Origin: Flaccisagitta enflata
Lineage: Eukaryota
Direction of reading: 5' to 3'
DNA length: 64,000 bases
Assembly: GCA_965153355.1 (NCBI GenBank)
Contig: OZ231126.1
Location: forward strand, 10,540,001-10,604,000
Shown: positions 1 through 64,000 of the stretch, one piece after another
Layout of the letters: each line of letters opens with the position of its first letter
Position numbering within the stretch: position 1 is the stretch's first letter
Made by a program: the position numbers and the translations under genes
Notes under the pieces: model-generated
What the model saw: only the letters and a program-made list of their open reading frames with translations
What the model was told of the DNA's origin: nothing
Databases searched by the model: none

Positions 1-3000
1 ACAACATTTTCTAGGCTTACAGAGAATCAAGTATCCAGTATCCAGTATCCAGTATCCAGTATCCAGTATCCAGTATCCAGTATCTGCGCCACCATCTTTA
101 ATGAATTAGTTTAAGCCAGTAAAAGGTCATTCATTTCATTCTCTTTGATCTTACTGAAGCATAAAACAGGCCTAATTAACATGTCCGTGTCACCTAAAAG
201 TTTTTTGTCACACCATTATATGAAATAAAAAAAGTCTTATCTAATAAGAGAGAATCAGGTATCCAGTATCCAGTATCCAGTATCTGCATCACCACATACA
301 CTCAAACAATGGACTCTAGTCTGAGCTTAGATACTGTAGACTAGCATTAAGGGTCAAGGGTCGCATGTTTAAAACAAAAAGACAACATTTTCTAGGCTTA
401 CAGAGAATCAAGTATCCAGTATCCAGTATCCAGTATCCAGTATCCAGTATCCAGTATCCAGTATCTGCGCCACCATCTTTAATGAATTAGTTTAAACCAG
501 TAAAAGGTCATTCATTTCATTCTCTATGATCTTACTGAAGCATAAAACAGGCCTAATTAACATGTTTGTGTCACCTAAAAGTCTTTTGTCACATCATTAT
601 ATGAAATAAAAAAAGTCGTATCTAATAAGAGAGAATCAGGTATCCAGTATCCAGTATCCAGTATCCAGTATCTGCATCACCACATACACTCAAACAATGG
701 ACTCTAGTCTGAGCTTAGATACTGTAGACTAGCATTAAGGGTCAAGGGTCGCATGTTTAAAACAAAAAGACAACATTTTCTAGGCTTACAGAGAATCAAG
801 TATCCAGTATCCAGTATCCAGTATCCAGTATCCAGTATCCAGTATCCAGTATCTGCGCCACCATCTTTAATGAATTAGTTTAAGCCAGTAAAAGGTCATT
901 CATTTCATTCTCTTTGATCTTACTGAAGCATAAAACAGGCCTAATTAATATGTCCGTGTCACCTAAAAGTTTTTTGTCACACCATTATATGAAATAAAAA
1001 AAGTCTTATCTAATAAGAGAGAATCAGGTATCCAGTATCCAGTATCCAGTATCTGCATCACCACATACACTCAAACAATGGACTCTAGTCTGAGCTTAGA
1101 TACTGTAGACTAGCATTAAGGGTCAAGGGTCGCATGTTTAAAACAAAAAGACAACATTTTCTAGGCTTACAGAGTATCAAGTATCCTAGTATCCAGTATC
1201 CAGTATCCAGTATCCAGTATCCAGTATCTGCGCCACCATCTTTAATGAATTAGTTTAAACCAGTAAAAGGTCATTCATTTCATTCTCTATGATCTTACTG
1301 AAGCATAAAACAGGCCTAATTAACATGTTTGTGTCACCTAAAAGTCTTTTGTCACATCATTATATGAAATAAAAAAAGTCGTATCTAATAAGAGAGAATC
1401 AGGTATCCAGTATCCAGTATCCAGTATCCAGTATCTGCATCACCACATACACTGAAACAATGGACTCTAGTCTGAGCTTAGATACTGTAGACTAGCATTA
1501 AGGGTCAAGGGTCGCATGTTTAAAACAAAAAGACAACATTTTCTAGGCTTACAGAGAATCAAGTATCCAGTATCCAGTATCCAGTATCCAGTATCCAGTA
1601 TCCAGTATCTGCGCCACCATCTTTAATGAATTAGTTTAAGCCAGTGAAAGGTCATTCATTTCATTCTCTTTGATCTTACTGAAGCATAAAACAGGCCTAA
1701 TTAACATGTCCGTGTCACCTAAAAGTTTTTTGTCACACCATTATATGAAATAAAAAAAGTCTTATCTAATAAGAAAGAATCAGGTATCCAGTATCCAGTA
1801 TCTATCATCCAGTATCTGCATCACCACATACACTCAAACAATGGACTCTAGTCTGAGCTTAGATACTGTAGACTAGCATTAAGGGTCAAGGGTCGCATGT
1901 TTAAAACAAAAAGACAACATTTTCTAGGCTTACAGAGAATCAAGTATCCAGTATCCAGTATCCAGTATCCAGTATCTGCGCCACCATCTTTGATGAATTA
2001 GTTTAAACCAGTAAAAGGTCATTCATTTCATTCTCTATGATCTTACTGAAGCATAAAACAGGCCTAATTAACATGTCCATGTCACCTAAAAGTTTTTTGT
2101 CACACCATTATATGAAATAAAAAAAGTCTTATCTAATAAGAGAGAATCAGGTATCCAGTATCCAGTATCCAGTATCCAGTATCTGCATCACCACATACAC
2201 TCAAACAATGGACTCTAGTCTGAGCTTAGATACTGTAGACTAGCATTAAGGGTCAAGGGTGGCATGTTTAAAACAAAAAGACAACATTTTCTAGGCTTAC
2301 AGAGAATCAAGTATCCAGTATCCAGTATCCAGTATCTGCTCCAGCATCTTTAATGAATTAGTTTAAGCCAGTGAAACGTCATTCATTTCATTCTCTTTGA
2401 TCTTACTGAAGCATAAAACAGGCCTAATTAACATGTCCGTGTCACCTAAAAGTTTTTTGTCACACCATTATATGAAATAAAAAAAGTCTTATCTAATAAG
2501 AGAGAATCAGGTATCCAGTATCCAGTATCCAGTATCTGCATCACCACATACACTCAAACAATGGACTCTAGTCTGAGCTTAGATACTGTAGACTAGCATT
2601 AAGGGTCAAGGGTCGCATGTTTAAAACAAAAAGACAACATTTTCTAGGCTTACAGAGTATCAAGTATCCAGTATCCAGTATCCAGTATCCAGTATCCAGT
2701 ATCCAGTATCTGCGCCACCATCTTTAATGAATTAGTTTAAACCAGTAAAAGGTCATTCATTTCATTCTCTATGATCTTACTGAAGCATAAAACAGGCCTA
2801 ATTAACATGTTTGTGTCACCTAAAAGTCTTTTGTCACATCATTATATGAAATAAAAAAAGTCGTATCTAATAAGAGAGAATCAGGTATCCAGTATCCAGT
2901 ATCCAGTATCCAGTATCTGCATCACCACATACACTGAAACAATGGACTCTAGTCTGAGCTTAGATACTGTAGACTAGCATTAAGGGTCAAGGGTCGCATG

Positions 3001-5244
3001 TTTAAAACAAAAAGACAACATTTTCTAGGCTTACAGAGAATCAAGTATCCAGTATCCAGTATCCAGTATCCAGTATCTGCGCCACCATCTTTAATGAATT
3101 AGTTTAAGCCAGTAAAAGGTCATTCATTTCATTCTCTTTGATCTTACTGAAGCATAAAACAGGCCTAATTAACATGTCCGTGTCACCTAAAAGTTTTTTG
3201 TCACACCATTATATGAAATAAAAAAAGTCTTATCTAATAAGAGAGAATCAGGTATCCAGTATCCAGTATCCAGTATCCAGTATCTGCATCACCACATACA
3301 CTCAAACAATGGACTCTAGTCTGAGCTTAGATACTGTAGACTAGCATTAAGGGTCAAGGGTCGCATGTTTAAAACAAAAAGACAACATTTTCTAGGCTTA
3401 CAGAGAATCAAGTATCCAGTATCCAGTATCCAGTATCCAGTATCCAGTATCCAGTATCCAGTATCCAGTATCTGCGCCACCATCTTTGATGAATTAGTTT
3501 AAACCAGTAAAAGGTCATTCATTTCATTGTCTATGATCTTACTGAAGCATAAAACAGGCCTAATTAACATGTCCATGTCACCTAAAAGTTTTTTGTCACA
3601 CCATTATATGAAATAAAAAAAGTCTTATCTAATAAGAGAGAATCAGGTATCCAGTATCCAGTATCCAGTATCCAGTATCTGCATCACCACATACACTCAA
3701 ACAATGGACTCTAGTCTGAGCTTAGATACTGTAGACTAGCATTAAGGGTCAAGGGTGGCATGTTTAAAACAAAAAGACAACAGTTTCTAGGCTTACAGAG
3801 AATCAAGTATCCAGTATCCAGTTTCCAGTATCCAGTATCCAGTATCCAGTATCCAGTATCCAGTATCCAGTATCCAGTATCCAGTATCTGCGCCACCATC
3901 TTTAATGAATTAGTTTAAGCCAGTAAAAGGTCATTCATTTCATTCTCTTTGATCTTACTGAAGCATAAAACAGGCCTAATTAACATGTCCGTGTCACCTA
4001 AAAGTTTTTTGTCACACCATTATATGAAATTAAAAAAGCCTTATCTAATAAGAGAGAATCAGGTATCCAGTATCCAGTATCCAGTATCCAGTATCCAGTA
4101 TCTGCATCACCACATACACTCAAACAATGGACTCTAGTCTGAGCTTAGATACTGTAGACTAGCATTAAAGGTCAAGGGTCGCATGTTTAAAACAAAAAGA
4201 CAACATTTTCTAGGCTTACAGAGAATCAAGTATCCAGTATCCAGTATCCAGTATCCAGTATCCAGTATCCAGTATCCAGTATCTGCGCCACCATCTTTAA
4301 TGAATTAGTTTAAGCCAGTAAAAGGTCATTCATTTCATTCTCTTTGATCTTACTGAAGCATAAAACAGGCCTAATTAACATGTCCGTGTCACCTAAAAGT
4401 TTTTTGTCGCACCATTATATGAAATAAAAAAAGTCTTATCTAATAAGAGCGAATCAGGTATCCAGTAACCAGTATCCAGTATCCAGTATCTGCATCACAA
4501 CATACACTCAAACAATGGACTCTAGTCTGAGCTTAGATACTGTAGACTAGCATTAAGGGTCAAGGGTCGCATGTTTGAAACATTTTCTAGGCTTACAGAG
4601 AATCAAGTATCCAGTATCCAGTATCCAGTATCCAGTATCCAGTATCCAGTATCCAGTATCTGCGCCACCATCTTTGATGAATTAGTTTAAACCAGTAAAA
4701 GGTCATTCATTTCATTCTCTATGATCTTACTGAAGCATAAAACAGGCCTAATTAACATGTCCGTGTCACCTAAAAGTTTTTTGTCACACCATTATATGAA
4801 ATAAAAAAAGTCTTATCTAATAAGAGAGAATCAGGTATCCAGTATCCAGTATCCAGTATCTGCATCACCACATACACTCAAACAATGGACTCTAGTCTGA
4901 GCTTAGATACTGTAGACTAGCATTAAGGGTCAAGGGTCGCATGTTTAAAACAAAAAGACAACATTTTCTAGGCTTACAGAGAATCAAGTATCCAGTATCC
5001 AGTATCCAGTATCCAGTATCTGCGCCACCATCTTTAATGAATTAGTTTAAACCAGTAAAAGGTCATTCATTTCATTCTCTATGATCTTACTGAAGCATAA
5101 AACAGGCCTAATTAACATGTTTGTGTCACCTAAAAGTCTTTTGTCACATCATTATATGAAATAAAAAAAGTCGTATCTAATAAGAGAGAATCAGGTATCC
5201 AGTATCCAGTATCCAGTATCCAGTATCTGCATTACCACATACAC
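1..5244 (+). repeat. Satellite DNA array, monomer ~380-390 bp with two internal (GTATCCA)n tracts
   Basis: ACAACATTTTCTAGGC recurs at 1, 382, 770 and onward. Monomer length varies mostly in steps of 7 nt with heptamer copy number. Confidence 0.98.
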
Positions 5245-5639
5245 TACGCTGAGTCATTTACACTCAAAGAGCTTACCCTGCTTTGGTTCGATGAAAATAC
5301 GTTGACACATCGTAAGAAAGACGTAAACAAACTAACCGGGGACTGTGGATGACCGGCAACCTTCGCCAACACGAAATACTAATTTGGCAGATAAAGCAGT
5401 CATAAGGATTGAAAGCCTGGATTTCAAAGCTGATTATTGTTATTAAAAAAAAATGTTTTTAAGCAAAGAATGATAAAAAATATAAAAATTTTTTAGTACT
5501 AAAGCAGTAAAAAACCAAAAATGTTTTTAAACAAATTTAAAAAATGATAAAACAATATTTTTTTAGTTGTTGCGTGAAAAAGTTGGCTGTCATTCCAAAT
5601 CTCATCGGATTTAAAAACTCCTTAACTACCATTTCTTTG

Positions 5640-5649
5640 TCTGTCTGTC

Positions 5650-5737
<88 letters not shown>
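5640..5737. repeat. (TCTG)n/(TC)n microsatellite inside the hAT element
   Basis: Direct read. Confidence 0.95.
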
Positions 5738-5740
<3 letters not shown>

Positions 5741-6062
5741 CGTACAAAAGAAGGTGATAGAAATTGATCCTTTTTTTAGTCTTTTTTTTCATTCCATTTC
5801 ATTAGAGAATGTATAAATACAAAGTTACTCTGAGATGTAGAATTGTGTAAAGATGACTACCAGGCGCAGGCTAGAATGCATTTCATTATTGCAAAAAAGA
5901 AAAAGAAAGAATAAATAAATGAATAAAAAAATGAAAAGAGCAACTTGGTAATATTCTGATCAATCGAGTAATTGCCGGAGGAATTTCGCGTTTGAATCGA
6001 TTGCAAATGTCAATGAGAATTTAATGGAGAGATCATTGGCGGCATAGCGAATTGATTTCGTC

Positions 6063-6065
<3 letters not shown>

Positions 6066-6142
<77 letters not shown>

Positions 6143-6204
6143 AGTTGTTGTTGTTGTTGAACAAGCTTGGCTGCTGTTGCTTTTGTTTTTGTTTGTATTG
6201 CTTC

Positions 6205-6259
<55 letters not shown>

Positions 6260-6305
6260 GAACAAGCTTGGCTGCTGTTGCTTTTGTTTTTGTTTGTATT
6301 GCTTC

Positions 6306-6363
<58 letters not shown>

Positions 6364-6413
6364 GAACAAGCTTGGCTGATGTCGCTTTTGTTTTTTTTTT
6401 GTATTGCTTCGGC

Positions 6414-6471
<58 letters not shown>

Positions 6472-6484
6472 GGTGTTGTTGTTC
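6066..6484. repeat. (CTG)n/(TTG)n compound microsatellite with a ~100-bp unit repeated three times, just 3' of the transposase stop
   Basis: GAACAAGCTTGGCTG recurs near 6159, 6260 and 6364, with (TTG)n tracts between copies. Confidence 0.9.
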
Positions 6485-11647
<5,163 letters not shown>

Positions 11648-11935
11648 GGCAAAAAAAAATTGATTGAACAAATAGGAAAAAAAATCAATAAAAAATGCAC
11701 GCATGCAAAATAAAAGCAAACAAAGACATGCTGTATTGTGTAACGGCAGATGGAATAGCAAGTTTCTTCTAGAATTCAGTCTTACTGTGTTTTTGAATTG
11801 TTTCGTTTTGTTGGCGATGGTTGCAGCTAACTCTCCGTCCCCGGTCAATTTCTTCGCGTCAGTCCCACGACGTGTGATGGAATTTCCATCACACCAAAGC
11901 CGATTAAGACCCTTGAGTGTATATGCTTCAGCGTA

Positions 11936-14900
11936 ACATACACTGAAACAATGGACTCTAGTCTGAGCTTAGATACTGTAGACTAGCATTAAGGGTCAAG
12001 GGTCGCATGTTTAAAACAAAAAGACAACATTTTCTAGGCTTACAGAGAATCAAGTATCCAGTATCCAGTATCCAGTATCCAGTATCCAGTATCCAGTATC
12101 TGCGCCACCATCTTTAATGAATTAGTTTAAGCCAGTGAAAGGTCATTCATTTCATTCTCTTTGATCTTACTGAAGCATAAAACAGGCCTAATTAACATGT
12201 CCGTGTCACCTAAAAGTTTTTTGTCACACCAGTATATGAAATAAAAAAAGTCTTATCTAATAAGAAAGAATCAGGTATCCAGTATCCAGTATCTATCATC
12301 CAGTATCTGCATCACCACATACACTCAAACAATGGACTCTAGTCTGAGCTTAGATACTGTAGACTAGCATTAAGGGTCAAGGGTCGCATGTTTTAAACAA
12401 AAAGACAACATTTTCTAGGCTTACAGAGAATCAAGTATCCAGTATCCAGTATCCAGTATCCAGTATCCAGTATCCAGTATCCAGTATCTGCGCCACCATC
12501 TTTGATGAATTAGTTTAAACCAGTAAAAGGTCATTCATTTCATTGTCTATGATCTTACTGAAGCATAAAACAGGCCTAATTAACATGTCCATGTCACCTA
12601 AAAATTTTTTGTCACACCATTATATGAAATAAAAAAAGTCTTATCTAATAAGAGAGAATCAGGTATCCAGTATCCAGTATCCAGTATCCAGTATCTGCAT
12701 CACCACATACACTCAAACAATGGACTCTAGTCTGAGCTTAGATACTGTAGACTAGCATTAAGGGTCAAGGGTCGCATGTTTAAAACAAAAAGACAACAGT
12801 TTCTAGGCTTACAGAGAATCAAGTATCCAGTATCCAGTTTCCAGTATCCAGTATCCAGTATCCAGTATCCAGTATCCAGTATCCAGTATCCAGTATCTGC
12901 GCCACCATCTTTAATGAATTAGTTTAAGCCAGTAAAAGGTCATTCATTTCATTCTCTTTGATCTTACTGAAGCATAAAACAGGCCTAATTAACATGTCCG
13001 TGTCACCTAAAAGTTTTTTGTCACACCATTATATGAAATAAAAAAAGCCTTATCTAATAAGAGAGAATCAGGTATCCAGTATCCAGTATCCAGTATCCAG
13101 TATCCAGTATCTGCATCACCACATACACTCAAACAATGGACTAGTCTGCTTGAGCTAGATACTGTAGACTAGCATTAAAGGTCAAGGGTCGCATGTTTAA
13201 AACAAAAAGACAACATTTTCTAGGCTTACAGAGAATCAAGTATCCAGTATCCAGTATCCAGTATCCAGTATCCAGTATCCAGTATCCAGTATCCAGTATC
13301 TGCGCCACCATCTTTAATGAATTAGTTTAAGCCAGTAAAAGGTCATTCATTTCATTCTCTTTGATCTTACTGAAGCATAAAACAGGCCTAATTAACATGT
13401 CCGTGTCACCTAAAAGTTTTTTGTCGCACCATTATATGAAATAAAAAAAGTCTTATCTAATAAGAGCGAATCAGGTATCCAGTAACCAGTATCCAGTATC
13501 CAGTATCTGCATCACAACATACACTCAAACAATGGACTCTAGTCTGAGCTTAGATACTGTAGACTAGCATTAAGGGTCAAGGGTCGCATGTTTGAAACAT
13601 TTTCTAGGCTTACAGAGAATCAAGTATCCAGTATCCAGTATCCAGTATCCAGTATCCAGTATCCAGTATCCAGTATCTGCGCCACCATCTTTGATGAATT
13701 AGTTTAAACCAGTAAAAGGTCATTCATTTCATTCTCTATGATCTTACTGAAGCATAAAACAGGCCTAATTAACATGTCCGTGTCACCTAAAAGTTTTTTG
13801 TCACACCATTATATGAAATAAAAAAAGTCTTATCTAATAAGAGAGAATCAGGTATCCAGTATCCAGTATCCAGTATCCAGTATCTGCATCACCACATACA
13901 CTCAAACAATGGACTCTAGTCTGAGCTTAGATACTGTAGACTAGCATTAAGGGTCAAGGGTCGCATGTTTAAAACAAAAAGACAACATTTTCTAGGCTTA
14001 CAGAGAATCAAGTATCCAGTATCCAGTATCCAGTATCCAGTATCCAGTATCCAGTATCCAGTATCCAGTATCCAGTATCCAGTATCTGCGCCACCATCTT
14101 TAATGAATTAGTTTAAGCCAGTAAAAGGTCATTCATTTCATTCTCTTTGATCTTACTGAAGCATAAAACAGGCCTAATTAACATGTCCGTGTCACCTAAA
14201 AGTTTTTTGTCACACCATTATATGAAATTAAAAAAGTCTTATCTAATAAGAGAGAATCAGGTATCCAGTATCCAGTATCCAGTATCCAGTATCCAGTATC
14301 TGCATCACCACATACACTCAAACAATGGACTCTAGTCTGAGCTTAGATACTGTAGACTAGCATTAAAGGTCAAGGGTCGCATGTTTAAAACAAAAAGACA
14401 ACATTTTCTAGGCTTACAGAGAATCAAGTATCCAGTATCCAGTATCCAGTATCCAGTATCCAGTATCCAGTATCCAGTATCTGCGCCACCATCTTTAATG
14501 AATTAGTTTAAGCCAGTAAAAGGTCATTCATTTCATTCTCTTTGATCTTACTGAAGCATAAAACAGGCCTAATTAACATGTCCGTGTCACCTAAAAGTTT
14601 TTTGTCGCACCATTATATGAAATAAAAAAAGTCTTATCTAATAAGAGCGAATCAGGTATCCAGTAACCAGTATCCAGTATCCAGTATCTGCATCACAACA
14701 TACACTCAAACAATGGACTCTAGTCTGAGCTTAGATACTGTAGACTAGCATTAAGGGTCAAGGGTCGCATGTTCGAAACATTTTCTAGGCTTACAGAGAA
14801 TCAAGTATCCAGTATCCAGTATCCAGTATCCAGTATCCAGTATCCAGTATCCAGTATCTGCGCCACCATCTTTGATGAATTAGTTTAAACCAGTAAAAGG

Positions 14901-17900
14901 TCATTCATTTCATTCTCTATGATCTTACTGAAGCATAAAACAGGCCTAATTAACATGTCCGTGTCACCTAAAAGTTTTTTGTCACACCATTATATGAAAT
15001 AAAAAAAGTCTTATCTAATAAGAGAGAATCAGGTATCCAGTATCCAGTATCCAGTATCCAGTATCTGCATCACCACATACACTCAAACAATGGACTCTAG
15101 TCTGAGCTTAGATACTGTAGACTAGCATTAAGGGTCAAGGGTGGCATGTTTAAAACAAAAAGACAACAGTTTCTAGGCTTACAGAGAATCAAGTATCCAG
15201 TATCCAGTTTCCAGTATCCAGTATCCAGTATCCAGTATCCAGTATCCAGTATCCAGTATCCAGTATCTGCGCCACCATCTTTAATGAATTAGTTTAAGCC
15301 AGTAAAAGGTCATTCATTTCATTCTCTTTGATCTTACTGAAGCATAAAACAGGCCTAATTAACATGTCCGTGTCACCTAAAAGTTTTTTGTCACACCATT
15401 ATATGAAATAAAAAAAGTCTTATCTAATAAGAGAGAATCAGGTATCCAGTATCCAGTATCCAGTATCCAGTATCTGCATCACCACATACACTCAAACAAT
15501 GGACTCTAGTCTGAGCTTAGATACTGTAGACTAGCATTAAGGGTCAAGGGTCGCATGTTTAAAACAAAAAGACAACATTTTCTAGGCTTACAGAGAATCA
15601 AGTATCCAGTATCCAGTATCCAGTATCCAGTATCCAGTATCCAGTATCTGCGCCACCATCTTTAATGAATTAGTTTAAGCCAGTAAAAGGTCATTCATTT
15701 CATTCTCTTTGATCTTACTGAAGCATAAAACAGGCCTAATTAACATGTCCGTGTCACCTAAAAGTTTTTTGTCGCACCATTATATGAAATAAAAAAAGTC
15801 TTATCTAATAAGAGCGAATCAGGTATCCAGTAACCAGTATCCAGTATCCAGTATCTGCATCACAACATACACTCAAACAATGGACTCTAGTCTGAGCTTA
15901 GATACTGTAGACTAGCATTAAGGGTCAAGGGTCGCATGTTTGAAACATTTTCTAGGCTTACAGAGAATCAAGTATCCAGTATCCAGTATCCAGTATCCAG
16001 TATCCAGTATCCAGTATCCAGTATCTGCGCCACCATCTTTGATGAATTAGTTTAAACCAGTAAAAGGTCATTCATTTCATTCTCTATGATCTTACTGAAG
16101 CATAAAACAGGCCTAATTAACATGTCCGTGTCACCTCAAAGTTTTTTGTCACACCATTATATGAAATAAAAAAAGTCTTATCTAATAAGAGAGAATCAGG
16201 TATCCAGTATCCAGTATCCAGTATCCAGTATCTGCATCACCACATACACTCAAATAATGGACTCTAGTCTGAGCTTAGATACTGTAGACTAGCATTAAGG
16301 GTCAAGGGTCGCATGTTTAAAACAAAAAGACAACATTTTCTAGGCTTACAGAGAATCAAGTATCCAGTATCCAGTATCCAGTATCCAGTATCCAGTATCC
16401 AGTATCTGCGCCACCATCTTTAATGAATTAGTTTAAGCCAGTAAAAGGTCATTCATTTCATTCTCTTTGATCTTACTGTAGCATAAAACAGGCCTAATTA
16501 ACATGTCCGTGTCACCTAAAAGTTTTTTGTCACACCATTATATGAAATAAAAAAGTCTTATCTAATAAAAGAGAATCAGGTATCCAGTATCCAGTATCCA
16601 GTATCCAGTATCTGCATCACCACATACACTCAAACAATGGACTCTAGTCTGAGCTTAGATACTGTAGACTAGCATTAAGGGTCAAGGGTGGCATGTTTAA
16701 AACAAAAAGACAACATTTTCTAGGCTTACAGAGAATCAAGTATCCAGTATCCAGTATCCAGTATCCAGTATCCAGTATCCAGTATCCAGTATCCAGTATC
16801 CAGTATCTGCGCCACCATCTTTAATGAATTAGTTTAAGCCAGTAAAAGGTCATTCATTTCATTCTCTATGATCTTACTGAAGCATAAAACAGGCCTAATT
16901 AACATGTCCGTGTCACCTAAAAGTTTTTTGTCACACCATTATATGAAATAAAAAAAGTCTTATCTAATAAGAGAGAATCAGGTATCCAGTATCCAGTATC
17001 CAGTATCCAGTATCTGCATCACCACATACACTCAAACAATGGACTCTAGTCTGAGCTTAGATACTGTAGACCTGCATTAAGGGTCAAGGGTCGCATGTTT
17101 AAAACAAAAATACAACATTTTCTAGGCTTACAGAGAATCAAGTATCCAGTATCCAGTATCCAGTATCCAGTATCCAGTATCCATTATCTGCGCCACCATC
17201 TTTGATGAATTAGTTTAAACTAGTAAAAGGTCATTCATTTCATTCTCTATGATCTTACTGAAGCATAAAACAGGCCTAATCCACTAATATGTCCGTAAGT
17301 TACCTAAAAGTTTTTTGTCACACCATATATGAAATAAAAAAGTCTTATCTAATAAGAGAGAATCAGGTATCCAGTATCCAGTATCCAGTGTCCAGTATCT
17401 GCATCACCACATACACTCAAACAATGGACTCTAGTCTGAGCTTAGATACTGTAGACTAGCATTAAGGGTCAAGGGTCGCATGTTTAAAACAAAAAGACAA
17501 CATTTTCTAGGCTTACAGAGAATCAAGTATCCAGTATCCAGTATCCAGTATCCAGTATCCAGTATCTGCGCCACCATCTTTAATGAATTAGTTTAAGCCA
17601 GTAAATGGTCATTCATTTCATTCTCTTTGATCTTACTGAAGCATAAAACAGGCCTAATTAACATGTCCGTGTCACCTAAAAGTTTTTTGTCACACCATTA
17701 TATGAAATAAAAAAAGTCTTATCTAATAAGAGAGAATCAGGTATCCAGTATCCAGTATCCAGTATCTGCATCACCACATACACTCAAACAATGGACTCTA
17801 GTCTGAGCTTAGATACTGTAGACTAGCATTAAGGGTCAAGGGTCGCATGTTTAAAACAAAAAGACAACATTTTCTAGGCTTACAGAGTATCAAGTATCCA

Positions 17901-19091
17901 GTATCCAGTATCCAGTATCCAGTATCCAGTATCCAGTATCCAGTATCTGCGCCACCATCTTTGATGAATTAGTTTAAACCAGTAAAAGGTCATTCATTTC
18001 ATTCTCTATGATCTTACTGAAGCATAAAACAGGCCTAATTAATATGTTTTGTAAGTCAATTTAAAAAGTTCTTGCTTCATCATTATATGAAATAAAAAAA
18101 AGTCGTATCTAATAAGAGAGAATCAGGTATCTAGTGTATCTAGTATCCAGTATCCAGTATCTGCATCACCACATACACTCAAACAATGGGACTCTAGTTC
18201 GAGCTAGATACGTAGACTAGCATTAAGGTGGTCAAGGCTGATGTTTAAAACAAAAAGACAAATATTTTCTAGGCTTACAGGAGAATCACATCTATATCTG
18301 TGCATCCAGTATCCAGTATCCAGTATCCAGTATCCAGTATCTGCACCACCATCTTTAATGAATTAGTTTAAGCCAGTGAAAGGTCATTCATTTCACTCTC
18401 TTTGATCTTACTGAAGCATAAAACAGGCCTAATTAACATGTCCTGTCACTCAAATGTTTTTTGTCACACCATTATAGGAAATAAAAAAGTCTTATCTAAC
18501 AAGAGAATCAGGTATCCAGTATCCGCATCTTAGTATCCAGTATCTGCATCACCACACACACTCAAACAATGGACTCTAGTCTGGAGCTAGATACTGTAGA
18601 CCAGCATTAAGGGTCAAGGGTCGCATGTTTAAAACAAAAAGACAACATTTTTAAGGTTTACAGAGAATCAAGTATCCAGTATGCAGTATCCAGTATCCAG
18701 TATCCAGTATCCAGTATCCAGTATCTGCGCCACCATCTTTGATGAATTAGTTTAAACCAGTAAAAGGTCATTCATTTCATTGTCTATGATCTTACTGAAG
18801 CATAAAACAGGCCTAATTAACATGTCCATGTCACCTAAAAGTTTTTTGTCACACCATTATATGAAATAAAAAAAATCTTATCTAATAAGAGAGAATCAGG
18901 TATCCAGTATCAAGTATCCAGTATCCAGTATCTGCATCACCACATACACTCAAACAATGGACTCTAGTCTGAGCTTAGATACTGTAGACTCAGCATTAAG
19001 GGTCAAGGGTGGCATGTTTAAAACAAAAGACAAATAGTTTCTAGGCTTTACAGAGGAATTAAGTATCCAGTATCCAGTTTCAGTATCCAGT
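11936..19091 (+). repeat. Satellite array (continuation), indel-rich after ~17280
   Basis: Same monomer and orientation as 1-5244. It ends inside a heptamer tract at the junction with the retroelement integrase. Confidence 0.98.
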
Positions 19092-20560
19092 AATTGAACG
19101 AAGTGGCAATGATGCACAGATCTCCTGGCCTTAACAGTCGCGTGAAGTCGGTGGGGGAAGTTCGCTTGGTCCTCTTCAGATGGTTTCTCACGTCGTGAAA
19201 ACGGACCAACTCACCTACCACTCTTGCTGCTTTCACCGTCGGCGTTGAGTCAACAGGTTGGTCACCAAGGTGGTGTAAGAAGTTGGTCGGTGCTTTAGCG
19301 AAATGTACATTTTTAGGCGAATAGGCGCCATTGCCTAAAATTGTAGAATTTGTGGAATTGTACACAAACGCACTTTCCGCGACCAAGCGTGTAAATGGCC
19401 AGCTAGGGTTGTCTGTCTGTAGGGAACTATATATCCTCATATAGGTGTTGATGGCGCGTTCGACTTTTGCTTGGGATCTAGAGGTGTAGGGTAAGCCGTG
19501 GCTTATTTCAACCCCCTGCTCTTCCAAAAATCTGTGTGATTTGCTTCCAGGCTTGGCGATGGCGTTGTCCATTTGGAGGCGGCGTGGAAAGCCGCAAAGT
19601 TTATCGCGGGTGTCAATCAAGGCTGCGAGGATTTCTTCGTCTGCACAAGAACTGATGCATTTGCTTATCAAGAAACGGCTGAACTCGTCGACATATAGGT
19701 AAACAAATTTGCTGTTTAAGCCGCCTGAAATTTGACATACATCGATTTCTGCGCTTTCATTAGGCTCAAGGGCCAATTTATCTCCTGTTTTTGTAGACAT
19801 GCCTCTTTTGTGTTTATTCAACTGGCAAGTGGGACACTGAACTAAAAGCTTGTCCAGTAATTTTCGTAGTGAAAATGAATAGTACAGCTTTATTAGTCAC
19901 ATAAATGTCCGTCTTTTGCCCGCGTGTCTGTTTGGTGATGAAATTCCTGAGTGCGTGTCCTTTATCAACGACTTCATTTTGTCCTCGCCTACTACTATTA
20001 GAGCTGTTAATGTGCCGTCAGCGCCATGCCAAAGCCTCATCAATATTCCATCCTCATTTATTTTGAAAAGCGAGCGGTTTCTTAGGAAAGATTGTACCGA
20101 TTTATCTTTTGCTAAGGCTTCCGTCTTTTCTATCTTTTTGTTGTTAATGAGGATGCTTTTGATTTCTTCAATTATGGGATCATTTTGAAGAGTCTGTACA
20201 TTATCTAGTTTTCTCCCTTTGAATCTTTCTAGCTGAAAATTAGCTACTAGATCGTAATCTAGCTCGGGATCGTCGGTCGGTTCGTCGTATCCTTGATTGA
20301 CTAGTTCATCGTTGAGAGTATAGGCTGCTATCATTTCCGCGGCTTTGCCATTTTTGAGTTTTTCCTCCGGTGCTACTATCTCTAAAACGCGGCCTAATTC
20401 CTTCGCCTCCGTGCGTGCTCTTTGCTTATCCTCCACTACTACCCTTGAAGGATCAATGGCGTGAGCCATTTCTTGGTTGCGTTTGCGAGTGAAGAATTCG
20501 TTGGCTTCTTGCGCGTATTTTTCGGAAAAAAGATTGCACCATGGGATGTTTAGCCGTTTG
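19092..20560 (-). pseudogene. pol: linker and integrase (HHCC zinc domain + DDE core), one in-frame stop, C-terminus truncated
   Basis: THSGISSPNRHAG...CPTCQ zinc motif with a TGA at 19897-19899. Core motifs EIDVCQ / VDEFSRF / LQMDN / SQAKVERA. ORFs 19897..20469 and 19048..19821 are in the same frame. Confidence 0.88.
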
Positions 20561-20618
20561 GGGTGTAAGTGATTTTACCAAAAAACGTTCGTATTTACAT
20601 ACAGGTTTTTTGTCTGTT

Positions 20619-21771
20619 CTAGTTCGCGTTAAAAAAAAAAATCGCTGATGTTGAGCCTTGTTTCGATGAACAATAGTTTAAAGTTATATTTTGTAGTCTC
20701 ATCACCCGACGTACGAGATCTTTCGGAATTAAGTCCAGCGAACTCCAGCGTCTCACTGTAGTACTGTCCGTGATGCTGAAGAAAGATCGCCCGCTCAGGT
20801 AATAATCGTATTTGCATGTGGTTTCTTCGAGGGCGCACAATTCGAGGATCCATACCGGGTATGATGACCAGGTATCCTCGATGCGCCTCAACCAGCATGC
20901 CACAATATGCAAATAACGTTTCGACGGATCTAATTTGGAGCTTGGTAGTGGATACAAGGCTTGTGTTATTATGCCGGAAATGCTAACGGAACTCGCGTCC
21001 GTCCATATTAGTGTGAGCGCGTCGGGATCGTTCGACATCGTGCGGATTGCGCCGACCGTGTCATAGAGAAGATAATCTTTAAGCGCTTCAAATTCCTTTT
21101 TGTCGCCTGGCTGCGGATTGAACCGCACCTTGGGGTGGCCAAGGCGTCGTAAGTGCGCCAACTTTTGAGACAAAAGGGGAGCCACGGGTATAAAGTAGCT
21201 GAAAAATGCTGCTTTACTCACGGCTTCTTTCTTGTCGCGCGGAAACTCCATTTCCTTTATTTTCTTCTTCTTTTCGTCGGACAAACTTTTCGCACCTTGG
21301 GATAGTTGGTATCCTAAAACGCGTATGTCCAGACGACATAAATCCACCTTCTTTGGGCTCAAAAGTAGAGTGTACTTAGAGCAGATGGCAAGGGCTTTCG
21401 CCAAATCTTCCCTTACGTGGGTCTTTTGGTCTTTCGAGGCCACCGTTATGTCGTCGACGAAGCAAAACATTCTGGGATGTTGTCTGCTTATCCGTTCCAT
21501 ATAATATTGGACCCAGCTGGAACTGGAATGGAAACCCATCGGCAAACGCTTGAGCATAAATATGCGAGAGAGAGATGGACATTGGAACGCCAAGTAACGC
21601 CGTGCGCTGTTACTATCAACTAAGAATTGATAATACATCGCAACGGCGTCAAGGTTAGTAAATACACAGTAATTTTCCGACGAAACCGAACGAAAAAATT
21701 CATCAGCGATAGGGACCGGATATTGAACGTGACAAGTGCGCTGGTTCAAAAATCTGCAATCGATTACGAAC
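20619..21771 (-). CDS. pol exon 2: reverse transcriptase and RNase H (frameshifted at its 3' end)
   Basis: RT motifs FVIDCRFLN, LDAVAMYYQF, LPMG, CFVDDI, VLGY. RNase H motifs WTDASS, ELCAL, ITDS. The frame shifts at A/T homopolymers near 20630-20692, with the continuation KYNFKLLFIETRLNISDF in ORF 20629..20898. Confidence 0.9.
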
Positions 21772-21884
21772 CTAAAAAGAGAAATAGTCATGGTTTGGCT
21801 TAGTCTAGGGTTAGAAAAGATTATGTTTCTTAAGTTTTTGACCCTAAAAATATCTAAAAATAACCTAATAAGTCATGTCTTAAC
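21772..21884 (-). other. Putative 113-nt spliceosomal intron within the RT domain
   Basis: CAG|GTTAAG donor, AT-rich interior, CTAAC branch-like motif, TTTCTCTTTTTAG|G acceptor. Removal joins KEKSR to FVIDCRFLN in frame. Confidence 0.75.
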
Positions 21885-24139
21885 CTGGATTTCTCCTTCA
21901 TTCGCTTTTCGCTCGCGATCCATCGATGCTCGACGACAATCCCGACAGGTGATATAAATGCGTCGGATGTGTCGTGGAGCTCTTCGATGATTCCCCTTTC
22001 AAGCATGACTTTCAAGTGTTCTTTTAGATGGCGCAATTTTGTCGCGTTCATTCTTCTCGGGGGTATTCTTGGGAATGGTGCTGAATTTTTCTGTAAATTA
22101 ATTTTTATTGGCGCCATCTCCACTCCCCTGTGGAACATGTCAGGTCGAGATTCGTTCATCATGACATGACGAAAAGACCAAAGAAGATCGCTTACTTCGT
22201 TCTTTAATTCGCCATCGACTGCCGACATGTCGAACATTTTTAAGTATTCCGCTCGATCAGGCCAAAAATCGCATCTGTCGCTGCGTTTTCTCTCTTTGTC
22301 GACGTCTACGGGTGTATCGTCAATACCTATATCGGGTTCCGGTGTCGAAAAATCTAAGTCGATAGCTATGCCGTCCTTTAAGCATTTTTGGAATTTTTCG
22401 TTGTCGACTTTATTGATATCGACTAATTCTGAAAAATTTACCGGTTTTCCGTCCGAATTTGGTCCATTTTGGTTGTTCGTGGGCAATTCCAATTTATGCG
22501 TATTTTGAAAATTGTTACTGCCCTTTGAAAGTTGTATTGGTATGTTTGTTTGCTTTTTCTGTTTCGGAATATGGCTTAAAATCGTGTTTTGGTCCGTCGG
22601 TTCAGGAGTTATGGCCGATTTTTGAATTTTGCCTAATTTGCATAATTCGGGGGTACCACTTTTTTGATCCAAATTAAGTTTTGATGGTTGGATATTGTCC
22701 GTTGTGTCTTCCCGAGTCATATTAGGTGCTTGTTTTTGTTCTCCCCTCCTCGGATCCAAAGATATTGGCTTTTGAAGATTTTTACTATCAATTTTCGGTT
22801 GCCCGGATTTGGTGCGATTCACCCCAGGGTGCGAATTTTCTGCTCCTTCCGCGAGCGTCGAAATTTCGGAGCAAGTAAGATTTTTCATTGATTTTATGGT
22901 TTCTTTCAGTTGGTCGCCGTCATAGGCCATTACAGTGAACCTATTTGCTTTATCCGCGCACCGTTTTATTTCGCCCACGGGTGTACCTTTTCCAAAGCAG
23001 ACCTCGAAGCAGACTTCGTTACTGGATTTGTTTTCTATCGTCACTAGAAAATGTCCGTTTGATTCGTACATTATCATACTTGGTATGTATAATTCGTTCG
23101 TCTCTTGTTCGTCGTCAAACATGGAAAGGAACACGTATTTCTCTTTTCTGTTCAAATCATAGTCCGTCACTACTTCTATGTCTGCAACGCTATATGGTTT
23201 GACGCTCTGTTTGACTTTTGATCGCACCCAGTTTGGGCGTCTATCGTTAATTTTCCTTTCTTTGCGGCATTTCCCTTCATACATTCTAGAATGTAACTCT
23301 TTAATAGCTTCTTCCGGTGAACAAGCTGTCTTTAAGGGGTATTTGTCTATCCACAAAATCTCCGTTTTTGTGTTTAAGGAAACATTCAATCTAGAATTGC
23401 GGAAAATGTCAATACCGATTATTGTATATTCCGTCTTACATATGAAAAACTTCATGATAGCTACTACTGATCCGAAATGTAATCGCAAGGTACTAGTCTC
23501 AGTAATAGTCTGCGTTGATCCGTTGTCGAAGCTACGGATTTTCATAGGTGTGGATAGTTTCTCTATCTTCCCTAATCTGCTCGTCACGTGATCCGTTATG
23601 CTAATGTCCGCGGCTGAATCGGCGAAGCACACCACCTCGTCATTACCTATCTTTCCTGCCAAATAATATTTCCCTCGCTTCTTTCTAAATGCGGAGATTG
23701 TTTTAGTCACTTTTGGATTGTATGATGTCAAAAGTTTGATTCTATTTGGAGAATTTTTATTTGAGTATTTTGGCAGGACTTGCGAATCAATTATTGAATT
23801 GTCACATTGAATTGGAGCATTTGAATAGGTTTGGTTATCATCACAGGCGGTAGCATAACAATTCGATTGGTGTTCAGGACATGTAAAAGTGTCATTAATC
23901 ACAGATGAGCGGTTACATTGAGCAAATTGATCACAATTGGTTTCATGAGATACAACAGTAGAATTGAGATTCGAAACAATGGGTGTACAAGCGTTTTGTT
24001 TGGGGCTGCCATTAGAATTTTGCTTATTTTTAGGGATAGGTAAAATATGAGATTCAATCACACAATTTATAGATTTTGATTCAATTTTCAGATCTTTCAA
24101 TTGTCTTTCGATATTTTCAGCCCCGTTTGAGTTGTCTAG
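21885..24139 (-). CDS. pol exon 1: aspartic protease, spacer and RT N-terminus
   Basis: CFADSAADIS (variant of D[ST]GA) and IIGIDIF protease motifs. MLERGIIEE..SPVGIVV RT-start motifs. In frame with gag across a single TGA. Confidence 0.82.
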
Positions 24140-25531
24140 TCATTTAGATTTTCCAGCTTCTCTCAAGATTTTCATTCTCTCGGCTTTGTCCTTGGGCATT
24201 TTGCGACATAATGGCGCAAAATGCCTAGAATCGTTACGGGTAAATACTTTTTTACAGAAGACACAAGTATCAGGACAAAACTTAAAAAAATCTTCGTATA
24301 AATGAGAAGTCCGGAGGCAGCCCAGGCATCCGCGTAGTCCTGCCGCGTTGGCAGCCTTTGCTGCCTCGTTGAGAGATGTGCTGTGGTTGAACGAGGCTAT
24401 TCCTTTGCCTCTAGCGCCTGGCCTGGATGGCCCTGCCGTCCCTCGGCCCCTGGTAGCGCCCCCGCGGCCCCCGATACGGCCCCTTGACGTAGTGGGGTTG
24501 CCGGGGTTGCCTCGGCGGGCTGCGGCCCCTGCCTGTACCCCTCTGCCTCTTGATGTTGACGGGTGTTTGGCTCCTCTCCCTCTGCCGGCGGAGGAATTCC
24601 TGTTTAAAGTCGCGATCGATTGGCGGTTGAATCCTCTTCCTCTTCCGGTCTTTTTTGTGGATTGGCGTTGCGATTGGTTTGCGAAACTCCGCTCTCCTTC
24701 CATCGCTATATTTTGCACCGTACGACTGGCATAGTTCCTGACGGAAAGAAGGGAACGGTCAGGTCCGTAGTCGTGCATCCGTACATATTTACGCAACACG
24801 GGGGAGAGTATTCCGTCAATAAAAGCTTCTACTGAGTCGTCAATCGGTCGGCCCGTCTCTTCGTGGACATCTATATGCGCCTCATAATAGGCCTCGATAG
24901 TCTGCCCCGGGAGCTGTTTGTGGGTTCTGGCCATCATTAATGCGTGGCTTTTCACATTGGGCCACTGGCGGACAATGAATTCGTTAATAAACGCTCAGAA
25001 ACTTGTGAAGGTCTCTTGAATAGTTGTCATTTCTTTTAAGACATGGTAAAATTTCTGAGTTTTGCTCATAAAGACCGCCACAATGGTATACATTGTGACG
25101 TCCATAGTGATGCTAGCCTTCACAGTTTCGATAAAATTTCTCACTGTCCGCTTAAAGTAAAAAATCTCGTCTTGGCCTGATGGAACATAATCAAATTTGT
25201 ATTTGGAGGCGATTTTCTCCACAAATTTGTAATGTTCCATGTTGGCCGTTCCCCCAAAAACAGATCCCCCTTTACGGTGTTGGATTATGTATCCGTCAGG
25301 GTCCATTTCGTCAATGCTCGGGTACATGGGGACCCTCTCGGTTCCGAGCTCGTGTCTTACCGGGTCAAGTTCGCTGTCCGGCATGCCGAGGACGGCTGCG
25401 TCCGCCCGATAGAGTACGGAGATGCCCGCTGAATCGTCGCGGTCGTCGCGTAAATCCCGTACACTTTCGACCTCGGCGTCGTCGTCGGCTTTCCATGTCG
25501 TTAGTGTCGCTTGGTTCCAACCCTTTATCTT
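24140..25531 (-). pseudogene. Gag core: capsid-like region, RGG-rich tract and two Cys/His knuckle-like motifs; one in-frame TGA at 24995-24997
   Basis: KQLPGQTIEAYY...FIDGI...LRKYV capsid-type motif. CLGC-x4-H-x7-C and CVFC-x10-H-x4-C. ORFs 24995..25384 and 24140..24955 are in the same frame. Confidence 0.78.
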
Positions 25532-28500
25532 TTAGTCGATCGGGATGGCTTTCACTTTTGAACCGAGTCGCTCTCTGACGGGCAATTTTTGTTGATGCTG
25601 TTGCGGAAGTGGTGATCGCTGACGAGGCTTTGGGCTCGCCTCTCTCTTCTTCCTTTCACGCCTTTTGGGTGGGCGATCGCTGTCGTCGTCACTGTCGTCG
25701 CTGCTGTCGGACTGCTTGGCTGACGTCATTTCCTCGTCTTTGCAACTATTTTTGACCTTCGCCTTTTTATCCTTCCCCTTAGGTGAAGAATGGCTTGGGC
25801 TGCGACTCTTTGGGCGTGTTGAAGATGGTGAATTTGACGGGCGTTGATCGCGCTGACTCTCGACGGTTCGGCGTCGTTCACTGTCGCTTCTGTCGAGAGA
25901 ACTGCGTTTGCGGCCGTCGTTACTCCCGGCGCGTCTTTCCATTGACTGGTTTCCGCCCTTTTTGCCGGTCTCCGATCCGCTTCGCCTCCCGCCACTTCCG
26001 GTCGTCTCGTCATGCGGCCTAGCAGGAGGTGAGTCCGTTATTTTTCCCCACTTCTCCTCCTGTTGGCGTTGGGTGAGCCTTTCGGTGAAGTTTGTGACGA
26101 TTCTTTTGTCTCTGACGTTGGAACTGCTCGTGATGGAGTCGCTTCTGGTCCCGCTCGCCGACGCTGCACTTCTTTCCGAGGAGCTACTTCCTTTTCTTGG
26201 AGGTTTTACGCTTTTCTGCCTATCTTCGTATCTCGCTTTTCTCATCTTTGCCGTTTTTCTTTGTTCATCCTCCTTGGCCCATTCCTCCCTACGGCGTCTC
26301 CGCTCCTCCTCTTCCTTTCTATCCTCCTCGTCCCTTTTCTTCTGTTTTTCTTTTCGCTTTGCTTCGGCCTCTTGTTCTTCCCTTTTTCTTTGGTCCTCCC
26401 TGAACCATCTTTCGTCGGAGGATGATTCACTGTAAGAGGTGAGTGAGCTCGCTGGGCTGGGATGCCTTGTCTTTGAAGAAGTAGCTGGCGGATTTATTTT
26501 GGCGCCGTCTGGAGATTCCCCTCTTTTCTTGTCTTTGCCTCTTTCCGGTGAATTGAGGGTGTGGCTCTCTAATTTTCTCTGCAAGCCGTCGCATCTTTCG
26601 TTCCATGCTTCTTTCTCGCGAGCGGCGTTGATCGCCTTTTGTTCATCTGTCATCTCCTCGTCCTCTTCTCCGCTGTCCTGAGTGAAAGCGCGGATATGAA
26701 GGACGTCGCCGCTTGTTTTATTTTTCATCTCCTCCTCCCCAATTGTGCAGTCCACCACTTCCGTGGTGTCGGCCTCTGTTGCTGATGAGAGGATTTTAGC
26801 TGATGTGGCCGGTTGCTTGTCGACTTGTTTCGCGCTGCCCGCGTCGGAATCGCGCGTGGTATCCGCTGCGGTTGCTTCTTTGTCTTCAAATTGCTTTGTC
26901 TTCTTGTCGACGCCACCCTTGACCCCTCTCACTTCCGACTTTTCTCCATCTTTGATGAGGCTTTTTCCGGAAGCTGAGCGTTCCATATGGGGCTCGTCGG
27001 GTTCCATTCCTATGGTGTTCCTCATGTAGGATACCAAATCGCTGACTTCGTCTCTATCCATGATTTTCTTGGAGTGGATTTGCTCCAGCATACTTGCAAA
27101 ATTTTGGATGCAAACCCTCATGCTGTTGATTATATGGATTTGATCATCGTAGGTGCCTTTGGCTTCCCCGAGTTTCTTCTCGAGTCTTTCGCGCTTTTGT
27201 TTCTCCTCGTTGAGGAGTTTTCCTTGACCAGCCATTGCTTCTTGCAGCTGCTTCGCTTCCTCTTTTGCTTTTTTGGCGTTCTTTTTGTCGCGATCCATCC
27301 ATACAGCGGCCTTTTCCCTCTGCTTTTCGAGTGCGGATTTTAAAGCTACTTGTCTTTCCTGCCGCTCCTTCTCGTTTTGGGGTTTGCCCATTACTTCCAA
27401 GAGCTTCCCCGTGATCCTTTGGTACTCCAGGTAATGCGCCTGGAATTCTTTCAAGAGGGTTCTGTATGGAGCAGAATTCTTAACAAATTCTGCCTGTACG
27501 TCGATGTGTTGTTTATGCAGATCTCTCATCTTCACCGCACCTGTTAGCTGATTTCTCAACCTGGATAACTCGTTTCTGTCCACTTCTGACTCCTGCTGCT
27601 TCAGTTCCAACTCCTTCCTTTTCTCTTCCATCTTGTCGACGTGCTCCTTCACTTCCTCTTCCAATTGAATTTTTAGGTTCAGGTAAGCCTTGTTAACGGA
27701 TTCGAAATTGGCGGATTGAGTTCGATTCCTCTCTTTCAGTTTTTGGAACTCTACGTCTTGGAGTCTGAATGCCTCGAGTTCGTTCTCTTTTTCCTCTAGG
27801 CTGTGGTTCAGCTTCTGAATTTCCGCCTTTTGTGCGTCTCTTTCCTTTACGGTGGTGACGAATTCTTTCGAGGTTTCTTCCTCTCTCCTCGGTTTTAATT
27901 CCAGATCGCGGGTCGTTCTATATTCCTCCAGCAAATCTCGTCGGAGTTCATCCATCTGGGTTTGCATCTGTACCATTTTTGCTTTGAGTGTATCATTTTC
28001 GGATGCAATTTTGGATGCCGCGGCGTCTGCATCCCTCATGGATTTATCCATTTCAGCATGGATTCTTTCGATTTCTTTTTGATGCTCTTCCTTGTCATGC
28101 AAGTGATTCTGCTGGGACTCGATGAGGGCCAATTCCAGCTCCTTCCTCGTTGGTGGCGCGTTGCCGCTGCTTAACACAATGATGTCTTCGCTGTTGCTGT
28201 TGAGTTCTGCTGCGGCGGCGTCGTTGTTGGGGGTGTTGTCGTTGACCTCCTCATTATGGCCCGTCGTAGCGTTATCCGGCTGCTCATGGTCGCCGGCTGT
28301 GTCCACACTGGATTCTGATGAGGATGAGTGTGCTCTGCATGAAGGGTTGTCCATGGCGAGGTCGATTACGTCCAACATTCTCGCCAAACAGTTGATGGAG
28401 AACATGTAGAATGTTTTTACCTCCTCCAAATTCCATGCTTTCGCCCTACTTGCCTCATTCATGCCGAGTTGTTCGCAGATGGTTTTGTGAGAGGCCGTTC

Positions 28501-29968
28501 TTACTCTACATCCCCCGCAAAGCGTAGCGAAGACAATGTTGTAGTGTATCGCAGCGCCTTTCGCCAAACGCGTTCTCGTCGTGATGAGTGCCCTCAAGGT
28601 GATTTTTATCGGGATAGTTTGATCCTTCAGCCAGTCGTCCTGAGTAGAGCGAAGGACTGACTCAGTCATTCCGTCCTCGGTGATGTAGTTGTGTGAATCT
28701 GGATTGCTGTCATCCTCGCGTCGTAGATCAGCCCAGACTGTCGATTTCCCGGCTAACGCGTAAAATGCCGGTGAAGAAACGGTTAAGTTGCTATCCATCG
28801 TGAGGGCTTTGGAAACTAGGGTCTGTCTGCCTTCGAGTAGGATCGGTTGAGTGGTGACTTGAACCATCGTCACCCACGACAACTTCCCTCTCCAGTAATC
28901 GAAGGAAGTGTTGTATCGAGTGATGACGCTCTCCGCATCCTCGTTGTTGTCATTCTCTTTGGGTGATTGACCGCCTTCATTTGTCGCGCTGGCGGTTTCG
29001 TCGATGACCAGTTTATTCTCGCCGTCTTCGTCGGTGGTAGATGATGATGGTGTTGAAGCGGCCGCTGCTGCTGCTGCTGCTGTTGCTGCTGCTGCCTCCG
29101 CCGCTTCTTCCTCCTTTTTCTTCTTGCTGGCTTCCTCTACCTCCTTTTGCATCCTACTTTGCTCCTCTGCCTCTTTTGCTTTTCTCTCCTGTGCCGCTTT
29201 GGAGGCTTCCTGCTCCCTTTCCTTTCTCCTTTCCTCCGCCGCTTTTTCCGCCTGATCATGATTCTTATGATGCATCTCGATTCGACTCTCTGCTTCCTCC
29301 GCTTCTTTTTCCCCTCTCAGACGCTTTGGATTTTCCTCGTCGCGGATGGTGGCGGTGCCTGTCGCGGTTTCCGTCGCCTCTGCGCCGTGAGCTTCGTCGT
29401 TCGACGCCTGAGAGTCGACGTAGAAGTTGCAAGGTGGAGGTGTGTTAAGGCACATATCGTGAGGAGGTAGGTTGGATTGCTGTGTGGCGTCAGTTAACTG
29501 CCTCCACGTCTGATCTTTGTCCAATTCATCCCATGCTTTCATGATGTTTCCCTGCTCGTCATCGTCAGGATCGTCTGCAGTTATCGGCGAGACGCTTGCC
29601 AAGAGGAGTAGATCTTGCTCTTTGTCGCGGACGCGAAAACCACTTATCATCGGGTCGTTATCGCTGTCCGCTATTTGGATGGTCAAAACGTCGGCCCTTT
29701 GATTTTTGGGATGATCGTTGGAGTCGGCGGAACAACCCGCCGCGTCGGCGGAAGATGCTGTGGAGCATGATGGACCGCCCGTGGAGTCGGCGGAATGCCT
29801 CGTCGAGTCGGCGGTAACCGTTATAACCTCGATGTCGGCGGCCGAATTGGAGGCATTTTTCGTCGATTTTTGCCGGGTTCTTGACGCCGATGGTTTTGAC
29901 GCCGTTTCTTGCCTCGGCGCCGCCCCTTGCGGACTGGGGTGCCGATTAGCTTTTTTATTTCGGACCAT
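25532..29968 (-). CDS. Large coiled-coil/low-complexity ORF, in frame with gag (probable N-terminal Gag extension)
   Basis: Open for ~1480 codons from the first true ATG (29968, MVRNKK). It has an E/K/Q-rich heptad region and an S/R-rich tail. After the TAA at 25532-25534 the frame stays open for 49 codons into the gag ORF. Confidence 0.8.
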   Translation of the reverse strand: MVRNKKANRHPSPQGAAPRQETASKPSASRTRQKSTKNASNSAADIEVITVTADSTRHSADSTGGPSCSTASSADAAGCSADSNDHPKNQRADVLTIQIADSDNDPMISGFRVRDKEQDLLLLASVSPITADDPDDDEQGNIMKAWDELDKDQTWRQLTDATQQSNLPPHDMCLNTPPPCNFYVDSQASNDEAHGAEATETATGTATIRDEENPKRLRGEKEAEEAESRIEMHHKNHDQAEKAAEERRKEREQEASKAAQERKAKEAEEQSRMQKEVEEASKKKKEEEAAEAAAATAAAAAAAASTPSSSTTDEDGENKLVIDETASATNEGGQSPKENDNNEDAESVITRYNTSFDYWRGKLSWVTMVQVTTQPILLEGRQTLVSKALTMDSNLTVSSPAFYALAGKSTVWADLRREDDSNPDSHNYITEDGMTESVLRSTQDDWLKDQTIPIKITLRALITTRTRLAKGAAIHYNIVFATLCGGCRVRTASHKTICEQLGMNEASRAKAWNLEEVKTFYMFSINCLARMLDVIDLAMDNPSCRAHSSSSESSVDTAGDHEQPDNATTGHNEEVNDNTPNNDAAAAELNSNSEDIIVLSSGNAPPTRKELELALIESQQNHLHDKEEHQKEIERIHAEMDKSMRDADAAASKIASENDTLKAKMVQMQTQMDELRRDLLEEYRTTRDLELKPRREEETSKEFVTTVKERDAQKAEIQKLNHSLEEKENELEAFRLQDVEFQKLKERNRTQSANFESVNKAYLNLKIQLEEEVKEHVDKMEEKRKELELKQQESEVDRNELSRLRNQLTGAVKMRDLHKQHIDVQAEFVKNSAPYRTLLKEFQAHYLEYQRITGKLLEVMGKPQNEKERQERQVALKSALEKQREKAAVWMDRDKKNAKKAKEEAKQLQEAMAGQGKLLNEEKQKRERLEKKLGEAKGTYDDQIHIINSMRVCIQNFASMLEQIHSKKIMDRDEVSDLVSYMRNTIGMEPDEPHMERSASGKSLIKDGEKSEVRGVKGGVDKKTKQFEDKEATAADTTRDSDAGSAKQVDKQPATSAKILSSATEADTTEVVDCTIGEEEMKNKTSGDVLHIRAFTQDSGEEDEEMTDEQKAINAAREKEAWNERCDGLQRKLESHTLNSPERGKDKKRGESPDGAKINPPATSSKTRHPSPASSLTSYSESSSDERWFREDQRKREEQEAEAKRKEKQKKRDEEDRKEEEERRRRREEWAKEDEQRKTAKMRKARYEDRQKSVKPPRKGSSSSERSAASASGTRSDSITSSSNVRDKRIVTNFTERLTQRQQEEKWGKITDSPPARPHDETTGSGGRRSGSETGKKGGNQSMERRAGSNDGRKRSSLDRSDSERRRTVESQRDQRPSNSPSSTRPKSRSPSHSSPKGKDKKAKVKNSCKDEEMTSAKQSDSSDDSDDDSDRPPKRRERKKREASPKPRQRSPLPQQHQQKLPVRERLGSKVKAIPID

Positions 29969-30569
29969 TATTGTGAGTGTCTCTTTTGATTTTTGTCTCT
30001 TAGTAGTGTTGGTAAATGCTCCCAAGTTTATATTTTTCTAATTTTGTGATTCTTTCAGAAAGAAACGGAAATTGAATAATTTCAATATCTGGAATAAAAG
30101 AATCATGGGAAAATAGAATTTTAAGCGAAACTTGAATCAATCAACATAGCTGCAACAAAATCTCATAAGTATACGAGAGACAATTTTAGACACAATTGAT
30201 CACAAATTGAGGTCAGTGTTTTTGTTGAATACTTTTTTGTCCAAAATACATGATTACTTTCTTTTTAATGCCAATCTTAAAGACTCTAGAAATTCTAGTT
30301 AGGTCAATCATGATTTCCAATTATGATTTCTATTCATTCTTTTATCTTTAATAATTAATCATTCTCATAAGTAATCATGTATTTTGAGTGTTTCTAACCC
30401 TGAGCTGTTTTCTGCATTTCTGTTTACCATAACATGATGGAAAATATTTATCAAGTGATGGATGAGAGTCACATTTTATACTTAGAACACAACTTCAGCC
30501 GGTTTATTTTATCATGTTATACCATGGGTGTGTACCCTTCAAATATTTTATCATCATGCTTTGTTTGTG

Positions 30570-30752
30570 GTAATTATCACAGTTTTGATGCTAATTATCA
30601 CGGTTTTGTTCAGGATTATCACAGTTCTAATTCAGGATTATCACAGCTCTATAACAGGCTTCTTTCAGCTCTATGGCAGGGTTATCACAGCTCTATCACA
30701 GGGTTGTAACTTTTGTAAGGTCTTATCACAGGTTACTCAAAGGTTACCATAG
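30570..30752. repeat. Degenerate ~21-22-bp tandem repeat with TTATCACAG core
   Basis: About 8 units of the form (GGA/TAA)TTATCACAG(T/C)T... Confidence 0.65.
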
Positions 30753-31108
30753 CGCGTGTGTATCGACTGTAATGCTGTTGAGTACCATTACCAAAATTTC
30801 ATGTACTCCTCCTTTTATCTTTTTGTTTGCTAAAAGTTAACTAATTTAACTACGCATGACACAAACAAGGGCCATCAGCTATGCTGAAATTTTTGACCAT
30901 GAATCAATAGTGATTTTGAGCATTTAACAGTTCAATGAGGATAAACGGTTTGATTCGCTATTTTGAGGTTTGCTATTGCGAGTATTGCTACTGTGAGATT
31001 CTTTTTAGTTAAGCGCGTTTCAATGATTGTTCTTTAGTGATTTTCTATTTTTACTAACGCTTCGGGCGTCGTAGGGTGATTTCAACCCATTGATGAATGT
31101 TTTTGTCT

Positions 31109-32716
31109 CTAACCCAACACAGGGTCGAAGGAAAGCGCGTCCCCGAAGATATTGTCGTACATCAGCCGCACACGTGACTGCGCCTGATGATGTTCTTCGT
31201 CTTCGTCCTCGTCGTCGGATTTCCTCGCCCAATCTTTCGGAAGGTATTTTTCCTTTGAGATTTTGGCGACTCTTTCCGCGCGTTTGACGTAATCCTCGTG
31301 GTTTTGCTTTGATTCGTCGACAATTTGTTGCTTTATCATTTCCAGGGTTGGTTCGTGGATCCATGCGTCCTCCCATTCTTTGTCGAGTTCCAGGTTGATG
31401 TTGAAACGGCGGCGGTGGACGCCTTCAATGCCCATTTTCATTGCCGCCTGCATGAACGTCTCATCCTTGGATCTCATCCGGGTTTGGGCGATGGCCTCCT
31501 TTCCTAATTCTTCGAGGATTTCGGTGTAAACATCGTTTTGGATTTCGGCCCTTTCCATGTCCAATTTAGGTATTCCTAATTCATCGAGCGGGTTTAGTTT
31601 CCATGATTTCTTGAAGTTTTTGTTTTTATGCCGTTTGATGAGTCTGTCCATATCCTCATTTTTGATTTTCAACTTCTTCAATTCCGCTTCTTTCGCTCTC
31701 AACTTTTCCTCCAGGATGCGGATTTGGACTTCTTTGTCGCTTGCTGCCGGTGGAATCGCCTTTGAATACTTTGGAACCGCGCCGGTGGGATTTCCGCTGG
31801 CGCCCGATGGTCCAGCGCCGCTCATGACACCGGCGGCGGGCATAGGTGCGTCCAGCGCCGGTAATGAGGGTCCTTTTTGGATGATGGCTGGATCCGGGAG
31901 ACTTTGCTGCGCGGCCTCGTCGGGCGCCGTCGCCGTCGCCGTCGCCGGATTGTAGAATATTTCCTCCAAGCTTGGCAGTTCGTCATCGCTGGTGTCGACG
32001 GCGCCCAATTCGGCTTGGGGTTTGGCCTCGGCGTTGTTTGTGCAGATGGATGGTTCGGCAGCGGCAATGACCACCTTCTCGACGATTGTGTTGTCGTCAT
32101 CGTCGTCGTCGTCGTCATCCCCGCAATTCACGACTGGCGTGTCGTCGTCGTCGGAAGGTAAGAGTTGATCAAAAATGATTTGACCCGCGTTGCTTTGATC
32201 ATATTTGATGCTTTGGAAAAATGAGCGTGCATCCTCGATGTTGGGGATGTATGCGGCCTTTATGAAAGTCTGGTTGACGTCGTTACATGACACCACCTTT
32301 ATGATTGAACCATGTATGTCGTTGTTGATGAGTTTGTTTTCCAATTCTTTGATCTCGGCCTCATCGACTATCAAACTTGATTCACAGGTGTCTTCACGGA
32401 TATTTTCCTCCCATGAATCTGGTGTCTGTTGACGCTCTTCCTCCTCCGTGGACGAATCAGCCTCCTCCAAGTCGGGATTGACGTCGATGGAACAAATTCG
32501 CATCGCCCCTTGCAATTCCTCTTCATCTGAGTCGCTAGGTGAGTTTGATGGTGCTGCGCGTCCATCTTCGTCGTGTTCCATTTGTTGTCTGGTCACGAAT
32601 CTGAAGATTTGCTCTAAGGCATAACGGATTCTTTGTTGATGGAGGAATTCGTCTGATGTGCATTCGTTCCTCTTCTTAGGAACCATGGTGAAGTTGTTGT
32701 AGACTGAAGACAACAT
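31109..32716 (-). CDS. Hypothetical 535-aa acidic protein with C-terminal coiled coil; probable accessory ORF of the retroelement
   Basis: Long intronless non-repetitive ORF. A second ATG in accATGG context lies at 32686. No domain recognised. Confidence 0.7.
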   Translation of the reverse strand: MLSSVYNNFTMVPKKRNECTSDEFLHQQRIRYALEQIFRFVTRQQMEHDEDGRAAPSNSPSDSDEEELQGAMRICSIDVNPDLEEADSSTEEEERQQTPDSWEENIREDTCESSLIVDEAEIKELENKLINNDIHGSIIKVVSCNDVNQTFIKAAYIPNIEDARSFFQSIKYDQSNAGQIIFDQLLPSDDDDTPVVNCGDDDDDDDDDNTIVEKVVIAAAEPSICTNNAEAKPQAELGAVDTSDDELPSLEEIFYNPATATATAPDEAAQQSLPDPAIIQKGPSLPALDAPMPAAGVMSGAGPSGASGNPTGAVPKYSKAIPPAASDKEVQIRILEEKLRAKEAELKKLKIKNEDMDRLIKRHKNKNFKKSWKLNPLDELGIPKLDMERAEIQNDVYTEILEELGKEAIAQTRMRSKDETFMQAAMKMGIEGVHRRRFNINLELDKEWEDAWIHEPTLEMIKQQIVDESKQNHEDYVKRAERVAKISKEKYLPKDWARKSDDEDEDEEHHQAQSRVRLMYDNIFGDALSFDPVLG

Positions 32717-33001
32717 TTCGCAACTGAAGGGTTCGCAAGCGAAGACTAAAAAGTAGAATCCTCACGCGTGTACACTATTCAACTGACTGACGCAGAGTTA
32801 CGTTATCCTCATGTGTTTACACTATCTAACTGATTGTAAGACAGACAGACAGACAGACACAGATTGACGGACAGACAGACAGACTGACAAAGCTTCTCAA
32901 GGTCGCAAGTATGTAACAAAAAGCCTTCAACACTATTTGATGATTAAAGCCTTATATCCAGTTTCCGTTACGAAAAAAAAGAACAAATGAATTGTAATAA
33001 G

Positions 33002-33208
33002 TTTTCAGTCGCGTGCTACGCGACTCTACATCCCGCTTTGTCCATTGGTTGGCAGATCGGTCGGTCAGTTGGTCGATCACATTTTGATTTTTTTAATGAT
33101 TTTTATTCTTTGACCCTACTGCTCCAGCCCAAATAGACTGGTGACCTCAAATATGGCCCTGGCCCAGCTGCACGCGATTGGGGTAGCCGTGTATATGGCC
33201 TTGTTTTT
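33002..33208 (+). mobile_element. HINE-like element family A (short copy)
   Basis: AGTCGCGTGCTACGCGACTCTACA 5' palindrome, (GGTC)n tract, 3' CACGCGA...GGCCTTGTT. Confidence 0.75.
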
Positions 33209-33376
33209 CTAAGTTTCATCAAAATTTGAACAGTATTTCAAGATTTCATCAGTATTTCATTGGATGTGAATGAATTAAACGTCCAAAACATTAGTTGAAA
33301 TACAAACACAGAATACAAAACACAAAACAATTAAAGCAGCGACCACACTTTTTGACCTAATGCTTGTTTAAGTCCT

Positions 33377-34170
33377 TTTGGGCAGCGGCCCCGAAGGAAC
33401 CATGTCCTCTAGAACACTGGGGTGACTTTCCTTATGTCCATCCGTATGTCCAATCGTCCATCCGTCCTACTAATCGCTCTCCAAGGCCCCTCCGGCCCCA
33501 AATCTGGCTCTTAAAGGCCTGTAATCAGTTCTTAGATGCCCAAATCAACTCTCTCAGGTCCAAAATCGGCTCCCGCAGATCCAAAATCTACCTAGTTAGA
33601 CCAAAAATCAGTTACCATAGGCCCAAAATCAGCCCTCTTGTACGCCCCGGGGCTCTCACATTGGGCTTCTGCCTTTTTGGGCAGAGGCCCCAAAAGGCTG
33701 ATGTCCTTTAGGACACAGGGGGGAATTTCCAGACGTTCGTCCGTCCTTCCGTCCCCCTCCTTTTGACCATCGAGGCCTCAAATCTTCTCAGGCCTGATTT
33801 AGGCCCTCTCAGCCTTAAAATCAGCTATCCAGGCCTTAAATCAGCTCTCCAGTCTTCAAATCAGCTCTCCAGGCCTCAAATCAGCTCTTAAGGCCTCAAA
33901 TCAGCTCTCCAGGCCTCAAATCTGCCCCTCAGGATTGCCACCAGACCTCGAATCTAATCTTCAGGCCTAAAATATTTCCCCCAGATCTCAAATCCCGCTT
34001 CAATTACCTCTTGGGCCTGATATATTACCCCTCAGGACGTCTGGAAAATCCCCCCTGTGTCCTACAAGACATTGGCTCTTTGAGGCCGCTGCCCTGCTCT
34101 CACTCCACTATTTCATTTGACCACTCCAAGCAGGGCATCGGGTACCGCTGACCATGTACGATCCTTGGAT
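33377..34170 (+). mobile_element. Interspersed repeat family B (two adjacent or nested starts) with subterminal inverted repeats and ~20-bp internal tandem repeat
   Basis: TTTTGGGCAGCGGCCCC starts at ~33377 and ~33675. Inverted arm CCCCTGTGTCCTACA...GGCCGCTGCCC at ~34050-34094. Internal units TCAGCTCTCCAGGCCTCAAA. Confidence 0.75.
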
Positions 34171-35149
34171 TTCTAGTTCTCCTTTTGTTCCTTAACGCAG
34201 TCTGTCCCGCCAGGACTCATAGTTCGAGGATTTCTATATTCACGAATATCAACTGTCTCACAAGGGAGTGAGCGAATTGAGTGAGGCCATGAACGGAGCG
34301 AGCGAGCAAAGCGGAGTGCTGTAGAGCAAGTGAGCGGAGTGAGCGGTGCGAGCAAACAAGCGTAGCGAGCGACAGAGTGGCCCATTAAAAACATGATTGT
34401 CACATATAGAAACACACCCTCAGACTGTCATTCTCTCTGTCTGTCCGTCTCAAAGTCGCGCTTATTCTTTAGTGCAAGTACGCAAATGTGTAATTTCAAC
34501 CACCAGTTGTTGTATATAAGATTTTATTTACCTACAGTAAGTTGGATCAAAGCTAATGGTGTGATATAAATACCTATACCCTTTAAATTGTGTAAAAGGT
34601 GTTCTCATTTTTACTCGTTGGTTAATTACACCATAATTATTCGAATTTTATCATGTTTTATCAATGATTGTGAGAATTTTGAAGAAAGTTAAATGTGCCA
34701 AAGCTATCAATCTTGCAATATGGAGGGTTATCAGATAGGTTACATCGGGTCAAAGATCAACACTCACCTCTTTTCACGTGGTATTGGGATAATGATGGAA
34801 ATTAGGTGAAAAAAAGTGAAAAAATGCTAATTAATGCTCGATACCGGGCCCAAAAATTGGTCCAAAGGGTCTGGATGCAAGAAAAAATTGAATCTGCAGT
34901 CACTGAAAACAAGTCTGAATTGTTTTCAAACCAATTGTTACCGCACACATCTGTTTTATGGCCTAAAAAAGAGCAAATAAGCCGAAAAATGCGAAAAATG
35001 CTCGATGCGGGGCCTGAGGTGGAATGCGCCGCCATAAGATGGCGTTTTTCGCAATTTTTGACCTCACCAGCGTGTTCCCCACCTTCATATTGGTCTAATC
35101 CACCTTTTTTGGTACCAATTTTCCAAAAAAGGTGGGTTCGAGAAATAAA

Positions 35150-35272
<123 letters not shown>

Positions 35273-35910
35273 ATAGAAATGGCTGTGTCCATTGGGTAAA
35301 GCCAGACATTTTAAATCATCAAATCTCGAATGAAACCATTTTATTTTTTTTCTTATTTATTAATTTATTTTTTTAAACAATCATATGTGAATTCAAAATG
35401 GATGTTCATCACTATTGCTGAATTTTTTCTGACATTAAGCAGCTGAGTAGTTTCTCAAGGAGTCTTTTTATCTCCAGGAGAAAGAAAAATTTAGTATTGC
35501 TGGAGAATGTAAGGATGATAAAAATTGATTCAAGGATACCAAGCAAAATTGCTGCGGGCCCGTCGGGCCCGCAGCTAGTCTAATTTGAGGGCCCGACTGC
35601 CAATTTGCGGGTCTCGGGCCCGCGGGCCCGCTCTATTTTCAGGGCTGAAAATTCCCCATATGTGTGAAAGCATAGGTCATCGACCCCTTCAGGGCCGCTG
35701 CCCAAAAAGCAGGGTGTAGAGTCGCGTAGAACGCGACATAATAAGATTGAGACTTGATATGGCCAAATTTGGTGGACAAATGGAAAATGCGCGTAAGGTT
35801 ACTAAGATATATTGAGAAGATAAAGTGATACTTCCGGAAATGAAAAACAAAAAAATCAGCAATCAACTTGAAGTAAGGTTGATTGGCGTGGATGAAGGGC
35901 AAATCTACAA

Positions 35911-36180
<270 letters not shown>

Positions 36181-36375
36181 CTGAAACACCGGTCCCGCTT
36201 TGATATTTTTTCTACTAAAAGGAGAGAACACTGCGATTGGTTGGTTCTATATCAAGCTCGAGCCCTCATTGGCTGGAGAGTTAGGAGACCAAGAAGCAAT
36301 ATCAAAGACCTGCAAAGACGTGTGTCTTTTGTTCAGGATAACAACAAGTAAAGCTAATTTGCATAGTAATCACAA

Positions 36376-37632
36376 TTTTTAGTCGCGTGCACGCGACTCT
36401 ACAACCCGCTCCGTCGGTCCGTCCGTGGGTTGGTCGGTCGGTTGGTCTGTAACACTTTGCTTTTTTGCGTCATTTTTTGTCATTTTGAGTCGTCTGGAGT
36501 TATTTTGAATCATTTTTTTTTGTGTTTTTGAGAATTATTGTTTGTTTTTGGTCATTTTTTATCAATTTTTATCATTTTTGGTCATTTTAGTCATTTTGGT
36601 CATTTTTGTCAATTTTGTCATTTTTGATCATTTTTTGTCATTTTTGGTCATTTTTGGGTCATTTTCGGTCATTTTTGGTCATTTTCGGTCATTTCGTTCA
36701 TTTCGATCATTTTGGTCATTTTGGTCATTTCGGTCATTTTTGGTCATTTTGGTCATTTTGGTCATTTTAGGTCATTTTTGGTCATCTGCTGATTTTAGTC
36801 TGCTGGTTTAATTCTGCTGGTTTAAGTCGGCTGGTTTAAGTCTGCTGGTTTAAGTCTGCTGGTTTAAGTCTGCTGGTTTAAGTCTGCTGGTTCAAGTCTG
36901 CTGGTTCAAGTCTGCTGGTTTAAGTCTGCTGGTTTAGGTCTGCTGGTTTAAGTCTGCTGGTTTAAGTCTGCTGGTTTAGGTCAGCTGGTTTAAGTCTGCT
37001 GGTTTAAGTCTGCTGGTTTAAGTCTGCTGGTTTAGGTCAGCTGGTTTAAGTCTGCTGGTTTAAGTCTGCTGGTTTAATTCTGCTGGTTTAAGTCTGGTTT
37101 AAGTCTGGTTTAAGTCTGGTTTAAGTCTGGTTTAAGTCTGGTTTAAGTCTGGTTTAAGTATGGTTTAAGTATGGTTTGAGTCTGGTTTGAGTCTGGTTTG
37201 AGTCTGGTTTGAGTCTGGCTTGAGTCTGGCTTGAGTCTGGCTTGAGTCTGGTTTAAGTCTGGTTTAAGTCTGGTTTAAGTCTGGTTTAAGTCTGGTTTAA
37301 GTCTGGTTTAAGTCTGGTTTAAGTCTGGTTTAATTCTGGTATAAGTCTGGTTTAAGTCTGGTTCATGTCTGGTTTAGGTCTGGGTTTGGTCTGGTTTATG
37401 TCTGGTTTAGGTCTGGTTTAGGTCTGGTTTTGGTCTGGTTTTGGTCTGGTTTTGGTCTGGTTTAGGTCTGGTTTAATTCTGGTTTGAGTCTGGTTTGAGT
37501 CTGGTTTGAGTCTGGTTTGGGTCTGGTTTGGGTTTGGTTTAAGTCTGATTTTTGATAAAAAGATACAATAAGGAGTCAGGTCAGTTCAGTTATTTTTGTC
37601 CTGCACGCGACTTATAGGTGTTGGCCTTGTTT
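36376..37632 (+). mobile_element. HINE-like family A copy with expanded internal tandem arrays (9-10, 14 and 11 nt units)
   Basis: 5' perfect palindrome AGTCGCGTGCACGCGACT and 3' GCACGCGACTTATAGGTGTTGGCCTTGTT. T-rich flanks. Confidence 0.82.
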
Positions 37633-37796
37633 TTGGAGGAGACCGAGGAATGGTTTAATGATAAAATTGAGTCACGTGCTACGTGTCTCTATACCGCTTT
37701 TTGGTCTGTTGGTTGGTCAGTCCATTACAAGTTGTTTTAACGGGGTTTCCAGCTATTCTAAGGTCATTTTACCTTGAAGCAATGTGGTGACCTTTT

Positions 37797-37847
<51 letters not shown>

Positions 37848-37852
37848 GTGAA

Positions 37853-37913
<61 letters not shown>

Positions 37914-37922
37914 GTGATGACG
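37797..37922. repeat. (GAT)n microsatellite
   Basis: Direct read. Confidence 0.95.
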
Positions 37923-38462
37923 ATAGAGATGATTATTTGATTAACATTTTTAACCCAAAACTATTCAAATGCAAAACTGAACAAAAGGCGGAGCGGAATT
38001 AATGATATATGATACCACGCTAATCAAGAAAAAAGACGCACTTTTGAATGGTTAATTGGGCTAATAAATGATTAAATAACTAAACAAAATCTTAGACCAT
38101 TTTGAAGCCCTTTAAAAGTACTTTTGTTTGGTGCCAATCTGGTGTTGCTATCTTTTTTTGTTGAGAAATGGCATCAATTTAAGTAAAAACATTGCCTATT
38201 TTAGTTTCGCAATCCCTATGTAAAAAAAGGCATTTTAGCAAAATAGTGCTTCTCTTTGCAGAGCTCTAGCTCCTAAACCGTTTGAGATACAGACCTGAGA
38301 TTGGTCTAGAATGAAAGACTTTTTAAAAATCTTTTATTATGATTCAACAAAGAATAGTTTTGATTGTTTTTTGTATCTGTTTTATCATCAAATGAAGAGT
38401 TGCATCTTTTTTTTTTATTCGCGTGGTAAACTGATGCTGATAGATTGAAACAGTTGACGACA

Positions 38463-38485
38463 ATGATGATGATGATGATGATGAT

Positions 38486-38543
<58 letters not shown>
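38463..38543. repeat. (GAT)n/(GACGAT)n microsatellite
   Basis: Direct read. Confidence 0.95.
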
Positions 38544-38544
<1 letters not shown>

Positions 38545-38800
38545 AAACAATATCTAAAACCGGGATTAACAATTAACATTAAGTCGATGACAGATCGTTT
38601 TTTTTATATTCTTTGTTCGATTTTGAGTCGCACTATGTTGTTATGTGGGTCGGTCAGTCTGTTGGTAAGTCGGCAACACTTTGCAGTTTTGGCGTTTACG
38701 GGCGGATATGGGCGGTTACGGACGGTTATGAGTAGTTTTTGCACTTCTGTGTCCTACAGGATATCGGCCCTTTGGAGCGCCTGCTCTGCTCCCACTCTAC

Positions 38801-39400
38801 TTTTTGGGCAGCGGCCCCGAAGGGGACGAAGTCCTGTAGAACACAGGGGGACTTTCGTTTGTCCGTTCGTCCGTTCGTCCGTTAGTCCCCCCCCCTTCAT
38901 CAGACCCCTTGGGCCTCAAATCCTGCCTCTCAGGCCTCAAATCCAGCCTCTCAGGCCTCCAATCCAGCCTCACAGGCCTCAAATCTGACCTCTCAGGCCT
39001 CAAATTAGGCTTCTGAGGCCTCAAAAATCCAAATTCTCAGGCCTAAAATTAAGCCTCTCAGGCCTCAAATCAGCTATCTAAGCATCAATTTATTGCTCTC
39101 AGTCCTTTGACCTTTCAAGCCTTAATCCAGCTCTCTCAAGCCTCGAGTCAGCCCTCTTAAGCTTCCGATTGGCATCCTCAGGCCTTACATTAGCCTTACA
39201 TCAGCCTTCTTAGACCTCAGTTTAGGCTCTTGAAGGCCTTCATGCCTTCTATAGCATCTCATCCACCTCCTCAGGCAGGATGAACGAAAGTTCCCCTGTG
39301 TCCTACAGGACTTTGTCCCCTTCGGGGCCGCTGCCCTGCTTCCCCTCACTCCAATTCGCAATCACTAAAAGCTGACAACATATTACCCTTGGGCGACCGG
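38801..39400 (+). mobile_element. Interspersed repeat family B, full copy
   Basis: GGGCAGCGGCCCCGAAGGGGACGAAGTCCTGTAGAACACAGGGG is inverted by CCCCTGTGTCCTACAGGACTTTGTCCCCTTCGGGGCCGCTGCCC at ~39293-39336. Internal 21-bp TCTCAGGCCTCAAATC units. Confidence 0.8.
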
Positions 39401-39510
39401 TTCTCCAATCTGTTTTCCCCCATCTCCTTATCACCGGCATTGACATTGTCATCGGAATCGTCATCGAAAATTCTGATTGCGTCAATTTTGGGAGCGCGTT
39501 ATCATAATCG

Positions 39511-42285
39511 CGTTATCATAATCTCCATGGGTTCAAGACATCTTCTGCATATCACAAGTCATGCATTGAAAAGCATGGCGGTATATGGATGGCCCAAGAG
39601 ACATGGCTTTCAAACAAACAATTATCACAGCTTCAACAACTTAACACCCAACTTATTGCGGCGTCGGGAATGGAAGAAGCGATATCATCTGGTGTCATGC
39701 GTGGTCGTCCTTTTGGCGGTGTCTGTTTGTCATGGTCAAAAGATCTTAATCAAGTTATGAAACCATTGACAGACTATAAACACAAGCGTGTGGTAGCGGC
39801 TGAATTATCATCTCAACCAAAAAATGTCATTTTCATCTCCATCTATATGCCTTTCCTCGACTCTCGCAAACGCGAATTATGCAGGACTGAAGCCATTGAG
39901 ACAATCTCCATGATTCAAAAAATTGTTGATGATCATCCATACCATCTCTTTGTTCTGGGTGGTGACTTGAATTGCGAGCTCAATGGCAAGTCTCCCTTCG
40001 ATGAGCTCTGGTACAATTTCATGTCCAAAAATCAATTTGAATATTGCAGTAATCAATTCTCGTCACCTGGATTCACTTACCATCACGAATCACTTGATCA
40101 AAAGAAATTTAATGACCACTTTATAGTGAGCAAAGATCTTCTCAGCGACTCAATCTGTTCTAATTTTCAAATCTTGGAAGATGGTGAAAATCCCTCAGAT
40201 CACCTACCTATCTCTATGAGGATGAATCTTCAAGTTCAGAAATTTCAGTCGGGTGAAAACACATCCTTTCGCGCTCCATCGCTTAAATGGTCAAAAGTGA
40301 CTAAGCATGACTTAGCTGGTTATGCCAAAGTAATTGACTCAAGTATGCTTTCCTGCCATCTGCCTCCCCTCCAATGCAAGGTGACTCATTGCACCAATGA
40401 ATCGTGTCGCGCTTCCATGCAGAAAGAGTACGACTATCTGATCAACTCAGTCAAAGAAGCAGATGCAACTTTACCACGTCAGGCTAGCTCAGGCCACGAA
40501 AAGGACTGGTGGTCTGAGCATCTGTCAGATTTGAAAAAACAATCAATTGAAATTCAGAGAGTTTGGATTTCTCATGGTCGACCCAACAATGGGCCAATAC
40601 ACCATGAAAGGCTTCGTGTGCGCGCAATGTACAGAAAAGCCATGAAAAAGGCACAAAAAGAGCCCATTCAACGCTCATGGAATCAAATTTACAGCGCCAT
40701 GGAAGTTTGCGACTCAAACAAGTTTTGGCGGTCTTGGAAAATATTGAACAACAAAAACGGCAACAGTCAATCTCCAATTGTAGAGGGCTGCACTTAAAAA
40801 TCGGCCATAGCAGACCTGTTTAGCAAAGCTTTTGAACGAAACTGCAAGCCAAACAATGAAACAAAAGTGAAAGAACTTGATTCTAAATTCACGGCTACTT
40901 ATCGCGATTTCTGCACTGAACACAATAGTTCCTGTAACTGTCACGAATTCAATATTTCTATAGAAAATGTGATTGATGCAATTTCGGGCATGAAGCTGGG
41001 AAAATGCGCGGATGAGGATGGTCTGACTGCGGAGCATTTTCAAAATGCACCTCTCTCTCTTCTTCATCGTCTCACCACATTGCTTAACACAATGTTAAAA
41101 CATTCTTTCGTCCCATCCCAATATCGTTTTGGTATCATGATTCCAATTGTCAAAGACTCAAATGGAAGCCATAGTGATATCAGCAATTACAGAGGCATCA
41201 CCATTTCTCCCGTCACTTCTAAAATCTTTGAACACATTTTGAAGTCTGTGTTTTCAGAACATCTCTCCACTTCGTCTTACCAATTCGGTTTCAAGCGGAA
41301 GAAATCTACAACACATGCGCTTCACTGCCTAAGAGGCACAATTGATTATTTTACCAACAACGGAAGCCGAGTCTTTTGCTCATTTTTGGACGCCAGTAAG
41401 GCGTTTGATCGCCTGATTCATTCAGGACTTTTTCTCAAACTTATGGAGCGAAATGTTCCCAAAATCTTTCTGGACATCATCATCACCTGGCATGATGGGT
41501 TATTCTGCAGAGTTCGATGGGATGATGTCTGCAGCGAATGGTTTCCCATAACAGCTGGTGTGCGACAGGGAGGTGTCATGTCGCCAGATTTCTACGGCAT
41601 TTACATCGACGAACTCGTCTCCATTTTAAAGAAAGCCGGCATTGGGTGCTATGTGAGCGGTATCTTTGCAGCTGCTCTCTTTTACGCCGACAACATCGTT
41701 GTCATGGCTCCATCCATCAAGGGTTTGCGGACGATTCTCGATCTTTGTGTCATTTACTGCCACGATTGGGACATACTTCTCAATCCAAAAAAGACAAAAA
41801 ATATGGCTTTTGGTAAAGGCAAGGCTCCATCTTTCTCTCTCACTATCAATGCGTTACAGATCCCCTGGGTAGATCAATGCACGTACCTCGGAGTAAATAT
41901 CAAAAGTGGTCCTCATTTCTCATGCTGCGTCAAGGAAAAACTCGCATCCTTCTATCGGGCCTTGAATGGCATCATTCGAATCGAAGGCAAGCCTGATGAG
42001 CTGGTGATGCTAAGGCTCCTTGAGTCTCACTGCCTTCCCATCCTCACTTACGGCATCGAGATCTTACATGTCGCAGATCGAGACGACCGTCGCCAACTTC
42101 GTGTTGCTTACAACAGCATCTTTTGGAACTTGTTTCGTTACGCTTACCATGAAAGTGTCACCAATCTCCAACATGCGTTGAGCAGACCCACGTGGGAAGA
42201 GCTCATCGAGAAGCGTGAGAAGAAGTTTGTTGACAAATGCAGATTGTGCCCTGACTCTAATCTGGTTCGCTACTTTTGTAACTAG
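39511..42285 (+). pseudogene. LINE ORF2: AP endonuclease and reverse transcriptase, disabled
   Basis: APE motifs AQETWL, GGDLN, FNDHF, SDHLPI. RT motifs NYRGIT, QFGF, FLDASKAFD, GVRQGG, YADN (expected YADD), YLG. In-frame TAA at 40795-40797 and a 14-bp duplication at 39495-39522. Confidence 0.92.
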
Positions 42286-42333
42286 TTGATCTTTTTTTTT
42301 TTTTTCTTTGTCTCTCTTTATTTCTCCTCATTA

Positions 42334-43742
42334 CTACCCGAATTGAAAAAAACGCAAGTTTCTCATTGAAGTGATTGAATAAGGCTACTTTTTCCGTCTG
42401 AGAAGCATTTTGCGAGCTGGTTTAGTTTATTTGAGCTTCCATGCATCATATCCAAGACTTTAAGCCTTCAGAATCGAGCTGATGCGGAGAAATCACCATG
42501 CAAAAGTGACATTTACTTTAAAAATTTTTTGCTTTTGATTTTCAGTTAGGGTTCAAGATGATTTTGAAGGTTTTATTGTAATCAATCACATTCGGTGTTT
42601 CATTTTTCATCACAGACATCGAGGAACCCAAATATAAGAACTATGAAAGCAGACAGCTTGGGTAAAACAATGCCTGATTCCTCCTAGCGATGCAATTACT
42701 CCATCACCTTCACCCCAAAATGATCTCTTTTTTTCTCAGACTACGTTTTCAATTTTGGACCCCTGCACCTTCTTTTGAGTATAACTTCTAAACAAATCAA
42801 GCCGGTCAGGGATCCGGTTAGAGAAAATCTCAATTCTAAGGGTTTTGAAAAAAAAAACATGGACACCTCCCAGATTTTTGCACAGGGGACCTAAAAAGGC
42901 TGTAGAACACGATTCTGATATTCATTTTGACCTAACTTGAGCCAAAAAAATTAGAAACAGTTTTTTGTGTTAAAAATTGTGTTTTTTGCTGTAAAAACGC
43001 TAATTTTTCAACATTTTTTGGTTAATATGGACTGAAATTGATGTATTTTGATTATTTGTACTGTGCTGATTCAATTTTTGGTGTGTTTCCACGATTTTTG
43101 CTAATTTTGAAAATTTGCACTTTGATCTCATTTGCATATTGCGGTTTCGCGTTTTTCGTTTATAACATGCATGTTTTTTTAAGTACGTCGATGAAATTCA
43201 TACTGACACTATATCTTACCCTAAGAAACTGTTCCAAAATATCAGTTTTTGAATTTTTTTATTTTTGGGTCATTTCTTCATTTTTAGGGATTTTAACGCT
43301 ATTTTTGAACCTCTTAGACCTATTCAAAATCGTTCTAGGTTCACTCAAATATCAATTGCTATTGGTACTTTATGTTTCTGTAAAAAAAAAGTCCAAAATG
43401 TTTCATTTTATACTATTTTTTTATGAAAAATAGCTGTTTTTGGCACAAAAAACCGTTTCTAATTTTTTTGGCTCAAGTTAGGACAAAATGAATATCAGAA
43501 TCATGTTCTACAGCCTTTTTAGGTCCCCTGTGCAAAAATCTGTGAGGTGTCCATTTTTTTTTTTTTTTTATTTAAGCTTTTTGCAACCGGGATCCCTGAC
43601 CGAAGCTACAGATGTGGAATTGCGCTCAAAAGAAAGCCCTCGAAAAAAACTTCAATTTGGTCACTGATAAATCATGTCACAAGTGAGCCAAAGGCCCAAA
43701 AATGAGCTTTAGAAAAACTTGCGTTTTTTTTAATTCGGGTAG
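42334..43742. mobile_element. Non-autonomous TIR element with TA TSD
   Basis: TA|CTACCCGAATTGAAAAAAACGCAAGTTT ... AAACTTGCGTTTTTTTTAATTCGGGTAG|TA. Confidence 0.85.
42803..43602. mobile_element. 800-bp MITE with long TIRs and 4-bp TSD AAGC, nested in the TA-flanked element
   Basis: AAGC|CGGTCAGGGATCCGGTT ... AACCGGGATCCCTGACCG|AAGC. Inverted arms continue at ~42859-42969 versus ~43444-43554. Confidence 0.87.
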
Positions 43743-44151
43743 TATCACCGCTGGTTGTTATCTTGATTCATTGATCACATAATCATCTTTTGTTCCGTGC
43801 TACACATATTCATGTGTGAATACATCACGTTCATCATCAAAGCCCTTGGTTTCTTCTTCCCTTCCCTCTTTCTCTAATGCTTCTTCTCCTTAGTCTTCTT
43901 CTCCCTCTTCTTCTTCTCCTTACACAAACACAAATACAAGAAGAAGAAGAAAAAGAAGAGGAAGAGGATGATTTGAAAAGGAAGATAATGGGGAAGAAGG
44001 AAGAGGTGGATATTTTGGACAGACGGACCAACTGACCGACAGACCGAATCGGCACGGTGTAGAGTTGCATGGCCCCAACTAAAAAGAACAAGACTATGTA
44101 TTTAATCAACGAGCCTATTTAAATATTGAAAGTTGTATTGTCAGTTACAAG

Positions 44152-44312
44152 TTTTAGTTGCGGACATGCAACTCTATAGGAGGCTTTGTCTGTACGTCTG
44201 TCCGTCCATCCGTAAATAGAGGTGGTTGTGTCGAAAGTGGAAAAATGAGTGGGTGTGGTTGAGGGTTGGATGCCCCAGCCCACCCATCCGCAACAATATT
44301 GTGACCCCGTTT
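44152..44312 (+). mobile_element. HINE-like family C copy
   Basis: Homologous to 7392-7602. Confidence 0.7.
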
Positions 44313-44744
44313 TTTGAAGCTATCAAATTGGACAGGTGCTGCGGCGAAAAAAATTGAGCAATTGACCCCTGATTGGTCTAATTTCAAAAATGACTGTTAA
44401 GTGGATCATCAAGTGGTCTGTCCACTCGTCCATTTCTCCGTCCATTGGCCCACCCGTTACATCTCTTCCAATGTGTAAGGTTGCCCAATATGGCTTTATT
44501 TTTCTTGAGGTCCATAAGTGAAGATTGAATTTCGATGGACACGGACAAACCAATGCAAAGATTGGGGCAGTGAGCGCAAAAAGAAAGATTTTGCTATGTA
44601 CTCGTTATTGGGCAAATGGATCTCTTTACTTTAAATTCGAAAAATCCAATCATAGTTTGCAATTTCCACACTTGTGCAATCTGAAAGAAATCTATTTTCT
44701 TTCTTTTTTTCATTCTTCCTTTCCTTTTATTTTGTTTATTTTTG

Positions 44745-44857
44745 GTTTCTTTGTTGCTTTGTTTCTTTGTTTCTCTGTTTCTTTGTTTCTTTGTTTCTTT
44801 GTTTCTTTGTTTCTTTGTTTCTTTGTTTCTTTGTTTCTTTGTTTCTTTGTTTCTTTG
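44745..44857. repeat. (TTTCTTTG)n octamer repeat
   Basis: Direct read. Confidence 0.9.
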
Positions 44858-45262
44858 ATTCTTTGGTTCTTATCATTTTTTCTTTCTTGCTTTCTTTTGG
44901 CCTGTTCAGATACTGTTTTAGCGATTTAGACATAAGTGTTTTAACGTTCACTCACAGTTTTCTTTGGTCTAGAACAAGTATTGACCGTACATTATGAGTC
45001 TGTTGTTACCATTGATCGGTATGTAACAGACACTATGAGAGAGGAAGAAAAAGAGAGAAAGAGAGGAAGAGAGAGGGAGAAGGAGAGGAGGTCAATGGCG
45101 AAGTCTCGGCCAGTTTGGTGAGAATGCCTCTCTTTTCTCACCTCTCTCTCTCCTTGACTCTCCCTTCTCGTCCGCTTTGAGGAATGGCAGCGAGATGGGT
45201 CTCATGGTGCGGCCCCCCATTTCGGAAAGGCGGGAGAGACTCTCGCTTAGAGGAAAAGACGT

Positions 45263-45432
<170 letters not shown>

Positions 45433-45562
45433 TGAAAAAATCGACCGACCAACTGATCTGCAAACATCCATGTGACACACGAGTAAAAATGCAAAGAGCT
45501 AGCTAACTGACGTGACTGTCCGCATTGACGAGCAGCTACACTTGATGAATAGTCTTTACCGA

Positions 45563-45665
<103 letters not shown>

Positions 45666-45677
45666 TGCATGCTTGAA

Positions 45678-45858
45678 AAAAGGCTGGATACGCGTGCGGG
45701 TGGGGCGATCATGGAGAAGGTCACTGGGGTATTTGGGCAGGAGCAGTGAGCTCAAAAACGCTGAAAAAGAAAAATGGGGACCGACCCAGGGACAGATAGA
45801 CAGACGGACGGATGGGCGGACAAAGCAGGGTATAGAGTCACGTAGCACGCGATTATAA
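45678..45858 (-). mobile_element. HINE-like family A degenerate copy
   Basis: TAGAGTCACGTAGCACGCGA end and (GACR)n tract. Confidence 0.6.
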
Positions 45859-46025
45859 ATGATGAGGCATTCACTTCAAACGCTTACCTTCTCATGGGGC
45901 ATCCACTAATCACGAAATGTGTGGTTAAGTTTAACTTGTTTTCACTGAAGCACGAAGTCGTGCTTCGGAGGAAAGAGAAAGAACTGGCTTTATTTCAATT
46001 CGTGCTTCAGTGAATTTGAAAAAGA

Positions 46026-46238
46026 AACAAGGCCGGACACACGGCTACCCCAGTCGCGTGCGGGTGCGCAGGAGCAGCGCTAGAGAAGGTTACTAGAGTA
46101 TATGGGCAGGAGCAGTAGGCTAAAAAAAAAAAAACACCAAAGAAGTATAAACGGGACCAACCGACCGACCAACCAACCAACCAACCGACCAACTGACTGA
46201 CGGACGGCGGGGTGTAGAGTCGCGTAGCACGCAACTAA
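46026..46238 (-). mobile_element. HINE-like family A short copy
   Basis: AACAAGGCCGGACACACGGCTACCCCAGTCGCGTG ... GTGTAGAGTCGCGTAGCACGCAACTAA. Confidence 0.75.
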
Positions 46239-46592
46239 TCATGATGTCGTGCTAAAATGGAAATGAAATGCACTCATTTTTGACCAAAAAATTCTCGATT
46301 TCACCTTCCACTGCACCATTGTTTCCCTCTCGATAAAACGAGAAAAAGAACTGGAATAAGAAAGGAAACCGTGGGAATTTTTTGAACAATCAGCAATGTC
46401 TGCTTGTACTACCTTCAAACCCCCTCCCCCATCCAACTACCTTCCAGGCTTCCCCCATCCACAACTGAAGCCCAATCGTTGTGGTTTTGCTTCCCATTAC
46501 TTACATTCAATAATTGTTTGTCTTCCAAATCCTTTTAGCATTGGTCTGCATGTCTGTCTGTCTTTGTCTGTATGTCAATGTACCTCTGTTTA

Positions 46593-46681
<89 letters not shown>

Positions 46682-46992
46682 CATTTTCTAGTTGAACTAC
46701 AAATGAATAACGTTTTTGCTTTCGAGGTTGATTGTCGCCAATGCCGTGGATTTTATGGCCCACTATGCGCCGAAATGACACAAAATGCTCTATTGGCTCA
46801 ATGGTACTAAAATTAAACAAAAGTAAAATGATAATTCTTAGGGAAAAATAATAAGGGATTAGCTTAAGAATTGTATGTTGAATGGTTGTTTGAGGTTTAA
46901 CTTAGTGCAGGCTTAGTACTGATCAGAATAGATATCATTTAAGTACATCAAATGTGTTGCTTTAAAGTCATTGCACATATGGTGAAATAGAT

Positions 46993-47184
46993 GAGAACAT
47001 AAATTCTTCATTTGGGTAGTACACATATGTATTTGCAGAATAAAAATCCACAGAATATTTCGATGAGCTTTGGCTTACCATCATTCAGCTGAACGATGGT
47101 AAGCCAAAGCTTATCGAAATATTCTGTGGATTTTTATTCTGCAAATACATATGTGTACTACCCAAATGAAGAATTTATGTTCTC
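46993..47184. repeat. 192-bp spacerless palindrome with 2 mismatched pairs
   Basis: Centre TTCAG|CTGAA at 47088/47089. Arms run GAGAACATAAATTCTTC... and ...GAAGAATTTATGTTCTC. Confidence 0.95.
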
Positions 47185-47394
47185 TACATCAAATGTGTTT
47201 ATTATAAATATCATAAAATTTCTTTATCATTCTGCAATAGATAATAAAAAGTTTAAATACAAAAAAAGTTTGAAAAATAAAATGTTTTGCAAATAGAAAT
47301 TCAATAAAAAAATTGATGCCAAAATTTTTTTCTAATGAAAAAAATCATTTTGATGCAATAAAAAAAATTCAATGCATGAAACAAATTTGATGAG

Positions 47395-47589
47395 AACAAG
47401 GCCAACGCGTTACAAGTCGCGTGCGGTCTTGAAGCCTAAAAGACTAATGAACTAAAATGACTTGAAATGACTTAAAATGACGTCAAACGGCGAAAAAAAA
47501 CCAAAGTGTTACCAACAGACAGACCAACGGACGGATGGACCAACAGACGGACAGAGTGGGTCATAGAGTTCAGTGCACGGGACTAAAAA
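47395..47589 (-). mobile_element. HINE-like family A short copy
   Basis: AACAAGGCCAAC..AAGTCGCGTGC end, (GACR)n tract, GACTAAAAA end. Confidence 0.7.
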
Positions 47590-47768
47590 TTATGATATAA
47601 AAATTTTTATGATGCAAAAAAAATTTTGATGTAGAAGAATTTTTGATCCAAAAAATAAGTATGAGAAAAAAATTTTGATTCAAAAACAATTTCTAATGCA
47701 AAATATTATTGATTTGAAAAAAAAATTGATGTAAACAAAATTTGAAGCAAAAAAGCTTTAATATGCAA

Positions 47769-47989
47769 AAACAAGGCCAACACCTATAAGTCGCGTGCGA
47801 GACTAACAGATTGACTTAGGATGACTTAGAACGACTCAGTATTCTCTTAAATGACTCTAAAAGATTCAAAGAAATAAAATCAATAAAAAAAGTAAAAGTG
47901 TGACGGACTGACAGACCGACCGACAGACGGACGGACAGACAGACAGACGGACAAAGCGGGGTGTAGAGTCGCGTGCACACGACTAAAAA
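47769..47989 (-). mobile_element. HINE-like family A short copy
   Basis: AACAAGGCCAACACCTATAAGTCGCGTGC ... GTGTAGAGTCGCGTGCACACGACTAAAAA. Confidence 0.8.
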
Positions 47990-48369
47990 TTGATGCAAAA
48001 AACATATTTAATACAAGAAATGATTTTTAGTTGAATTCTTTGTTTAAATTTCTGATGCAATAAAATTTTCATAAAAATGTTTTTCTATGATTTACAGATT
48101 GTTTTTATCTAAAAGAATGATAATGAACAAGTGCTGATGAATGACTGCAAAAATATAAAATTCTATTGACTTAGTAAAAACAGCAATGCGAAATATATGC
48201 TAAATTGACTTTGCAAAATCAACCCTTAATTTAATTTGATTTTGTATTAATTTATCTTAAATGATACAATATTTGACTATATATTGGTTTATTTTCGCTT
48301 TAATCAAATCCATATTGGATTTTGGTGTCGTTTTAGCGCATAGTGCGCCATCAATAATCATCAAAAGTG

Positions 48370-48620
48370 ACAAGGCCAGATACACGGCAATCCAGTCAGG
48401 AACGGTTGGGCAGGAGCAGTGATGCTAAAACCACTTGGAATTCAACAAGGCCAGATACACGGCTACCCCAGTCGACTGCGGGTGGGCAGGGGCCGTATTT
48501 GAGGTCTCCTGATCACTTGGGCAGGAGCAGTGAGGCCAAAGACCGCAAAAAAAGTCAAGTGTGATGGACAGACCGACAGACCAATAAAGTGGGTGTAGAG
48601 TCGCGTAGCTCACGACAAAA
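48370..48620 (-). mobile_element. HINE-like family A copy with partially duplicated 3' end
   Basis: ACAAGGCCAGATACACGGC occurs at ~48370 and ~48445. GTGTAGAGTCGCGTAGC at ~48593-48610. Confidence 0.65.
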
Positions 48621-51600
48621 TTGTGACGACGGATTGACCTAGCGACCGACAAACTAAAAATCGTTGTGAAATGAATGACCTTTTACTGGCTTAAACTAAT
48701 TCATTAAAGATGGTGGCGCAGATACTGGATACTGGATACTGGATACTGGATACTGGATACTGGATACTTGATTCTCTGTAAGCCTAGAAAATGTTGTCTT
48801 TTTGTTTTAAACATGCGACCCTTGACCCTTAATGCTAGTCTACAGTATCTAAGCTCAGACTAGAGTCCATTGTTTGAGTGTATGTGGTGATGCAGATACT
48901 GGATACTGGATACTGGATACTGGATACCTGATTCTCTCTTATTAGATAAGACTTTTTTTATTTCATATAATGGTGTGACAAAAGACTTTTAGGTGACACG
49001 GACATGTTAATTAGGCCTGTTTTATGCTTCAGTAAGATCATAGAGAATGAAATGAATGACCTTTTACTGGTTTAAACTAATTCATCAAAGATGGTGGCGC
49101 AGATACTGGATACTGGATACTGGATACTGGATACTGGATACTGGATACTTGATTCTCTGTAAGCCTAGAAAATGTTGTCTTTTTGTTTTAAACATGCGAC
49201 CCTTGACCCTTAATGCTAGTCTACAGTATCTAAGCTCAGACTAGAGTCCATTGTTTGAGTGTATGTGGTGATGCAGATACTGGATACTGGATACTGGATA
49301 CTGGATACCTGATTCTCTCTTATTAGATAAGACTTTTTTATTTCATATAATGGTGTGACAAAAAACTTTTAGGTGACACGGACATGTTAATTAGGCCTGT
49401 TTTATGCTTCAGTAAGATCAAAGAGAATGAAATGAATGACCTTTTACTGGCTTAAACTAATTCATTAAAGATGGTGGCGCAGATACTGGATACTGGATAC
49501 TGGATACTGGATACTGGATACTTGATTCTCTGTAAGCCTAGAAAATGTTGTCTTTTTGTTTTAAACATGCGACCCTTGACCCTTAATGCTAGTCTACAGT
49601 ATCTAAGCTCAGACTAGAGTCCATTGTTTGAGTGTATGTGGTGATGCAGATACTGGATACTGGATACTGGATACTGGATACCTGATTCTCTCTTATTAGA
49701 TAAGACTTTTTTTATTTCATATAATGGTGTGACAAAAGACTTTTAGGTGACACGGACATGTTAATTAGGCCTGTTTTATGCTTCAGTAAGATCATAGAGA
49801 ATGAAATGAATGACCTTTTACTGGTTTAAACTAATTCATCAAAGATGGTGGCGCAGATACTGGATACTGGATACTGGATACTGGATACTGGATACTGGAT
49901 ACTGGATACTGGATACTTGATACTCTGTAAGCCTAGAAAATGTTGTCTTTTTGTTTTAAACATGCAACCCTTGACCCTTAATGCTAGTCTACAGTATCTA
50001 AGCTCAGACTAGAGTCCATTGTTTGAGTGTATGTGGTGATGCAGATACTGGATACTGGATACTGGATACTGGATACCTGATTCTCTCTTATTAGATAAGA
50101 CTTTTTTTATTTCATATAATGGTGTGACAAAAAACTTTTAGGTGACACGGACATGTTAATTAGGCCTGTTTTATGCTTCAGTAAGATCATAGAGAATGAA
50201 ATGAATGACCTTTTACTGGTTTAAACTAATTCATCAAAGATGGTGGCGCAGATACTGGATACTGGATACTGGATACTGGATACTGGATACTGGATACTTG
50301 ATTCTCTGTAAGCCTAGAAAATGTTGTCTTTTTGTTTTAAACATGCGACCCTTGACCCTTAATGCTAGTCTACAGTATCTAAGCTCAGACTAGAGTCCAT
50401 TGTTTGAGTGTATGTGGTGATGCAGATACTGGATACTGGATACTGGATACTGGATACCTGATTCTCTCTTATTAGATAAGACTTTTTTTATTTCATATAA
50501 TGGTGTGACAAAAAACTTTTAGGTGACACGGACATGTTAATTAGGCCTGTTTTATGCTTCAGTAAGATCAAAGAGAATGAAATGAATGACCTTTTACTGG
50601 CTTAAACTAATTCATTAAAGATGGTGGCGCAGATACTGGATACTGGATACTGGATACTGGATACTGGATACTGGATACTTGATTCTCTGTAAGCCTAGAA
50701 AATGTTGTCTTTTTGTTTTAAACATGCGACCCTTGACCCTTAATGCTAGTCTACAGTATCTAAGCTCAGACTAGAGTCCATTGTTTGAGTGTATGTGGTG
50801 ATGCAGATACTGGATACTGGATACTGGATACCTGATTCTCTCTTATTAGATAAGACTTTTTTTATTTCATATAATGGTGTGACAAAAAACTTTTAGGTGA
50901 CACGGACATGTTAATTAGGCCTGTTTTATGCTTCAGTAAGATCAAAGAGAATGAAATGAATGACCTTTTACTGGCTTAAACTAATTCATTAAAGATGGTG
51001 GCGCAGATACTGGATACTGGATACTGGATACTGGATACTGGATACTGGATACTGGATACTTGATTCTCTGTAAGCCTAGAAAATGTTGTCTTTTTGTTTT
51101 AAACATGCGACCCTTGACCCTTAATGCTAGTCTACAGTATCTAAGCTCAGACTAGAGTCCATTGTTTGAGTGTATGTGGTGATGCAGATACTGGATACTG
51201 GATACTGGATACTGGATACCTGATTCTCTCTTATTAGATAAGACTTTTTTTATTTCATATAATGGTGTGACAAAAGACTTTTAGGTGACACGGACATGTT
51301 AATTAGGCCTGTTTTATGCTTCAGTAAGATCATAGAGAATGAAATGAATGACCTTTTACTGGTTTAAACTAATTCATCAAAGATGGTGGCGCAGATACTG
51401 GATACTGGATACTGGATACTGGATACTGGATACTGGATACTGGATACTTGATTCTCTGTAAGCCTAGAAAATGTTGTCTTTTTGTTTTAAACATGCGACC
51501 CTTGACCCTTAATGCTAGTCTACAGTATCTAAGCTCAGACTAGAGTCCATTGTTTGAGTGTATGTGGTGATGCAGATACTGGATACTGGATACTGGATAC

Positions 51601-53459
51601 TGGATACCTGATTCTCTCTTATTAGATAAGACTTTTTTTATTTCATATAATGGTGTGACAAAAGACTTTTAGGTGACACGGACATGTTAATTAGGCCTGT
51701 TTTATGCTTCAGTAAGATCATAGAGAATGAAATGAATGACCTTTTACTGGTTTAAACTAATTCATCAAAGATGGTGGCGCAGATACTGGATACTGGATAC
51801 TGGATACTGGATACTGGATACTGGATACTGGATACTGGATACTGGATACTTGATTCTCTGTAAGCCTAGAAAATGTTGTCTTTTTGTTTTAAACATGCGA
51901 CCCTTGACCCTTAATGCTAGTCTACAGTATCTAAGCTCAGACTAGAGTCCATTGTTTGAGTGTATGTGGTGATGCAGATACTGGATACTGGATACTGGAT
52001 ACTGGATACCTGATTCTCTCTTATTAGATAAGACTTTTTTTATTTCATATAATGGTGTGACAAAAGACTTTTAGGTGACACGGACATGTTAATTAGGCCT
52101 GTTTTATGCTTCAGTAAGATCATAGAGAATGAAATGAATGACCTTTTACTGGTTTAAACTAATTCATCAAAGATGGTGGCGCAGATACTGGATACTGGAT
52201 ACTGGATACTGGATACTGGATACTGGATACTTGATTCTCTGTAAGCCTAGAAAATGTTGTCTTTTTGTTTTAAACATGCAACCCTTGACCCTTAATGCTA
52301 GTCTACAGTATCTAAGCTCAGACTAGAGTCCATTGTTTGAGTGTATGTGGTGATGCAGATACTGGATACTGGATACTGGATACTGGATACCTGATTCTCT
52401 CTTATTAGATAAGACTTTTTTTATTTCATATAATGGTGTGACAAAAGACTTTTAGGTGACACGGACATGTTAATTAGGCCTGTTTTATGCTTCAGTAAGA
52501 TCATAGAGAATGAAATGAATGACCTTTTACTGGTTTAAACTAATTCATCAAAGATGGTGGCGCAGATACTGGATACTGGATACTGGATACTGGATACTGG
52601 ATACTGGATACTTGATTCTCTGTAAGCCTAGAAAATGTTGTCTTTTTGTTTTAAACATGCGACCCTTGACCCTTAATGCTAGTCTACAGTATCTAAGCTC
52701 AGACTAGAGTCCATTGTTTGAGTGTATGTGGTGATGCAGATACTGGATACTGGATACTGGATACTGGATACCTGATTCTCTCTTATTAGATAGGACTTTT
52801 TTTTATTTCATATAATGGTGTGACAATAACTTTTAGGTGACACGGACATGTTAATTAGGCCTGTTTTATGCTTCAGTAAGATCAAAGAGAATGAAATGAA
52901 TGACCTTTTACTGGCTTAAACTAATTCATTAAAGATGGTGGCGCAGATACAGATACTGGATACTGGATACTGGATACTGGATACTGGATACTGGATACTT
53001 GATTCTCTGTAAGCCTAGAAAATGTTGTCTTTTTGTTTTAAACATGCGACCCTTGACCCTTAATGCTAGTCTACAGTATCTAAGCTCAGACTAGAGTCCA
53101 TTGTTTGAGTGTATGTGGTGATGCAGATACTGGATACTGGATACTGGATACTGGATACCTGATTCTCTCTTATTAGATAAGACTTTTTTTATTTCATATA
53201 ATGGTGTGACAAAAGACTTTTAGGTGACACGGACATGTTAATTAGGCCTGTTTTATGCTTCAGTAAGATCATAGAGAATGAAATGAATGACCTTTTACTG
53301 GTTTAAACTAATTCATCAAAGATGGTGGCGCAGATACTGGATACTGGATACTGGATACTGGATACTGGATACTGGATACTTGATTCTCTGTAAGCCTAGA
53401 AAATGTTGTCTTTTTGTTTTAAACATGCGACCCTTGACCCTTAATGCTAGTCTACAGTA

Positions 53460-54059
53460 CAGGGTGAACATTGTCAAATGCAAAAAAGTATTAAGCTTTT
53501 ACTTTTTGACGCTTCATCACCATGACCTGGAATCATTTTTCTCTTATAGTAGTATGCTTGACATTTTTTGTGTCAAAATTTCATGGGTCTGAGTTGAATA
53601 GTTTGTTCATAATATCAGTTTGAAGTAAAAAGAATATTTAGAGCTTGACCTTGATTACTGATTTTTTTCATCTGGGCAGGTTCTTTTGGAATTGTTCTGA
53701 TGTTGAAATGACTTAAGCCACAGATGCTACATTGGTCTTAAATGAAAGAGAATCAAATTTTCTTCCAATCAAGACCAATCTGGCATTTATAGCTCAAGCT
53801 GTCTTCAAATGAGAGCAAATCGAAAAAAAACTTTCCAGTTTAAAGAAGAAGATTTTTAGCTGAAAATGAGCTTTTTCTAGAAATGCCTCTTTTGCTTCAA
53901 TTTAATGTTGTGGACAAACAATCCAACTTAGACCCATGAAATTTTGATACAAAAAAGTCAATTATAGTACTTTAAGAGAAAAGTGAATCTAGGTCATAAA
54001 AATGAAGCATCTAGAAGCAAAAGCTTAATACTTTTTTGCATTTGACAATATTCACACTG
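53460..54059. mobile_element. 600-bp Tc1/mariner-type MITE, TA TSD, ~170-bp imperfect TIRs (copy 1)
   Basis: TA|CAGGGTGAACATTGTCAAATGCAAAAAAGTATTAAGCTTTT ... AAAAGCTTAATACTTTTTTGCATTTGACAATATTCACACTG|TA. Confidence 0.9.
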
Positions 54060-57000
54060 TATCTAAGCTCAGACTAGAGTCCATTGTTTGAGTGTATGTG
54101 GTGATGCATATACTGGATACTGGATACTGGATACTGGATACCTGATTCTCTCTTATTAGATAAGACTTTTTTTATTTCATATAATGGTGTGACAAAAAAC
54201 TTTTAGGTGACACGGACATGTTAATTAGGCCTGTTTTATGCTTCAGTAAGATCAAAGAGAATGAAATGAATGACCTTTTACTGGCTTAAACTAATTCATT
54301 AAAGATGGTGGCGCAGATACTGGATACTGGATACTGGATACTGGATACTGGATACTGGATACTGGATACTGGATACTTGATTCTCTGTAAGCCTAGAAAA
54401 TGTTGTCTTTTTGTTTTAAACATGCGACCCTTGACCCTTAATGCTAGTCTACAGTATCTAAGCTCAGACTAGAGTCCATTGTTTGAGTGTATGTGGTGAT
54501 GCAGATACTGGATACTGGATACTGGATACCTGATTCTCTCTTATTAGATAAGACTTTTTTTATTTCATATAATGGTGTGACAAAAGACTTTTAGGTGACA
54601 CGGACATGTTAATTAGGCCTGTTTTATGCTTCAGTAAGATCATAGAGAATGAAATGAATGACCTTTTACTGGTTTAAACTAATTCATCAAAGATGGTGGC
54701 GCAGATACTGGATACTGGATACTGGATACTGGATACTGGATACTGGATACTGGATACTGGATACTTGATTCTCTGTAAGCCTAGAAAATGTTGTCTTTTT
54801 GTTTTAAACATGCGACCCTTGACCCTTAATGCTAGTCTACAGTATCTAAGCTCAGACTAGAGTCCATTGTTTGAGTGTATGTGGTGATGCAGATACTGGA
54901 TACTGGATACTGGATACTGGATACCTGATTCTCTCTTATTAGATAAGACTTTTTTTATTTCATATAATGGTGTGACAAAAGACTTTTAGGTGACACGGAC
55001 ATGTTAATTAGGCCTGTTTTATGCTTCAGTAAGATCATAGAGAATGAAATGAATGACCTTTTACTGGTTTAAACTAATTCATCAAAGATGGTGGCGCAGA
55101 TACTGGATACTGGATACTGGATACTGGATACTGGATACTGGATACTGGATACTGGATACTTGATTCTCTGTAAGCCTAGAAAATGTTGTCTTTTTGTTTT
55201 AAACATGCGACCCTTGACCCTTAATGCTAGTCTACAGTATCTAAGCTCAGACTAGAGTCCATTGTTTGAGTGTATGTGGTGATGCAGATACTGGATACTG
55301 GATACTGGATACTGGATACCTGATTCTCTCTTATTAGATAAGACTTTTTTTATTTCATATAATGGTGTGACAAAAGACTTTTAGGTGACACGGACATGTT
55401 AATTAGGCCTGTTTTATGCTTCAGTAAGATCATAGAGAATGAAATGAATGACCTTTTACTGGTTTAAACTAATTCATCAAAGATGGTGGCGCAGATACTG
55501 GATACTGGATACTGGATACTGGATACTGGATACTGGATACTGGATACTTGATTCTCTGTAAGCCTAGAAAATGTTGTCTTTTTGTTTAAAACATGCGACC
55601 CTTGACCCTTAATGCTAGTCTACAGTATCTAAGCTCAGACTAGAGTCCATTGTTTGAGTGTATGTGGTGATGCAGATACTGGATACTGGATACTGGATAC
55701 TGGATACCTGATTCTCTCTTATTAGATAAGACTTTTTTTTATTTCATATAATGGTGTGACAATAACTTTTAGGTGACACGGACATGTTAATTAGGCCTGT
55801 TTTATGCTTCAGTAAGATCAAAGAGAATGAAATGAATGACCTTTTACTGGCTTAAACTAATTCATTAAAGATGGTGGCGCAGATACTGGATACTGGATAC
55901 TGGATACTGGATACTGGATACTGGATACTTGATTCTCTGTAAGCCTAGAAAATGTTGTCTTTTTGTTTTAAACATGCGACCCTTGACCCTTAATGCTAGT
56001 CTACAGTATCTAAGCTCAGACTAGAGTCCATTGTTTGAGTGTATGTGGTGATGCAGATACTGGATACTGGATACTGGATACTGGATACCTGATTCTCTCT
56101 TATTAGATAAGACTTTTTTTATTTCATATAATGGTGTGACAAAAGACTTTTAGGTGACACGGACATGTTAATTAGGCCTGTTTTATGCTTCAGTAAGATC
56201 ATAGAGAATGAAATGAATGACCTTTTACTGGTTTAAACTAATTCATCAAAGATGGTGGCGCAGATACTGGATACTGGATACTGGATACTGGATACTGGAT
56301 ACTTGATTCTCTGTAAGCCTAGAAAATGTTGTCTTTTTGTTTTAAACATGCGACCCTTGACCCTTAATGCTAGTCTACAGTATCTAAGCTCAGACTAGAG
56401 TCCATTGTTTGAGTGTATGTGGTGATGCAGATACTGGATACTGGATACTGGATACTGGATACCTGATTCTCTCTTATTAGATAAGACTTTTTTTATTTCA
56501 TATAATGGTGTGACAAAAAACTTTTAGGTGACACGGACATGTTAATTAGGCCTGTTTTATGCTTCAGTAAGATCAAAGAGAATGAAATGAATGACCTTTT
56601 ACTGGCTTAAACTAATTCATTAAAGATGGTGGCGCAGATACTGGATACTGGATACTGGATACTGGATACTGGATACTGGATACTGGATACTTGATTCTCT
56701 GTAAGCCTAGAAAATGTTGTCTTTTTGTTTTAAACATGCGACCCTTGACCCTTAATGCTAGTCTACAGTATCTAAGCTCAGACTAGAGTCCATTGTTTGA
56801 GTGTATGTGGTGATGCAGATACTGGATACTGGATACTGGATACCTGATTCTCTCTTATTAGATAAGACTTTTTTTATTTCATATAATGGTGTGACAAAAG
56901 ACTTTTAGGTGACACGGACATGTTAATTAGGCCTGTTTTATGCTTCAGTAAGATCATAGAGAATGAAATGAATGACCTTTTACTGGTTAAAACTAATTCA

Positions 57001-57115
57001 TCAACAATGGTGGCGCAGATACTGGATACTGGATACTGGATACTGGATACTGGATACTGGATACTGGATACTGGATACTTGATTCTCTGTAAGCCTAGAA
57101 AATGTTGTCTTTTTG

Positions 57116-57805
57116 TAGCAAGGAACGTGGATGGTCTTTTGTCTCTCTAAAATGCTGACAGAGTTCTCCTCTGATCCTCTCAATTCATGTCTTCCCCTCA
57201 TCGTCTCAATTCAGTAGCTCCAGGGGAGTGACGTCATGAATCCATAATGCGTTCCTCTTAATTAAGGTTACTGCATTGTCGGAATGTTGTCACCGATGTT
57301 TTTCAAAGAAAATAATGAAAAAAACTACTTTTGTTAGCTGTGATACATGAGTAAATCGGTCAGGCTAAGCAATGTTTTTCCTGAGTTCGTGGCTGGATAA
57401 TTGCCGTTCCCAGCAAAGAGAGCTGTGATTGGGTAATGTGAACTGTCAAGTGATCGCTCATTGGCTGGCTTATTGTGTTTTGAAAAGACAGAAGTCTAAT
57501 GTCACATGTGGGGAATTACAGCATCCAATAGCATAGTTTTAAAGTGTCTAAGCAGCTAATCAGGAAATCATGATCAGTATGGAAACTTTACGTCAAGAAT
57601 TGATCCCTTTGCAAATTTGAATTTGCTTCAAGAGCTGCCCAAATATTGTTACCTTGCGAGGACATGAAAAATTGGATTTCTTAAGATGAGGAATGATTCG
57701 AGTTGGGATTTTTCATTGTGATAAGATATAAGACAAGGTCGGCGAGTCAGTTGACCCCAGTAAGCACAATAAATCACAATAGTTCTAAATGACCGACCCT
57801 CGCCA
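57116..57805. mobile_element. ~690-bp non-coding insertion with 7-8 bp TSD CTTTTTG(T)
   Basis: CTTTTTG at 57109-57115 and 57806-57812, and the satellite resumes in register. The ends (TAGCAAGG / CCTCGCCA) are only weakly inverted. Confidence 0.75.
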
Positions 57806-57855
57806 CTTTTTGTTTTAAACATGCGACCCTTGACCCTTAATGCTAGTCTACAGTA

Positions 57856-58456
57856 CAGGGTGAACATTGTCAAATGCAAAAAAGTATTAAGCTTTTACTT
57901 CTTGACGCTTCATCACCATGACCTGGAATCATTTTTCTCTTATAGTAGTATGCTTGACATTTTTTGTGTCAAAATTTCATGGGTCTGAGTTGAATAGTTT
58001 GTTCATAATATCAGTTTGAAGTAAAAAGAATATTTAGAGCTTGACCTTGATTACTGATTTTTTTCATCTGGGCAGGTTCTTTTGGAATTGTTCTGATGTT
58101 GAAATGACTTAAGCCACAGATGCTACATTGGTCTTAAATGAAAGAGAATCAAATTTTCTTCCAATCAAGACCAATCTGGCATTTATAGCTCAAGCTGTCT
58201 TCAAATGAGAGCAAATCGAAAAAAAACTTTCCAGTTTAAAGAAAAAGATTTTTAGCTGAAAATGAGCTTTTTCTAGAAATGCCTCTTTTACTTCAATTTA
58301 ATGTTGTGGACAAAGAATCCAACTTAGACCCATGAAATTTTGATACAAAAAACGTCAATTATAGTACTTTAAGAGAAAAGTGAATCTAGGTCATAAAAAT
58401 GAAGCATCTAGAAGCAAAAGCTTAATACGTTTTTGCATTTGACAATGTTCACACTG
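57856..58456. mobile_element. Tc1/mariner-type MITE (copy 2), same monomer position as copy 1
   Basis: Nearly identical to 53460-54059 and in the same CTACAG-TA-TCTAAG site. Confidence 0.9.
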
Positions 58457-59570
58457 TATCTAAGCTCAGACTAGAGTCCATTGTTTGAGTGTATGTGGTG
58501 ATGCATATACTGGATACTGGATACTGGATACTGGATACCTGATTCTCTCTTATTAGATAAGACTTTTTTTATTTCATATAATGGTGTGACAAAAAACTTT
58601 TAGGTGACACGGACATGTTAATTAGGCCTGTTTTATGCTTCAGTAAGATCAAAGAGAATGAAATGAATGACCTTTTACTGGCTTAAACTAATTCATTAAA
58701 GATGGTGGCGCAGATACTGGATACTGGATACTGGATACTGGATACTGGATACTGGATACTGGATACTGGATACTGGATACTTGATTCTCTGTAAGCCTAG
58801 AAAATGTTGTCTTTTTGTTTTAAACATGCGACCCTTGACCCTTAATGCTAGTCTACAGTATCTAAGCTCAGACTAGAGTCCATTGTTTGAGTGTATGTGG
58901 TGATGCAGATACTGGATACTGGATACTGGATACCTGATTCTCTCTTATTAGATAAGACTTTTTTTATTTCATATAATGGTGTGACAAAAGACTTTTAGGT
59001 GACACGGACATGTTAATTAGGCCTGTTTTATGCTTCAGTAAGATCATAGAGAATGAAATGAATGACCTTTTACTGGTTTAAACTAATTCATCAAAGATGG
59101 TGGCGCAGATACTGGATACTGGATACTGGATACTGGATACTGGATACTGGATACTTGATTCTCTGTAAGCCTAGAAAACATTGTCTTTTTGTTTTAAACA
59201 TGCGACCCTTGACCCTTAATGCTAGTCTACAGTATCTAAGCTCAGACTAGAGTCCATTGTTTGAGTGTATGTGGTGATGCAGATACTGGATACTGGATAC
59301 TGGATACTGGATACTAGATACTGGATACTGGATACTGGATACTGGATACTGGATACTGGATACTGGATACTTGATTCTCTGTAAGCCTAGAAAATGTTGT
59401 CTTTTTGTTTTAAACATGCGACCCTTGACCCTTAATGCTAGTCTACAGTATCTAAGCTCAGACTAAAGTCCATTGTTTGAGTGTATGTGGTGATGCAGAT
59501 ACTGGATACTGGATACTGGATACTGGATACCTGATTCTCTCTTATTAGATAAGACTTTTTTTATTTCATA

Positions 59571-62207
59571 CCAGTAATGGCGGCTGTCGCCGTGAGGAAA
59601 AAAGTCGTAAGCATTGATCGCTTTTCACCAAGCTTTTGTCTTTTGTCACTGCAAATCTTTTTTTCTATTACATCAAATCAAGAGCATTTGTATGTATTGA
59701 TTGCATTGAATATCAGAAAAAAATAGGACTGAACCAAATGAGCTAGATGATCTAAAATGCTCAAAATCACTCAACCAGACAACCAGCCATGCTCACTGAC
59801 ATGTTTTCTTGTATTTACATGCTACCATCAAAATATCTATCTATCCAATTAAAAATCAGTAAAAAAATGAGCTAAATGAGCAAAGTGAGCTAGAATACTC
59901 AAAAATATCCTCAAAGATGAGCAACTCTGCTCACTGATATGCTTTCTTGTATTTGCAAGCTCAAACATGTATCAAAACATTCATTCATTTATCGCATTTT
60001 TAGTCGCGTGCACGCGACTCTACATCCCGCTTTGTCGGTCCGTTGGTCGGTCCCCTTTTTACTTTTTTGTCCATTACATCATTTTAAGTCATTTTAAGTC
60101 ATTCTAAGTCATTTTAAGTCATTCTAAGTCATTTTAAGTCGGTTGGTTGGTCTGTCCCCTTTTTGCTTTTTTGTCCATTTTGTCCTTTTTTGAGTCATTT
60201 ATATTCATTTTAATTCATTTTAATTCATTTTAATTCATTTTAAGTCATTTTAAGTCATTTTAAGTCATTCTAAGTTATTTTAAGTCATTTTAAGTCGGTT
60301 GGTTGGTCTGTCCCCTTTTTACTTTCTTTTCCATTACATCCTTTTTTGAGTCATTTTGATTCATTTTAATTCATTTTAATTCATTTTAGGTCATTCTAAG
60401 TCATTCTAAGTCATTTTAAGTCATTTTAAGTTGGTTGGTTGGTCTGTCCCCTTTTTACTTTTTTGTCCATTACATCCTTTTTTGAGTCATTTTGATTCAT
60501 TTTAAGTCATTTTAAGTCATTCTAAGTCATTCTAAGTCATTTTAAGTCATTTTAAGTCATTTTAAGTCGGTTGGTTGGTCTGTCCCCTTTTTACTTTTTT
60601 GTCCATTACATCCTTTTTTGAGTCATTTTGATTCATTTTAATTCATTTTAAGTCATTTTAGGTCATTCTAAGTCATTCTAAGTCATTCTAAGTCATTCTA
60701 AGTCATTTTAAGTCATTTTAAGTTGGTTGGTTGGTCTGTCCCCTTTTTACTTTTTTGTCCATTACATCCTTTTTTGAGTCATTTTGAATCATTTTAAGTC
60801 ATTTTTAGTCATTTTAAGTCATTTTAAGTCATTCTAAGTCATTCTAAATCATTTTAAGTCATTTTAAGTCATTTTAAGTTGGTTGGTTGGTCTGTCCCCT
60901 TTTTACTTTTTTGTCCATTACGTCCTTTTTAGAGTCATTTTAATTTAGTTTAAGTCATGTAAAGTCAATCTAAGTCATTCTAAGTCATTCTAAGTCATTT
61001 TAAGTTCGTTGGTTGGTCTGTCCCCTTATTACTTTTTTGTCCATAACGTCCTTTTTTAAGACATTTTAATTCAGTATATCAATTCATATCATCTCAAGTG
61101 ATTTTAAGTCACTTTAGGTCATTTCAAGTCATTTCAAGTCATTTTAAGTTATTTTAAGTCAATGTAAGTCATTTCAGTCACTTAAGGCATTTTAATCATT
61201 TTAGGTCAATTCAAGTCAATTTAGGCCATTTTAAGTCAATTTAAGTCTTTTTAGGTCATTTTAAGTCATTTAAATTCAATGAAAGTCAATTTAAGTCACT
61301 TAGTCATTTTAGTCATTTGAAGTCATATTAAGTCGATTTGACTCAATTTGAGTCAATTGAAATTATTCTATGTCAATTTTAGTCAATTCAAGTCATTTAG
61401 GTCATTGTGGTCATTTTAGTCATTTGGTCATTATAGTGTAGTAAGTCATATTAAGTCATTATTGGTTGTTATAGGTTATTACGTAATCAAAGGTAACCAA
61501 AGGTCATTATGCAGTTATAGGTAAATATAGGTAATCATAGGGTATTATAGGTAATCATTGGTTCTTAAAGGTCCATATCTAATCATGAGTAATTTTAGGT
61601 CATTAGATTAATTAAAGGTGATGATAGCTAATTATTGGAAATCATAATCATTTTAAAGGAAATTATCAGTTATTATAGGTATAAGTAATTATAACTCACT
61701 GTAGGAAATTATAGGTTTTGTAATCATAGGTAATTATTGAGTGATTATAGGTGATCAAGTAATTATGTAAGTCCCGCACGCGACTTATAGGTGTTGGCCT
61801 TGTTAATCAGAAAAACAGATTGTGCTAAATGAGCTAAATGAGCTGAAATGCTCAAAAACGCCCTCACAGATGAGCAGCTGTGCTCATAAACACGTTTTCT
61901 TGTATTTGCATGCTCAAACAAACATAAATACACTCTTTTATTGATCCTACACAAAATCGTAAAAAATGAAGAAAAATTTCATTCGAATTTTCATAAATAA
62001 ATCTTTAAAAATCATAGCATAAAAATATTTGTCGTAGAGCATTCTGCTTGGCGCCAAATGAAAGAGAATTATCAAATTTACTTACCCTATCAATTTCATT
62101 GGAGGCCCCAATCGCTCGGTGGAGATTCCCAACTTTCCCATAAGAAAATGAAAACCCTGTTTCTCTCGAATATGTCAAAAGTCGAAGACTGACTTGACTT
62201 TTTCCGA
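59571..62207 (-). mobile_element. Non-autonomous Helitron inserted in the satellite
   Basis: The minus strand reads A|TCGGAAAAAG ... CGGCGACAGCCGCCATTACTGG|T: 5'-TC, 3'-CTRR, GC-rich subterminal hairpin, inserted between A and T, no TSD. Confidence 0.8.
59997..61804 (+). mobile_element. HINE-like family A copy with nested (AAGTCATTTT)n and ~100-160-bp tandem units, inside the Helitron
   Basis: TTTTTAGTCGCGTGCACGCGACTCTACA ... GCACGCGACTTATAGGTGTTGGCCTTGTT. GGTTGGTTGGTCTGTCCCC recurs about 7-8 times in 60040-61030. Confidence 0.82.
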
Positions 62208-64000
62208 TAATGGTGTGACAAAAAACTTTTAAATGTCTTGGACATGTTAATTAGGCCTGTTTTAGCTTCAGTAGATCAAAAGAGAATAAATGAATGACCT
62301 TTTGGCTTAAACTAATTCATTAAAGATGGTGGCGCAGATACTGGATACTGGATACTGGATACTGGATACTGGATACTGGATACTGGATACTGGATACTTG
62401 ATTCTCTGTAAGCCTAGAAAATGTTGTCTTTTTGTTTTAAACATGCGACCCTTGACCCTTAATGCTAGTCTACAGTATCTAAGCTCAGACTAGAGTCCAT
62501 TGTTTGAGTGTATGTGGTGATGCAGATACTGGATACTGGATACTGGATACTGGATACCTGATTCTCTCTATTAGATAAGACTTTTTTTATTTCATATAAT
62601 GGTGTGACAAAAAACTTTCAGGTGACACGGACATGTTAATTAGGCCTGTTTTATGCTTCAGTAAGATCATAGAGAATGAAATGAATGACCTTTTACTGGT
62701 TTAAACTAATTCATCAAAGATGGTGGTGCAGATACTGGATACTGGATACTGGATACTGGATACTGGATACTGGATACTGGATACTTGATTCTCTGTAAGC
62801 CTAGAAAATGTTGTCTTTTTGTTTTAAACATGCGACCCTTGACCCTTAATGCTAGTCTACAGTATCTAAGCTCAGACTAGAGTCCATTGTTTGAGTGTAT
62901 GTGGTGATGCAGATACTGGATACTGGATACTGGATACTGGATACCTGATTCTCTCTTATTAGATAAGACTTTTTTTATTTCATATAATGGTGTGACAAAA
63001 AACTTTTAGGTGACACGGACATGTTAATTAGGCCTGTTTTATGCTTCAGTAAGATCAAAGAGAATGAAATGAATGACCTTTTACTGGCTTAAACTAATTC
63101 ATTAAAGATGGTGGCGCAGATACTGGATACTGGATACTGGATACTGGATACTGGATACTGAAAATGGATACTGTCTTTTTGTTTTAAACATGCGACCCTT
63201 GACCCTTAATGCTAGTCTACAGTATCTAAGCTCAGACTAGAGTCCATTGTTTGAGTGTATGTGGTGATGCAGATACTGGATACTGGATACTGGATACTGG
63301 ATACCTGATTCTCTCTTATTAGATAAGACTTTTTTTATTTCATATAATGGTGTGACAAAAAACTTTTAGGTGACACGGACATGTTAATTAGGCCTGTTTT
63401 ATGCTTCAGTAAGATCATAGAGAATGAAATGAATGACCTTTTACTGGTTTAAACTAATTCATCAAAGATGGTGGCGCAGATACTGGATACTGGATACTGG
63501 ATACTGGATACTGGATACTGGATACTGGATACTTGATTCTCTGTAAGCCTAGAAAATGTTGTCTTTTTGTTTTAAACATGCGACCCTTGACCCTTAATGC
63601 TAGTCTACAGTATCTAAGCTCAGACTAGAGTCCATTGTTTGAGTGTATGTGGTGATGCAGATACTGGATACTGGATACTGGATACTGGATACCTGATTCT
63701 CTCTTATTAGATAAGACTTTTTTTTATTTCATATAATGGTGTGACAAAAACTTTTAGGTGACACGGACATGTTAATTAGGCCTGTTTTATGCTTCAGTAA
63801 GATCAAAGAGAATGAAATGAATGACCTTTTACTGGCTTAAACTAATTCATTAAAGATGGTGGCGCAGATACTAGATACTGGATACTGGATACTGGATACT
63901 GGATACTGGATACTTGATTCTCTGTAAGCCTAGAAAATGTTGTCTTTTTGTTTTAAACATGCGACCCTTGACCCTTAATGCTAGTCTACAGTATCTAAGC

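Follow-up and report, generated by a model that had tools for sequence, protein, structure and literature searches.

A decayed gypsy-type retrotransposon copy with a giant Gag, a stop before pol and an intron-like segment in its reverse transcriptase

How could a retroelement produce its enzymes when a stop codon closes its Gag frame and a further interruption divides its reverse transcriptase (RT)? This question was raised by a unit on the minus strand of a 64,000-nucleotide stretch of DNA (the window), in which ORF-X, an AT-rich spacer, a long Gag frame and a TGA-CTAG stop were followed by protease (PR), RT, RNase H and integrase (IN) (Table 1). The stop-free frames of 1501 codons, and of 535 codons for ORF-X, were far beyond chance. 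On balance, we consider it likely that the window holds one decayed, 3′-truncated copy of a many-copy Ty3/gypsy-type retrotransposon, from a family with a giant Gag, a conserved Gag stop, putative UGA readthrough, a putative spliceosomal intron of 113 nt and ORF-X as an accessory gene. The first-pass annotation had placed all of the features in Table 1 that it listed correctly on the minus strand, but the breakage of the copy was overlooked. The damage consisted of two extra stops in the Gag frame, a change of frame accompanied by two stops in the stretch from RNase H to IN, a stop in IN, and truncation by a satellite array at 19093.

Table 1. Positions of the element's parts and of the adjoining satellite array in the window
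Feature	Position	Strand	Remarks
Satellite array, ~380-bp units	11936..19092		Adjoins and truncates the element; satellite similarity ends at 19092
Integrase, core 19483-19767, cut off at 19093	19093..20547	-	In-frame TGA 19897-19899
RNase H-IN linker, broken: frame change and two in-frame TAA	20548..20690	-	
RT and RNase H	20691..21771	-	RVT_1 E 3e-16, RT_RNaseH E 9e-8; Ty3 RT 4ol8 E 3.7e-12
113-nt GT..AG intron-like segment	21772..21884	-	GC 0.28, stops in all three frames, flanking 5-nt direct repeat
First part of pol: 147-codon open linker, protease (DSAAD at 23606-23620), N-terminal part of RT	21885..24139	-	
Gag stop TGA, then CTAG; pol continues in the same frame	24136..24142	-	
Gag core: helical region, RG-rich tract, Cys/His motif at 24302-24328	24143..25531	-	
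In-frame TAA, private to the window's copy	25532..25534	-	Sense codon in P0208 and in X5 and X1 contigs; P0225 alignment crosses the site
Gag N-terminal extension: giant, charged, coiled-coil-like, low complexity	25535..29968	-	Collinear with P0225
AT-rich non-coding spacer	29969..31108	-	GC 0.33 (over 30038-31108)
ORF-X, 535 codons and TAG	31109..32716	-	ATG at 32716, stop 31109-31111; depth matches the rest of the element

The repeated unit, its ends and ORF-X

The DNA depth of run X5, which may be the sample from which the window was assembled, lay between 792 and 2287 in all but one of the 26 bins that cover 19093-32976, the exception being the bin over a low-complexity stretch of ORF-X (31909-32442), which reached 12275. 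The depth was even from ORF-X through the spacer, Gag and pol to IN. With this equal depth, ORF-X, the spacer, Gag and pol form a single repeated unit, and at the level of the family this bore out the earlier claim of a single unit. Nine of the 12 listed indels between copies fell in the spacer, and 13 of the 32 listed differences were synonymous, numbers too small and mixed to demonstrate selection.

The element broke off abruptly at 19093, inside IN, against the satellite array, and the Pol proteins of relatives ran on for 116-172 further conserved residues past this cut. On the other side, a different and hyperabundant repeat started at 33002, with a flank depth of ~1e6 in X5. No pair of direct repeats able to be LTRs was found in 19001-48600, no PBS-like site was recognised, and neither tRNA genes nor Rfam families were found within the window. 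These results would fit a family that truly lacks LTRs and has another kind of end. Such a family is improbable, since any 3′ LTR was lost with the cut inside IN, the 5′ end may also have been cut at the hyperabundant repeat, and an IN that carries H2C2 and rve domains, like that of relatives, is typical of LTR elements. The term “LTR-less” in the first-pass annotation was right in that no repeat pair was found, but the truncation explains this at least in part, so a copy cut inside IN at 19093 cannot be used to judge it.

The 535-codon frame of ORF-X and the AT-rich gap of ~1.1 kb next to it were both as first described. ORF-X was without relatives or family (no Pfam family and no Atlas match), no convincing in-frame splice with a good acceptor was found to join ORF-X to Gag, and the element has no defined 5′ end. 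All three points speak for ORF-X being foreign to the element, either as part of a neighbouring element or gene or, with the 1.1-kb spacer as an LTR, as the tail of an upstream tandem copy. We give little weight to this explanation because the X5 depth of ORF-X (1537-1767 outside the low-complexity bin) equalled that of gag and pol, the depth of the spacer was lower (792-1255) and not doubled as that of an LTR would be, and ORF-X lay on the same strand as gag with a similar GC content (0.50 vs 0.51). The spacer itself contained six GTGATAA motifs at 30574-30729, spaced by 21-22 nt. As an accessory gene of the element, ORF-X might help to handle intron-containing RNA in the way that CERV does for Cer1, although this role is a guess.

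The giant Gag and its stop

The long frame opened with the ATG at 29968 and closed with the TGA at 24140-24142, a span of exactly 1942 codons. The length given earlier for the Gag-like frame was thus exact and the giant size proved to be conserved, but the frame of the window's copy was interrupted by two extra stops, the TAA in Table 1 and a private TGA at 24995-24997 in the Gag core. The Gag protein P0208, which was 99% identical, ran through both extra stops and ended at the same Gag end, and P0225 from a related family was an uninterrupted Gag of 1967 aa, collinear with the frame in the window. P0225 came from a cluster listing, and a targeted search for longer Gag proteins found none. These alignments showed that the family has a single Gag protein of ~1,940-1,970 residues, in which the N-terminal domain is conserved and a long region is charged. 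The conserved block at 28361-28954 of the extension contained a C-x2-C-x6-H-x3-C motif and was 32% identical to P0225 (E 3e-34; 0 of 200 shuffles reached the score), a homology that appeared only without composition correction, block by block, and in tblastn; BLASTP of the whole giant region with composition correction gave no match. The identity of the protein as Gag rests on its position and on a weak Cys/His motif, for which zf-CCHC matched three of five sequences with a best E of 0.095. No match was found between Gag and PDB sequences, and both the AlphaFold model (pLDDT 35) and a second structure model (pLDDT 33) were unusable for fold comparison.

The end of Gag lay at the aligned position in all four Gag relatives, and the TGA-CTAG stop with pol in frame behind it was found as originally described. 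A UGA-CUAG context is reported to favour readthrough in a preprint (bioRxiv 10.1101/2021.04.18.440353). The Gag stop matched this context, pol followed it directly with 147 open codons, and the frame stayed open to the TAG at 21854-21856. No stable RNA fold was found downstream of the stop (z -0.21). Judging from the context and the frame, Pol may be made by readthrough of the UGA. Three of the in-frame stops were TGA, as would be expected if the genetic code were changed or if every site underwent programmed recoding. Such a reading has almost no probability, since the TGA in the Gag core occupied a residue that was invariant in 4/4 relatives and was a sense codon in P0208, TAA stops were present too, and the stop at the Gag end was kept as a stop in all of the relatives. 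A changed genetic code was rejected on the alignments of the Gag relatives together with the sense codon of P0208, which speak against it at the Gag site.

Pol and the 113-nt segment in RT

Pfam searches of the window matched RVT_1, RT_RNaseH and rve, and these matches, the domains of the relatives and collinear tblastn alignments confirmed the order PR-RT-RNase H-IN. The relatives carried gag-asp_proteas/RVP, and one of them (P0017) also had DSAAD. Among Ty3 structures, RT-RNase H matched 7q5b (E 1.4e-11) in addition to 4ol8 (E 3.7e-12), and outside its own clade identity dropped to ~25%. The domains had been annotated as lying in frame; their order held, but IN was in a different frame from RT-RNase H, with the break near 20690 and two TAA just after it. 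In this linker, small indels separated the X5 and X1 contigs from the window at three listed places. A 1463-nt X1 contig covered 1465 nt of the window across the break, and a net difference of this length is what a continuous pol would require in that copy. The layout of the broken stretch, like the two stops in the Gag frame, was not common to the other copies seen.

The boundaries of the 113-nt GT-AG segment that splits RT were exact. Excision of 21884-21772 joined the two frames and restored an RT motif that aligned gap-free to the relatives, and after the segment RT-RNase H was open for 360 codons. The segment had a GC content of 0.28 vs 0.42 for pol, its 3′ end was pyrimidine-rich and its donor was GTTAAG, which is weak by the usual animal donor consensus; the window offers no host intron for comparison. 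Four of the five letters of the flanking repeat were the usual letters of splice junctions. In the genomic reads of X5, a contig of 475 nt (depth 1065) spanned the segment without a gap, and none of the 15 joints that were listed skipped it (127 more were unlisted). The Pol proteins of relatives were continuous at this site in 8/8. In the polyA run X23, of which ~6% was read, no reads fell on 25 of the 30 bins and none at the segment, and the metatranscriptome run X16 gave seven short, low-depth contigs on the element, none of them across the segment, which may be DNA carry-over.

These features suggest that the segment may be a spliceosomal intron that stays in the genomic RNA and is spliced out of some mRNAs. 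By analogy with plant Ogre, Gag and Gag-PR would come from unspliced RNA and full Gag-Pol from spliced RNA, the three products proposed in the first-pass annotation. The segment could also be an inactivating insertion, an introner-like or other mobile piece, which entered a founder copy and was never spliced; the family would then have spread with intact relatives as helpers or through duplication of DNA in satellite-rich heterochromatin. The 5-nt direct repeat resembles a target-site duplication, and the segment shares with gained introners a short AT-rich insert, splice sites at the ends and a short flanking repeat; according to PMC9860276, introners with 3-9-bp duplications are mostly from aquatic organisms. 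The weak donor, the lack of the segment in every relative, the satellite surroundings and the lack of expression in X23 also point to an insertion. Against this stand the exact GT..AG ends and the splice-junction letters of the repeat, and, unlike introners, the segment lacked terminal inverted repeats and occurred only once in the window. In addition, RT-RNase H stayed open beyond the segment, other copies appeared to keep pol continuous through the linker, and the segment-free form was absent among the listed joints. With these points on both sides, we regard an insertion as rather unlikely, and the putative intron is the reading followed below.

Likeness to known elements and meaning

The order PR-RT-RNase H-IN, and the Integrase_H2C2 and rve domains of the relatives, are those of Ty3/Metaviridae, whereas the Gag is ~5 times as large as usual, ORF-X and the intron-like segment come in addition, and LTRs were not seen in the truncated copy. 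Ogre, of the Tat lineage of plant Ty3/gypsy elements, is described in PMC9289625 (citing Neumann 2003) as very large, with an extra ORF upstream of gag and an intron between PR and RT that must be spliced for full Pol. The element in the window shares the upstream extra ORF, the great size and a putative intron between the PR and RT parts. It differs from Ogre in its host, apparently a marine animal, in the location of the intron-like segment in the fingers region of RT and its length of only 113 nt, in the giant Gag, and in the stop that must also be passed in gag-pol. The analogy with Ogre made in the first-pass annotation is apt for the way of working, and we read the element as a Ty3/gypsy-type variant convergent with plant Ogre.

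Splicing sets the Gag:Pol ratio via a separate Pol or Gag mRNA in foamy viruses and Ty1/copia elements. Here too, putative splicing would govern how much structural and enzymatic protein is made, but it would do so by repairing the frame inside RT. The Cer1 LTR retrotransposon of C. elegans must export an intron-containing genomic RNA and encodes the accessory protein CERV for this export, according to PMC10309623. Cer1 is thus likewise an animal element, with an accessory protein for intron-containing RNA such as ORF-X may possibly be, but CERV is made from a spliced mRNA and not from an upstream ORF. A limited literature search, which is no proof of absence, turned up no gypsy-type element of an animal whose RT contains an intron.

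Within the two protein libraries that were searched, the clade of the element appeared only on ENA metagenome contigs, with P0225 encoded on one of 13.7 kb and P0165 on one of 22 kb; no related loci were found in the metagenome_contigs and viral_contigs scans. Tentatively, and with less than even confidence, we propose an undescribed gypsy-type clade of marine animals in which a Gag of ~1,950 residues carries a conserved zinc-knuckle-like N-terminal domain of its own. The RT intron would have been gained by one family of this clade, splicing and UGA readthrough would together set the ratio of Gag, Gag-PR and Gag-Pol in convergence with Ogre, and ORF-X would act in exporting or handling the unspliced genomic RNA.

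If the segment is not spliced, the window holds an ordinary dead copy of an unusual family. If it is spliced, the element would represent the Ogre strategy in an animal and would show that retroelements arrived independently at the same two-step control of Pol dosage in very different hosts. With its conserved giant Gag, the family poses the question of what role the 1,500-residue extension has in particle assembly or RNA handling, and the clade points to a hardly described diversity of retroelements in genomes of the zooplankton type.

Layout, copy number and classification of the element

Analysis of stop-to-stop ORFs and translations revealed a single minus-strand retroelement copy from 19093 to about 33000, whose parts are listed in the table together with the surroundings. 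The Gag-like frame had exactly the length proposed by the first-pass annotation. Its TGA was followed by CTAG, behind which the same frame stayed open for 761 more codons up to a TAG at 21854-21856, in agreement with the proposed stop with in-frame pol behind it. This stop context is one described in bioRxiv 10.1101/2021.04.18.440353 as favouring readthrough; a stable RNA fold after the Gag stop was not found. Pfam hits in the frames further downstream were RVT_1 (E 3e-16), RT_RNaseH (E 9e-8) and rve (E 4e-6); ORF-X, the long Gag frame and the protease part gave nothing significant. The protease active-site motif, usually D-S/T-G, was D-S-A here (23606-23620, minus strand). Since the intact relative P0017 has the same motif, D-S-A may be characteristic of the clade rather than a lesion. 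Within 19093-32716 the base composition changed in a step, from a GC of 0.50-0.51 across ORF-X, giant extension and Gag core to 0.42 in pol. Six of the nine GTGATAA motifs of the window lay at 30574-30729 on the sense strand of the element (minus), spaced by 21-22 nt and preceding the Gag ATG by about 600-760 nt; this array could be a set of binding sites or an internal promoter.

Features of the retroelement copy and of its surroundings in the window
Feature	Position	Strand	Details
ORF-X	ATG 32716 to TAG 31109-31111	-	535 codons
Spacer	between ORF-X and long frame	-	1.07 kb, GC 0.33
Long Gag frame	open from 30037, first ATG 29968, TGA 24140-24142	-	ATG to TGA exactly 1942 codons
113-nt segment	GT at 21884, AG at 21772	-	interrupts RT
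Satellite arrays	1-5245, 11936-19092, 48667-59530, 62207-64000		~380-bp unit, (GTATCCA)n-like core
Tandem duplication	7774-9322		724 bp; 8086-8385 and 8810-9109 99% identical
Hyperabundant repeat	33002-34578		many internal length variants
LINE-like (non-LTR) retrotransposon	39508-42285	+	upstream ORF, one stop, RT ORF (RVT_1 E 8e-26)
Palindrome	46993-47184		192 nt, near-perfect, 98% match to own reverse complement

Four runs supplied reads and contigs for mapping onto 19093-35100. In X5, a DNA run of the organism, the summed contig depth was 792-2287 in 25 of 26 bins from IN to ORF-X, with 12275 in the bin over a low-complexity stretch of ORF-X (31909-32442). The depth leaped to ~1e6 from 32977, the start of a different repeat, and many contigs carried unrelated sequence before 33002. 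The marine metagenome run X1 gave the same pattern at depths of 17-73. Because these depths match, ORF-X, spacer, Gag and pol share one copy number, as their earlier description as one unit implied. The spacer had the lowest depth of the element, not doubled, and held 9 of the 12 between-copy indels listed, as expected of a non-coding stretch other than an LTR. The window copy diverged from the run contigs by ~1-7%.

The RT-RNase H piece served as query for a full HMMER scan, which returned 25 proteins with E < 1e-30. The best matches, at 35-54% identity, were Pol proteins 1293-1759 aa long; identity fell to about 25% outside this close group (a pseudoscorpion, a fungus). The close relatives all came from ENA metagenome contigs of 4-22 kb and contained gag-asp_proteas/RVP, RVT_1, RT_RNaseH, Integrase_H2C2 and rve domains. 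The window RT matched the Ty3 structures 4ol8 (E 3.7e-12) and 7q5b, and also the caulimovirus-type enzyme 8r0s. Relatives' domains and Ty3 structure matches thus agreed with the annotated Ty3/gypsy-type order PR-RT-RNase H-IN, and the element, of Ty3/gypsy architecture, appears to sit on a deep branch that has yet to be named.

The giant Gag

Two additional in-frame stops, TAA 25532-25534 and TGA 24995-24997, lay inside the 1942-codon frame. When the 463-codon Gag core was used as query, with X in place of its TGA, four proteins were returned. P0208 was 99% identical to the core, extended 66 residues upstream across the site of the window TAA, and had a sense codon in place of the TGA, at a site that does not vary among the four relatives; contigs of two DNA runs likewise had a sense codon where the window has the TAA. 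Both extra stops are hence damage private to the window copy. The four relatives all end at one aligned Gag C-terminus, so the stop of Gag is conserved.

P0209 was 51% identical in the Gag core, and its cluster contained P0225, an uninterrupted 1967-aa protein encoded on a 13.7-kb contig. P0225 was collinear with the window frame in four tblastn blocks, one spanning the TAA. A block of ~200 residues (window 28361-28954) showed 32% identity (E 3e-34 with composition correction; score reached by none of 200 shuffles) and a common C-x2-C-x6-H-x3-C pattern, and a second block showed 56% identity over 36 residues. The annotated giant Gag-like frame is thus real, and a Gag of ~1,950 residues is common to at least two families that differ in half of the Gag core residues. 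A Pfam family for the giant Gag was not found, and two AlphaFold models were both unusable.

The 113-nt segment in RT

Excision of the segment joined a split codon, and the RT motif then aligned residue for residue with the Pol relatives P0003 and P0004. The residues bordering the site were adjacent in all eight Pol relatives, whose genes most likely lack the interruption, since each had been predicted as one ORF on its metagenome contig. The segment had a GC of 0.28, stops in all three frames and a pyrimidine-rich 3' end, with no inverted ends and no second copy within the window. A 475-nt X5 contig (depth 1065) covered 21607-22081 gap-free; being part of such a high-depth, multi-copy genomic contig, the segment is not private to the window copy. 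No joints skipping it were among the 15 listed of 142.

The donor GTTAAG, weak by the usual animal consensus, favours an unspliced insertion, a distinctly less probable reading. The five letters repeated at the two junctions would fit the target-site duplication of an introner-type insertion, as outlined in PMC9860276, and also fit ordinary splice-junction consensus. A spliced intron is the somewhat favoured prediction, and the three-product scheme of the first-pass annotation would further require readthrough of the Gag stop. The annotated GT-AG segment splitting RT was confirmed in its length and exact ends. In X23, a polyA RNA run of the organism (about 6% read), 25 of 30 bins had no reads, and the vicinity of the segment had none either. 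X16, a metatranscriptome run, yielded 7 short contigs with a depth of 3-5; they fell on ORF-X, the giant extension, the Gag core and the PR part of pol, did not cross the segment, and are possibly DNA carry-over.

Decay of the window copy and design of the family

The frame of RT-RNase H (that of 21872) did not match the frame of IN (that of 20574). By alignment to relatives, the break lies near 20690 and is followed within 120 nt by two TAA; an in-frame TGA lay within IN (19897-19899). Both DNA runs showed small indels against the window at three listed places in this stretch, and an X1 contig of 1463 nt covered 1465 window nt across the break, the net difference required for one common frame. 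The first-pass annotation had missed these lesions, as well as the two extra Gag-frame stops.

The element stopped abruptly at 19093; similarity to the adjoining satellite array extends exactly to 19092. In seven of eight Pol relatives the last alignment ended at 19111, leaving 116-172 residues unmatched; in the eighth it continued weakly into the satellite. The residues beyond the cut include a C-terminal IN region conserved among relatives (consensus). Because these residues are unmatched and satellite begins there, the copy is cut inside IN, with everything beyond, any 3' LTR included, lost. Self-comparison of 19001-48600 found no LTR-like repeat pair, which in a truncated copy carries little weight for the description as LTR-less.

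The right-side satellite arrays were opposite in orientation to the left-side ones, with complementarity reaching 100%; inverted satellite arms thus flank the 19-48 kb block. The hyperabundant repeat reached a depth of ~1e6 in X5 versus ~1.5e3 for the retroelement, and no other part had clear reads in X23. The upstream ORF of the LINE-like element resembles an endonuclease by eye; Pfam found no domain in it. The tandem duplication doubles an ORF without known family, amid a high density of microsatellites, (TGT)n, (TC)n, (AAC)n, (CTTT)n and (AG)n.

A limited literature search listed no gypsy-type element of animals whose RT contains an intron. The closest working analogue is plant Ogre (PMC9289625), and Cer1/CERV of C. 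elegans (PMC10309623) offers a model for an accessory ORF serving intron-bearing genomic RNA; speculatively, ORF-X might have such an accessory role. Although the window copy is dead and truncated, the design of the family is unusual and partly conserved.

Follow-up and report, generated by a model that had tools for sequence, protein, structure and literature searches.

We found that the pol gene of a Ty3/gypsy-like retroelement, located on the minus strand of the window (the whole 64-kb stretch of DNA that was analysed), is split by a segment of 113 nt (21884..21772). With a probability of roughly 60%, we predict from its sequence that this segment is a functional U2-type GT-AG spliceosomal intron; at the same level of confidence, it would have been gained within the fingers region of the reverse transcriptase (RT) by one Ty3/gypsy-like lineage of a marine eukaryote and retained since. 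A more extended version of this reading is put forward tentatively, at somewhat less than even odds: an active family would have fixed an obligatory intron in the RT fingers independently of the plant element Ogre, splicing and UGA read-through would together gate RT, RNase H and integrase (RT-RH-IN), and retention of the intron would mark the packaged RNA, so that intronless copies never establish.

Anatomy of the segment and of the element that carries it

The last bases of exon 1 are ...AAA TCC AG, up to 21885, and exon 2 begins at 21771 with G TTC GTA ATC GAT TGC AGA TTT TTG AAC; the segment between them (21772..21884, minus strand) is in phase 2 and splits an Arg codon as AG|G. It starts with GTTAAG, ends with TTTCTCTTTTTAG (TAG), carries CTAAC at intron positions 71-75 (21814..21810), 39 nt upstream of the acceptor, and has a pyrimidine run ahead of the final AG, at about 21775-21788. 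The features of a spliceosomal intron, i.e., GT and AG as the first and last bases, a branch-site-like motif and a pyrimidine tract, were thus all present. The coordinates and description of the segment in an earlier sequence-only reading of the same DNA agreed with the sequence and the list of open reading frames (ORFs). The G+C content of the segment is 28%, compared with 45% in the flanking exons. Its length is not divisible by 3, and a stop codon is located 10 codons inside. The donor GTTAAG is atypical in that T occupies position +3; the usual consensus, GTRAGT, is a general one and may not be that of the host, for which no intron-bearing gene was recognised in the window.

The upstream stop-to-stop ORF (21854..24139, 761 aa, with the C-terminal end ...EKRMKEKSRLRHDLLGYF) and the downstream ORF (20619..21872, which includes FVIDCRFLN) are in different frames. 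When exactly 113 nt were taken out, AG|G (Arg) was followed by Phe and ...KEKSR was joined to FVIDCRFLN. In the alignment with long relatives, the last column of exon 1 was 842 and the first column of exon 2 was 844. Similarly, tblastn placed residues 327-519 of one relative, P0003, at 22459..21881 and residues 518-874 at 21773..20691; because these ranges meet at 518/519, the two pieces of the window abut in P0003 coordinates. The earlier claim that exact removal restores the RT motif was borne out by this result and by the long relatives, 7 of 7 of which were uninterrupted. Both the anatomy and the restored homology support the predicted intron.

A 5-nt sequence, AGGTT, was found at both junctions of the segment and may be a 5-bp target-site duplication (TSD), although AGG at both junctions is expected from the splice consensus in any case. 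Beyond this consensus, only the extra TT of AGGTT is unexplained, which would occur by chance in about 1 of 16 cases. It had been stated in the sequence-only reading that neither a TSD nor terminal inverted repeats mark the segment. The part on inverted repeats stood, as none were found at the ends of the segment and the repeat search returned only short A/T-rich matches there; the part on the TSD was overstated, as AGGTT is present at both junctions. This repeat raises an origin compatible with the predicted intron, namely that a short mobile sequence was inserted with duplication of AGGTT, giving both AG|GT junctions in a manner similar to introners. Introners are short insertions that become introns and often derive their splice sites from the TSD; they are common in aquatic taxa, occurring 6.5 times more often in aquatic organisms (PMC9860276), and the element described here comes from a marine organism. 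However, introners are multi-copy and found in many unrelated genes, and here no second copy was seen outside the element in the window and contigs. Within the 64-kb window there was no other copy of the 113 nt, so that an independent repeat elsewhere, named earlier as a finding that would count against an intron, was not encountered there. Besides, the contigs of two DNA runs passed both boundaries of the segment unbranched. Together with the missing inverted repeats and the AGG expected from the splice consensus, these observations argue against an introner-like insertion, and we regard such an origin as unlikely.

Removal at the DNA level (programmed elimination), or by a self-splicing or other structured RNA, was given very little weight. 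The joined form was not seen in the DNA runs, an Rfam scan of the segment gave 0 matches at E up to 1, and its fold was no better than that of shuffled sequences (z -0.15). In addition, group I and II introns are much longer than 113 nt. Two more TTTTTAG motifs are located within the segment, with their last bases at intron positions 31 and 41. From about intron position 12 onward the exon 2 frame is open, and splicing to the AG at 41 would add 24 residues in frame, an insertion that was found in no relative.

With regard to the element, pol part 1 (21885..24139, minus strand, 751 codons plus AG) contains a protease motif, DSAAD (23606-23620), a spacer and the start of the RT (PIKINL at 22111), whose first ~75 residues, to ...KEKS, lie in exon 1. 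Pol part 2 (20691..21771, minus strand) contains the rest of the RT and RNase H as far as a frameshift near 20690. The integrase part of pol (19111..20690, minus strand) is in a third frame, with the rve core at about 19483-19767. Pfam matches were RVT_1 (E 1e-15, about 21303-21761), RT_RNaseH (E 8e-8, about 20691-21029) and rve (E 4e-6, which is below Pfam's cut-off in the decayed window copy), and the sister ORFs matched PF00078, PF17917/17919, PF17921 and PF00665. This domain order on the minus strand, protease-RT-RNase H-integrase, is that of a Ty3/gypsy-like (Metaviridae-like) element. The spacer between the protease motif and the RT, about 400 residues long (window 22400-23600), had no Pfam match and is conserved among relatives in the blocks NW.R, ENK and GE.K.C.

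Putative gag (24143..25531, minus strand) had no Pfam match and carries a Cys/His motif, CLGC...H...C. It is followed by the stop codon TGA (24140..24142) and then CTA G (context 24136-24142), in the same frame as pol, which is a likely read-through site; the TGA-CTA-G context favours stop-codon read-through. Among the sister ORFs listed, the full-length ones begin just downstream of this TGA, so the gag stop seems to be conserved, and we infer that pol may be expressed through its read-through.

The copy in the window is a dead, decayed and 3'-truncated relic. Gag has a premature in-frame stop (24995-24997), and the integrase part, beyond the frameshift near 20690, has in-frame stops at 20629-20631, 20575-20577 and 19897-19899. 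Intact sister ORFs could be matched as far as 19111, beyond which the element is truncated at its 3' end by a satellite array with units of about 381 bp (11936..19092), which begins by 19092. Because the satellite removes this end at 19092-19111, the long terminal repeats (LTRs) cannot be paired in the window copy: a 3' LTR is lacking, and no long direct repeats flanking the element were found in 10000-35000. A second intron near 20690 was rejected, as the sister ORFs are continuous there and the break is a frameshift of the window copy.

The segment in sister copies and its absence from relatives

The upstream query matched two protein clusters, P0017 and P0018, which represent two subfamilies with 73-88% protein identity. 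Within the part of exon 1 that served as the query, P0017 (32 members) was 93% identical to the window copy and P0018 (subfamily B, 7 members) was 76% identical over the same part. Except for 5 that end earlier, the 15 members of P0017 listed reach the site, and all of these (10/10) continue with KSR followed by L[R/K]H[D/V]LL[G/D]YF-stop, which is the translation of the start of the segment. Members of P0018 end in KSRLITL (6/7) or KSRLRHDLLGYF (1/7). Thus, every sister ORF that reaches the site, among those listed (17/17), is interrupted directly after KSR, and in all 17 the Arg is followed by Leu, consistent with G|GTTA. At the other end, the window copy has an ATG in the exon 2 frame 21 nt before the end of the segment (MTISLFR-FVIDC...), and such an ATG is where 4 ORFs of the downstream cluster P0002 begin (MTISLFR-FVIDC). 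Because these ORFs start within the last 21 nt of the segment, the acceptor region is kept there too. The downstream ORFs listed for subfamily B start further downstream (MERISRQ). Both P0018-type and P0001-type ORFs come from contigs of 13026, 6712, 6712 and 7963 nt; judging from these shared contig sizes, both halves are probably intact on the same contigs in subfamily B.

Sequenced DNA gave a similar picture. A contig of 475 nt from run X5 (DNA of organism A; 21607-22081, depth 1065) and one of 514 nt from run X1 (marine metagenome; 21652-22164, depth 35) both span the segment without a gap. These depths suggest many copies, although depth is not equal to copy number. The joined, segment-free form was absent from the contigs of these two runs; contigs drop rare variants, and rare intronless copies would escape this check. 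The intact ORFs of the protein collection are, for their part, a biased sample of copies. No matches to the DNA of sister copies or relatives were found in viral contigs or genome contigs. Sister copies without the segment, which the sequence-only reading had named as evidence for a one-off insertion, were therefore unseen, and the 17 ORFs and two DNA contigs all carry it.

The differences listed inside the segment numbered 6, at intron positions 35, 40, 50, 54 and 80 (4 of 113 nt in X5 and 2 of 113 nt in X1). All of them are interior, leaving GT, AG, CTAAC and the pyrimidine run untouched. The tail of subfamily B differs from that of the window after GTTA, as read from its 4-residue read-through tail. 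The earlier expectation of conserved GT/AG ends with a diverged interior was thus supported by the 6 interior differences and, for subfamily B, as far as the read-through tail extends. The presence of the segment in all copies examined supports its retention.

Most relatives outside this family had a continuous RT at the same site. The query with the downstream piece matched seven long ORFs (P0003-P0009, 1163-1688 aa, 51-56% identical), all of which pass through the site as K/Q-S-R-F/V/M. Metagenome contigs contained just two distant relatives, L001 and L002, at 36% identity; L001 has a 1337-codon ORF through ...KKSRFTIDL..., in which the Arg codon is CGA. The last 171 residues of exon 1 were searched exhaustively against 1.84 billion cluster representatives, and 29 representatives, those whose match extends to the end of the query, were counted. 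The majority (22/29) were uninterrupted for at least 25 residues beyond the site, and one continued for 7 residues past it and then ended. The single interrupted representative was P0018, the window's own cluster. Two diverged ahead of the site and one diverged 3 residues after it. The remaining two end at the site, P0073 exactly at Arg and P0098 one residue earlier; these ends could represent a contig end or another interruption.

Among relatives at 30-56% identity, the segment appears to be confined to the window's own lineage. This absence from outgroups points to a lineage-specific gain, which would be a simpler reading than repeated loss; the relatives may derive from DNA or from RNA assemblies. 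The sequence-only reading had asked whether relatives keep an intron here, and those in the other clusters do not (22/29 representatives, 7/7 long ORFs and L001 are without it). P0073 (330 aa, 37% identical) has the Arg of the KSR site as its last residue. Its end would fit a phase-2 intron starting with GTAA and also a contig end, and it may represent a second lineage interrupted at the same codon.

Selection on the flanking exons and the RNA data

We classified 35 listed exon differences between the window and the contigs, with 5 intron rows and 8 unlisted rows left out and position 22124, which has two alleles, counted twice. We found that 23 were synonymous and 12 were not, compared with a random expectation of about 21% synonymous (binomial p 1.5e-8, or 1.4e-5 against an assumed 30%). 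Within the RT-coding stretch (21080-22172), 19 were synonymous and 3 were not, and in the two contigs that carry the segment all of the listed exon differences (9/9) were synonymous, one more difference of the X5 contig lying outside the list. The two subfamilies differ in protein by 27% in part 1 (723 aligned residues) and by 12% in part 2 (933), and they comprise 8 and 6 distinct full-length ORFs, respectively, for part 1 and 3 and 5 for part 2. Judged from this substitution pattern, which supports the predicted intron, purifying selection acts on both flanking exons, and because both subfamilies are interrupted, both halves would have been kept under purifying selection after the segment arose. 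An RT that is under selection and is split by 113 nt with a stop inside implies that the segment must leave the mRNA; on this argument, the RT would be expressed and removal of the segment from RNA would be required. Selection on the flanks would also fit a model in which unspliced RNA is replicated and spliced RNA makes RT.

In this model, the full-length unspliced RNA would be the template for reverse transcription, and every copy would thereby retain the intron. The unspliced RNA would give Gag and, upon read-through of TGA-CTA-G, a Gag-protease-spacer product ending 10 codons into the intron, and the complete Gag-protease-RT-RNase H-integrase polyprotein would be made solely from the spliced fraction. 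Splicing may then work as a second throttle that limits RT and integrase compared with Gag, in the way described for Ogre in plants. What we infer is that splicing takes place, that unspliced RNA is selected as the template, that the gag stop is read through and that splicing has a regulatory role. Reverse transcription of spliced RNA erases introns, and each spliced mRNA could in principle seed an intronless copy. An intron that survives many rounds of retrotransposition and has to be taken out to make RT would thus imply sorting of translated and copied RNA.

RNA data touched the element in one place. In a polyA RNA run from organism A (X23, from the study that also gave the DNA), 0 of the 12.2 million raw reads were on the element, leaving the junction uncovered. 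A metatranscriptome run (X12) contained one contig of 300 nt (21899-22198), which extends to within 15 nt of the donor. A search of the protein collection for an ORF containing the spliced junction, in the length classes 672-2000, 413-1315 and 94-300 aa, was negative; P0061 ends ahead of the junction.

These data are compatible with a different explanation, in which an unspliced insertion disabled the RT in a master copy and the family spread non-autonomously, either with RT provided in trans or through duplication of its DNA in satellite-rich heterochromatin. The terminal GT and AG of the segment would then have arisen by chance or as a consequence of the AGGTT repeat. Complementation in trans is established for LTR retrotransposons and counts for such an explanation, as do the lack of a spliced-form ORF in the protein collection and of spliced reads in RNA runs that leave the junction uncovered, the donor position +3 that is off consensus, and the fact that the window copy is dead and sits in satellite. 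It is hard to reconcile with the synonymous excess on both sides of the segment (23:12 overall, 19:3 in the RT, 9/9 in the spanning contigs), with the full-length ORFs of both halves in two subfamilies that are 12-27% diverged in protein, and with the DNA runs, in both of which a near-identical intronless helper was unseen. We consider a disabling insertion to have a small chance of being correct.

Selection on both halves would also be explained, without splicing, if the downstream ORF were translated separately, for example by reinitiation at the intronic ATG (MTISLFR-FVIDC...). The product would be RT-RH-IN without the first ~75 RT residues, and the upstream product might make up for their loss. 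The frame of exon 2 is indeed open into the segment with an ATG 21 nt before its end, where gene callers start 4 sister ORFs. However, the break would fall inside the block SP..V....KSR|F..D.R.LN, which is continuous in 22 of the 29 representatives, in the seven long ORFs and in L001. Besides, the subfamily B ORFs listed start at MERISRQ, and a conserved intronic start was not evident. We know of no split RT of such a kind and regard separate translation as improbable. 

Comparison with known systems and surroundings of the element

In the literature consulted, a retained intron that must be removed to make RT is documented for plant Ogre alone (PMC6317226). As in Ogre (Tat lineage of plant Ty3/gypsy; Pisum, Medicago), where all genomic copies keep the intron, the segment described here interrupts the polyprotein coding region and is kept by all copies examined. 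The intron of Ogre, which is partially spliced, separates GAG-PROT from RT-RH-INT, whereas here, as known from sequence alone, it would separate Gag-protease-spacer and ~75 RT residues from the rest of RT-RH-IN. Compared with Ogre, the intron predicted here is also shorter (113 nt), lies about 75 residues inside the RT and divides an Arg codon in a conserved motif. It belongs to an element of a marine eukaryote, and splicing has been shown for Ogre and is predicted here. Ogre is the closest analogue of our element. We assume that the two introns have independent origins, as the runs that bear the element are marine.

Other LTR elements use host splicing in a different way. Ogre has been grouped beside copia, BARE, CRR, EVADE and Cer1, whose splicing yields other products, and in copia, BARE1 and EVADE (Ty1/copia) host splicing sets the Gag:Pol ratio and the unspliced RNA replicates (PMC3735527, PMC12786077). 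The likeness to our element is that of an LTR retrotransposon using host splicing to tune Gag:Pol. In copia, BARE1 and EVADE, pol is lost or disabled through splicing, which leaves an mRNA for Gag alone, and all products are encoded by the unspliced RNA. In contrast, the unspliced RNA of our element could not encode RT and would need splicing. For retroviral env splicing and for Cer1 CERV of C. elegans, it has been described that full-length RNA must escape splicing for packaging (PMC10309623, PMC12786077). A similarity is that spliced RNAs encode other products. Retroviral and Cer1 introns span gag-pol and give accessory or env mRNAs, and none is both small and required for RT.

Penelope-like elements belong to a different class, with a GIY-YIG/TERT-like RT and without LTR-type pol, and the mechanism of intron retention may differ there. 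Genomic copies of these elements keep spliceosomal introns. Literature searches listed no comparable case, in which the RT domain of an LTR element would contain a small intron that has to be removed. What sets the present case apart is that the intron lies inside the RT domain, is shorter and belongs to an element of a marine organism. If the predicted intron is real, it would be an independent second case, in a marine organism, which would make the strategy convergent, and it would offer a compact 113-nt system for studying how retroelements exclude spliced RNA from particles. It also calls for caution in annotation, as gene prediction would split the pol of such families into two ORFs and treat it as broken.

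The whole 64-kb window is a satellite-rich region. Arrays of approximately 381 bp with (ATCCAGT)n occupy 1-5245, 11936-19092 and 48667-64000; those on the right are oriented opposite to those on the left, with the retroelement and other ORFs between them. Upstream of putative gag, and in the same frame with a single stop between, lies a 1501-codon open frame (25532-30037, minus strand), which is rich in K, E, R and S and has about 50% G+C, like gag. It matched no Pfam family above the cut-off, and its best score in the protein atlas was 0.86, which is below evidence level; it may represent either a giant 5' ORF belonging to the element or an exon of the host or of another transposable element. 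A second RT ORF (40798-42282, plus strand; RVT_1 E 8e-26) belongs to a separate retroelement and is preceded by a 429-codon ORF without a Pfam match. Simple and minisatellite arrays were located at 9332-9878, 10373-10791, 36785-37551 and 60079-61425; these four comprise (AAC)n, (CTTT)n, units of 11-14 nt and 10-nt TCATTTTAAG units.
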